From IMG/VR virus record IMGVR_UViG_3300048516_000008, positions 1 through 41,418 of that record: 41,418 bases of DNA, one strand, 5' to 3'. The translations under genes were made by a program, and so were the position numbers. Positions within the stretch are counted from its first letter, which is position 1. Every line of letters starts with the position of its first letter. Source of the stretch: a virus (lineage: Duplodnaviria > Caudoviricetes). This document shows positions 1 to 41,418 of this stretch, piece after piece. Under the pieces are notes generated by a model, which saw only the letters and a program-made list of their open reading frames with translations, ran no database searches and was not told the origin of the DNA.

Positions 1-2
1 GA

Positions 3-117
3 CATTAGTTGACCTTTTAGGTAGGTTAGCTCATGCACCGGAAGTTATCAGCTTTGCGGTGCTTTCTATATTATAGCAGAACTTCAGCAGAATATCAGGA
101 AATTTCAGAAATCTTTG
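3..117 (-). promoter_or_regulatory. Conserved promoter + structured 5' leader (copy 1) of a minus-strand gene starting at ~5 and running off the window
   Basis: Near-identical to 14744-14859 and 26845-26956. Extended -10 TGCTATAAT (plus-strand attatagca, 70-78), hairpin gcaccg..cggtgc (35-62), then ...ggtcaactaATG (cat at 3-5). Confidence 0.75.
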
Positions 118-353
118 CGCCCGATCGCCCGCCCCGATCGCCCGCCCCGATCGCCCCGCGCTTCCCAACACTGGGATTAATCTTTGCGCCCGATCGTACC
201 TAATACTACTACTTGTAACATCTGCATACTACAAAGCAACCTCTCAAAATCTCCCGACCGTTTTGCGCTTGCACCCGTTTGTTTGTGGGGATTTTGGGGT
301 GTCATAGATGGTACTATAATATATACAACTATGACTATTAGGTTTGACTCAAT

Positions 354-776
354 ATGGCAGGAACTGCAAAATATCCGTTTAATTGCCCACAGTGTTTAGT
401 TAGCGATCGGGTCATCAGAAAAGGACTTTACTACCCCGCGGGGGATGGCTTCTATCGGCTTGTTTGTCGCCGTTGTAGCGTGAGCTTCACTCGGTTTATT
501 CCTGAGCTAGCCACGGGCGCGATCGCCCCCGATCGCCCCGTTAAATCTTGCAACCTGGGAGAGAAGCACCCGCAAGCTAAATTGACAGAAAAACAAGTCA
601 GGGATATTGTTGCTTTGTCAGACTCAGGATCGAGCGCGATCGAGCTTGCCGATCGCTATCAAGTATCCAAAGCTGCGATTGTCAGCATTTTGTACGGGGT
701 CACTTGGTCGAGCGTCACAGGCATTATCCCCAAAACTCAGAAACTCCCCGCCCGCTACAAAAAAAGGGGAAGATAG
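354..776 (+). CDS. Zn-ribbon + helix-turn-helix DNA-binding protein
   Basis: CPQC...CRRC, then GEKHPQAKLTEKQVRDI...ELADRYQVSKAAIVSI..G.TW, the HTH tail typical of phage HNH-associated DNA-binding modules. No HNH catalytic motif seen. Confidence 0.65.
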   Translation: MAGTAKYPFNCPQCLVSDRVIRKGLYYPAGDGFYRLVCRRCSVSFTRFIPELATGAIAPDRPVKSCNLGEKHPQAKLTEKQVRDIVALSDSGSSAIELADRYQVSKAAIVSILYGVTWSSVTGIIPKTQKLPARYKKRGR

Positions 777-875
777 CCATACGGTGTATAGGTTTGGGTT
801 AGTCACAGAACGGTATATAGGTTATAAAATATGACGTTTATCCTGTGACTTTCTCCCTAGTCTGTGATGGGGCGG
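775..875. repeat. ~100-bp origin-like element, copy 1 of 7 (others ~13705-13810, 14900-15030, 19742-19835, 27112-27245, 36506-36625, 36732-36862)
   Basis: Shared layout: ..GTATAGGTT.. then GTCACAG-[AT-rich TATATA core]-CTGTGAC inverted arms, often followed by TTTCTCCC..TGTGACGG. Confidence 0.85.
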
Positions 876-1164
876 TCGGGGCGGTCGGGGCGGTCGGGGC
901 GCGGGTGTATGTCAAGGCGATCGAGTCAGGGCGATCGTCCGGGTTTTGTCTCATGCTATGGTATAGTTAAATAGAGACAATTCAAAAGGTGGTATAAAAA
1001 AGGCTCAAACCCTTAGACCGTATAGGTTCCCAGTGTTGGGAATCTGTGGCAACTCTCGGATGTTGCCAATAAGTAAAAAGTGGTGTAGAATATACACATC
1101 AAAAAAATTGGGCGATCGCTCGAAAGCCAGCGCCCAAATGTAAAATTTAAATAGTAGGTACAGT

Positions 1165-4100
1165 ATGTCAGATTTTATCGAGTATGTCAAGCTTGAAACG
1201 ACCCCAGAATTATTAAAGTTAATTAGGAGAGATTTAGATGCAAGCGCGATCGACACTGAGACGCAAGCTCTGAATTTTATGCCGATAACGGGCGTTGATG
1301 CTTTTGATTTTGTGTACGGCGATAAAGCGCGCAAGTTGCAGGGCGGGTTCGGAGTCTCTGCACCGTGGATGAGAAGCCTATATAAGGTGCAAGATTTTGC
1401 AGGCTGGATCTGCAATGGTAGGATTAGACACTTAGGCGGATCACCGTTCAGAAATAGTGATGGCAGCGCGCGGCGGTACATGGCAGCATCGGATCAGCCG
1501 ACCCCGATTACATTCATAGAACCTTCCCAAAGGGCGATCGAGTTAGCTGAGGCAAGATTTAATATCCTTAAGCCGATCGCCTTAACTTACTGGCAATGGG
1601 TCTTAACTTATTTTTTGCCTGTGGTGATAACCGAAGGCGAAAAAAAAGCAGCCTCGTTAATTTGCGCTGGAATACCCGCGATAAGTTTGCCGGGTATATT
1701 TACCGGATTTAAGGCGATTAAAGATGAATGGGGAAATACTAAAGATCGGCTGATTCGGGAAGAACTCAAAGATTTTGACGTACCCGGTCGCACGGTTTAT
1801 ATAATGTTCGATCGCCGACCTGATCAGGATTTTGAGGCAACAGTTGAGTTTAAAGCTTCAGCCATACTCAGCCGACAATTCAAAAAAGCGACCGTCAAGA
1901 TTTGTAATTTACCGGGCCCGTATAAAGGTGCTGATGATTATCTCGCAGCGGGTGCGATCGTGGACATAGAGACAGCTTTAACTGATTCGCGATCGGCGCA
2001 AAGCATGGAACATACCCGGATGTGGCGCGAATACCGACGTTTTGACGAGAAAGGTGAGAAGACACACGATCGCTTTTTTACAGCCTTAGAACCGCAAGCA
2101 AACAGCATTACTGTAGTTAAATCTAATCTCAACTCTGGTAAATCACAATGGTTTGGGGATGTTGTTAGCCAAGTTAAGCCAGTTAAAATTAACGGCAAAA
2201 ATCTAAAGAAATCACAAGCTGACGGCGTTATGGTGTCGGTTGGACATAGGAACTCTTTACAGGAGCAATTATGCGAGAGGTGGGATTTTGACCATCTTGA
2301 TATACATAATGCTTATGGTAGGTTTAAAGATCCAAACCTGCGGGTTGCCCTATGTTTTGATAGTTTATTGAAACTGCCGATCGAGATATTTGACGGCGCG
2401 ACCGTGGTGATTGATGAGACCATGACGGCCATAAAACATTTACTGACTAGCTCTACACTCCGAGGCAAGCGACTCGATATTATCACTCGATTCGAGTATA
2501 TTGTTAGGGTATGTTCCCGGCTAATACTTATGGATGGTAATATGTCTGACTGGATGGTGGATTATATCACGGCGATAGATCCCAAAAAATCTATAGAATT
2601 ATACGATAATACCAGCGATCGGGAAACCCCCCCGATATTTTTTGTAGACGATAATACGATTACAAAACGCAAGGCTGAGGAATGGCTTAATCTTCAAATT
2701 TTAGAAAGTGCTTTACCCGCGATCGTTGTTGACTCGATTATCAAGGCTGAAGCGATTGCAGAACAATTGAGAAAACTCAAAGGTGAGGGCATACTTATAA
2801 CTAGCAAAACTGTTACTGAAACGTGGGTTCGGGATTTTTTAAGAGCACCTGACGAGTATATTGATGCTAACCCCGATCGCATTAATTGGGCGGTCTGCAC
2901 TCCTACTGTAGAAAGCGGTGTTTCAATCGAGAAAGTTAGCAAGTTTGATACTCTGTTTTGCTGGTTTGTCGGAGTTGTAGGAATAAATGAAGCCGTGCAG
3001 ATGTCACGCCGGGTAAGAAATCCCGGTCGGATTATCGTATACGCTCCCAAAGTGGGCATTGATCATAAACGGAATGCTGGGGCTTTTGAGCAAGTTTTGA
3101 TGGAAGATTTGGCAGTACGTATTACTGCTGAAGCTGGATTATTCCCAGAAAGTACGATCGGGGATAAAGTTATGGCGACTTTGCGCGCGCAACTTGACAG
3201 TCCTCATGTACAAGCCTGGGCAAAAATGCAGGCTATCTCATACTTAGAGACTCGCAACTATCGAGAATTTCTATATCTTGCTTTTGAGTCGATGGGCATG
3301 ACCCCGCAGCGTGTAGAGGCTTATGAGATAGACTCCGAAGCCTATCGCACTGCTAAGCTAGAAGTCCAGATTGTAGAATGTACTCAGATTTTTAACGCGC
3401 CCGACCTTACCGAGTCAGAGGCTGAGGCGATCGGTAAAAAAATTGACTCGACTTGGGTTGAGCGCTGTAGCGTACTTAAGTATAAAATTCTTTACCGCTT
3501 TCCCGGTCTGCAAGATTCTCTTTTATGGACTGCTGATTTTGTACACCGTTTGAGATATGCAGAGCGCGATTTAACTAGCTCTCTTGAGATGTTTTGGCTC
3601 CTGACACATCCAGAAGAGTCTAAGGCTTTACAAGCTCAAAAATGGGTAGGTAAAGAAGATATCGATTTTTTCGTACCTGACAGGATCGGCGATCGCTGGG
3701 CAATTATAGAAGCCCTAAACCGTTTGGGCTTCCCTAAGCTATTGGCTGAGGGGCATCGCTACTCGGATCAGTCTCAAGATGTGTTGAACTTAATCGGATT
3801 AATCCGATCGCACAAAACCGTTTCCCGCATCACTGGACACCCTGGCGACGCTACTAATTTGCATTTTATCAACCGCATTCTTATGCCGATGTTTGGCATT
3901 AAACCCGTCCGCCATCAAGTACGGATGCCCGTACATACTATTGGCGTGGAAGGGGCGCGGGTTAATTTCTATCATTATGATCGCGCACACTCACACACTC
4001 TCAATTTTGAAGAGTTGATCCAATATGTCGATCGCCGCTTCCTTCTCAAACTCGGAGCCGAACCCTCAGATTTACCCCCAATTAATCGCCCGTTAGCGAA

Positions 4101-4578
4101 GCCCTCGGAGAGGATCGCTCCAAACCCGGACAGCGCACAGGTTCCGACTGCTTCTGACGATGGTATATTACCTCGAACGGAAACAAAAGCATCCGAGGGT
4201 TACGTAGGGCTTCAAAGGCATACTATAGTAGGAGTCGAAGATCCTGCTATATATATACAAACAAAGGATAATAATCTGACAAATACACCGGATATCCCCA
4301 TTTTTAGACAAAACGGCGGGCGATCGGGTGAAACGGTTACAGAGAGGGCGATCGAGGCGATCGAGGCTCTAGGAGTCGATGGTGATGAGGACTCGCATAA
4401 ATTGCAATCTGAGGAGTTTTTGACTGTGTGGGTGCGAACAAATGCCATCGATCGCCCTAAAATCGAGCCTGCACTGCTGATAGATTGTGAAGGAGAGGGC
4501 TTTAGTGTGATGGTCAAGGGCAACTTGTGGCTAATTGCTTGCGATGATTTATTCTGGCTGCCTCCTGAGCCTTCCTAG
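1165..4578 (+). CDS. DUF3854-type TOPRIM primase fused to SF2-like origin-binding helicase (cyanobacterial plasmid Rep-like replication protein)
   Basis: VVITEGEKKAASL..GIPAISLPG, YIMFD and KGADDYL (TOPRIM/DUF3854). KSNLNSGKS Walker A, HRNSLQEQL, VVIDE Walker B, LILMDG, CTPTVESGVSI, QMSRRVR. Confidence 0.85.
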   Translation: MSDFIEYVKLETTPELLKLIRRDLDASAIDTETQALNFMPITGVDAFDFVYGDKARKLQGGFGVSAPWMRSLYKVQDFAGWICNGRIRHLGGSPFRNSDGSARRYMAASDQPTPITFIEPSQRAIELAEARFNILKPIALTYWQWVLTYFLPVVITEGEKKAASLICAGIPAISLPGIFTGFKAIKDEWGNTKDRLIREELKDFDVPGRTVYIMFDRRPDQDFEATVEFKASAILSRQFKKATVKICNLPGPYKGADDYLAAGAIVDIETALTDSRSAQSMEHTRMWREYRRFDEKGEKTHDRFFTALEPQANSITVVKSNLNSGKSQWFGDVVSQVKPVKINGKNLKKSQADGVMVSVGHRNSLQEQLCERWDFDHLDIHNAYGRFKDPNLRVALCFDSLLKLPIEIFDGATVVIDETMTAIKHLLTSSTLRGKRLDIITRFEYIVRVCSRLILMDGNMSDWMVDYITAIDPKKSIELYDNTSDRETPPIFFVDDNTITKRKAEEWLNLQILESALPAIVVDSIIKAEAIAEQLRKLKGEGILITSKTVTETWVRDFLRAPDEYIDANPDRINWAVCTPTVESGVSIEKVSKFDTLFCWFVGVVGINEAVQMSRRVRNPGRIIVYAPKVGIDHKRNAGAFEQVLMEDLAVRITAEAGLFPESTIGDKVMATLRAQLDSPHVQAWAKMQAISYLETRNYREFLYLAFESMGMTPQRVEAYEIDSEAYRTAKLEVQIVECTQIFNAPDLTESEAEAIGKKIDSTWVERCSVLKYKILYRFPGLQDSLLWTADFVHRLRYAERDLTSSLEMFWLLTHPEESKALQAQKWVGKEDIDFFVPDRIGDRWAIIEALNRLGFPKLLAEGHRYSDQSQDVLNLIGLIRSHKTVSRITGHPGDATNLHFINRILMPMFGIKPVRHQVRMPVHTIGVEGARVNFYHYDRAHSHTLNFEELIQYVDRRFLLKLGAEPSDLPPINRPLAKPSERIAPNPDSAQVPTASDDGILPRTETKASEGYVGLQRHTIVGVEDPAIYIQTKDNNLTNTPDIPIFRQNGGRSGETVTERAIEAIEALGVDGDEDSHKLQSEEFLTVWVRTNAIDRPKIEPALLIDCEGEGFSVMVKGNLWLIACDDLFWLPPEPS

Positions 4579-4744
4579 CTATTTCTAGGCGATGCCGATC
4601 GCGCCTTTAAAATCCGATCGCCCTTAATGTAGCCCTTGCTGCTATAGCCTCAGCCGTTACCCGATGCAACCTCGATCCGTTGTAGCGGGGATCGTTTTGT
4701 TTGTATATCTATATCTACAATACTATAAACGTTAATCCCGGATA

Positions 4745-4914
4745 ATTCCCAACACTGGGATTAATCTTTCTGTAGTATATCTATACTACGGTTTGTAACA
4801 CGTTGGGGCGATCCTCTCCGGAGGCTCAGCTAACGGGCATGAGATATTCCCAACACTGGGATTAATCCTATGTAGTATATCTATACTACGGTTTGTAACA
4901 CGCTGGGGCGATCG
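4745..4914. repeat. Tandem duplication of a ~70-bp unit (CCCA-N4-TGGG palindrome + GTAGTATA-TC-TATACTAC palindrome + GGTTTGTAACACG)
   Basis: Units start at ~4745 and ~4846 and are nearly identical. Confidence 0.85.
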
Positions 4915-5006
4915 CACTGAAAAATACTTTTAAAACTTTCCGGTATTTTCGATTAGATGTGGTATACTATAATAAGATAGTAAAGAAACTAAAGGGAGAA
5001 AAGAGA

Positions 5007-6455
5007 ATGAAGCGGATGAGGTCTTTTCAGTTGGATTGTGTGAACCAAATATTAGGTATTTTGGACAGTGGACAAGATCCCCTTTTAATTAGTCCTACGG
5101 GATCAGGGAAGACGGCGATGTGGTGTAAATTAATAAAAGTATTATCAAAGCGCGATCGGGCGTACAAATTCCTGGTCATTGTACCTCGCAAAAGTTTAGT
5201 AGTGCAAGCGATGGAAGAGTTGGCGGACTGGAAAATTGACGCGGGCGCGATCGCCGGAAATTTCCCAGAATCGAAGCGCGCGACCGTACAGGTAGCGACC
5301 TATCAAAGTCTAGCATCGCGGGATATAGACTGGCTGAAGCCGGACTATACGGTACTAGATGAAGCTCATCTTAGCGCCTTCCCTAAGTCTGTCAAAGCAT
5401 GGATACCTACGGTTAGTGACTATTGGCTGCACAAAAATAGGACGATCGGCGTGACGGCGACACCGAGGCGATCGAACAAACATACTAGCTTAGGTGAGTT
5501 ATTCTTGCCTGATAACATAGTATTCGCGCCTAAGATTGCCGACTTGATCCGGATGGGGTATTTGGTGAGACCGAGTTATGGGGTATGCCCTAATGCCGTC
5601 ACAAAAAAGATGATGTTCGATCCGAATTACGTTCTTGCAACATATAAATTAACCGATCGCCGCCCGACAATCGTATTCGCTCCCAGTGTACCCAAGGCGG
5701 TAATGATGGCAAACAGATTTAATGCAGAGGGTATCAAAGCGCGCGTTGTGACGGGTAATACATCGACGGACGATCGGCGGGTTATCTTCTCAGAATTTAA
5801 TGCTGAGACCTTGCCTGTAATAGTTAATTGCTGTGTACTTAGAGAGGGGATCGATCTACCGGTCGCCACTAATTTAATATTGGCAATAGATCCGGATTCT
5901 CACAGTAGTTATGTGCAGTGCATAGGGCGGGTATTGCGACCTGCTACATACAAAGACGGCAGCAAGAAAATGCACGCTACTATATACGATGTTACTGGGT
6001 GTGTAGAACGCCACGGTCGGGTAGAGGAATTAGAATATACAGCCGATGATATCCAGTTACCGGATATAGAGTCCGGTGAGGTTCCGATGAAATCATGCCC
6101 TAAAGAAGACTGTGATATCAAATCATATATTAGCGCGCGGTTTTGTCGCTGCGGGTGCGAGTTTGAGATTAAAAAGCGCCGGACTGTCATCCCAGAGGGT
6201 AACGTGTTTGCGCTGCTTAATAGTGATGAGAGGGAGCATAAGGCGATGTATGAGGAATTACTTTTAGAGGCTTTTGAGCGGGGCGATCGCCCGCAAGCTG
6301 CCAGAGTTGAATTTTACAATCGTTACAGGTATACCCCCCCGATTCTATGGCGACAAAATTTCAGACCATCACCGGAAATCGAAGGCTGGCTACTGACTGA
6401 GGGGCTGAGGCTCAATGCCGATTGGCGATCGCGGCAGCTTGCACTACCTCTCTAA
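5007..6455 (+). CDS. SF2 DEAH-box helicase with C-terminal Zn finger
   Basis: SPTGSGKT, VLDEAH, GVTATP, VLREGIDLP, QCIGRVLR, CPKEDC..CRCGC. Start moved to ATG 5007, after GGGAG and downstream of the repeated promoter. Confidence 0.9.
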   Translation: MKRMRSFQLDCVNQILGILDSGQDPLLISPTGSGKTAMWCKLIKVLSKRDRAYKFLVIVPRKSLVVQAMEELADWKIDAGAIAGNFPESKRATVQVATYQSLASRDIDWLKPDYTVLDEAHLSAFPKSVKAWIPTVSDYWLHKNRTIGVTATPRRSNKHTSLGELFLPDNIVFAPKIADLIRMGYLVRPSYGVCPNAVTKKMMFDPNYVLATYKLTDRRPTIVFAPSVPKAVMMANRFNAEGIKARVVTGNTSTDDRRVIFSEFNAETLPVIVNCCVLREGIDLPVATNLILAIDPDSHSSYVQCIGRVLRPATYKDGSKKMHATIYDVTGCVERHGRVEELEYTADDIQLPDIESGEVPMKSCPKEDCDIKSYISARFCRCGCEFEIKKRRTVIPEGNVFALLNSDEREHKAMYEELLLEAFERGDRPQAARVEFYNRYRYTPPILWRQNFRPSPEIEGWLLTEGLRLNADWRSRQLALPL

Positions 6456-6590
6456 TGCCCACTGGGATTAATCCCAGTGTTGGGAATAGGGCGATCGCCC
6501 ACCGGAAAAATACTTTTGAGATTGTCCGGGATTCTCTCAAAAGTATGGTATCTTATAATAAGACGAACAAACAACGCAGGGCAAAAAGAA

Positions 6591-7100
6591 ATGAAAACTA
6601 CACTTAATCCCAACCGCAAAGACCTACAAAACGCTCTCATCTATACTAAAGAAGCGATCGCGCGCTTGCTGGGAGTCACTGCCAAGAGCATCACCCGGAC
6701 TATGGTTTGGTGGTCTGGTTTCTGGATTCTGATTAAAGGCAGAAGCCCCCGCCTCTACAAAAAATCTTTGTTTAACAAGCACTTCGCGAATTTCCGCAAG
6801 CAAGCGGCGACCAACTACACAGTCTCGAAAACAGACAGCAGCACTTACAAAGTGACCCCGATCGCGCAAGAACCCCCCACTGAGTACACAAAATCCTATC
6901 TGATTTTGAGTGTTGCCCCCAAAGGTTTACTCAAATACACCTGCGGGTGTACGGATTTTAAAATGTTGTCTGAGGCATTCAAAGCACCCGCCTGCAAGCA
7001 TATCTATGCAGTGCTCGCTACGCAAGGGTTCGGGTCACTCAAAGAGGCGATCGACGCGAATACAGCCGCGCTTGACGCTAAACTAGCGATCGGGTTGTAG
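6591..7100 (+). CDS. SWIM zinc-finger protein
   Basis: YTCGCTDF...ACKHIYAV (CxC..CxH). Start moved to ATG 6591 after the repeated promoter. Confidence 0.75.
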   Translation: MKTTLNPNRKDLQNALIYTKEAIARLLGVTAKSITRTMVWWSGFWILIKGRSPRLYKKSLFNKHFANFRKQAATNYTVSKTDSSTYKVTPIAQEPPTEYTKSYLILSVAPKGLLKYTCGCTDFKMLSEAFKAPACKHIYAVLATQGFGSLKEAIDANTAALDAKLAIGL

Positions 7101-7233
7101 GGCGATTAAATCGAGGCGATCGCCCCGCTACACACGATCGCCCCGCTAAAAAATCTTTTCAAAACTTTACGGATTTTATGGGATAGTATGGTATAGTATA
7201 TTAAGATGACAAAAGCACGAGAGAGAAGCACTC

Positions 7234-7635
7234 ATGAAATCTAGCGACACCCGCGTTACCTTCGATCAACTTTCAGAGTACATGAACAACGGCGCGCCGT
7301 TAACGCAAGTCCGAGAAATGATTGATATGCTCAGGAGTTATGAGTATGAACTGGAAAGCAATATAACTGATTGGCGCGAATATATCCCCACGGTTTCTGA
7401 TCATGTTATTTGGTGCGATCGGGCAAGCGGCTGGAACCCTCAAGTCAATTTGCAGATTATCTTGACTTTTCTATTTCAGCAGGGTTATCAGGTAAGATTT
7501 CCCCGGATCGAAAAAGACGGCGTTAGCGCTACGTGGGAAGTCCTAAAAAATGGTCGGATCAGCAAACTTGAGTATAAGCATGGGATCGGCTATACCATCA
7601 ATGGTATTTTCATTAAGCTAAGCGCTTTGAAGTAA
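7234..7635 (+). CDS. Hypothetical protein
   Basis: 133-aa ORF with its own repeated promoter and purine-rich leader. Confidence 0.65.
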   Translation: MKSSDTRVTFDQLSEYMNNGAPLTQVREMIDMLRSYEYELESNITDWREYIPTVSDHVIWCDRASGWNPQVNLQIILTFLFQQGYQVRFPRIEKDGVSATWEVLKNGRISKLEYKHGIGYTINGIFIKLSALK

Positions 7636-7801
7636 AAGTGAATCCCATTGTTGGGAATTGTGGGGCGATCGCCCGATCGCCCGATCGCCCAAAATAGTTT
7701 TCAAACTTTCCTGATTTGTCTAAGATAGTACGGTATACTATAATAGACAGAAGCAAACAGAAGCAAACAGAAGCAAACAGAAGCAAACGGGAACAAACAA
7801 A

Positions 7802-8224
7802 ATGACAGATTACTTGAAAGTTAGACGCGCCTTTATGGCAGCCAAGCTCAACCTGTATGAATTAGAGGCTCTTAAGGGGCTAGTCGATGCTGAGATCCGA
7901 GATGAGGAAAAGCAGATAAAACTGTGGACGATCGCGGGGGGATACCGACTCCACTTGCGGGATCAGTTTGATGTCATCAAATTGGCTCTATCATCGAGTA
8001 ATATCCGGATCTCATCTGATCGCCCGCAACTGACAGATTTTGGCGAGATCAGTTGGTATATCAGCTTAAAGGGATTGTGTCCGGGCCGCTTAAAGCTAGA
8101 TATAGATGGTGTTTGGTCGATCTCCGAATTTAAGAATCGCGCTGTTGCTGCACCCGTGTATACCCTAACAGGTTTGCTGGCACGTCGCCAAACGGATCTC
8201 ACTGACTGGAAATTGGCTAATTAG
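7802..8224 (+). CDS. Hypothetical protein
   Basis: 140-aa ORF with its own repeated promoter; leader contains about 4 copies of CAGAAGCAAA. Confidence 0.65.
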   Translation: MTDYLKVRRAFMAAKLNLYELEALKGLVDAEIRDEEKQIKLWTIAGGYRLHLRDQFDVIKLALSSSNIRISSDRPQLTDFGEISWYISLKGLCPGRLKLDIDGVWSISEFKNRAVAAPVYTLTGLLARRQTDLTDWKLAN

Positions 8225-8281
8225 AGCTTGCCTTGATAGGCGATCGCCCGATCGCCTTTGTTTTTTTAAAAAGGAATCGCA

Positions 8282-9247
8282 ATGATTGGATGGGATTTGT
8301 TTTCAGGTATAGGCGGCGTTAAATGTGGGATGACCTTAGCGGGGATCAAACCCGTATTGGGTGTCGAGTTCGATCCCCGTGACCCCAAACTCTCCGAGGC
8401 TTTTATTAAAATTCATCTAATGAACGGCTGGCAAGGTACTCGATTAGAGACAGTGCAAGAATTTGCGGATTGGGGATGCCCTGGTTTGCCTCGTAATGCC
8501 CAAATAGCCCACATATCCCCTGTTTGTGCAGACTACTCGGTCGCAACGTCCGGCGCGCCTAGAAACGAGAATCAAGCCATGATCCGGGCGTCTATGGATG
8601 CGATCGCGATCGGGATGCCCCGGTGCTTCACACTCGAACAGGTTCCTATGTATAGAAAATCACCTGAGTTTGATTATATGAAAGCGCGGGCGATCGCGCT
8701 TGGCTACACAGTTAATAGCACAGTTTTAAATATCGGATCACCGTTTGGACAGTCGCGCGTCCGGCTTGTGGTCACGGCTGCACTGCATGGTAACTGGGAA
8801 TCACCCATACAGCCTGACAGTAATAGCTGGTATGAGATAGTCAAAGATTTGATCCCCGCGTTCGCTCCGATCGTACCAACACCGCGACAACGGCAAGCTG
8901 TACTCGATTGGCAAGCGCGCAATCCGGATCAGCTTCAAAGCCCTCTCTATGTAGAGCGCGTGACTTGCGGTGAGAAGCCCAAAGCGCGCGGGATCGGCGA
9001 ACTGATCCCGACCTTGATTAAATCTAAATTTAGAGACGGGGCTGAAAACGGGCGATCGAAAATATCTTGCCTGTACTTCCCGGCTAGCGGGGACTGGCTT
9101 AATTTCAATTTAGAAGCTCACGCCCGGCTGTCCGGATTCCCAGATACCTTTAGATACCCCAATATAGCAAGGTTTGTAGGTGCTGGCTTTGGTTACAGCG
9201 TTCCGCCGCTGTTCTATGCCTCTCTGCTAAGAACTATGCCCAAATAA
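8282..9247 (+). CDS. C5 cytosine DNA methyltransferase (orphan)
   Basis: Motif I DLFSGIGG, motif IV SPVC, motif VI EQV, motif VIII QSRVR, ARLSGFPDTF, motif X GYSVPP. Confidence 0.85.
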   Translation: MIGWDLFSGIGGVKCGMTLAGIKPVLGVEFDPRDPKLSEAFIKIHLMNGWQGTRLETVQEFADWGCPGLPRNAQIAHISPVCADYSVATSGAPRNENQAMIRASMDAIAIGMPRCFTLEQVPMYRKSPEFDYMKARAIALGYTVNSTVLNIGSPFGQSRVRLVVTAALHGNWESPIQPDSNSWYEIVKDLIPAFAPIVPTPRQRQAVLDWQARNPDQLQSPLYVERVTCGEKPKARGIGELIPTLIKSKFRDGAENGRSKISCLYFPASGDWLNFNLEAHARLSGFPDTFRYPNIARFVGAGFGYSVPPLFYASLLRTMPK

Positions 9248-9353
9248 TCCCAGCGCTGGGAATATCGGAAAATAGTTTTAAAACTTTCCGGTATTCCTTG
9301 AACTTAATGGTATACTATAATAAGACGAACAAACAACAAAGGAAATAAACACC

Positions 9354-9926
9354 ATGACAAGCTTAAGCAAAAATAACAAGGGATATCATACTGTAGCGCT
9401 GTTGACAGCCGATCTAGAGCGGGCGATCGGCACGCCGAAAACCTTACGCAACGTTATGAGCGATTTTCGGGATCTAAACTACTACTATGGGAAATTGAAT
9501 ATCAAAGCAGCGGATTTGAAGAAAGCGGCGATCGCCCTACTTACTGACTTGCGGACAGACCTATCTGATATTGAGTCATTCAAAGCAGATAAGATTGCTA
9601 AGGCGGCGCGGCTTAAAGCAGAAGATGCCAAAATCGAAAAAATTCGCCTCGACACACTCAGTCCTGAGTGTCTGCAATGGCTGTCGTACTCAGCAGTAAC
9701 GCCGGGGATCATCATGGTCAAACAAGATTTTAGTCGCAACGGCTGCGACAAATGGGTTACGTTTGCCAGCCACGCTCAAATTTTTTCTCTATTGACGGGA
9801 CGTGAGCCAATTTTGGAGCGTGGCTATTCCAAAATTGAGATCCCACAAGACTTTATTGCGTTCTATGAGTTATTGATACAAGAATCCGAAATTCCCCTGA
9901 CTTTTGTGTACGAATCGTATCGCTAA
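9354..9926 (+). CDS. Hypothetical protein
   Basis: 190-aa ORF with repeated promoter and AAGGA RBS. Confidence 0.65.
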   Translation: MTSLSKNNKGYHTVALLTADLERAIGTPKTLRNVMSDFRDLNYYYGKLNIKAADLKKAAIALLTDLRTDLSDIESFKADKIAKAARLKAEDAKIEKIRLDTLSPECLQWLSYSAVTPGIIMVKQDFSRNGCDKWVTFASHAQIFSLLTGREPILERGYSKIEIPQDFIAFYELLIQESEIPLTFVYESYR

Positions 9927-10039
9927 TCCCAACGCTGGGAATACCGGAAAATAGTTTTAAAACTTTCCGGTATTCCCTAGTGGGGATGGGATACTATAAT
10001 AAGACAATCAAAACAAACACAAAACGGAAACAAAACACC

Positions 10040-10543
10040 ATGAAAACTACCACGATTACCACCAACACCCGCCCGATCGATAGCTACTACACCCAAAATC
10101 TCGCAATAGTTGAGTCGATGTCTGTGAATAATATGACTTGGTTCCTCAAGAGTGCTGAAATTAAAGGACGCTCTAAAGCAACGACCCGCGCTCTTAAAAT
10201 CAATTTGATTATGACTGCTTATTATGGCTACCCTAAAGCCCCGATCGCGCCTACAGCCCCGATCGCGCCTAAAGCCCCCAAAGCAGCCAAAGCCCCCAAA
10301 GCTAAAAAAGCACCCGTAACGCGCGCTAGCCTCGCAAAAATCGCTAACGTTTATGGATGGGAAGTGCTAGGCAACGGGGATCAGTTCATTATTCGTCACG
10401 AACGCGCCCGCGCCGATCGCAACATGGCAACGGCTAAGTCCTTAACCGCGATCGCGAAAAAACTGAAAAGTATTATCAGTGAGTTTGAATGCCTGACAGT
10501 TGACAATCGCATCTCCGAGTTCTACGGCAAATATTACGCTTAA
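10040..10543 (+). CDS. Basic hypothetical protein with Pro/Ala/Lys-rich linker
   Basis: PKAPIAPTAPIAPKAPKAAKAPKAKKAP. Start moved to ATG 10040 after the promoter. Confidence 0.65.
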   Translation: MKTTTITTNTRPIDSYYTQNLAIVESMSVNNMTWFLKSAEIKGRSKATTRALKINLIMTAYYGYPKAPIAPTAPIAPKAPKAAKAPKAKKAPVTRASLAKIANVYGWEVLGNGDQFIIRHERARADRNMATAKSLTAIAKKLKSIISEFECLTVDNRISEFYGKYYA

Positions 10544-10654
10544 GCGCGATCGGGCGGGCGATCGCCCCGCTATTCCCAACACTGGGAATCTTCCGGGATT
10601 AATCGCGCTTAAGCGTAGTATATAATAGGGAGGACAAACAACGCGGGATCAATC

Positions 10655-11614
10655 ATGACGTTAACGCCGATCGCAGGTAACAGCCCAGTTAGAAGATTTG
10701 AATCCGGGGACGCTAATAGCGCGATCGTGCTAAACGTGCCAGCGCAAGGATTCCTAAACCAGACACTAGCTATAAGTCAGCAATTAGAGGCGATCGTGGC
10801 GACACAAACAACGATCGGGACGCGCTTAACACAGTTGGCAGACGCGATAAGTCTCAAAGACGGGGCGATCGCACTCAGGAATAATCTACAGTCTGACCGC
10901 AGCCAGTCGGCAACGGCAGACACTCAGGCATCAACAGTCGAGTCGGGGATCAATACATTAACGAGCATCTCTACAACAGAAGCCAATAGGGTCGCGGGGA
11001 TCAACACAAAGCTAGATTCTATTACTCCATCGACTTACCAGGCTTTTAACTCGAATTTAAGCGCGATCGGCGCTGCTGCTGCGAGTGCAAGCAATTACCT
11101 ATACAGCGATCCCAGTGCAGTTATCTCTTATGCTACGCCACAACTTAGTACAGGGACTAGGATTCGAGATGTTATCCTGCAGGCAACACTAGCAGCAAGC
11201 GCGGGATCACCTTCGATCGCGGGTGATGTTTGGGTTAACTTGCCCTTACTTCAAACACTCAACAATGCTAGCAACGTTGTGAGCTACAACAGCGCTACAC
11301 GCAATATCACGTTAAGTGCAGGGGAATACTCGATCGAGGGCTATATCGTAGCTACTAATACCCAGTTAGTGCAGATGTCATTATTGCAAGGTTCTACTCG
11401 ATACTTAGGATCTAGTGGTAAAGGTACTGACAATGCAGGGGTTATAGGGAGCGATCGCCTTAGCATCTACTCGCATCTAATGACATCATTTAGTATTAAT
11501 AGCACTCGTGTATACAACGCCCAAATATTCTTAAGTAGCGGCGCAATCATATCGAGTAGCTTAGGGGAAACAACGCCGTGGGCATTCTTGCGCGTTAGGC
11601 ACTATCAATCCTAA
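10655..11614 (+). CDS. Putative virion fibre/structural protein (coiled-coil N-half, beta-rich C-half)
   Basis: GGGAGG RBS; Ala/Ser/Thr-rich heptads, then ITLSAGEYSIEGY-type beta strands. Function inferred from composition only. Confidence 0.5.
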   Translation: MTLTPIAGNSPVRRFESGDANSAIVLNVPAQGFLNQTLAISQQLEAIVATQTTIGTRLTQLADAISLKDGAIALRNNLQSDRSQSATADTQASTVESGINTLTSISTTEANRVAGINTKLDSITPSTYQAFNSNLSAIGAAAASASNYLYSDPSAVISYATPQLSTGTRIRDVILQATLAASAGSPSIAGDVWVNLPLLQTLNNASNVVSYNSATRNITLSAGEYSIEGYIVATNTQLVQMSLLQGSTRYLGSSGKGTDNAGVIGSDRLSIYSHLMTSFSINSTRVYNAQIFLSSGAIISSSLGETTPWAFLRVRHYQS

Positions 11615-11637
11615 GATGCCTATAGGTAGGTTGTAGC

Positions 11638-12050
11638 GCGCGATCGTGCCTACACGCGCGCGCTAGGCATAGGTGCATGGCATGGCAAGGCATGGCATGG
11701 CATGGCAAGGCATGGCATGGCAAGGCATGGCATGGCATGGCTAAGGCATGGCTAAGGCAAGGCAAGGCATGGCTAAGGCAAGGCATGGCATGGCTAAGGC
11801 AAGGCATGGCATGGCTAAGGCAAGGCAAGGCATGGCATGGCATGGCTAAGGCATGGCTAAGGCATAGGCTCTAACGTGCGATCGTGCCTACACGCGCGCT
11901 AGGCATAGGTGCATGGCATAGGTGCATGGCATAGGTGCATGACATAGGTATTAGGTATTAGGTATTAGGTATAGGTATTAGGTATAGGTATTAGGTATAG
12001 GTGGCATAGGTGCAGGGTAGGGGAGGCATAGGTGTAGGGTAGGGTAGGCG
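11638..12050. repeat. Low-complexity tandem repeats (GCATG/GCAAG/GCTAAG, then GCATAGGTGCATG and TAGGTAT) bracketed by a duplicated GCGATCGTGCCTACACGCGCG..CTAGGCATAGGTGCATGG unit
   Basis: Directly visible; bracket copies at ~11640 and ~11878. Confidence 0.95.
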
Positions 12051-12072
12051 ATCGAAACCAGCAACTTAAAAT

Positions 12073-12282
12073 CAAGAAATATTATCAAGAAATATATTGT
12101 CAAGAAATATATTATCAAGAAATATATTATCAAGAAATATATTATCAAGAAATATATTATCAAGAAATATATTATCAAGAAATATATTATCAAGAAATAT
12201 TATCAAGAAATATTATCAAGAAATATTATCAAGAAATATTGTCAAGAAATATTGTCAAGAAATATAATATCAAGAAATATTA
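12073..12282. repeat. 15 tandem copies of CAAGAAATAT(AT)TAT (13/15-bp units)
   Basis: CAAGAA starts at 12073, 12086, 12101, 12116, 12131, 12146, 12161, 12176, 12191, 12204, 12217, 12230, 12243, 12256, 12271. Confidence 0.95.
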
Positions 12283-12748
12283 GCTTTGAGTTGCTATGTA
12301 GTACCCCAGACCCCCCCCCTCACTAGACCCCCTTCAGATTATTTCCTAATATCAACTTCAAAGTAGAAGCAAGTTTGAATATTATGATGAATGAAGTTTT
12401 AAAGCAAAACTTTGTTTAATGAAGTTTTGCAAGTTTTGCTAAAGTTTTGCTAAAGTTTCTTAAAGTTTCTTAAAGTTTTCTTGATTTGTCAAAATTAATC
12501 TTGATTATAAAACTTTGAAGCTAGCATCAAAATTCATTATAAATTTAGCTTGAAAAGTGCTACCCTAGCATACCCCCCTAGACCCCCCCTCTGAGCATTT
12601 TTTAAAACTAGGAAAATTTAACATACTGAAGCTACATTAAAGCAAAACAAAGCAAAAGTAAAAAAGCCAAAATGTTTAAAATATTTTTGATAAAAAACAT
12701 TGTCCAACTGTTAATGGTAGAGTCCGGTTGTTTCTGTAGCGTCCTATT

Positions 12749-12781
12749 AAAATGCAGCCAGAAGATATCCGGCTGCATTTT
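12749..12781. terminator. Rho-independent terminator, probably bidirectional
   Basis: AAAATGCAGCC-loop-GGCTGCATTTT just past the stop of the minus-strand gene at 12798. Confidence 0.7.
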
Positions 12782-12797
12782 ATTTAGCTGCGAGTGA

Positions 12798-13538
12798 CTA
12801 GATGAAAAAAAGCTTTGAAATTGCCTCTAAAACTTCAGGCTTATCGTAGTACCATTGACGAGTACCTGTCACAAGGTAAGGTTTTAGAAGGTCATGTGCT
12901 ACGGTCTCGCAAACTTGGGAATTAACGGGAAACAAGGCGATCGGAATTAAGAACGGATTGGTAGATCGATGATGACTCAAACGAACGTCCGGGTCGGAAG
13001 TAAAGCCAAGTTTAATGATCCGATTACCTATATCGCGCAACACGTAAACGTAACCATGTATTACCGGAATCCGATAGTCTATCTTAGGGACTTTCTCCAT
13101 TATTTGACGATTAGCTCTAATCGGTTCTGCGATCGGTTCTGTGGCGACGCTCTCGCAGCGTTCAGCACTAAGAGCAGCCGACAAATAAAGAACCCCAATA
13201 AACGGCATAGAAGCAACACGACTCGTTTTTTGGTGCGTAACATTTTTGCTATAGCTTGCCGATGTCTTAAACTCTGCCAATTTAGGGCAAGTCTCGATCG
13301 CCATGTCCCAAAAACGAGAAACATTGTTAGGTTTAGGTTGTTTGAGCAAAAAGGCGACAACTTGACCGAGCGGATATTGATAGCGATCGGGTGCTGTTGA
13401 CTGCTTTATTTTGCCAATTGCTACGGCGACCTTGAATTGTCCTGTTAGTGATTCGATGTCGGAGATCGAAACGCGAAAACCGTCTGCCACAATCTGCTGA
13501 TGTATTGTTACCATGTCCATCAGTGTTATGATATCCAT
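12798..13538 (-). CDS. Protein with C-terminal GIY-YIG (T5orf172-like) domain
   Basis: GYVYVLRD..IIKLGFTSDPDVRL..NP..ETVAH..QWY; has its own promoter and hairpin leader (13539-13640). Confidence 0.75.
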   Translation of the reverse strand: MDIITLMDMVTIHQQIVADGFRVSISDIESLTGQFKVAVAIGKIKQSTAPDRYQYPLGQVVAFLLKQPKPNNVSRFWDMAIETCPKLAEFKTSASYSKNVTHQKTSRVASMPFIGVLYLSAALSAERCESVATEPIAEPIRANRQIMEKVPKIDYRIPVIHGYVYVLRDIGNRIIKLGFTSDPDVRLSHHRSTNPFLIPIALFPVNSQVCETVAHDLLKPYLVTGTRQWYYDKPEVLEAISKLFFI

Positions 13539-13894
13539 AAGTCGAGTCCTGAGTAGGGTTGGCTTTGGGCGGGTAGTCTCTAGCTATCCGTCCTTATCAT
13601 TATACTATACTATTTTAACTTATCCGATAGATTTCCCTACTTTTGCCCCGATCGCCCTTAATTGGCTCTGCCTCCGGTGTCAGATTATGGGGATTTTAGG
13701 GTAATTTGACACTCTGTTCTTAAAATGGCTGTAATCGGCTCTGTGTATAGGTTTAAGGCTGTCACGGGAGGCTATATAGTATATAAATTATGACGTTTCC
13801 CGATGACTAACCCGATCGCCCGTCTCAGCTAACAAGTGCAGCGCAAACGATTCGGCTGAGGGCGATCGGGTGGCAAGTATTCCCAACAGTGGGA

Positions 13895-14746
13895 TTAATC
13901 TGTGAAGTGAACGCGGCAGCGGACAATGTTTGCCATCTGCACGGCGTTTTCGTGGGGAATAGCACCCTCAAAGTCGATAAACTCAATCACGTAGTCTTCA
14001 CGGAGTTTTAGCTTGTCTAAAGCGCGTTCTGAGAGGTAATCGCGGGTCAATTGGGAATCTTTGGTTAGATTGAAGTGCGATCGGATTTGCGCTGCGGTAA
14101 CTCCCCACATGGCTTGATAGAGTTGGTTGGTGCATTGGGCAATTATTTTTCCTAGTGGTAGATTCGTCTGAGTGTCGGGGCGATCGTACCAAGCTTTGAT
14201 TGAGTCCGTAAGTTCGCGGCGGGTAACTATTGTTGCCGATCGGATCTTTTTCCATCTTATTTGTAGCTCCTTTTCTGCCTGTTTAGCTTCCTCTGTGAGA
14301 GCCTTAAATTCGCCACTGAGAACTAATAGCAGCGTGTACCCCGCCCACGCTTCAAACTCTGAGCTAATCCAACTTGCTACCGAGATCGCGATTTGTGGAT
14401 GTCCGTATACCCCAGCATCGCCACCAATAGCGTCTCGTGTTTGTATTAGTAAACCTGATGTAATCCCAAAACCCAGGCAATCGTTGAAACCCGCATGGTT
14501 GTCCGGGGTGATTATAATCACCCCGGACGGGCTATAGGTTCCAGCCTCTAAAATTCTCAAGACAGCGTGAAAATAAGATAAGCGCTTCTTATCTTTCGTT
14601 AAGTAGTCTACCAAGCGCTTGCCACCTGCTTTGCACATCTGACTGAGGTTTACATACCCTTTGGGGATTGTTACGCCGTTAAGCACGGTCTCTGAAGATG
14701 TTTGCTCGATCGCCTTGCCATTGAAATTGTGTGGTATGATAGTCAT
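13895..14746 (-). CDS. KilA-N domain DNA-binding protein
   Basis: HNFNGKAI..GYVNLSQMCKAGGKRLVDYL..GVYGHPQIAISVASWISSEFEAW. Confidence 0.85.
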   Translation of the reverse strand: MTIIPHNFNGKAIEQTSSETVLNGVTIPKGYVNLSQMCKAGGKRLVDYLTKDKKRLSYFHAVLRILEAGTYSPSGVIIITPDNHAGFNDCLGFGITSGLLIQTRDAIGGDAGVYGHPQIAISVASWISSEFEAWAGYTLLLVLSGEFKALTEEAKQAEKELQIRWKKIRSATIVTRRELTDSIKAWYDRPDTQTNLPLGKIIAQCTNQLYQAMWGVTAAQIRSHFNLTKDSQLTRDYLSERALDKLKLREDYVIEFIDFEGAIPHENAVQMANIVRCRVHFTD

Positions 14747-14859
14747 TAGTTAGCCTCTTAGGTAGGTTAGCTCATGCACCGGAAGTCAGTAGCTTTGCGG
14801 TGCTATCTGTATTATAGCATAGCTTTAGTGGGATATCAGGAAAATAGTAGAAATCTTTT
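14744..14859 (-). promoter_or_regulatory. Conserved promoter + structured leader (copy 2)
   Basis: TGCTATAAT (14811-14819), gcaccg..cggtgc hairpin, GAGG RBS; matches copies 1 and 3. Confidence 0.75.
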
Positions 14860-15148
14860 AGGCGATCGCCCGCGCGATAATGGGGATATTAGGGCTATTT
14901 GACATCGAGTTTTTAAAATGGCTGCAATCGTTACTGTGTATAGGTTTAAGTCTGTCACAGAACGGTATATAGTATATAATATGACGTGTATCCTGTGACT
15001 TTCTCCCTTATTCTGTGACGGGGCGATCGGGCAAAAAAGCGCCGATCGCCCCAGCTAAAAATATTTTTTTATTTTTTGCGGATTTTGCAGAATGCTATGG
15101 TATAGTTAGATAGTTGGACAGAACCAAACAAACTAAGCGGATCTAAAC

Positions 15149-16186
15149 ATGACTAAGCAAACAGGATTTTTGACATTTCGGTTGGGCGTTCAGACCGTAT
15201 ACTGCAACCGCACCAAAGGCGGTTTATGGTTTACCGTTTCAAACGGTGAGCCTGTAAAAGTTGACGCGGTAAGCTTTCAAAGCAAACCGGGCGGGTTGCG
15301 AGGCTTGAATATCTATGAGGCTAATCGCGGCGGTAAAGACGGCTGGAAAGTCGGGTTATTGCTAGAAGATGAAAACAGCCAAGTTTACAAGTTCGAGACG
15401 GGATCAGGAACTAGCTTTGCACGGGGGATGTTGTGGGCGATCGCTAGCCTGAGTCCTGAGCAAGCGCAAAACGGACAAATCGGCATCAATCCGACACCAG
15501 CCGATCCTACAAAAACAAAATCGAGTAATCCCGGTAGTATTTTATACTGCAATATGCTGTGTGATGGTGTCGAGTTGCCGATCTTTATGGGAGAAGGGCG
15601 ACCGGACTGGCAACAAATAGCCCAGATAGCTTTAAGTAAAGCCAACGGATACGATTATCCGATCGCAGAGATCCCCGCATCTTGGGTATTCAGTGATGAT
15701 GAAGGCAAAAGTTCTAGCCAGCCATCAGTTGCCACTAAATCGGGATTTAGCGGTCAACCGACATCAGGCGGGCGATCGGGCGTAACTTACCCCAATACGC
15801 CGTTAAAGGCTCAAGAACCCGCTAAAGAACCCGCTAAAGAGTCGCCTGATGAATTGCTGGCGATTAAGTTTCTCAGTGGTCTTTACAGTGAGTTTATGCA
15901 AGCGATAGAAGCTGCCTACACTTCCAACGCGATCGCGATCGATAGCGGCCGATTGACTAAATTTTTAGAGCACGCAAAAGTCGGAAGCTTTGACGATTTA
16001 AGCAGCACCCGCAAGAATCAAGTCACGATTAGCCTAGCGATAGAGTTAATAAAAGTCAAAGCACCCGGTCATGACGCGATCGCGCTACTCGAAAAAATGC
16101 TGAATGTTTCCCCTCTGAATATAGAGCATTTTGATGCTGTAAATGCGATCGCGTCTAAAGCATTCTCGGAATTAATCCCGTTCTAA
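15149..16186 (+). CDS. Hypothetical protein, possible ssDNA-binding/recombination protein
   Basis: Beta-rich N-domain, S/G/P linker, C-terminal ..ELIPF resembling an SSB tip; has an early-type promoter. Confidence 0.5.
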   Translation: MTKQTGFLTFRLGVQTVYCNRTKGGLWFTVSNGEPVKVDAVSFQSKPGGLRGLNIYEANRGGKDGWKVGLLLEDENSQVYKFETGSGTSFARGMLWAIASLSPEQAQNGQIGINPTPADPTKTKSSNPGSILYCNMLCDGVELPIFMGEGRPDWQQIAQIALSKANGYDYPIAEIPASWVFSDDEGKSSSQPSVATKSGFSGQPTSGGRSGVTYPNTPLKAQEPAKEPAKESPDELLAIKFLSGLYSEFMQAIEAAYTSNAIAIDSGRLTKFLEHAKVGSFDDLSSTRKNQVTISLAIELIKVKAPGHDAIALLEKMLNVSPLNIEHFDAVNAIASKAFSELIPF

Positions 16187-16303
16187 TCCCATTGTTGGGA
16201 ATTAATTAATGCTGGGGCGATCGGGACTGAAATCTCGATCGCCTTTCTTGTATTTTTGTGTGCTAAGGTAGGAAATATAAATAATTAATCTCAGCTAAAA
16301 AGA

Positions 16304-16786
16304 ATGAGAAATAAAGATCCTTTTTTACGCAGGTTGCACCCAAAATTAACCGATGAGCAATGTTGCATGATGGTCGCAATGCGAGATGTGCTAGGCATCA
16401 AAGCAGCCGAAAATCACTTTAATATTCCTGCAAAAAAGCAGATTTCTCTCAGTGAGAAAGTGAAAACATCGCCGCATTTAGATGCGGTTTACTGGCAATA
16501 CAGAAATTCGATCGCAAAAAGGTGGATGAATCAATTGGGGGAGACCATGAGTGCAACACTTGCTAAAATCACTGAGACGATAGGGGAAGATGAGATTAAT
16601 TTGCTACAACTGCGAGAGCTTGTAAGGGCTGCTGAGGTATTAGGTGATATTTCCGTTAGCGCTACGGCGATCGCCCCGGAAGGGATAGAAATAGATGCTG
16701 TTAAGCATCAAATTATCGACGTGACAGACGACTCTGAGCAATATTTGCTACCAGCCAGCAAGGTACAAAACGATGCCTTTAGCTAA
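16304..16786 (+). CDS. Probable terminase small subunit
   Basis: Helical 160-aa ORF overlapping the start of the large subunit; call based on position. Confidence 0.55.
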   Translation: MRNKDPFLRRLHPKLTDEQCCMMVAMRDVLGIKAAENHFNIPAKKQISLSEKVKTSPHLDAVYWQYRNSIAKRWMNQLGETMSATLAKITETIGEDEINLLQLRELVRAAEVLGDISVSATAIAPEGIEIDAVKHQIIDVTDDSEQYLLPASKVQNDAFS

Positions 16787-18209
16787 AGCCTTGCAGCTAC
16801 GAAAAATGGCAGAAATTGCCAGAGGGAAGCGACAAAAGTTTGCAGATTTTCCAGCGCCGCATCCTAAGCAAGCGCTGGCACTCAAAAGTAAAGCAGAAGT
16901 CCTGCTATTCGGAGGCGGCGCGGGGCCCGGAAAGACTACATGGTTACTTTGGGATGCTGCTAAACATATTAACAATGGCATTTACAGCGCCGTTATCTTG
17001 CGTAGGACATACCCAGAGATATGCAACGAGGGCGGCTTGTGGGATGAGTCTCAGAGATGGTATCCTTTGAAGGGCGCGACGGCTCATCAGACGCGGTTAG
17101 AGTGGACGTTTCCCAGCGGTGCTACAATCAGATTCTCGCATTTACAGCACGAAAAAAACGTGAATAATTGGCAGGGCGCACAATTACCCTATGTAGGCTT
17201 TGATGAAGTTACGCATTTTACTAAAAAACAGTTTTTTTACTTACTTTCTAGGTTGCGATCGCCCCACGGTTTTGAGCCAAAAATGAGGGCAACTTGCAAT
17301 CCGGATGCCGATAGTTGGGTAGCAGAGTTAGTCGATTGGTGGATAGGTGCAGACGGCTATGCAGACCCCAAAAAAGCGGGGAAAATAAGGTTTTTTATAG
17401 TAGTTGATGATATTATCCTTTGGGGTGACACAAAGCAGGAATTAGAAATAAAATATCCGGGTTGCTTGCCTAAAAGCTTTACATTTATTGGTGCGACGGT
17501 AGAAGATAACCCGACCTTGCTAAAAGCAGATCCGGGTTATCTGGCAAACTTACAAGCTCAGAACTCAGTTGATCGAGATCGGCTCTTATATGGCAACTGG
17601 CACGTTAAAAAAGCAGAGTCTATGCTATTCGATGTCGAGGCTGTTGATGCTTGCGCGATCGGCAACTATGCTTCACCTGTTCACAATCGCCGCTATCTGT
17701 GGGGTATAGACCCCAACTATGGCGGGGATGATTACTTCACGGCTCAAGCTTGGGATATCTCCACAGTTCCCTATACTTTGGCTTATGAGTACCACAAAAA
17801 CAAAACCCCAGTGTCAACATCAATCAGGGCTTTAATTCCATTTATAAGGCGATATCCCCCGCTAATCATCGGAGTGGAAATTAACTCAGGCGGGAAAGTC
17901 ATAGCCGAAAACTTAGCCGAAAAAATGCCTGATATCCGCATACAAGGAATACTATCAACTAAGTCGAGTAAAATTATCAACACTGACAGATTAAAGCTAT
18001 TTGTAGAGGAAAAATCAATAAATTACCCTAAAAATTGGGAAGGTATAGAAGAGTTTAAAAAGTTTTCAAAAGACGATCGCCGCGCCGTCTCAGGGCATGA
18101 TGACACAGTGATGGCGGCGGCTAGCGCTTTTGCGTGTTTGGATTTGGTACACGCTAGAGATCCGATCGCCCCTAGTGTTGGTGTACAATTTACCCACGCT
18201 ACATTTTAG
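16773..18209 (+). CDS. terL: Terminase large subunit
   Basis: GGGAGPGKT Walker A, ILRRT, VGFDE Walker B, ATCNP, nuclease WGIDP and HDDTVMA. Confidence 0.95.
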   Translation: MPLAKALQLRKMAEIARGKRQKFADFPAPHPKQALALKSKAEVLLFGGGAGPGKTTWLLWDAAKHINNGIYSAVILRRTYPEICNEGGLWDESQRWYPLKGATAHQTRLEWTFPSGATIRFSHLQHEKNVNNWQGAQLPYVGFDEVTHFTKKQFFYLLSRLRSPHGFEPKMRATCNPDADSWVAELVDWWIGADGYADPKKAGKIRFFIVVDDIILWGDTKQELEIKYPGCLPKSFTFIGATVEDNPTLLKADPGYLANLQAQNSVDRDRLLYGNWHVKKAESMLFDVEAVDACAIGNYASPVHNRRYLWGIDPNYGGDDYFTAQAWDISTVPYTLAYEYHKNKTPVSTSIRALIPFIRRYPPLIIGVEINSGGKVIAENLAEKMPDIRIQGILSTKSSKIINTDRLKLFVEEKSINYPKNWEGIEEFKKFSKDDRRAVSGHDDTVMAAASAFACLDLVHARDPIAPSVGVQFTHATF

Positions 18210-18481
18210 AACTCAGCAGAAACTGAGTGAATAAAAAACTTTTCTTTACTATTGAAGACCGAGATTAACCGCCTGCGATCGTACTTGTCATCCCATACGA
18301 TCGTCGCAGTTCCCATTACCCGATCGACGGCGATCGACTCGATCGTCGCGCTACCCTGAGCAATTCCCACAAATACCCGATCGCCCGGCTTCAATTCCCA
18401 CGATTTGCGCTCCGGCAGGTATTCGCTGGAATCGTTCGGGGCGATCGGCTGAAACCATTTCTTTAAAAATCCTGATAACAT
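18206..18481 (-). CDS. Hypothetical protein (SH3-like beta pattern)
   Basis: 91-aa ORF converging on terL; LKPGDRVFV..ATIESI. Confidence 0.5.
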   Translation of the reverse strand: MLSGFLKKWFQPIAPNDSSEYLPERKSWELKPGDRVFVGIAQGSATIESIAVDRVMGTATIVWDDKYDRRRLISVFNSKEKFFIHSVSAEF

Positions 18482-18556
18482 GAGTTATAACCTGTATGTG
18501 TGATTACACCATACCATACTATATCGAGATTCCCAACACTGGGAATTATCACTATT

Positions 18557-19714
18557 ATGCAAACAGCAGCGCTTACTCCATTAGTATCTCTTATCAGTCA
18601 GAGTTTAGGCTACGGTGAGTCATCTTCCCACTGGTTTAAAAATGGCTGGTCTACCAGCACGTCGGGCGGTTACGGGAATAGAAGCAACTATTATGTTAAC
18701 GATTACGCAGCTATGCTTAAACAGCCGTGGATAGCCGCTGCGGCGAAGGTTCGGATTCTGTTGATGCTGTCATACTTGCAGGAATACTCGCACGAAGATC
18801 CCAAAATTCAGCAAGATATTTTAAAGCAAATTGAAGATTTGCCAGGCAGTTTCAAAACTCATCAAAGCAAGATTGCATCATCAATTTATTACGGCTTTTC
18901 AATTACTGAAAAATGGCACGAAGTCAGAGCAAGAAAAGCAGTGCTAGCGGGTTTGAATTGGGTTGATCCGCGGTTTATAAAATTTAAACTGAGAGACGAT
19001 TTAAGCTTAGAAACTAGGTTTAAAAAAGGTGAATTAGACATCGAATTAACCGATTTTTTACATATCAAAAATGAAGAGTGTTTTAATCTTGGGAATAATC
19101 CGGCGGGTGTTGCTACGCTAGAAAGAGCGATCCCATTTTGGGAGCAATACAGGTTAGTGATGCTTTCAATGGCGATCGCAGCGCAACGGCAAGCAACGCC
19201 GCTATTAGTTGGCAAAAGTAACGCCGGAACCGATGAAGCAGCAAAAGTTATGTTAGAAAAATTAGAAGAGGCTCGGAATAGTGGGGTGATGGTAATCGAC
19301 GCGCTTGATGAAATTTTGGCGATCGCGCAACAGACAGACGGCGCTTTTTTTGTGTCAGTTTTAAGACTACTCAGGCAAGGAATTTTGATGAGCTTTTTAA
19401 TACCTGAGACGATTTTAGGGCAAGGCGAATCCGGGTCGGGCGACTCGAATCTAAACAGCGGACACACTGAGATATTAAGAATGGCTAGCCGTACCGATGC
19501 GGGTATTTTTGGTGAGGAATTGGTAGAGCAATTAATCCGCCCTATCATCCAGTTTAATTATGGCGATATTGGGAATTGGGGTAAATTCCCATTAAGAATT
19601 GATGAACCGCGCGATCCTAACGGTTTGATTGCAGCGCTCCAAAAAACTGTTGAAAATTCGATCCTAGATGCTGAGACTGTCGGAAGTCGAATTGTAGAAC
19701 TAGCTGGCATTTAG
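18557..19714 (+). CDS. Portal protein (DUF935/Mu gp29-like)
   Basis: Follows terL; YYGFSITEKW, NPAGVATL, PLLVGK, ILGQ, EQLIRPIIQFNYG. Start moved to ATG 18557. Confidence 0.85.
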   Translation: MQTAALTPLVSLISQSLGYGESSSHWFKNGWSTSTSGGYGNRSNYYVNDYAAMLKQPWIAAAAKVRILLMLSYLQEYSHEDPKIQQDILKQIEDLPGSFKTHQSKIASSIYYGFSITEKWHEVRARKAVLAGLNWVDPRFIKFKLRDDLSLETRFKKGELDIELTDFLHIKNEECFNLGNNPAGVATLERAIPFWEQYRLVMLSMAIAAQRQATPLLVGKSNAGTDEAAKVMLEKLEEARNSGVMVIDALDEILAIAQQTDGAFFVSVLRLLRQGILMSFLIPETILGQGESGSGDSNLNSGHTEILRMASRTDAGIFGEELVEQLIRPIIQFNYGDIGNWGKFPLRIDEPRDPNGLIAALQKTVENSILDAETVGSRIVELAGI

Positions 19715-19843
19715 CGGGGCGATCGCCCGATCGCCCGACCTGTTTTGATATTGGGGTAAAATCGTTACACTGTATAGGTTTGAGGCTGTCACAGAACGTC
19801 ATATATTATATAAATATGACAGTATTCTGTGACAGATTTTTCG

Positions 19844-20077
19844 TTAAAACCAGAGGTCTCCTACTTGCTCTAAAGGGCGATCGGACTGAAAATTATCTGA
19901 GTGCGATCGGCGATGGTGCAAACTATGAACCGAGGCACTAGAGCAAACCTCTAGATTGTCGGGGCTATTGTCTTCTGGGATGCCGTTTAAATGATGCACA
20001 ACCTCTCCCCTTCTCAGTTTCCGGCAGATTGTACGTTCTGCTATGACGCGGTGCAAATACACAGTTTTATAGGGCAT
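19844..20077 (-). CDS. Small HNH endonuclease
   Basis: YLHRVIAE..VVHHLNGIPEDNSPDNLEVC..H..HH. Confidence 0.8.
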   Translation of the reverse strand: MPYKTVYLHRVIAERTICRKLRRGEVVHHLNGIPEDNSPDNLEVCSSASVHSLHHRRSHSDNFQSDRPLEQVGDLWF

Positions 20078-20078
20078 A

Positions 20079-20444
20079 CTATTTGCGATCGCAACTCAAG
20101 AAAACATTATCCGCAGGCAGTAGATCGTCCGGTAAGTCTGCACCGATTATTAAGTTGACCGTGCTGGTATTGTTGCAGAAGATTTTGACATCGAATAGTT
20201 CGCTATTTTCAGCAACAAAAGCAGATTTCAGGGTAATATCCCCTGATTTAATAGCTTGCAGGCGATCGCCCGTTACGGCAAGATATAGCCACCGATGAAA
20301 CAGGCAATTCTCATCAATAGAAAGAGCGAGAAACAAATCGCCGACCGTATTGTGGCAAGAAAAAAAGCATGGGCGATCGTAATAATCATAAACCTCGGAA
20401 ATCTCCAAAGTTCCTAAAGAAGTGTCAACAGGCAGAAATAGCAT
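20079..20444 (-). CDS. Hypothetical protein (DUF6575-like)
   Basis: EVYDYYDRPCFFSC..LFLAL..WLYLAVT..RL..IKSG.I.L..AF pattern recalled for this family; own promoter at ~20470-20520. Confidence 0.5.
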   Translation of the reverse strand: MLFLPVDTSLGTLEISEVYDYYDRPCFFSCHNTVGDLFLALSIDENCLFHRWLYLAVTGDRLQAIKSGDITLKSAFVAENSELFDVKIFCNNTSTVNLIIGADLPDDLLPADNVFLSCDRK

Positions 20445-20615
20445 TTGATTGCCTCAAGTTTCAATGATATTCATATTATATCATAACAAAAGGGAGGATC
20501 AGGAAAATCAGGAAAATAAATCCGTCTTGAAAAACGGGGCGAACGCGCTACAACCCGCCTCTCTATGCTAAATTGTTAAAGGTTAATGAGATTCCCAACA
20601 CTGGGATTTTGCGAT

Positions 20616-21698
20616 ATGAACATGAACTATCGGGACGTGTCCGGGGCGATCGCGGGGATCGATAATGAAGGGATAAAAACGCTAGAATTTAGCTTTGCTA
20701 GCAACACCCCCCATCGCCGTATGGACTGGGAAAGTTGGGAAGTGATAGACGAGGTTTTAGATTGTCGGGAAGAAGCAATTAAGGGCGATCGGCTTAATTC
20801 TGGTTTAATTCAGTTTTTGTGGAATCACGATCCGGATCAGGTTCGAGGCGTTATTAGTTCGATAAAATGGGATGGCAATCGAGGTTTAGCTGTGGCTAAG
20901 ATGTCGCGATCACCCGCTACAGAGGAATTATATCAAAACGTCGCAGACGGCATTCTGAGGGGGATCAGTGTAGGATACAGAGTCCACAAATACGAAGTTT
21001 TAAGTAATGCAGTGTGGGAAGGCGACAAATGGGATTCTAAATTAGTCAGTCCAAAAAAAGTAAAAGCGATCGAATGGGAAATTTTCGAGATCAGTGCAGT
21101 TTCTATTCCGGCGGATGCTACAGTAGGAATAGGGCGCGCCGATCGCGGCTTTCCTGATAATTTGCAGCAAGTTATCAAAACAGTCGGAGTACAAAAAGTT
21201 AAGGACGCTTTAAGAAAAATGACAGAAAAGTTAGACGATATTAAGAGAGATCCGGCATACTTGGATCTAGATGATAAGTATAGAACCTCACAAGCTGAAC
21301 TAATCATCCAGAAGGCTGAGAATGAGAGCTTGAGAGCGCAAGTGCTAGCCTTGCAAGCGTCAGCATCAAAATATCAGAAAGATGCTGAGATTAGCCAAAA
21401 ATACGTTAGTCTGAGATCGACGGCTGAAGCTTTAGTTGCTGAAACTAAAATGTCGAGTCATGAATTTGACGAGCTATTCGCTCGATCGCTTGCGGACTTT
21501 CTGGTAACACCGGATGCTACGGCAGAATTAAGAGCGATCGAGATTGTAGTCGGTATGGCTAAAAAGCGATCGGCTACACTGAACAAAAAAAGCTCAGGAA
21601 TACCCCCAGAACTCCCAGATGACGAGATCGCAGCAAAGGGCGATCTAGCTGACACTAAAGCAGCAATTCTCAGTTACGAAAACGCTTGGAAACAATAA
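20616..21698 (+). CDS. HK97-type prohead protease fused to coiled-coil scaffold
   Basis: FLWNHD, GILRGISVGY, WEIFEISAVSIPAD..VG; helical C-terminus. Start at 20616 or 20622. Confidence 0.9.
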   Translation: MNMNYRDVSGAIAGIDNEGIKTLEFSFASNTPHRRMDWESWEVIDEVLDCREEAIKGDRLNSGLIQFLWNHDPDQVRGVISSIKWDGNRGLAVAKMSRSPATEELYQNVADGILRGISVGYRVHKYEVLSNAVWEGDKWDSKLVSPKKVKAIEWEIFEISAVSIPADATVGIGRADRGFPDNLQQVIKTVGVQKVKDALRKMTEKLDDIKRDPAYLDLDDKYRTSQAELIIQKAENESLRAQVLALQASASKYQKDAEISQKYVSLRSTAEALVAETKMSSHEFDELFARSLADFLVTPDATAELRAIEIVVGMAKKRSATLNKKSSGIPPELPDDEIAAKGDLADTKAAILSYENAWKQ

Positions 21699-21716
21699 AA
21701 ACAGGAGGATTTTTCA

Positions 21717-22175
21717 ATGCCTGAGTTATTCAACAAAATTGTCGCGGGTGAGTTGGCAATGTCAGGGCAAGAGGACAGCGCACGGACTGCTTACAACGCA
21801 GAGGCTGTCGCAGCGATTAGGCCAGGTTCCTTTGTGGCGATCGCCACGGCTTTAGAAGGCAATCTAGAGCGCCGTGGTGTGATTTTACCAGTCGGTGCTA
21901 ATTCTATTATTGTGGGAGCTTGTAAGCGCTGGTATTTGAAGGATGAGCACCCGCCCAAGGATCAGGTCGCGTATTATTTCCGTGGTGTAATAGGAGTGCT
22001 AGTTGTAGCAGCCGTAAAATCTGGAGACCCAGTATTTACCATATTTACCCCTGGTTTGACACAAGGTCGGGCAACAAATGTAGCAGGCGCTAATGCTGTA
22101 TTAGTCCCTAACGCTCGATTCTTATCTACGATTGGCGCGGGTGAAGTGGCAATCTGTTCGCTTAACTTGCCTTAA
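21717..22175 (+). CDS. Head decoration/cement protein
   Basis: Lies between protease and capsid; AGGAGG RBS; RGVIGV..VKSGDPVF..NARF. Confidence 0.7.
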   Translation: MPELFNKIVAGELAMSGQEDSARTAYNAEAVAAIRPGSFVAIATALEGNLERRGVILPVGANSIIVGACKRWYLKDEHPPKDQVAYYFRGVIGVLVVAAVKSGDPVFTIFTPGLTQGRATNVAGANAVLVPNARFLSTIGAGEVAICSLNLP

Positions 22176-22236
22176 TTTCTAATAGTTGAAAGCTCCATTA
22201 TTAATCCCAACAATGGGAATTTAGAGAGGTTAAAAA

Positions 22237-23202
22237 ATGCCAGTTTCTGCTTTGTGGCAATACATATCGGAAGGATTAGAAATTCGGAATAACTACCGAT
22301 TCCCTCAATATCCTTTTGAGAATGGAACACTGATCCCTACTACGGGCGACCTACCGCCTGGGAAAGATGAGGTCGGTGCAATCTTTATGGGCGGTAATTT
22401 AGGGGAGGAAGCGATTTTGCTAGCGCCCGGCGCGGCTGACATCCCGTTAACCCCAGTGACTTTAAGCACAGATAATTATCCTGTTGTAATGGCAGCAAAA
22501 GGATATTCTGTAATGTGGCAAGAAGCTCGGACACAAGACGCGCTACAAATCAGGCAAATAGTAGAAAACCGGAAAATTGACATAGTTCGATCGGAGATAG
22601 CTAAGCGCTTAAACAGGTTCGCGGCGATCGGGGAACCTGTTCTAGGTTATACGGGGTTATATAATAACCCTAACGTTAGTCTTACCGTTTCCGCTTTTAA
22701 CCCGAATACTGCGACTTATGCTCAGTGGGTCGAATTTCTAATTGATACTATCTTGAGCGCCGGACTGAGTGCGGATGGCGAGACAGTTTTAGAGCCTGAC
22801 ACGATTTTATTATCTCCAAGGATGCGGGTGTTAGCATCGCGAATAATGAACCCTCAAAATGGCGATGTTTCAGCTTTAGACGCTGCGATCGAGCAACTGG
22901 GAACCTCGCCCGCGGGTAATTCTGCCAGTTTCATCCGGTCGCCCTTCAGTTCGAGTGATATTCTCGAAAAATATGCAGTCCGCCCTAACGTAATTAACCG
23001 CGATCGGATGGTTGTTTACACGAGAGATCCCGCGGTAGTCAGTCGCCGGATCGAGTCTACAGTTGCCCAGTTAGTCGATGAGCAATTTTTAGCCCCAACA
23101 CAAGGATTAACTAGAATCTTCCCGTTTTTCTCGTGTTCATCAGGCACAATGATTCACGATCCGGCTGGCATTAAATATATTGATGTTGTTGAAGCTGTTT
23201 AG
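22237..23202 (+). CDS. Major capsid protein (DUF2184-like HK97 fold)
   Basis: 321 aa; GAADIP, GYSVMWQE, GEPVLGYTGLYNNPNV, PDTILL, RMVVY, GTMIHDP. Confidence 0.85.
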   Translation: MPVSALWQYISEGLEIRNNYRFPQYPFENGTLIPTTGDLPPGKDEVGAIFMGGNLGEEAILLAPGAADIPLTPVTLSTDNYPVVMAAKGYSVMWQEARTQDALQIRQIVENRKIDIVRSEIAKRLNRFAAIGEPVLGYTGLYNNPNVSLTVSAFNPNTATYAQWVEFLIDTILSAGLSADGETVLEPDTILLSPRMRVLASRIMNPQNGDVSALDAAIEQLGTSPAGNSASFIRSPFSSSDILEKYAVRPNVINRDRMVVYTRDPAVVSRRIESTVAQLVDEQFLAPTQGLTRIFPFFSCSSGTMIHDPAGIKYIDVVEAV

Positions 23203-23254
23203 GTTTTGACAGGATTAATGCCTTGATTCAACTATTGACAATAACTCGAAAACT

Positions 23255-23641
23255 ATGCCACAAGTCGTAATATTCTACCCTGAGAGATGTCTACCAGCAA
23301 TGAAACCGGGTGTAGTTCTATCGTTTGATAAGATCGCGCTAGTCGCTGGTACGAACGCACTAGATGATACCAGAATTCAACAGTTACAAGAACACCCGGA
23401 TTATCAAAGATTTTCTAAGCTGAAGGCGATCGAGCTTGTACAGCAGTCAGAAACAATCGATCCGACGGCTAATACTGAAATTGTCGATCTTGGCTCTTAC
23501 GCAATAGAGGAATCGGCAACCGTCATTAATTCTACTGTGGATTTAATGACGCTTGACGCATGGTTAAAAGTAGAGCAAAGGAAATCAGTCAGAACGATGA
23601 TTGCAACTCGGATTAATCAGCTAAAACAGGGCTTAGCTTAG
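23255..23641 (+). CDS. Head-associated hypothetical protein
   Basis: Follows the capsid gene; C-terminal EQRKSVRTMIATRINQL helix. Confidence 0.6.
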   Translation: MPQVVIFYPERCLPAMKPGVVLSFDKIALVAGTNALDDTRIQQLQEHPDYQRFSKLKAIELVQQSETIDPTANTEIVDLGSYAIEESATVINSTVDLMTLDAWLKVEQRKSVRTMIATRINQLKQGLA

Positions 23642-23643
23642 AC

Positions 23644-24018
23644 TTAAAACGGGTGATTGAAAACCTCAGTCCGATCGCCCCCAAAAGTTCTAGTTCGGCT
23701 GAGTTCTGGAATCTCAATACCAGCGGCGATCGCTAACTGTTTTAAGAACTTTAACCAGCGATCGCATTGAGATCCGTTGCCGTTGCTGTAGCTTACCGAG
23801 TACCCCTCTGGTTTGACTTCAAAGCTTTTAACCTCTGAAGTGTGCCGATCGCCCGACGTGGTACAAAGCAGCCAGCCTAGATAGTATTCGGTCGCTAAAG
23901 GTCTGGAAGCTAAAGGGAATATTGATGCTTTAGCTGTCGCAACTGGTAGCCAATCAGAATAGATTAGCTCATTAAACTCAGCACCATATTTTAGGGTAAA
24001 TTGAGAGTATGATATCAT
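23644..24018 (-). CDS. Putative head-tail adaptor (DUF4054-like), inverted relative to neighbours
   Basis: SQFTLKYGAEF..ATEYYLGWLL..VKSFEV..GYSVSY..WLKFLKQL. Start moved to ATG 24018. Confidence 0.5.
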   Translation of the reverse strand: MISYSQFTLKYGAEFNELIYSDWLPVATAKASIFPLASRPLATEYYLGWLLCTTSGDRHTSEVKSFEVKPEGYSVSYSNGNGSQCDRWLKFLKQLAIAAGIEIPELSRTRTFGGDRTEVFNHPF

Positions 24019-24080
24019 TGAACCAATTGATAAAAAACACTCTCCCAAGTGTACCTTTTTTAAAATCCGATTACCAGTTG

Positions 24081-24428
24081 ATGCCGCTAACTTTCGAGAA
24101 ATCATTGGGCGGTGCTGTTAATATTTTTGGTAATCCTACAGGCTCTGAACTATTCCAGGTATTAGCTCATTTATACATCACCACTAGCCTAGAATCGTTT
24201 GCTAGCCCTAACAGTGGACAGCAAAACAGAGTTTATAAAGGTCACGCGCAACAGCCCAAAATATTACCTTTATGGATAGTTCCCGGTGTTGGTGGTAGTT
24301 GTTTATTGGGCGATCGGACTTATGATTTTATATTACTAAGTCTCGATCGCACTTCGCTACCTGCTTACTCTACTAACTTTGGGGAACGGCTAGAATTAAA
24401 CGTATTTTCTAATTCTAAAAGTTTATAG
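24081..24428 (+). CDS. Putative head closure/neck protein
   Basis: Beta-rich 115-aa protein in the neck position; start moved to ATG 24081. Confidence 0.45.
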   Translation: MPLTFEKSLGGAVNIFGNPTGSELFQVLAHLYITTSLESFASPNSGQQNRVYKGHAQQPKILPLWIVPGVGGSCLLGDRTYDFILLSLDRTSLPAYSTNFGERLELNVFSNSKSL

Positions 24429-24452
24429 CCTAGGCATTCTCAATGTTGGGAA

Positions 24453-24734
24453 TTAAGGCGCGATTCTGTATTTATTCCAGTTGAATTTATGCTGATACCG
24501 ATCCGTATCAAATAGGTGAGTCTCACCTCGGTATTTGATGCGATTTGCCGCTATCCATTGATACTCCCCGTTTGCGCTACAAACAAGCCTAAACTCGCTT
24601 GAATGCTCTACTATAGGTAAATGAATCTTTGCTACGACCCATCCCGGATGCCAATTTCTGCCGCAGTCACAGGTAAAAAAACAGTCTTTAGTCGGTCTTA
24701 TTAATCTAGGTTCAACACTTAACCATTTAGGCAT
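24453..24734 (-). CDS. Hypothetical protein
   Basis: 93-aa ORF whose TAA abuts a CTCA-N4-TGGG palindrome, as other real genes here do. Confidence 0.55.
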   Translation of the reverse strand: MPKWLSVEPRLIRPTKDCFFTCDCGRNWHPGWVVAKIHLPIVEHSSEFRLVCSANGEYQWIAANRIKYRGETHLFDTDRYQHKFNWNKYRIAP

Positions 24735-24764
24735 AATTTGTTAGGAAACAACTAAATTAACTCA

Positions 24765-25508
24765 ATGCTAGCAATAATTCCCATTTTAATAAAGGTAACG
24801 GCGGGCGCTTTAACAAAGGGATCGGCTAAGGCGATCGCAAAATGGGCGGGCGGCAGTATTGCTAAAAAATATATTGCAACAAAGGTAGCTGAAAAGGCGA
24901 TTCATGAAGCAAAAAAGATGGCTTCGGGTGAGTCTAAAGACTGGCAAGCAGCATTTAAAGAAAGTCCTGCAAATGCCCTTAGAGACGCTGCTAAAGATTT
25001 TGTGAAAGCTGAAGTCGAAAATGCGTTAATTAATGAAGATTTAATCCAGTATTATAACGACAGATTGATAAACAATACAGGCGATGCTGTTCAGAGGGAA
25101 AGTAGAAATCTGATTGCTGATCCCAATAACTATATACTGAAAATAGACCCGGAAAAGATTATCGATCGCACTACCAGCGATATTATCAGCAGAGGCTTAG
25201 AATGGCATCAGAACAGATCGGTGATAGGTGGCAGTTCGCAGCTACTCGATCGCAATGTGATAGGCGGTAGCAGTCCGATCGCATCAAGGCAGATTTTAGA
25301 GGAAGTTAATCAAATCGAAAGTGTCGATCGCATTACTACCTCAGACCTACTTGAAAGCGCCGGGAAAACGGCGTTTTATGACTCGTTTGATGAGCGCAAC
25401 CTCACATATACCGTAATCGGTACTGATGACGCTTTAGCGGGGCGTGTACGCAGTCCTTTAGAGGCTCTAATGCAGACTACTTTTGATATAAACGAGCCTG
25501 TTAGTTGA
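24765..25508 (+). CDS. Hypothetical protein (neck region)
   Basis: 247-aa ORF with an internal duplicated NRSVIGGSS/DRNVIGGSS. Confidence 0.55.
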   Translation: MLAIIPILIKVTAGALTKGSAKAIAKWAGGSIAKKYIATKVAEKAIHEAKKMASGESKDWQAAFKESPANALRDAAKDFVKAEVENALINEDLIQYYNDRLINNTGDAVQRESRNLIADPNNYILKIDPEKIIDRTTSDIISRGLEWHQNRSVIGGSSQLLDRNVIGGSSPIASRQILEEVNQIESVDRITTSDLLESAGKTAFYDSFDERNLTYTVIGTDDALAGRVRSPLEALMQTTFDINEPVS

Positions 25509-25528
25509 AGGGGCGATCGGGCGGGTTC

Positions 25529-26010
25529 TTTCACTACCGTTAGCCCCGTTCCTAGAAAGGCTTTCAGCTATTTGGATACGATTTTTCCCCTTCCGATGTT
25601 TTCTAGGTTTATATTCCCAGTGGCGAACCCAGAACCCGCTCCTAGTATAGCTTTGATACCTCTTGTGGCGTGAATCGTGGCGAACCCAAAAACCCGCGCG
25701 GGGCGGGTTGGGTGCAGGGCGATCGGCTCATCGTGAGTTTTACCAGCCTGGTTAAGCCAGAACCCGCTCCTAGCATGGCTTTGATGTCTCTCGTGACGTG
25801 ATTCGTGGTTAAGCCAAAAACCCGCGCGGGGCGGGTTAGTTGAAGGGGCGATCGGGCGGTTTGCGCTTTTTGGTGGGACGGGGAAGCTATACCCAGTAAG
25901 GTTTTTGGCTGTTTTGGCAAGTGTTTTGGTGGGACTGACTTGGGATGTCTTGGAACCCTTAGCGAGTAACCGTTTCGAGTCACAAGCCGCAGTATTTGGG
26001 ATGTCTTGAG
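25529..26010. repeat. Non-coding array of five 56-57-bp-period motif units
   Basis: Unit A is 47/53 identical to 26643-26695. Direct-repeat pairs: GTGGCGAACCC 25620/25677, TGGTTAAGCCA 25749/25806, TTTTGGTGGGAC 25868/25924, TTGGGATGTCTTG 25940/25996. Confidence 0.85.
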
Positions 26011-26079
26011 TTAACCAGTTGATACCGATCGCCCGATCGCCCGCAAAGATTAATCCCAGTGTTGGGAACCTACCCAAAC

Positions 26080-26101
26080 AAAAACCCGCACGGGGCGGGT
26101 T
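26080..26101 (-). terminator. Terminator hairpin AACCCGC-loop-GCGGGTT with U-tract on the minus strand (copies ~25688-25709 and 25816-25837)
   Basis: Located just downstream of the 26128 stop. Confidence 0.7.
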
Positions 26102-26127
26102 AGGTGCAGGGCGATCGGGCGGGCTAT

Positions 26128-26847
26128 TTATTTGGGTGTATTTTGTACCCGAATAATTCCTAAAGCAGCTTCATGCGTCACGTTTGCCGTTCTTAGTACG
26201 TCATAACAAGCCTCAGCACGGTTCAGCCTTTGAAGTAGCTCCCAGTCTGCCTGTTTGTATTCGTCTAAATAAGTCAGGGGAACATTTGCAGCCTTCTTTA
26301 ACTTGTTGACCTCGACACCCCACAAGACCGCGCTACAATCACCCCCAGCGTCTTGTTTTAGCCATTTAGTAAATAGCTCGTGAAACTGTTTTTTGTGCGC
26401 TAGCTTCTCTGCTAGGTATTGCTGACGCTCTTCTAGGGTTAATTCGATCCCTAATTGTTCATAGGCGATCGAGCGGATCGAATCTCCAAAACCCGCAGCT
26501 AATATTTGGGCAACTCCTATATTTTGGTTGACCGAGGATTCCCATGTGGCGATCGCTAGAAAATCTTCTAGCAGCATTAGTGCGACTTTTGCTGTAGCAC
26601 CAATCAATTTCGGCTTATTGACAATGGTTCCGGTAAATTTTCCTACCGTTCGCCCCGCTCCTAGAAAGACTTTCAGAGATTTGGATGCGATTTTTTTCCT
26701 TACGTTATTAGGCTCGTAATTGAGAATGACTTCGGCTGTGGGGTAAGTCAGGTATAAGTCCTTTGGAGAATTGACATCGATCGCGACTTCCAGATTTTCC
26801 CATCCGCTGTACTTGACGGTTTCTAATCGAACTGTTATATTAGGCAT
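26128..26847 (-). CDS. Antirepressor-like DNA-binding protein (cyanobacterial SKSLKxxLG type)
   Basis: NNVRKKIASKSLKVFLGAG motif; shares its promoter and leader with the KilA-N gene. Family assignment is an inference. Confidence 0.6.
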   Translation of the reverse strand: MPNITVRLETVKYSGWENLEVAIDVNSPKDLYLTYPTAEVILNYEPNNVRKKIASKSLKVFLGAGRTVGKFTGTIVNKPKLIGATAKVALMLLEDFLAIATWESSVNQNIGVAQILAAGFGDSIRSIAYEQLGIELTLEERQQYLAEKLAHKKQFHELFTKWLKQDAGGDCSAVLWGVEVNKLKKAANVPLTYLDEYKQADWELLQRLNRAEACYDVLRTANVTHEAALGIIRVQNTPK

Positions 26848-26956
26848 TAGTTGACCTGTAGTTGGGTTAGCTCATGCACCGGAAGTTTGCGCTTCGCGGT
26901 GTTTCCTATCTTATAGCACGTTTTTTCGGAATATCAGGAAATCTCAGAAATCTTTT
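26845..26956 (-). promoter_or_regulatory. Conserved promoter + structured leader (copy 3)
   Basis: TGCTATAAG, gcaccggaag..cttcgcggtg hairpin, ggtcaactaATG. Confidence 0.75.
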
Positions 26957-27338
26957 AGCGCGATCGCCCGATCGCCTTTTAACCCGCATTGCAGAGTTGT
27001 GAATCCCGCTCCTAGTATAGCTTCTAAGCATTTAGATAGCTGCTTTTGCATAGTTGTGAATCCCGATCGCCCGATCGCCCGATCGCGCGCTTCAAACCTC
27101 AGCCACCGACCCGTTTTGATATTGGGGCAAAAGGCATACGGTGTATAGGTTTGAGTGTGTCACAGAAGGGTATATATTATAAAATATATCGTTTGTCCTA
27201 TGACTTTTATCCCCATTCTGTGACGGCGGGTGACGGGCGATCGCCCGCAATAAAAAACCGCCGGATCAGCGGCGGCGGTATTCCTTTAGTCCAGTTCCTA
27301 AACCCTTGGGATCTTACGTCTCCGAGTTTACACTTATA

Positions 27339-27587
27339 TCATATCCTAATCTGCCAATAGTTTACAACTCTTTCTTTATTTACGAACTGGCTATCCACTA
27401 AAATTATGGTAACTCCGGTCTGAAGCATTCCCCGACCATAGATTCGTTTGTCAGCATAGCAATTACTGAGCACCGACCGATCGCATTCTGTAGTTTCGGG
27501 TGTGAAGCCAGCGCTTCTTAAGAAGTCCTCAAATTGGGTGATTTCTCCATGCCTCACGGCTATTTTTCCGATCGCGGAATCTGTCAT
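27339..27587 (-). CDS. Hypothetical protein
   Basis: 82-aa ORF followed by a GC hairpin plus U-tract (~27252-27281). Confidence 0.5.
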   Translation of the reverse strand: MTDSAIGKIAVRHGEITQFEDFLRSAGFTPETTECDRSVLSNCYADKRIYGRGMLQTGVTIILVDSQFVNKERVVNYWQIRI

Positions 27588-27682
27588 TTTTTAAAATTCT
27601 CAGTGTTGGGAATAGATAATTAATCTTCAAAACGTGTTAGAGTTTGAGGGTAAACACGATTGTGTTGTAGTTAAGCTCAGAG

Positions 27683-28186
27683 GTGGCATTGTCCGCCTCT
27701 TTCTCTATTATGTTTGATTCTGAGCAAATCAGGACGGAAATATCAGCAGCTTTAGCACCCGTGCGCGCTACGCTTGCGCCTAACGTATTGCTGAGAATAC
27801 ACCCTAACAAAGTGCAAGAGCTAGCGATCGCAGATAACGCTGGCGACATTTTGATCCTATTTCCGAGTGAGAGGACGATCGAGAACGATCGCACGTTTTC
27901 GGCTAATTTCCAGACGCGAATCCAGAAAGTATTAATAGTAATAAGCTTGCCAGAATACTATCAATCAACGGGGGCGGGGAAAGTAGCGGAAAGAGTAGAA
28001 TCGGCACTTGAAAACCTAAAAGTCACAAGCGCTTTATTTGATTTAACTTTTGATACCCGCCGCGAATATTTCCAACAAAAAAGATGGGTGCTAGAGCAAA
28101 GTTTTGATATAGTGGGAAGACAGCGAATTAATGAAATAGCAGGAACCAGTCCAGGAATATCAACAATGAGGATTGACATTTTATGA
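27683..28186 (+). CDS. Putative tail completion/terminator protein
   Basis: Overlaps the sheath start (ATGA); size and position fit. True start may be ATG 27710. Confidence 0.6.
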   Translation: MALSASFSIMFDSEQIRTEISAALAPVRATLAPNVLLRIHPNKVQELAIADNAGDILILFPSERTIENDRTFSANFQTRIQKVLIVISLPEYYQSTGAGKVAERVESALENLKVTSALFDLTFDTRREYFQQKRWVLEQSFDIVGRQRINEIAGTSPGISTMRIDIL

Positions 28187-29400
28187 CTAGCATTTTAATA
28201 GAGCAGGGAGTCAGGCTACCGAGATCCCCCTGGGATGTGATTGCGGTAGTTGGGAACGCTGCAAAGGGTGACGGCAACCCTACATTAATCACCTCTTTAA
28301 CCAGCGCTATCGCGAAGTATGGGGAGCGTTTATCATTATCTACCGCGTCGGGTAAAGGGCGCGAATCTTACGGTTTAGTTGATGCGATCGAGACGATTTT
28401 CAAATATGTCCAAGTACCTATTATCGCAGTCAATAGCACGCCGTCGGTTGCAGTTGCAGCGGTAGCAGCTAAAAGCTACACATTTAATGCCTCTGGCATA
28501 ATCAAGTTAGAACACCCTAACGTAGTAGCACCTATCATCGTAACGAACGTGGCAGCCGATATAACATACATATCCCCTACACATTACACGATCGCCCCGC
28601 TTACAGGGCTAATAACCCGCACGGCTGCAAGTACAATCCCGGCGCTTGGTACTGTTCGCGTCACCTACTCAGTCGCAAATTATGACACGATCAACTTAAT
28701 AAGTGCGATCGGGATTGTTGCAGCCGTTAACGGGCGCGTACCTACCCTGATTGTGACCACTGGTGTTGAAATCACCGCAGAGATTGCCACTGCTTTGAAT
28801 CAGAAGGCGATCGCCTTAAGCGCGATCGCGGTGTACACTCAGCCGGGCGTAAGTGCTACTGCCGCGATCCCATTACTCAATTCTGCTAACGCCGCTGCGG
28901 TATTCCCTATCCGCACTAGCGATCGCGGGGTTGAGGGTGCGGGTGTTCATTTGGTCGCAGCCGTGGCACTGTTAGACTATTGGGACAACCCTGATGGAAA
29001 ACTACTAAAAGAGTCCGCTGTTGCCCTAACTCTTGCAGACTCAGCACTATTACAGGCTAAAGGCGTAACGTGGGGAAGTGATCGAATCATGACCTCTATT
29101 ATGACAAATGGCTTGCCGTTTAATATGGCTAGACTGAGGGCAAAAGCTCAATTCTTGGCTAACAAAGTCGCTTTTGACTGGAGACTAAAACCATTTGATT
29201 TAGTACATTTAGAGGCTATTGCTCAAGCTATTCGCGACGCTTTGAATCGTGAACCTGAAGCCTCGCTGCTACCTTATAGTGTAGTCAATTTCAGCAGCGA
29301 AAAGTCGGATACAGCCGTTCGCCGTCTGGTTTATGATGTTCTCTTGAAAGGTGATAATCAGGGCGATCGCATTGCAGAAATAACAATCTTTGTGAGTTAG
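28183..29400 (+). CDS. Contractile tail sheath protein
   Basis: IEQGVR..VIAVVGNA..P.LITS..A...YG, YWDNPDGK, RIAEITI; precedes a tube-sized ORF. Confidence 0.8.
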   Translation: MTSILIEQGVRLPRSPWDVIAVVGNAAKGDGNPTLITSLTSAIAKYGERLSLSTASGKGRESYGLVDAIETIFKYVQVPIIAVNSTPSVAVAAVAAKSYTFNASGIIKLEHPNVVAPIIVTNVAADITYISPTHYTIAPLTGLITRTAASTIPALGTVRVTYSVANYDTINLISAIGIVAAVNGRVPTLIVTTGVEITAEIATALNQKAIALSAIAVYTQPGVSATAAIPLLNSANAAAVFPIRTSDRGVEGAGVHLVAAVALLDYWDNPDGKLLKESAVALTLADSALLQAKGVTWGSDRIMTSIMTNGLPFNMARLRAKAQFLANKVAFDWRLKPFDLVHLEAIAQAIRDALNREPEASLLPYSVVNFSSEKSDTAVRRLVYDVLLKGDNQGDRIAEITIFVS

Positions 29401-29404
29401 AAAT

Positions 29405-29881
29405 ATGCTAAAAGTTGCGTTTGTTGATGTTGACGGGGTAATACTGGTTAACGGTGAGGTCAAGACAATTGACTTGCCAGAATTTACCAGGAATTATGAT
29501 ACTGATATGGTAGTCGGGACTGACTTTACAAAACCAGAGGCGCGATCAATTCAGGCGGCCGAATTAACCATGTCATTAAAGGATCACAAGAGGAATCCTA
29601 CTTTTTTAAAGTTTGTTGAAAAGGCCTTTAATACGAAGTTAATCGTAACTTTAATGGTCTTGAATGTCGATATGACATCGCCTACTGTAGCGACTAGCGA
29701 TGGCGAGTTTTACTCAGGTTACGTTAGCAGACCAGGGCGTACTGTCAGCCCAGATAAAGCTGATGACGGTACTATTAAATTACAAGTGAGCGACGCTTGG
29801 CGAACAGAGAATGGGGTTGTGGTTTGGAGACTTCCGACAGGTTCCTCAGACACAATAGGAGTCGAATTAGTCTATGGTTAA
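29405..29881 (+). CDS. Tail tube protein
   Basis: 158 aa directly after the sheath; GEVKTIDLPEF, beta-rich. Confidence 0.7.
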   Translation: MLKVAFVDVDGVILVNGEVKTIDLPEFTRNYDTDMVVGTDFTKPEARSIQAAELTMSLKDHKRNPTFLKFVEKAFNTKLIVTLMVLNVDMTSPTVATSDGEFYSGYVSRPGRTVSPDKADDGTIKLQVSDAWRTENGVVVWRLPTGSSDTIGVELVYG

Positions 29882-29915
29882 TCCCCGCTATTCCCAGTGT
29901 TGGGAATAGTAAAAC

Positions 29916-29941
29916 AAAACCCGATCGCGCGATCGGGTTTT
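29916..29941. terminator. Bidirectional terminator built from HIP1-like sequence
   Basis: AAAACCCGATCG-CG-CGATCGGGTTTT between converging genes. Confidence 0.75.
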
Positions 29942-29951
29942 AAATTGTCTT

Positions 29952-30320
29952 TTAGCCTTCGCTTTCGGCAGACGCAATCGCTAGTATTAAAGCACTCAGC
30001 AAACTGTCGATCTCATCCCCGTCTTCTATGGTGTGATACCGAGCCTCTAATTTGTTGATCGCCGTCTGTAATTTTGATGTAACATTACCCTGCGAGAATA
30101 GAGTATAAACCACTTCAGCCCTATCTATCGGAGTAAATGGTTTATTCGGATTCGCGACAGCAGCCGCGATAAAATGGTCGGGATTCCTCAGACAATCCTC
30201 AACCCAAAGCCCAAACAGATTGATAAACCGAGAAATACGGGCGATCGAGCCGTTATTTTCCTCAAATTCGGTAATCGCCTTAGTTAGCTCAGGGCTCGTG
30301 AAATCGGTTAAACTAATCAT
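29952..30320 (-). CDS. Hypothetical protein
   Basis: Start moved to ATG 30320, downstream of a TGCTATACTATAATAAC promoter of the early type. Confidence 0.6.
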   Translation of the reverse strand: MISLTDFTSPELTKAITEFEENNGSIARISRFINLFGLWVEDCLRNPDHFIAAAVANPNKPFTPIDRAEVVYTLFSQGNVTSKLQTAINKLEARYHTIEDGDEIDSLLSALILAIASAESEG

Positions 30321-30385
30321 AATTTCCGGTTGTTTGGTGTTATTATAGTATAGCATAGTAATAACATAATCGGAGAAAAAAATAA

Positions 30386-30721
30386 ATGAGTTTTCAAGGA
30401 TCGGAAATAGTGTATCCACCGTTACCATGCGTTACCAGAGATTGTAGCATTTGCGGTTTTATGTTCTCAAACAATGACAGCCGGACGGCATACTGGAATT
30501 GGTGCGATGAGTGCTTTCTGAATGCACCTTTAAATGTACGCCACAAGGCCTGCACGGCTGAAGAGTTAGCAGCGAGTCTATCTCTGCAAAAGAAGACAAG
30601 GGAATCGCTAAAACAGCGGGCGATCAACAAAAAAAACCGAGTAGGGAAAACTACCAATTCTAAAGCTAAGAAAAAAGAAGACGACGATCTAGATATGGAC
30701 TTAATCTACAACCAATATTAG
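30386..30721 (+). CDS. Small Zn-finger protein
   Basis: CSIC..WCDEC, basic C-terminus. Confidence 0.55.
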   Translation: MSFQGSEIVYPPLPCVTRDCSICGFMFSNNDSRTAYWNWCDECFLNAPLNVRHKACTAEELAASLSLQKKTRESLKQRAINKKNRVGKTTNSKAKKKEDDDLDMDLIYNQY

Positions 30722-30756
30722 GCTAAGATATTAGGGAACCTTAGCGCGATCGCCCC

Positions 30757-31383
30757 ATGTCACTAGCTAGCCTAAAACTCCCAAAGGGTGCATTGATTCT
30801 CAACTACGACAAACCAGCGCAACATTACTATGATTATGAATTAGCCCCGCGGGATGTATTATCAAAACTTGCTTTTTTGGGTGCTATTTCAACTGTAGAA
30901 ATAGACGGCAAAATATTGCCCACAACGGCGGAAAATTTACAACGCGCGGGGATAGGACGCAAATCATTAGGCGACGGGGTAGAGATGACCGGGTTAATGG
31001 GATGCGTCCTACTCTGTGATGGCGATCGGTTTAAAATATTAGATAACTCATTAGACATTGTAAATTCTCAGCACTTCACTTTTGATGAAATAGATATCAC
31101 TTTTGAAAACAGCGATAACGATATTTTCCAGAATACTTTATGGGCAAAAAATGTAGAAGAGTCCGGGCGCTTGTTAGCTCACGTCAAAGATATTACCAGT
31201 TATTGTAAGATTAACGGACAGCCTGTATTGAATCAACATTTTGAGCTACCAGTTACCGAGGGTGGGATAGGCTGGCTATTGGCTGCAATTTTGCTTAAGG
31301 TAAGCATTAATCAGGGAAAGTTCGAGTTATCGATCCCAGAACCATTATTATCCTCTCCAAATGGTGCGGTTACGATTTCTTAG
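30757..31383 (+). CDS. Tail assembly chaperone (G-like); -1 frameshift product extends to 31487
   Basis: Upstream of the tape measure gene; in-frame G GGA AAG at 31314-31320; -1 frame open until TAA 31485-31487. Confidence 0.75.
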   Translation: MSLASLKLPKGALILNYDKPAQHYYDYELAPRDVLSKLAFLGAISTVEIDGKILPTTAENLQRAGIGRKSLGDGVEMTGLMGCVLLCDGDRFKILDNSLDIVNSQHFTFDEIDITFENSDNDIFQNTLWAKNVEESGRLLAHVKDITSYCKINGQPVLNQHFELPVTEGGIGWLLAAILLKVSINQGKFELSIPEPLLSSPNGAVTIS

Positions 31384-31509
31384 CGCAAATATCCCCGTTA
31401 CCTCGGAAGACTCAAGAATTATTTATACTTGAGGCGATCGCACTGATGGAAGATGAAGCAAACGAACTAAGACGACGGCAGAAATAATTCCCAATATTGG
31501 GATTAATTA

Positions 31510-33117
31510 ATGGGCATCATAAAGTTAGGAGTACAGGCGGATCTGACTGATAACGTAACACCCGGATTACAAAAATTAGCAAGTTCTGGGGCTGATGAAT
31601 TAAAGCGGATTAGCGATGCTCAAAGAGCGATGAATGAGGTCGTAGGAGGCGCGCAAACGTACATTACAGAGCCGTTAGTTGCGCTCGGTGCTGTGGCGTT
31701 TGATGCCTCAACAAAATTCGAGACAAGCATCACAAGTATCAATAAAATCCTCGATTTGACCCCCGACAAACTGGCAGCAATGAAAGGGGAAATATTAGAT
31801 TTATCTAATACTTTAAAAGTAGTTGATCCTAATAAAATCGCCGCGCTTGCTGCTGCTGCTGCACAATACGGGATAGCTTCTGATGAGGTTATAAAGTTCA
31901 CAGAAACAGTCGGAAAGATGGCGTTTGCCTTTGATTTGCCAGCCGATGAAGCGGGGGAAAGTGCGGCGAAAATCAGAAATATTTTCAAACTTTCGGTCGA
32001 TGAAATGAACGATTTGGGAGGAACGATAAATGAGTTGTCAAACAATATGGCAGCCAGCGCAAAAGAAATAACTAAAGTGTTACCGCGTGTTTCTGGTTTA
32101 GCGGCACAAGCCGGGTTAACCTATCGAGAAACTGCGGCACTGTCCGGCGCTATTCTTTCACTGGGAATTGTACCCGCTAAGGCAGGAACTGGGCTTAATT
32201 TTCTAATTGGATCAATGAATGCTGCAACTGTTGGATCTGCTAGATTTAAACGCGGGATCGCAATGGTCGGTTATTCGGCTAGAGAGATGGAGGAAGATAT
32301 CAGGTCGCGCGGGTCGGCAGCTATTACGGACTTTTTGACTAAGATAAACTCGCTTGATGCTACTACCCGATCGCGCGCTATTGCCTTAATAGGTGGTAGA
32401 GAATACTCAGACGATTTAGGGATGATGTCTACTAATGTTGAGTTACTGCAACGCGCTTTAAACCTTGCTAATGACGAACAGAGGACAGCAACATCATTGC
32501 AGCGTGAATTTGACATCCAAACAAATACAACAGCATCAGAAGTTGCGCGGATGGGCGTTAGTATGAATAAGCTGGCGATCGTGGTTGGTGATGCCTTGCT
32601 ACCACCAATTAACGCATTACTGGATAAGATGATCCCGCTAATCCAAAAAACAGCGGACTGGGCTAAAGAAAATCCCAAAGTTGTGAAGAGTATTGTATAC
32701 GTAGGGGCGGCGCTTGCTGCGATCGCCCCTACAGTCCTATTCTTTTCAGCTATAACTGGCATTGTGAGCGCTGCGGGGTTAGCTTTCTCTGTGTTTGGTG
32801 GCGGCGCTACAACAGCGCTTTTAGCCGTAGCTGCGGCGGGCGCGATCGCGGTGGCAACAATCCGACCGTTGCGTGAAGGTTTTATGAGTGCGATCGGCGT
32901 ACTGCCATCTATGCCGACGGCTAGCTCTTCTAATTTATTTGGTTCCTCTGGCAGTGGCGGTAGCCAACAGCAAGCGATTACCTATTCCCCTACTGTGAAT
33001 GTTAGCGGTACAGCCTCCAAAGATGACATCATAGACACCCTCAGAGAGCGTCAACGCGACTTTGAATCGTTCATCAAGGAAACACTATCAAAGTACGGTC
33101 GCACGTCCTACGGCTGA
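31510..33117 (+). CDS. Tail tape measure protein (TP901-type core)
   Basis: FETSITSINK..INELSNNMAASAKEI..AGTGL..VGDALLP..WAKENP; Ala-rich hydrophobic C-terminal part. Confidence 0.9.
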   Translation: MGIIKLGVQADLTDNVTPGLQKLASSGADELKRISDAQRAMNEVVGGAQTYITEPLVALGAVAFDASTKFETSITSINKILDLTPDKLAAMKGEILDLSNTLKVVDPNKIAALAAAAAQYGIASDEVIKFTETVGKMAFAFDLPADEAGESAAKIRNIFKLSVDEMNDLGGTINELSNNMAASAKEITKVLPRVSGLAAQAGLTYRETAALSGAILSLGIVPAKAGTGLNFLIGSMNAATVGSARFKRGIAMVGYSAREMEEDIRSRGSAAITDFLTKINSLDATTRSRAIALIGGREYSDDLGMMSTNVELLQRALNLANDEQRTATSLQREFDIQTNTTASEVARMGVSMNKLAIVVGDALLPPINALLDKMIPLIQKTADWAKENPKVVKSIVYVGAALAAIAPTVLFFSAITGIVSAAGLAFSVFGGGATTALLAVAAAGAIAVATIRPLREGFMSAIGVLPSMPTASSSNLFGSSGSGGSQQQAITYSPTVNVSGTASKDDIIDTLRERQRDFESFIKETLSKYGRTSYG

Positions 33118-33124
33118 TTTTAGA

Positions 33125-34115
33125 GCAATTACGGGAATCCCCGTAATTACTTTAAGGGTGTCGGTTGAATCTACCCCCTTAAAGTAACTATCGGGATGCC
33201 GATAGTTACCTTTAGGCAATTACGCAAATTTGCGTAATTGCTTTAAAGGTGTTTGTTAGTAACAAACACCTTAAAGTAACTATGCAGATTCGCATAGTTA
33301 CTTTAAGGCAATTATGGGAATCCCCATAATTGCTTGACCTGCTACCGGAAAATCGGTAGCAGCCTCAAAGTTAGGTGCGGGTTTTTCATTGGGCGCGATC
33401 GGGGGATGAGTTCGCTAATAACGAAGTCATGAAGTGAACCCCATACAACCCGCCCGGCGTAATAGTTTCAGCTTTTTTTCGGTTTTTCTTGTGAACTCTT
33501 TAAACGCGATCGCCCGTGGTATCGGTAGTAGCGATGTCATCGCCTGAAAGCCTTACTGTGTTTGGTTCATCGGTTAAACCGATGATGCTGTCATTAGCAA
33601 TGACCCCCTTAAAGTAATTACGGGAATCCCCGTAGTTACTTGACCTGATGACGGAAAATCGTCACCAGGTCAACCGAACGGTTCGCAATCCTTGCACAGT
33701 ATAGGTTTTGTCTATTCCTGTCTCTATTTCCCGAACCCCATACAACCCGCCGTTATCGTGATCCCGATAACGGCTTTAAGGGTGTCATCAGTAATGACCC
33801 CCTTACAGTAACTACCGGAATCCCGGTAGTTACTTTAGCTTAAGCCCGATCGCCCGATAGTGTCGGTAGTAGCGATGCAACACCATGCAACCCGCCCGGC
33901 GCAAAGGTTATATCGTATTTTTCCCCGGTCTCTGCAACACCCCGTTATCGTGATCCCGATAACGGGGTGTCATCAGCAATGACCCCCTTAAAGTAACTAT
34001 TGGATTCCCAATAGTTACCTCAGCTTAAGCGCGATCGGTCTATCGGAATCCCGATAGACTCCCTAAGCGCGATCGCCCCATAAAAAAGATGGATTCGTTA
34101 TTAACGAATCCATCT
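33125..34115. repeat. Non-coding array of ~23 variant palindromes plus three 57-bp-period direct-repeat units
   Basis: About 13 units of the type G(C/T)AA(C/T)T-[5-4-5 palindrome]-A(A/G)TT(A/G)C or with other arms, and about 10 GGTGTC..GACCCC-like units. No ORF of 60 aa or more inside. Confidence 0.9.
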
Positions 34116-34146
34116 CCTAAGCCACAGTTAATCCCAGTATTGGGAA

Positions 34147-34941
34147 TTACATCAAATCTCGAACAGTCTCAACCATCGACTCTACCCATTTTGTGTGTTG
34201 GTAGCTGGTATTGTCTTCCTTGCGTCCGGTGGCGATCGTATTGCAGGAATACGGTTTGCCTTTCTCTGTGGGGAAATAGGCGGGTTCTGTTTTGCCTTTG
34301 TTAGGGTTCTTTATTTGGTAGCCATTAGCCGTCAGCAGCGCGTTAATTACCCGTGCTGAAGTGCCAAGCCGATCGCCGATCGCCGTGGGAGTTAGCAGTA
34401 TTTCTGCGATCGGGGTGTTGGCTGCGAGTAGCGAGTGCGCGGCATTGATACTTTGCTTTAGTTCGGGATGATATCGTTGGACTTCATTTAGCAGCATCCC
34501 ATCAACTAGCGGCGCTGGTACGCTAGACATCGCCGATCGCAGTAAGTCTAAATGCGCTGCGGTTAATGCGGGTTTCTCAGATTTGGGCGCGATCGAGACC
34601 GTCCCTTCAGTCATCAGGGTTTTAATTTGTTGAGATACCCAAACTCGGAATTTGACATTGCACCACGCCGCGAAGTCGATCGCCACTTCCTCAATTGCCC
34701 ACGTCCCCCGCTGTTCGTTAGTACCTTTAGACTCATTTGTCTCGATAATTTGGTCTACGGGAATCCCCGCAGACTTCCCAAACTCAGTCAGGAACTCGAT
34801 TGTAGTTGCTAATCGTAGGTAATCATTAACCCGCTTACCCGTCGCCTTAGCCATATCGGTTAGGCTAACCCACACCCGATCGCCCCGCATCTCAAACCGA
34901 ATATTCTTGCCAGCAAAGTCCAAAACTGTTAAACTAGACAT
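34147..34941 (-). CDS. KilA-N domain antirepressor-like protein
   Basis: FAGKNIRF..VWVSLTDMAKATGKRVNDYLRL..GIPV..GTWAIEEVAIDFAAWCNVKFRVWV; C-terminal LTPTAIG..SARVINALL..GYQ winged-helix. Confidence 0.9.
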   Translation of the reverse strand: MSSLTVLDFAGKNIRFEMRGDRVWVSLTDMAKATGKRVNDYLRLATTIEFLTEFGKSAGIPVDQIIETNESKGTNEQRGTWAIEEVAIDFAAWCNVKFRVWVSQQIKTLMTEGTVSIAPKSEKPALTAAHLDLLRSAMSSVPAPLVDGMLLNEVQRYHPELKQSINAAHSLLAANTPIAEILLTPTAIGDRLGTSARVINALLTANGYQIKNPNKGKTEPAYFPTEKGKPYSCNTIATGRKEDNTSYQHTKWVESMVETVRDLM

Positions 34942-35047
34942 AACTTACCTTGGTTGATTTATCCTTCAAATATATTATACCATAGGAAAACACAAAACCC
35001 GCAAACTTTTAAAAGAATTTGCGGGTTTTTTATTGGGCGCGATCGCC

Positions 35048-35067
35048 TGTGGATAACGTTATCCACA
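35048..35067. promoter_or_regulatory. Inverted pair of consensus DnaA boxes
   Basis: TGTGGATAA-CG-TTATCCACA; both halves match TTATCCACA perfectly. Confidence 0.6.
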
Positions 35068-35094
35068 GTTAATCCCACTGTTGGGAATTAAGCG

Positions 35095-35460
35095 CTAAGC
35101 ACGTTTGGGTTTAGGTTTGCCGACTTTGCGTTTGCCTGCGATCGCGGCGTACCCTGTGACTCCGATCGCCATTACCCGAATCCCAAAATTCATAAATCGT
35201 CTGCGAGTTTTGATATCGCTCCAAAGCCATTTACCGATAGATCCTTTATGAACCCAATCGTGAGCGATGCGACTAAGCGGTACACAGTCTCGGAGATATT
35301 TCTCGCTCCCCAGATTCTTGTACGTCAAATGATGCGCGTCATCAGCCGATAACCAGGGCAATAAAGAACAGCGATTGCCTGTCATTGTTCGGAAATTAGA
35401 GGATTTTTCTCGCCATTGAGGCGATCGAATATAAAATGAATACTCAGGGCTAAATCCCAT
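35095..35460 (-). CDS. HNH-like endonuclease
   Basis: YIRSPQWR..RC..AHHLTYKNLGSE..DCVPLSRIAHDWVH. Confidence 0.7.
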   Translation of the reverse strand: MGFSPEYSFYIRSPQWREKSSNFRTMTGNRCSLLPWLSADDAHHLTYKNLGSEKYLRDCVPLSRIAHDWVHKGSIGKWLWSDIKTRRRFMNFGIRVMAIGVTGYAAIAGKRKVGKPKPKRA

Positions 35461-35471
35461 TTTAGATACCT

Positions 35472-35978
35472 CTATTTCGTTGTTTTGAGCATAGCCTGAG
35501 CTTTTTTGGCTGCGGGCGATCGCTTGATTGTTGTCTTGATTGCTGAACTCGGAGGTATCAAAAACCTGGGATCTGCCTCCGAGACGGGTTCCCAGTTTGG
35601 GGTAATTGTGATGACAGAGACCGGGTGCGACAAATCAAAATATTTTGATCCAATTTGATTGACTTTTTTGATATTGTCACCGGACAAAATACCAGCCTGT
35701 ACTAAGGCATCAAGCCACGATCCCTCAGAATTGTCGAGATCGGCGTTTGTTCTCAGACACCCGTGAAATTCGATCTCTATTTTTACCGCACTTAGGGGGA
35801 AATGTCGGGTTATCATTGCAGGCAAAACCCCGATCGCGGCAATTAAAGCTTGCTTTGCTGTTTTTTGCCATGTTGAATAACCCTCTGAGTAATAAGCCCT
35901 ACCCTCTGCAATTCGTGGTCGTTGTTTGGGGATAACTTTTCCCCTAAGCGCAAGAACGATCGGACGTGAATTTGTCAT
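35472..35978 (-). CDS. rusA: RusA-family Holliday junction resolvase
   Basis: PKQRPR..Y..W, ADLDN, LDALVQAGILSGDN. Confidence 0.8.
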   Translation of the reverse strand: MTNSRPIVLALRGKVIPKQRPRIAEGRAYYSEGYSTWQKTAKQALIAAIGVLPAMITRHFPLSAVKIEIEFHGCLRTNADLDNSEGSWLDALVQAGILSGDNIKKVNQIGSKYFDLSHPVSVITITPNWEPVSEADPRFLIPPSSAIKTTIKRSPAAKKAQAMLKTTK

Positions 35979-35981
35979 GTT

Positions 35982-36266
35982 TTAACCTTTGCAGAGTTCG
36001 AGATCCGCCGCGTCTACCCGCACTACCAGAAAATTTGCTACCGATTTTTTAGAGAATTTAACAACAGTTTGCGTATCTGGTTTGCCTTTGCGATATCGCA
36101 TACAAGGGGAATCTAAATGAGTCACGAGACCGATATCTTCAGCCTCAAAATAATACGGTTGCGTGTGGAAATTCAGCACTTCGATTCTGTCCACATTAGG
36201 TCTGAGTTGCACAATGTCGCCACATTTTACAGAGTCCGTTGTCGCTTTGATTTTTGTCATAATCAC
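35982..36266 (-). CDS. Hypothetical protein
   Basis: 94-aa ORF co-oriented with and 3 bp from rusA. Confidence 0.55.
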   Translation of the reverse strand: MIMTKIKATTDSVKCGDIVQLRPNVDRIEVLNFHTQPYYFEAEDIGLVTHLDSPCMRYRKGKPDTQTVVKFSKKSVANFLVVRVDAADLELCKG

Positions 36267-36909
36267 GATCGCGGGGAATTAGAGAGTTTAGCAGGTGGTT
36301 TTAGCTCAGAGAGGAAGCGGATCGCCCCTATGTCTTTGCTCGGTCATTTAATTGTGGTTTTGATGTAGCAGCGCAAGGCTTAGCCTCTATTTCCATCCCG
36401 ATTTACACTGCTATTTGGCAATCTTGCGATCCCGTTGGGCTATGTGTTTACTATGCCATACCATCCTAGGGGATGTCAAGGGGTCTAGCAAAGTATTTTT
36501 AAATCTGTTTTGACATTGGGGTAAACCCGTTGCACTGTATAGGTTCTAGCCTGTCACAGAATGTCATATATTATAAAATATATCGTTTGTGCTGTGACTT
36601 TCCCCTATTCCGTGACGGGGCGATCGGCTGAGCATTGCGCGGATTTGCGTAATGGTCTTAAGGGCGATCGGCTGAGCATTACTCAGATCCGAGTAACGGA
36701 CTTAAGCGCGATCGCCCTCAGCCACCGACCCGTTTTGATATTGGGGTAAAACCGTTACAGCGTATAGGTTTAATACTGTCATAGAACGTCATATATATTA
36801 TAAAATAGTAGTATGTCCTGTGACTTTCTCCCATTGTGTGACGGCGGGTGACGGGGCGATCGGCGCGATATAATGAGGATTAATTATTCCCAACACTGGG
36901 ATCTAAAGT

Positions 36910-37848
36910 ATGCCAAGTTTAATCAGACTCAACTATCCCAGATTGATAGAGGATATTACCAAGCTTAGCTATAGCGACCCGCTAACCGGAGGATCGCCGG
37001 ATATCGAGTTGAGCGTCATCGACCGAGGCGTAATCCCGATCGCGCCTAAATCTACTATCGAGTTAGAGATAGGGCGGGTAGATTCGGTATATAGGCTTAG
37101 AGCGGGTTTATTTGAAGTCGATCGGATCAGCCTGCAAAATAATCTCAGAACGATCGCAGCGACCGGGTTGCCATTATCCGATCCTCAGTTGAAGTTAAAA
37201 CGGGATGCCGACTATGCAGAATATAAATTAATAGACATACTAGAAGAGATAGCAGAGCGCTATCGGTTATCAGTGTTTACCCTTGATTTACCTGATATAG
37301 AATTTTCACAAATAGCGCAAGTAAATCAGTCCGACCTTGATTTTCTAAACGGGTTAGCAAACAGGATCGGCGCTGTTTTCAAGATAGAGAATAGGGAGTT
37401 AATTTTTACATTGCTTATAGATTTAGAAACCCGATCGCCCTTATTCGCTATTAATTCAACACAATTTATCAATTACTCCGAAACAATTTTAGGCACGGAG
37501 AATTATCAATATATTGATTATGAGGTGGTGTTATTTGGAGATAGGGAATTTATCAGAGTTGAGGATAATCGGGTGTCTAATGGTAAAATAATCACTTATA
37601 GAGGTGCGGGTGTAGCTGCTGACGATGAGAACTTATTGATAATCGCAGCGCGCGAACAATTGCGACAAATTAACGGTGCCAACTATTTATTCGACTTTGA
37701 AATTCTGGGAGACTGGAGAATGATAGCAGGCAGTGTTTTTACGTTAGACGGGCGATCGGCTTTTGTCGATCGCGTTGTTCACACGATCGACACTCAAGGT
37801 ACACTCGATTGGGTTGCAGCGCTTAGCTGTCGCTACTTGCCCCCGTAA
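36910..37848 (+). CDS. Baseplate hub / late control D-like protein
   Basis: LSYSD..DIEL, GLFEVDRI, IAQVNQSDLDFLNGLA..G..FKI, GD..MIAG, V.RV.H. Confidence 0.85.
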   Translation: MPSLIRLNYPRLIEDITKLSYSDPLTGGSPDIELSVIDRGVIPIAPKSTIELEIGRVDSVYRLRAGLFEVDRISLQNNLRTIAATGLPLSDPQLKLKRDADYAEYKLIDILEEIAERYRLSVFTLDLPDIEFSQIAQVNQSDLDFLNGLANRIGAVFKIENRELIFTLLIDLETRSPLFAINSTQFINYSETILGTENYQYIDYEVVLFGDREFIRVEDNRVSNGKIITYRGAGVAADDENLLIIAAREQLRQINGANYLFDFEILGDWRMIAGSVFTLDGRSAFVDRVVHTIDTQGTLDWVAALSCRYLPP

Positions 37849-38104
37849 CTTCAGCCGGGCCCAAAAAAGCATCAACTAACTTTCTGGCTTGTCGCGGGTT
37901 GGCTCTGATTTTTTCCAAGACTTGCAGAGCTAACCCAAACCGCCTAACAGCATCAAAGACTTGCCTGAGTCCTAAAGAAGTATTTACTACCGTTTTGCCG
38001 TCTACTAATCGACTCCCCATCATTTCTGCCAACTCTAAATCACTTTTGCTAATAGTGCAGTTAACAGCAATCAGTCGGTCTTTTTCGGCTTTAAATTTTC
38101 CCAT
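37823..38104 (-). CDS. Small hypothetical protein, possibly ribbon-helix-helix
   Basis: VNCTISKSDLELAE..NTSLGLR pattern. Confidence 0.4.
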   Translation of the reverse strand: MGKFKAEKDRLIAVNCTISKSDLELAEMMGSRLVDGKTVVNTSLGLRQVFDAVRRFGLALQVLEKIRANPRQARKLVDAFLGPAEVTGASSDS

Positions 38105-38151
38105 GACTTTATTTTTTTAGTTTGTTCTTACACTATACCACAATACAAGCG

Positions 38152-38415
38152 ATGATGATGCAATTCGGGAAAATAAATGAGCCTATTTCAGCTTTCCAAG
38201 CTCAGCGTCAGATATTAACGCTTTGTTTAAATTCCCATCACTGGGAAATTCCCTTTAACTGGGATTTTGGGCGCGATCGCGACGCTGTAGATCCGGTAGA
38301 ACAAATTACCGCTATGATTGAGAGATACCTCGCATTCTCAATCGACAGTGTAGAGGTTGAGGGCGATCGGGTTAGTGTTTATTTAAAAGGTAAACGGATC
38401 GATGTCACAATCTGA
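38152..38415 (+). CDS. Baseplate wedge protein (gp25/gpW-like)
   Basis: EIPFNWDFG..IERY..IDSVEV; overlaps the baseplate J start. Confidence 0.6.
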   Translation: MMMQFGKINEPISAFQAQRQILTLCLNSHHWEIPFNWDFGRDRDAVDPVEQITAMIERYLAFSIDSVEVEGDRVSVYLKGKRIDVTI

Positions 38416-39100
38416 TTTAGACTTAGCTGCATTGCGAAACCGGATAGCTACAAAATGGCTAGAATTATCTGGACAGCCTTTGACGATCGGATCGTTAGAG
38501 TGGGCTTATAGAGAGGTTTTAGTATTAATTGCATCATGGGCAAAAATTGACACAGAGAATGCAATTAACGTCGCATACGGCAAGTATAAAACCGAGATAT
38601 ACAAACTCCCCTATGGCGCAGGAAATAAAGAGGCAATTATTGCTTTATCACGGGCATATACTGATGTCGCGGATGTGAATGTTGCTAACACGAACACTCC
38701 GATGAGTATACAGGTATTTCTATTAGCTAAAACGGGGACACCAAGCGCGGGTCAAATTGCCGGGTTACAGGCTTATTTGAATAGCCCCACAGTTAAAAAT
38801 ATCTGTGATACTTACACCGTATCCGCAGCAACTCAGGTCACATGGAATTTTGACGCAACTATTAGCGTAAGTGGCGACCCGATCGCCCTACGATCTCTGG
38901 CAATAACAGCAGTTAGTAATTACGCAAGCAATCAACTAAAGTTAGGTGCAACTATACGACCTAGCGATTTAACAGCAGCTATTCGCTCGATCGCGGGTAT
39001 TGATGACGTGGCAATTTCAGCACCTATATCTAATTTAATCACAGCAGCAAATCAATTCCCCAAAATAGGAACGGTCACGATCGCTACAACAATTATTTGA
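38402..39100 (+). CDS. Baseplate J-like protein
   Basis: GAGNKEA..VADVNV..GTPS..YLN..CDTYTV, LG..I..S.L...I..I.G. Confidence 0.85.
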   Translation: MSQSDLDLAALRNRIATKWLELSGQPLTIGSLEWAYREVLVLIASWAKIDTENAINVAYGKYKTEIYKLPYGAGNKEAIIALSRAYTDVADVNVANTNTPMSIQVFLLAKTGTPSAGQIAGLQAYLNSPTVKNICDTYTVSAATQVTWNFDATISVSGDPIALRSLAITAVSNYASNQLKLGATIRPSDLTAAIRSIAGIDDVAISAPISNLITAANQFPKIGTVTIATTII

Positions 39101-39143
39101 GGATTAATCCCAGTGTTGGGATTAATCTTTGCGGGCGATCGGC

Positions 39144-39839
39144 TTAGTCAAAAAACCCGCGAATTGTTGCCTCTAATTCTGGGGTGCGATCGTACACATT
39201 GACTTGATAGCGTCCGTGTTGAGTTTGCCCTAAAGGTTCGTGAGAAGTCCTCACCCACTTACCCAATTTTGCATCTTCACCGGGTTTTAAAGAATAGCCA
39301 AGATCCCGCGCTAAAACGGCTGCTATGACGGGTTTAGCTTGACTTCCTGGTAGAGCGTTGTTTGCTCCCAATTCCTCTGCTAAGCGCTGCTCAAACGCTG
39401 CTTTGATTATTGGGTTAGTGATACTTGGCAACAGTTTTGTAGCTTCTATTAATACCTCAAAAGATGTCGGCAACTGTCGGGGCGGTTCTGGCGTGGGCGC
39501 GGTTAGTTGGCTGATAACGTGTTTTACCCCGATCGCCCCAAACGTTCGAGCCAACTGCTTAGCCATCGGGGCGGCTGCTTTTGATTCATAAGCGAAGTAT
39601 TCGATCGCTAGCCAAACAGCCTGCGGGGGAAAGCCATTCTCTACCAAGTCAGCAGGCTTAAACCCATACTCTGTAAGGGTTTGACCTAATTTTGCCGACT
39701 TGAAGTCAGCACCTCGGATGATGCTAGTATCATCAACACTACAGCAGCGCGCGACACCACGGATGCTCAAATTTCCGTTAGGCATTGCCTGATCTCGAAT
39801 GAAGCTCAAAAATTCTTGCTCAGTGTGTATAATGGTCAT
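39144..39839 (-). CDS. Antirepressor-like DNA-binding protein (cyanobacterial SIRGVAR type)
   Basis: LSIRGVARCCSVD HTH-like, AIEYFAYE, AIGVK, C-terminal KLGKWVR..VNVY. Start moved to ATG 39839. Confidence 0.65.
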   Translation of the reverse strand: MTIIHTEQEFLSFIRDQAMPNGNLSIRGVARCCSVDDTSIIRGADFKSAKLGQTLTEYGFKPADLVENGFPPQAVWLAIEYFAYESKAAAPMAKQLARTFGAIGVKHVISQLTAPTPEPPRQLPTSFEVLIEATKLLPSITNPIIKAAFEQRLAEELGANNALPGSQAKPVIAAVLARDLGYSLKPGEDAKLGKWVRTSHEPLGQTQHGRYQVNVYDRTPELEATIRGFFD

Positions 39840-40020
39840 TATTAGTTGTCTCTTGTTTGGGTAACTGCGATCGCGTATTGCCAAATTCCCGATCGCCTAA
39901 TAATATTATAACATACTAATATTAAAAACCCGCACGTTCTTAAAAGAATTTGCGGGTTTATTCTTGAGGATTAATCCCAATGTTGGGATTAATCTTTGAG
40001 GGCGATCGGGTTAATCGAAA

Positions 40021-40163
40021 GCACCAGTTTTAAACCTTTGTGCAGTATAGGTTTCAGCCAGTTTTATAAAGGCAAGGCACCACATCGAATCGACAAAGTG
40101 TGCAGCATTTAAAGCCATACCTAGCAAGGCTTTGACCTGATTTTTATCGACGCAAGTGTGCAG
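40021..40163. repeat. Two non-coding variants of the motif found inside the 39144-39839 gene
   Basis: GCACCA at 40021/40077 and AAGTGTGCAG at 40096/40154, each flanking AAA(C/G)C..G(G/C)TTT. Confidence 0.8.
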
Positions 40164-40223
40164 GGCGATCGGGCTAGCCAAAAAATGCTAAGCTAAAAGT
40201 ATAGAAAAATAGCAATATGAACT

Positions 40224-41418
40224 ATGACATTAACGATCGGGCGTGAAGAAGTCGAGTGCGAGTCATTCAGAGTGAGGGGAAGTTACAACAGCACGATCGC
40301 GCGCTTGTTCGCGTTACCCGTAGCGGTACAAAGTACAGAGCCGCTAACTTTAGAAGTGACGATTAAAGGCAACAAATTTAAACCAGTAAAAAAAGTTAGG
40401 CGGGTATATTGGCAAAAAAAATATGTAGGTTATTTTGTAATAGGTAATGTTTCCCAAGAATGGGAAGGCGATCGGTATCGGACACGGTTAGAGTTGAAAC
40501 AATGCGAGAGATCGGACGTACCTCAAGACGAGATCCCGATCTATAAGTGGCGGCACGATTTAATAGCTCTGTCGCAAAATTTAGAGCAAACGGACGGCGC
40601 TATAATTGCAGCCGGAAGACAGATAAACCCGATCGCAGAAAGTTGGAAAGTTGGCAATACTGAGATCGCTAGTGCGAGTGATGATAATGTTTCACCCGCT
40701 GTACTTCCTGTGAGTTTGGGCGGTACGGGCGCGAGTGATCCGGTAATAGCATTAATTAATTTGGGCGCGATTAGTTCTGCTAGTAAAGGCTTGCCGTTTG
40801 GGGTAGCGCCGTTAGGTTCGGATGGGAAAGTTCCGGCTATATTCTTGCCACCTGGTGGCGGTGGCGGTGGCGGTAGTGTTACATTCCCCATTACTGTTGC
40901 CCAAGGCGGTACAAACGCGCTAGACGCGGCGACAGCACGGACAAATCTGGGCGTGGTTTCAACAGCGACTTATACCGCAGGACTGGCATTGAAATTAGAT
41001 GCCAGCGCGCGATCGGCTGCTGATGGTGTTGCCCCCTTAGATGTTAATAGTTTAGTCCCTACAGCAAACCTACCTGCTTATCCTACGCTTGCAAGTTTGG
41101 GCGCGGTATCAACATCAACTTATACAGACGGGCTAGCACTGAAATTAGATGCCAGCGCGCGAAATGCTGCAAACGGTGTTGCACCTTTAAATGTTAACAG
41201 CTTAGTCCCTACAGCAAACCTACCCGCTTATCCTACGCTTGCAAGTTTGGGCGCGGTATCAACATCAACTTATACAGACGGGCTAGCACTCAAATTAGAT
41301 GCCAGCGCGCGAAATGCTGCAAACGGTGTTGCACCTTTAAATGTTAACAGCTTAGTCCCTACAGCAAACCTACCCGCTTATCCTACGCTTGCAAGTTTGG
41401 GGGCGGTATCAACATCAA
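40224..41418 (+). CDS. Tail fibre protein (partial, runs off window) with 50-aa repeats
   Basis: My own translation from ATG 40224 is open: PVSLGGTGA..NLG, GVAPLGSDGKVP..LP, poly-Gly, then 150-bp repeats. Absent from the ORF track because it has no stop in the window. Confidence 0.8.
   Translation, partial: MTLTIGREEVECESFRVRGSYNSTIARLFALPVAVQSTEPLTLEVTIKGNKFKPVKKVRRVYWQKKYVGYFVIGNVSQEWEGDRYRTRLELKQCERSDVPQDEIPIYKWRHDLIALSQNLEQTDGAIIAAGRQINPIAESWKVGNTEIASASDDNVSPAVLPVSLGGTGASDPVIALINLGAISSASKGLPFGVAPLGSDGKVPAIFLPPGGGGGGGSVTFPITVAQGGTNALDAATARTNLGVVSTATYTAGLALKLDASARSAADGVAPLDVNSLVPTANLPAYPTLASLGAVSTSTYTDGLALKLDASARNAANGVAPLNVNSLVPTANLPAYPTLASLGAVSTSTYTDGLALKLDASARNAANGVAPLNVNSLVPTANLPAYPTLASLGAVSTS
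40948..41418 (+). repeat. 150-bp tandem repeats within the tail fibre gene
   Basis: Units start at ~40948, 41098, 41248 and 41398 (partial). Confidence 0.9.

Follow-up and report, generated by a model that had tools for sequence, protein, structure and literature searches.

The window, meaning the whole stretch of DNA analysed (41,418 nucleotides, the IMG/VR record IMGVR_UViG_3300048516_000008, about 63% complete), belongs to a tailed phage (Caudoviricetes) whose host is likely a cyanobacterium. It carries minus-strand genes for DNA-binding proteins, with short recognition-site-like elements inside the genes and in non-coding arrays beside them. The three genes and four arrays of the original prediction were all found again at their positions on re-checking, and a fourth gene lies outside the span first read. 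The features are as follows.

13895..14746, minus strand: fourth gene, KilA-N (PF04383, 37.2 bits)
14501-14528: perfect 28-bp palindrome inside the fourth gene
25529..25600, minus strand: decayed copy of the gene 1 two-box site, 82% identity to 26638-26709, with an in-frame stop (...KIVSK*LKAFLG...)
25619..25691, minus strand: two-box unit of a sister family, 57 bp, boxes 9/9; best in-gene match 40/53, to G402 ORF 6008-6724
25747..25819, minus strand: two-box unit with a different box, 57 bp, boxes 9/9; middle 26/29 to G402 ORF 62555-63304
25865..25937, minus strand: two-box unit, 56 bp, boxes 9/9
25938..26010, minus strand: two-box unit of a sister family, 56 bp, boxes 9/9; 55/72 to an in-gene stretch of L005
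26128..26847, minus strand: gene 1 (P0001, 239 aa), with a predicted winged-helix-like N-domain
26636..26700, minus strand: two-box site inside gene 1, boxes 26636-26644 and 26692-26700, 56 bp, agreeing at only 7/9
26990..27068, minus strand: two-box unit, 57 bp, resembling the site within a sister gene; 53/69 to G402 ORF 62555-63304, boxes included
33125..34115, no strand assigned: mixed array of about 13 KilA-N-type and about 10 Bro-N-type palindromes (several decayed), with two-box units at 33433 and 33876 and an M-G-I-P-I unit at 33308; the borders of the units in it are our own reading
34147..34941, minus strand: gene 2 (P0002, 264 aa), KilA-N (PF04383, E 6.6e-18, 65 bits) with an Ant-like C-domain (phrog_130, residues 96-263)
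34753..34774, no strand assigned: palindrome inside gene 2, encoding S-A-G-I-P-V-D
39144..39839, minus strand: gene 3 (P0003, 231 aa), N-domain homologous to that of BstA, C-domain different
39646..39711, minus strand: two-box site inside gene 3, boxes 39646-39654 and 39703-39711, 9/9, 57 bp, encoding G-A-D-F ... P-A-D-L
40018..40082, minus strand: two-box unit of a non-self gene-3-family allele, G-A type, 56 bp, boxes 8/9, the box being that of the L009 gene
40096..40162, minus strand: two-box unit of a non-self gene-3-family allele, A-H type, 58 bp, boxes 9/9

Three site types are mixed across the arrays, namely KilA-N palindromes, Bro-N palindromes and pairs of boxes spaced by 56-58 bp with a bend-like motif between them; the KilA-N array at 33125-34115 carries Bro-N-type and two-box units in addition. 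A symmetric motif had been predicted inside each gene. A motif is indeed present in genes 1, 2 and 3, but in genes 1 and 3 it consists of direct repeats flanking a pseudo-palindrome and is not a palindrome. The density of the units is far above that of shuffled DNA. In 25520-26020 there are 4 exact 9-mer direct repeats with a spacing of 56-58 bp (shuffle mean 0.01), and 26980-27075 and 40010-40170 have 1 each (shuffle mean 0.00), these local shuffles having replaced a raw count of 55-59 bp repeats over the whole window, which is uninformative as tandem repeats occupy every spacing. In 33120-34120, 18 palindromes score at least 8, against a mean of 0.2 and a maximum of 2 in 200 dinucleotide shuffles. 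As had been proposed, the geometry is kept despite stops and frameshifts, with boxes of 9/9 and a spacing of 56-58 bp while the middles are at about 75% identity. The arrays had been viewed as variants of the adjoining gene's motif, but many units are variants of sister families.

The coupling between site and protein is clearest in the gene-3 family. In 44 of 64 proteins (7.2 expected; 8 of 72 rows left out of this first table) and in 50 of 67 further proteins (81 of 148 left out as C-domain-only matches or for indels), one and the same dipeptide is encoded by both boxes. In all 17 genes compared, the variable codon has an identical wobble base in the two boxes (7.0 expected). Helix residue 37 as D, H or N goes with box codon A, G or V-L in 19/21, 25/30 and 6/9 cases, respectively, and predicts the box base, 7 and 26 codons off, in 43 of 54 further proteins; among tree-independent pairs 13.5 of 15 go in the same direction and 0 in the opposite one (p 2e-4). 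Across positions 38-71, coupling to residue 37 is found at 44 and 63 only (0.56 and 0.59 bits), and weakly at 45 and 64. Block linkage as the source of this covariation is ruled out by the intervening codons 46-62, none of which is coupled. Alleles with H as the second residue of the dipeptide (x-H) occur in P0006, P0025, L010 and L012. A match of the gene-3 profile to IcmE/DotG was dismissed as a short-repeat coincidence.

The KilA-N genes present the same picture with a palindrome in place of two boxes. Gene 2 and the gene at 13895-14746 both pass the PF04383 cut-off of 23.8 bits and are antirepressor-like members of that family, in which the palindrome has the same centre in 18 of 19 genes. 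Helix residue 39 as N, A or G accompanies T-A, M or I-L in the site in 23/24, 16/16 and 18/23 cases (5 of 74 rows left out; P0147, misparsed, counted as a single outlier), the tree-independent pairs being few, 4-6 per test, with p 0.06-0.25. The common centre and the matched wobble bases of the gene-3 family bear out the earlier idea that selection acts on DNA. In both families, then, the in-gene site varies in step with the predicted recognition helix of its own protein, which is what was to be expected if the proteins recognise a site in their own gene.

Gene 1 is less readily placed, with no Pfam or PHROG family match and no profile match to BstA or to gene 3. Its predicted fold has modest matches (Z 4.7-7.7 in a wide structure search), the models of gene 1 and gene 3 both resemble the DdrC N-domain at a middling Z of about 6, and Foldseek with these two models gave no match in the PDB at E<=0.001. 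In families like that of gene 1, the first box and the predicted helix codons overlap.

As to the origin of the units, it had been asked whether they have counterparts in homologous genes and whether related phages gain and lose them, and both are seen. Counterparts of the units are found inside genes of other alleles and of sister families in related phages, the Bro-N-type units matching palindromes within Bro-N (PF02498) genes. The idea of a catalogue of cognate sites is upheld in part. Against it, the scores of about half of the short units with the genes compared did not exceed those of shuffled controls, and for the unit at 25865..25937 no parent gene was found among these (best score 34, shuffled 28-32). 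Of 27 related loci, many of them short, only 3 have additional gene-3-type units between genes, and in one of these 3 the unit is a self or hybrid one.

The turnover raises the question of neutral debris, that is, the proteins would bind their in-gene sites while cassettes swapped at hotspots decay, and symmetric pieces simply outlast the rest or mark breakpoints. Whole cassettes are missing from variants or relatives, the gene-3-type unit of G402 adjoins a 74-aa gene remnant, the unit at 25529..25600 is a decayed copy and the distribution of arrays is patchy, all of which would suit decay. Debris is nevertheless rather improbable, as the units are trimmed to the size of the site and keep their boxes and spacing around diverged middles with stops or frameshifts, and many array palindromes are more perfect than the in-gene copies and bear new symmetric flanks.

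It had also been suggested that the units are silent donors which diversify the in-gene motif by recombination, and this now appears very unlikely. Units that are in frame do read as peptide alleles of real genes, and the overlap of first box and helix codons in gene-1-like families would permit it. However, the helix codons that change with the site are absent from the KilA-N and gene-3 units, and conversion would therefore split helix from site, two parts that natural alleles show to be tightly coupled; homology past the site amounts to a few bases, so that the array units hold neither the whole variable determinant nor flanking homology, and several would cause frameshifts. There are Bro-N units but no Bro-N gene in the contig of this incomplete record. 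Among the assembled contigs of the source run, the KilA-N gene shows no letter differences, and no in-gene switch to an array allele was seen within one population.

A tested precedent for such sites, with the same geometry, is provided by the abortive-infection protein BstA and aba, the cognate DNA element that confers self-immunity (Owen et al. 2021, PMC8585504). Gene 3 aligns with the BstA N-domain in hhalign (97.9%, E 4.4e-13, 99 columns, helix in register), so it possesses the KilA-N-like N-terminal domain of BstA residues 32-147. It was not filed as bstA because the PADLOC BstA model covers only its residues 24-120 (E 0.009). PADLOC found no BstA C-domain in any of the phage's own four proteins, the NCBIfam search matched nothing, and a sequence search gave no solved BstA structure. 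PADLOC matches to PDC-S22, a candidate system only, were also seen. Aba requires repeats 56 bp apart, its active form is high-copy DNA, which suppresses BstA, and as a single chromosomal copy it gives no immunity; how aba DNA suppresses BstA is left open in that paper (PMC8585504). The two-box sites share with aba direct repeats 56-57 bp apart, overlap with the cognate gene and selection at the DNA level, and the allele-specific pairs of BstA and aba have a putative counterpart here in the covariation of site and predicted helix. The differences are that aba spans the start codon whereas the phage's sites lie inside the gene, that the phage's proteins bear other C-domains, and that phage BTP1 has one cognate aba (PMC8585504) whereas here there are banks of many foreign sites, predicted to belong to several reader families.

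The bstA loci themselves extend the likeness. From 91 loci, 66 and 63 were kept after duplicates and loci without an anchor were left out; exact repeats occur at 56 bp in 17 and at 57 bp in 28 of 66 regions (other spacings 0-7), and an IHF-like motif lies between the repeats in 35 of 63 loci versus 3.8, these counts ignoring kinship, with one helix common to 15 of the 63. CACCAC, the reverse complement of the gene-3 H-T box, is present in 9 of 10 loci with the helix D-H-T/S versus 3 of 53 others, although L203, with the helix D-D-T, departs from the gene-3 rule. Furthermore, cyanobacterial fusions join the reader types, L076 having a BstA C-domain joined to a KilA-N reader whose gene contains a palindrome, and L209, L211, L214 and L215 having it joined to readers whose genes contain 57-bp repeats; the KilA-N/BstA fusion L089 has no palindrome at the threshold applied.

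That the units act as RNA, as hairpin guides or sponges, is highly improbable. Palindromic units could fold, and one 395-base contig from RNA run X14 (0.05 share) touches the array. It gives no sign of expression, however; the Rfam search gave no match, promoter and terminator counts are at chance level, and the two-box units are direct repeats with a fixed DNA spacing and, in the BstA case, an IHF-like motif. Aba is active as DNA (PMC8585504).

The sites may alternatively be auto-operators, or docking sites for regulatory or DNA-tethering proteins of an antirepressor-like or partition-like kind, the arrays titrating or recruiting such proteins from co-resident elements independently of abortive infection. 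We consider this unlikely. In its favour, the phage's own C-domains match antirepressor or regulator families, the predicted folds have the DNA-binding domains of pSK1 Par and RacA among their neighbours (Z 4.2-4.7), and the predicted site of the phage's own KilA-N allele is found as two array units. On the other hand, the paired gene-3 box occurs in the contig, from a record about 63% complete, nowhere outside gene 3, the sole tested member of the gene-3-type readers in the literature searched is the defence protein BstA, and fast allele turnover would suit conflict better than housekeeping.

With somewhat better than even confidence, we favour an aba-like key-ring, in which the proteins would bind their own in-gene sites and the arrays would be banks of foreign sites, serving as keys or decoys against BstA-type defence of competing prophages or the host. 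In-gene sites are seen to be kept symmetric as DNA and to shift with predicted helix-turn-helix residues; the helix would read the site as a palindrome in KilA-N and Bro-N proteins and as two boxes joined by an IHF/HU-type bend in the gene-3/BstA type. A site only a few codons from the helix would keep lock and key linked through recombination, which would thereby allow fast diversification of specificities. The units have the appearance of site-sized gene scraps that have lost the frame and kept symmetry, or box identity and spacing. Lytic replication would then multiply them, and cognate foreign readers would be engaged and suppressed, as BstA is by high-copy aba; since a single chromosomal aba copy gives no immunity, one incoming genome may be too few.

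Cis sites that lie within the gene for the protein binding them are familiar from lambda ori in O, P22 pac in the small terminase gene and parS in parB, where reader and site likewise travel as one, and to our knowledge these have neither foreign-allele banks nor a two-residue helix code. Racr RNA anti-CRISPRs are solitary repeat mimics on phages that act on Cas complexes; they resemble the arrays in that a phage keeps a nucleic-acid mimic of a defence system's own element, and differ in being RNA directed at Cas, whereas here DNA sites for helix-turn-helix readers are concerned. In the literature searched, mostly non-subscription, no description was found of the gene and array arrangement, nor of a helix-coupled in-gene palindrome with orphan banks for KilA-N or Bro-N proteins.

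A wider reading, to which we give a little less than even weight, is that a large group of phage and prophage DNA-binding domains, BstA-N, KilA-N and Bro-N, are self-addressed locks, each with its key written in its own gene and with a short helix-to-base code common to cyanophage proteins and proteobacterial BstA, and that phages collect the keys of other genes as modular anti-defence arrays of DNA. If it is true, aba would act via the BstA helix-turn-helix on two IHF-looped boxes. The comparison with aba gives a concrete and cheap test, based on two boxes read by a helix, a bend of the IHF type and specificity switches that can be predicted, and the helix-to-box rules could yield families of orthogonal protein-DNA pairs. 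If the arrays are keys, they would constitute a DNA-only, multi-specific anti-defence module overlooked by gene-centred searches, and a role would be given to KilA-N and Bro-N genes of the antirepressor-like kind, which are very common.

The three minus-strand genes and the four non-coding banks of units claimed in the original prediction were all confirmed in the sequence, and together with a fourth gene they are as follows:

26128-26847, minus strand, gene 1
34147-34941, minus strand, gene 2, a KilA-N gene
39144-39839, minus strand, gene 3, with a BstA-like N-domain
13895-14746, a fourth gene, KilA-N, with a perfect 28-bp in-gene palindrome at 14501-14528
25529-26010, array
26995-27065, array
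33125-34115, the 1-kb array
40021-40163, array

Within the 1-kb array 18 palindromes were counted, where shuffles gave 0.2; in the other arrays there are exact 9-base direct repeats spaced by 56-58 bp, of which shuffles gave at most 0.01. The units, non-coding counterparts of in-gene sites, sort into three types: type A corresponds to the palindrome inside the KilA-N gene; type B units match palindromes within Bro-N genes of relatives (22 of 27 bases to a gene in L008); and type C consists of two boxes flanking a pseudo-palindromic middle. No Bro-N gene was found in the window, a virus record of 41,418 bases that is about 63% complete and carries terminase, capsid, tape-measure and baseplate genes, and the palindrome scan gave no array beside the fourth gene.

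Other repeats are also present. A family of 20-26 bp palindromes (6460, 26052, 27596, 29890, 31487, 34130, 35071, 36882, 39106 and 39973) bounds accessory cassettes, and whole cassettes between its copies are absent from relatives and variants. A module of about 95 bp (27113, 36507, 36732, 14906-15030, 19740, 13713 and 780-883, and also in the related phage G403) contains the same bend-like motif as type C and, after it, an inverted repeat whose core is AT-rich, and is possibly a promoter or origin module. One long terminator-like hairpin is shared by the regions upstream of the KilA-N gene (34994-35029) and gene 3 (39926-39959), with three copies in G403, and short tandem repeats of a 5-mer and a 14-15-mer lie in a gene-poor stretch (11674-11800 and 12070-12230).

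In the gene-3 and KilA-N families the in-gene site tracks the predicted recognition helix. Among the 64 of 72 gene-3 homologues that were parsed, the identity of residue 37, at the start of this helix, is paired with that of the first codon in the box: D accompanies A in 19 of 21 cases, H accompanies G in 25 of 30, and N accompanies V or L in 6 of 9. The second codon is not predicted by residue 37 and follows residues 38, 39 and 42. On a tree built without the tested columns, 13.5 of 15 independent pairs changed in the same direction and none in the opposite one (p 2e-4), and the rule was upheld in 43 of 54 further proteins (67 of 148 parsed), among which kinship is present. Within positions 38-71, coupling to residue 37 occurs only at 44 and 63 and weakly at 45 and 64; the 17 positions between the boxes are uncoupled, so a block travelling whole is ruled out as the cause of the covariation. 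In the KilA-N family, the outer codon of the palindrome goes with residue 39; this holds in 23 of 24 cases for N, 16 of 16 for A and 18 of 23 for G, and the independent pairs, too few for firm statistics (p 0.06-0.25), agree in direction.

Contacts inside the protein are not formally excluded as the source of this coupling, but they leave the wobble identity of the boxes unexplained. In all 17 gene-3 relatives the two boxes share the wobble base of the variable codon (7.0 expected), and in 16 of 17 the next wobble base (9.8 expected), while the base immediately outside the box agrees in 1 of 17; of 19 KilA-N genes, 18 have the palindrome centred on one common position. Judged from these sequences, selection acts on the DNA. 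That the units act as RNA is very unlikely, and the reader proteins very probably bind their sites.

By their matches, the array units belong to other alleles. The window KilA-N gene spells A-G-I-P-V and the syntenic G403 gene M-Q-I-R-I, and the window unit at 33276 agrees with this G403 allele in 17 of 18 bases; no array lies at the syntenic KilA-N position of G403. The peptides spelt by type-A units (T-G-I-P-V, M-G-I-P-I, I-G-I-P-I, M-Q-I-R-I and T-Q-I-C-V) all occur among 69 homologues, the first three within the four commonest alleles. The boxes in the units adjoining gene 3 are those of other alleles in its family, one being that of the L009 gene, and most units adjoining gene 1 match sister families (55/72, 53/69 and 40/53). 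About half of the short units score no better than shuffled controls against 375 ORFs, so their parents were assigned by pattern only.

The units turn over, different units standing at different places in relatives. Among the sequencing runs, X2 skips 33642-33846, X3 lacks both the array and the KilA-N gene, and X1 has joints skipping the entire gene-1 cassette or the KilA-N gene. No more than 3 of 27 related loci have extra gene-3-type units, and many of these 27 are short. That the arrays are neutral debris is unlikely, and that they are donor cassettes is very unlikely. A larger bank, made up of two-box units whose boxes differ, lies in G403 (16861-18200), with no gene-3 homologue nearby.

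A search with the profile of gene 3 recovered true BstA genes, and this profile matched the N-domain of BstA, an abortive-infection protein, with the helix in register (97.9%, E 4e-13). Gene 3 is not classed as a BstA member. According to PMC8585504, aba, the cognate DNA immunity element, is 63 bp long, overlaps the bstA gene start, requires both terminal repeats and is active as high-copy DNA in an allele-specific manner, by a mechanism left open there; the main text makes no mention of IHF, and the repeat spacing counted from the printed sequence is 56 bp. Exact repeats of at least 6 bases were counted across 66 distinct bstA regions, with 17 cases at 56 bp and 28 at 57 bp, against 0-7 at each other spacing from 30 to 90 bp. 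A motif resembling the IHF consensus lies between the repeats in 35 of 63 (versus 3.8), mostly at two offsets. Such two-box elements with the IHF-like motif stand at the start of most proteobacterial-prophage bstA genes (L119-L207). The bstA boxes follow the helix (63 loci, kinship uncorrected): D-H-T/S goes with CACCAC in 9 of 10 loci versus 3 of 53 others, A-R-S with a GGCC box in 7 of 8, and Q-R-L with GAGAAC-like boxes in 14 of 15. The BstA H-T box is the reverse complement of that of the gene-3 family, whose rule one D-D-T locus of BstA does not follow.

Geometry and N-domain are thus common to the window elements and BstA/aba, and the two are proposed to work alike. IHF or HU would bend the DNA between the boxes, and amplified arrays would suppress foreign readers, a reading that we hold to be somewhat favoured overall. 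Titration of a regulator by the arrays, with no role in defence, is a minor possibility. The window phage's own proteins, in which no match to the BstA C-domain was found, may attack competitors or only regulate. In a literature set with few subscription papers, only the BstA papers offered a precedent, and the new part is the proposed multi-family key-ring.

The BstA model matched in 20 of 401 cyanobacterial genomes. At L076 a KilA-N reader, whose in-gene palindrome is close to the window unit at 33308, is fused to the BstA C-domain, and at L209, L211, L214 and L215 the readers fused to this domain carry 57-bp repeats within the gene, arranged as in gene 3; in L089, another KilA-N fusion, no palindrome was found. 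The sequence GCGATCGC, the cyanobacterial HIP1 repeat, occurs 56 times in the window against 0.4 expected, and from this abundance we infer a cyanobacterial host for the phage. In the bstA genes L209 and L211 the HIP1 repeat itself forms the in-gene box, and half-sites would then be abundant on the host chromosome.

Follow-up and report, generated by a model that had tools for sequence, protein, structure and literature searches.

A 41,418-nt phage genome (IMG/VR record IMGVR_UViG_3300048516_000008; hereafter the window) carries a non-coding array at positions 33125 to 34115 which, with piece boundaries set by hand, reads as a whole as a catalogue of sites from within phage Bro-network genes. 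In every such gene, a fixed place holds a variable element, either a palindrome or a direct repeat, and it is this element that the array pieces match. Since the matched spot is likely each protein's own binding site, the array would dock the regulators of rivals. With a probability of roughly 0.6, we consider it a non-coding collection of rival phages' regulator sites that docks many of their proteins on the genome. The locus contributes a residue-to-base code, a catalogue of four families resolved into its single pieces, and directly observed replacement of slots between relatives.

Results

Genome setting and structure of the array

The record comprises the whole 41.4-kb virus, with terminase, capsid, tape-measure and baseplate genes in a Pfam scan. 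Its sequence is rich in GCGATCGC, which we take to be the cyanobacterial HIP1 motif, and a close relative (L005) sits in a cyanobacterial assembly. The array lies within the structural gene block of the + strand, directly after the tape-measure stop (33117, + strand), and is bordered on its other side by the 3' end of a KilA-N gene (34147-34941, - strand). We found no tRNA in the window and no cas genes among the 28 window proteins scanned with Pfam, and promoter-like and terminator-like matches stayed at chance level.

Between 33118 and 34120, 18 palindromes reached a score of at least 9, whereas 200 dinucleotide shuffles gave 0.035 on average and never more than 1; with the threshold lowered to 7, there were 19, with 0.79 expected. 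We assigned 26 pieces by hand, which span 861 of the 991 nt (87%). The figure of about 23 palindromes given in the initial annotation is thus about right, three of the 26 pieces being direct-repeat sites and a few Bro-N pieces being weak palindromes. Eleven pieces belong to the KilA-N family, 10 to Bro-N and five to two unnamed families (P0118-type and P0036-type), so that four protein families and at least seven KilA-N specificities are represented, with one to three copies each. The family assignment of several pieces is by peptide resemblance.

All 13 of the 5-4-5 cores listed in the initial annotation were found in the sequence. The positions given there hold mostly for the starts of the arms, whereas the cores themselves start 4-10 nt further on (33131, 33190, 33222, 33282, 33314, 33344, 33620, 33650, 33755, 33814, 33947, 33999 and 34042). 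The TTTAAG/TTAAA motifs, proposed there as linkers, do not form a constant repeat and are mostly overlap between adjoining pieces; neighbouring pieces join via such short overlaps. We found no near-identical direct repeats with unique spacers at a regular period, as a CRISPR array would have, and no CRISPR match in Rfam. Repeat families are 60-90% alike and irregular, and a constant repeat is absent. There is a single, degenerate period of 92 nt, and a 73-nt block is present four times, which points to local duplication. The blocks duplicated with the 92-nt period hold different cores, each of which is a natural allele. The strand folds strongly (z -22.9), as would any array of palindromes.

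Array pieces match in-gene sites of phage regulators

The check proposed with the initial annotation had a positive outcome. KilA-N homologues do carry a variable palindrome at the GIP codons, and the array cores are natural alleles of it: 20 of the 22 half-sites in the 11 KilA-type units were among 28 natural in-gene half-sites. For all 13 listed cores together, 21 of 26 half-sites were natural, whereas 2000 random draws gave 2.0 on average and 10 at most. Exact in-gene matches of 20-33 nt were found in L005, L108, L117, L120, L121, L122, L125 and L131, the 33-nt match being that of L131. The matches are confined almost entirely to the site. The array and KilA-N genes have 122 exact 12-mers in common; the start lies in the site codons for 120 of them and in the helix codons for none.

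The proposed link to the in-gene palindrome of KilA-N genes therefore stands, but it is wider than suggested, extending to Bro-N and two unnamed families, and the neighbouring KilA-N gene is not the partner. Read on the minus strand, the non-KilA-N pieces are variable segments of Bro-N, P0118-type and P0036-type genes. In the P0036 type, the variable element is a direct repeat whose halves are separated by about 60 nt, and the array retains both of them and the spacer. The N-terminal domains of the matched genes swap on a C-terminal part that they have in common with the window's KilA-N protein. Chimeric genes fused near in-gene sites were also observed (P0118, L016). A loose peptide-match count (array 47, control-region mean 30) separated poorly and is too noisy to use.

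The neighbouring KilA-N gene encodes 264 aa (34147-34941, - strand; PF04383, E 6.6e-18, 65 bits with a cut-off of 23.8). Its protein combines an N-terminal KilA-N domain with a C-terminal part that is common to proteins with Bro-N, AntA and unnamed N-domains. This part is weakly Ant-like (phrog_130 anti-repressor Ant, E 6.6e-10, residues 96-263); PF03374 (ANT/KilAC) gave no match for P0001 at E values up to 1 and values of 0.07-0.17 for relatives, and the ESM Atlas returned unnamed clusters with weak Bro-N/KilA-N leads. The structure model is confident and contains the expected elements of a winged helix-turn-helix. In it, the second helix of the helix-turn-helix is predicted at residues 38-43 (pLDDT >90), corresponding to codons 37-43 (RVNDYLR; 34813-34833, - strand). 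A fold search with the model ranked PCG2 and Mbp1 top, weakly (E 0.05-0.1); a sequence search of solved structures gave nothing below E 0.05 and no match to PCG2 or Mbp1. Homodimer prediction for residues 1-116 scored 0.14.

Codons 57-63 of the same gene contain the palindrome GCGGG/ACGGG (34753-34774, SAGIPVD), which was already pointed out in the initial annotation and is present as described there. It is the putative operator of the protein itself; bases 2 and 3 of the half-site covary with the helix residues Asn39 and Asp40. The identical 22 nt stand as a non-coding unit in L005. Apart from the copy in its own gene, the site predicted for this KilA-N protein is present in the phage only as two array copies, and we found no regulon elsewhere in the genome. 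The window has a second KilA-N gene (13895-14746) with a perfect 28-bp in-gene palindrome, which we kept out of the code analysis because this palindrome does not fit the 5-4-5 register.

Helix residues covary with half-site bases in the same gene

We tabulated 46 KilA-N genes, of which 38 were in register (at least three of five half-site pairs) and eight were out of register. Left out before the count were three skipped genes, the eight out of register and five without the anchor motif. The palindrome stands about 55 nt past the codons of the predicted recognition helix, within one gene. Across the 38 genes, residue 40 went with base 3 of both half-sites (His-C 16/16, Asp-G 32/32, Gly-G 10/10, Asn-T 9/16) and residue 39 with base 2 (Asn-C 26/26, Ala-T 14/14, Gly-T 20/22, Tyr-C 4/4). 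Among 29 upstream positions, residue 39 was the best for base 2 (z 10.7) and residue 40 the best for base 3 (z 12.2); residue 37 was also high for base 2 (z 10.0).

The peptide TGIPV is encoded as ACG..CCC with an Asn-Asp helix and as ACC..CCG with an Asn-His helix, and IGIPI splits likewise. Moreover, the ATGGG site of L227, which has an Ala-Asp helix, lies in a different reading frame. This synonymous split and the frame of L227 indicate that the signal is at the level of the DNA and not of the peptide. Independent pairs were taken from a quick tree of these recombining genes, from which helix and site had been excluded, and went in the same direction in about 7/7 (p 0.016), 5/5, about 5/6 and 2/2 cases, and never in the opposite one. 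Only one of the four contrasts gave p <0.05 because the other three have too few pairs.

In 69 further proteins, which are not independent because they are related to the first set, base 2 was right in 113 of 127 half-sites; Asp or Gly went with Met in 18/19 cases and His or Asn with Ile in 18/20. A distant set of 15 genes, including those of Microcystis, Nodularia, Synechococcus, Bacteroides and Escherichia phages, comprised 10 readable genes (three of them found by DNA pattern) with Asp-G in 7/7 and His-C in 3/3, and five genes without a readable palindrome in register. Exceptions at base 2 in this set were L226, with Ala and C, and L250 and L253, which fit on one side only. Genes of the cultured cyanophage Mic1 and of E. 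coli phage vB_EcoS-673R7 follow the code. For Bro-N genes, of which 30 of 45 were in register, the 3' half-site has a helix-base covariation of its own (z up to 9.3).

Mismatches in the in-gene palindromes comprised 7 G-U, 10 A-C and 20 other pairs in 342 positions, with no preference for G-U on the mRNA strand, and the spacer is fixed at 4 nt with 81% A+T. Both properties fit a double-stranded DNA site and not an mRNA hairpin. On the facing strand, the pairs His-G, Asp-C and Asn-A correspond to textbook contacts of residue and base. Taken together, the helix-base covariation suggests that each KilA-N protein likely binds a site inside its own gene. The nearness of site and helix (about 55 nt) counts against the code as evidence, as both can travel together. 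The structure of PCG2 (PDB 4UX5) places helix B in the major groove, with two domains per duplex, in favour of our reading of the recognition helix; most base contacts, however, are made by the wing and not by helix B (PMC4333399, as far as its available text goes), which counts against it, as does the weak fold match to PCG2.

The catalogue piece by piece

The first KilA-N site, ACGGG/ACGGG (33125-33150, ITGIPVI), has a 23-nt exact match inside gene L108, and the helix-base code predicts an Asn-Asp reader, as in the phage's own KilA-N protein; a second site of this self type is at 33612-33641. Gly-His readers are predicted for ATCGG/ATCGG at 33182-33209 (VTIGIPIVT; natural half-sites, peptide as in P0086) and for ATCGG/ATCGT at 33749-33774 (AVIGITIT), whose half-sites also occur inside the KilA-N gene of Microcystis phage Mic1; a second copy of the latter lies at 33937-33970 (repeat D10). 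ACGCA/ACGCA (33216-33241, ITQICVI; predicted reader Tyr-Gly) matches gene L122 exactly over 20 nt, ATGCA/ATGCG (33274-33303, VTMQIRIVT; predicted Ala/Ser-Gly) genes L120 and L121 over 30 nt, and ATGGG/ATGGG (33308-33333, IMGIPII; predicted Ala-Asp) gene L125 over 23 nt. ACCGG/ACCGG (33807-33834, VTTGIPVVT; predicted Asn-His) differs from the site of gene L118 in the spacer only. The remaining sites are ATTGG/ATTGG (33991-34018; predicted Gly-Asn) and an ATCGG/ATCGG with arms GTCT..AGAC (34038-34059, SIGIPID). Nine of these 11 sites mismatch the predicted specificity of the neighbouring KilA-N protein, and two fit the phage's own protein.

Most Bro-N sites read on the minus strand. They are KGVDSTDTL (33153-33179; KGVVTTDT in relative X5), whose top match among 50,697 phage records was an 'anti-repressor Ant' gene at E 0.09; DDIATTDT (33513-33545; compare P0157 and P0033); two overlapping pieces at 33546-33612, KGVIANDS followed by SIIGLTDEPNTVRL, the second sharing 13 of 14 residues with SIIGLTDNPNTVRL of P0171; KGVITDDTL (33777-33805), identical to gene L119 at 25 of 27 nt when compared by eye; the fragment IATTDTIGR (33850-33877); and KGVIADDTP (33963-33990; GVISNDP on the other strand). 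A site of a Bro-N subfamily at 33246-33272 (KVFVTNKHL) resembles EVFVSNQHL of P0056. Two further sites are of Bro-N type: an imperfect one at 33402-33432 (DEFANNEV / DFVISELI), assigned to the family by peptide resemblance and with a 79% inverted match to 34089-34117, and one at 34087-34115 (DGFVINESI), where relative X6 has another 29-nt palindrome.

The P0118-type family contributes EAATDFPVAGQ (33334-33366, - strand), with its 33-nt exact match to L131 and a peptide identical to that of P0118, and, by likeness to it, GDDFPSSGQ (33640-33673, - strand). These pieces contain the two GGAAAATC cores (33344 and 33650) that had been read as a KilA-N allele TGKSV. They are not KilA-N sites: the minus strand encodes ATDFPVA and GDDFPSS, and one of the cores lies within the 33 nt found exactly in the gene of the other family (L131/P0118). 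The three direct-repeat sites of the P0036-type family, all on the minus strand, are RVH...GGLYGVH (33425-33500), with both halves and the spacer laid out as in P0040-P0049, GVR...TVR (33674-33751) and GVA...GGLHGVA (33872-33944). In addition, 33376-33401 is a cassette-border remnant, half of a terminator-like element that is also present at 35020-35045 (repeat D12, 96% identical). A second small catalogue in the same genome, read by eye, holds the KilA-type units GCGCG/ACGCA and ACTCA/ACTCG (36632-36700); the ACTCA/ACTCG unit is also found in L005, L108 and L119.

Other catalogues and turnover between relatives

Catalogues also occur in L003/L118, L005, L108, L112, L123, L224 and L225 and in two cyanobacterial genomes. 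Of 401 cyanobacterial genomes, 12 matched a tighter pattern, compared with seven for the control; among these matches, L229 and L230 are catalogues, and L235 and its duplicate L241 lie in one KilA-N gene. One of the catalogues, with four KilA-type sites, is an element flanked by an integrase gene and tRNA-Pro, in a genome whose only KilA-N match is on another contig. At seven other loci with a KilA-N gene, 15 of the 16 detected non-coding units mismatch that gene, some of the loci sharing arrays. An arm search for close copies of the array gave no matches, and a degenerate pattern in two genomes remained at control level. A looser pattern gave 77 matches, none of which had array-like G+C cores on inspection, and these were taken as chance.

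The orthologous place is occupied differently in relatives: some have other genes there, L004 and L137 carry just one unit, and runs X2-X4 have other subsets. In X5, the first slot has changed from ACGGG to ATGGG with both arms altered, and the next slot holds another natural Bro-N allele; in X6, the last slot has changed at 12 positions without losing its palindromic symmetry. The X5 and X6 comparisons are of contigs at modest depth. One 395-nt contig of a relative was found in a polyA RNA run (X14) and may be DNA.

Discussion

We propose that the array acts by docking. Bases 2 and 3 of the half-site can be predicted from residues 39 and 40 of the protein that the same gene encodes, so that lock and key would stand together on one stretch of about 100 nt. 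The array retains locks without keys, of many specificities and with turnover between relatives. In a shared cell, proteins of other phages or prophages would bind the array sites. The likeliest gain would be that the genome is handled like the protein's own, or that the protein is drawn away from its own genome; either may blunt or exploit regulators that affect the host and co-resident phages through their C-terminal domains. The phage may gain pieces through local duplication and through recombination at short homologies with co-infecting genomes, and mimicry would drive the fast change of helix and site.

The available sections of PMC9043618 describe that ANT/KilAC blocks the SOS response and keeps co-resident elements from being induced, the N-domain acting only on its own phage, and the accessible part of bioRxiv 2024.01.05.574328 that KilAC proteins halt cell division. 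As the C-terminal domain in the window is only weakly Ant-like, these activities carry over by analogy only. Two of our observations count against the proposal: one to three copies per specificity make a weak sponge, and two of the 11 KilA-type sites fit the phage's own protein.

Alternatively, the sites may be operators in cis through which the phage adjusts its own transcription and, in the presence of other phages, its lytic decision, with foreign proteins on the sites behind the tape-measure gene forming a roadblock in the late operon. The position directly after the tape-measure stop, in the structural block of the + strand, would suit such a role. Yet the units of relatives stand at many kinds of gene border and in no constant relation to a promoter, scans for promoters and terminators gave matches at chance level, and the gain from blocking one's own late genes is hard to see. 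We regard this alternative as unlikely. Many specificities at one to three copies, together with the free position, favour docking or a 'self tag', or partial titration, over a promoter-linked sensor.

The pieces could also be neutral debris of inserted and deleted regulator cassettes, retained since palindromes promote recombination. The place is indeed a cassette hot spot, a cassette-border remnant (D12) lies inside the array and the pieces join through short overlaps. Debris would not be expected to be cut to the site, as 120 of the 122 common 12-mers are, nor to keep both halves and the spacer of the direct-repeat family; furthermore, the duplicated 92-nt-period blocks carry different natural-allele cores, and slot changes preserve symmetry. 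These findings already disfavour neutral relics, and we consider this origin improbable.

In pilin and VlsE systems, silent cassettes donate sequence by gene conversion. Similarly, the units might be copied into the neighbouring KilA-N gene and vary residues 58-62, given that they are in-frame natural alleles with arms and that the chimeric genes P0118 and L016 are fused near such sites. However, conversion of the site only would break the match of helix and site, which is kept in 58/58 half-sites (Asp, Gly, His), and the array has no helix codons. Homology amounts to only 7-12 nt per arm, 15 of the 26 pieces come from families other than KilA-N, an element with sites and without a KilA-N gene exists, and no changed letters at the in-gene site were found among the matches listed (contigs of run X1, the probable source). 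Donor cassettes are therefore quite improbable.

Least probable of all, and in our opinion very much so, is transcription of the array into hairpins that serve as guides, antisense RNAs or RNA decoys like the P4 CI RNA of a Bro-network gene: Bro-network genes host immunity RNAs (PMC10111431, in its available part) and the strand folds strongly, as expected of any palindrome array, but the mismatch spectrum and fixed A+T-rich spacer of the in-gene palindromes, three direct-repeat pieces that form no hairpin, the lack of any Rfam match at gathering score (sub-threshold microRNA-type hairpin matches only), and the absence of a constant repeat and of a promoter signal all speak against it, and nothing found in this analysis supports an array RNA.

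By the tests run, then, the array qualifies neither as a CRISPR array nor as an Rfam RNA or a conversion-cassette system. It resembles CRISPR and Cas-less mini-arrays in being a non-coding modular record of other mobile elements that differs between relatives. In contrast to these, no constant repeat, fixed period, leader or cas gene was seen here, and the captured piece is always the same functional spot, which would be read as DNA by the rival's protein and would not serve as a guide RNA. Unlike in silent-cassette conversion, the pieces come from four families, have 7-12 nt arms and leave out the covarying helix codons. Operator titration or decoy sites and orphan antitoxin or immunity arrays neutralise a partner encoded elsewhere; compared with these, the antidote here would be a piece of the partner's own coding sequence, with many specificities and at least four families.

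Among antirepressor-like phage proteins, Roi of coliphage HK022, studied by Clerget and Boccard in 1996, reportedly binds a site inside its own gene, and a neighbouring IHF site and an IHF-dependent growth phenotype are said to accompany it. Rha (phi80/P22) blocks phage growth in hosts without IHF (available text of PMC4936722). The genes described here are like those of Roi and Rha in encoding antirepressor-like proteins, and like that of Roi in having a symmetric site at a fixed place of the coding sequence, here in 38 of 46 tabulated KilA-N genes. They differ in that the accessible accounts of Roi and Rha concern one gene and one site, with no variable helix-base code and no array of foreign sites.

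The Bro network consists of domain-swapping phage regulators with KilA-N (PF04383), Bro-N (PF02498), AntA, Rha and ORF6N domains, and the N-domain of AriS acts only on its own phage (PMC10111431 and PMC9043618 for the network, PMC9043618 for AriS, as described in the parts available). The array-matched genes belong to this network, their N-domains swapping on a shared C-domain. Unlike our data, the available parts of both accounts name no binding site, in-gene palindrome or orphan site array, and the string 'palindrom' does not occur in PMC9043618. The fungal KilA-N/APSES proteins Mbp1 and PCG2 belong to the same domain family and were the top but weak fold match; they read a fixed CGCG element in target promoters, mainly via the wing (PMC4333399, available text), whereas here the predicted specificity varies with helix residues and the putative site is in the protein's own gene. 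Our search of the literature, with subscription papers mostly outside it, found no description of such arrays or of a helix-base code.

More tentatively, and with less confidence than we place in docking, KilA-N, Bro-N and their kin could be one-gene lock-and-key self markers, and the arrays heritable, updatable forged keys taken from rival phages. Each protein would then recognise, through a code of two to three residues, the site in its own gene and treat genomes that carry this site differently from those that lack it. Since the reading is done by the rival's protein, such keys would form a CRISPR-like memory independent of RNA and of any dedicated enzyme.

Phage regulators very often contain Bro-N, KilA-N or related domains, whose function is described as unclear, with no DNA target named, in the accounts consulted here. 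With the covariation, a binding site can be predicted for each family member directly from its own gene, and the code can be checked by single swaps (His40-C, Asp40-G, Asn39-C, Ala39-T). As genes of Mic1 and vB_EcoS-673R7 follow the code, it is testable in them at once. The arrays, in which other phages and satellite-like elements collect sites, point to an undescribed DNA-site layer of phage-phage conflict. If the proteins are indeed self markers, this would explain the fast diversification of 'antirepressors', and a natural, simple protein-DNA code would be in hand.

Dispersed repeats and replication-type features

Searching the window with the 22-nt palindromic pattern TTAATCCCA-N4-TGGGAATTA returned 14 places (4743, 4844, 6468, 9244, 9923, 13877, 16183, 22201, 31485, 34128, 35069, 36884, 39104 and 39971), compared with 0.05 matches expected. 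The palindrome scan added a further palindrome of this type at 29888, which is outside the 14 counted. In many cases these palindromes are located at gene ends and flank the oppositely oriented cassettes on both sides. The element may be a site at which cassettes are exchanged by recombination, or an operator.

The border of the KilA-N cassette is adjoined by another palindrome (35047-35068), found in the palindrome scan and composed of two facing motifs of the DnaA-box consensus, TTATCCACA. Two tandem arrays emerged from the window repeat search, one of GGCAT-type units of 10-11 nt (11679-11864) and one of A+T-rich units of 13-15 nt (12049-12293); together they resemble an iteron-containing replication origin.

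The repeat search also revealed a dispersed repeat of 95 nt whose centre is A+T-rich; its copies lie at 756, 14908, 19742, 27113, 36507 and 36732. Similar stretches adjoin the site catalogues, the non-coding patchworks of pieces matching in-gene sites, in the related loci L005, L108, L123 and L225. This repeat may be a late promoter or regulatory element. A promoter-like element of 81 nt that contains an inverted repeat precedes early genes at five places (4921, 6507, 7150, 9269 and 9948; repeat search and palindrome scan). At the contig end (40942-41418) the window repeat search found a sequence repeated in tandem every 150 nt, which is probably part of a tail or fibre gene.

A further patchwork and genes of no named family

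Searches of Pfam and PHROG yielded no family for either of two genes on the minus strand, 39144-39884 and 26128-26847. The N-domain of the former also occurs joined to the C-domain of the KilA-N protein, in the related protein P0054, so it is an unnamed domain of the Bro network of domain-swapping phage regulators. Directly past the 3' end of the latter we observed a further patchwork of short variant pieces (25480-26120), one portion of which is similar to a stretch of that gene. A 99-nt block occurs twice in this patchwork (window repeat search). The patchwork probably catalogues sites of other regulator families.

In-gene sites in other regulator genes

The second KilA-N gene (13895-14746) contains a perfect 28-bp palindrome (14501-14528), whose register is incompatible with the 5-4-5 code relating helix residues to half-site bases. 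The related proteins P0036 and P0039-P0049 have a common N-terminal domain, for which a Pfam search returned no family. Its variable element is a dipeptide repeated about 20 residues apart, i.e. a direct-repeat in-gene site, and the domain is a candidate new DNA-binding family.

Palindromes of further types, at least seven in number, cluster near the terminase genes of another cyanobacterial prophage (genome G398, L230 1310-1700). In the related locus L137 (11780-13053), the KilA-N cassette downstream of the tape-measure gene is broken near its 3' end by what, read by eye, looks like a TnpB/IS605-type element. Regulator genes in L016 and P0118/L131 are chimeric or partly duplicated, with junctions near in-gene sites, which suggests that domain swapping by recombination is also concentrated at these sites.
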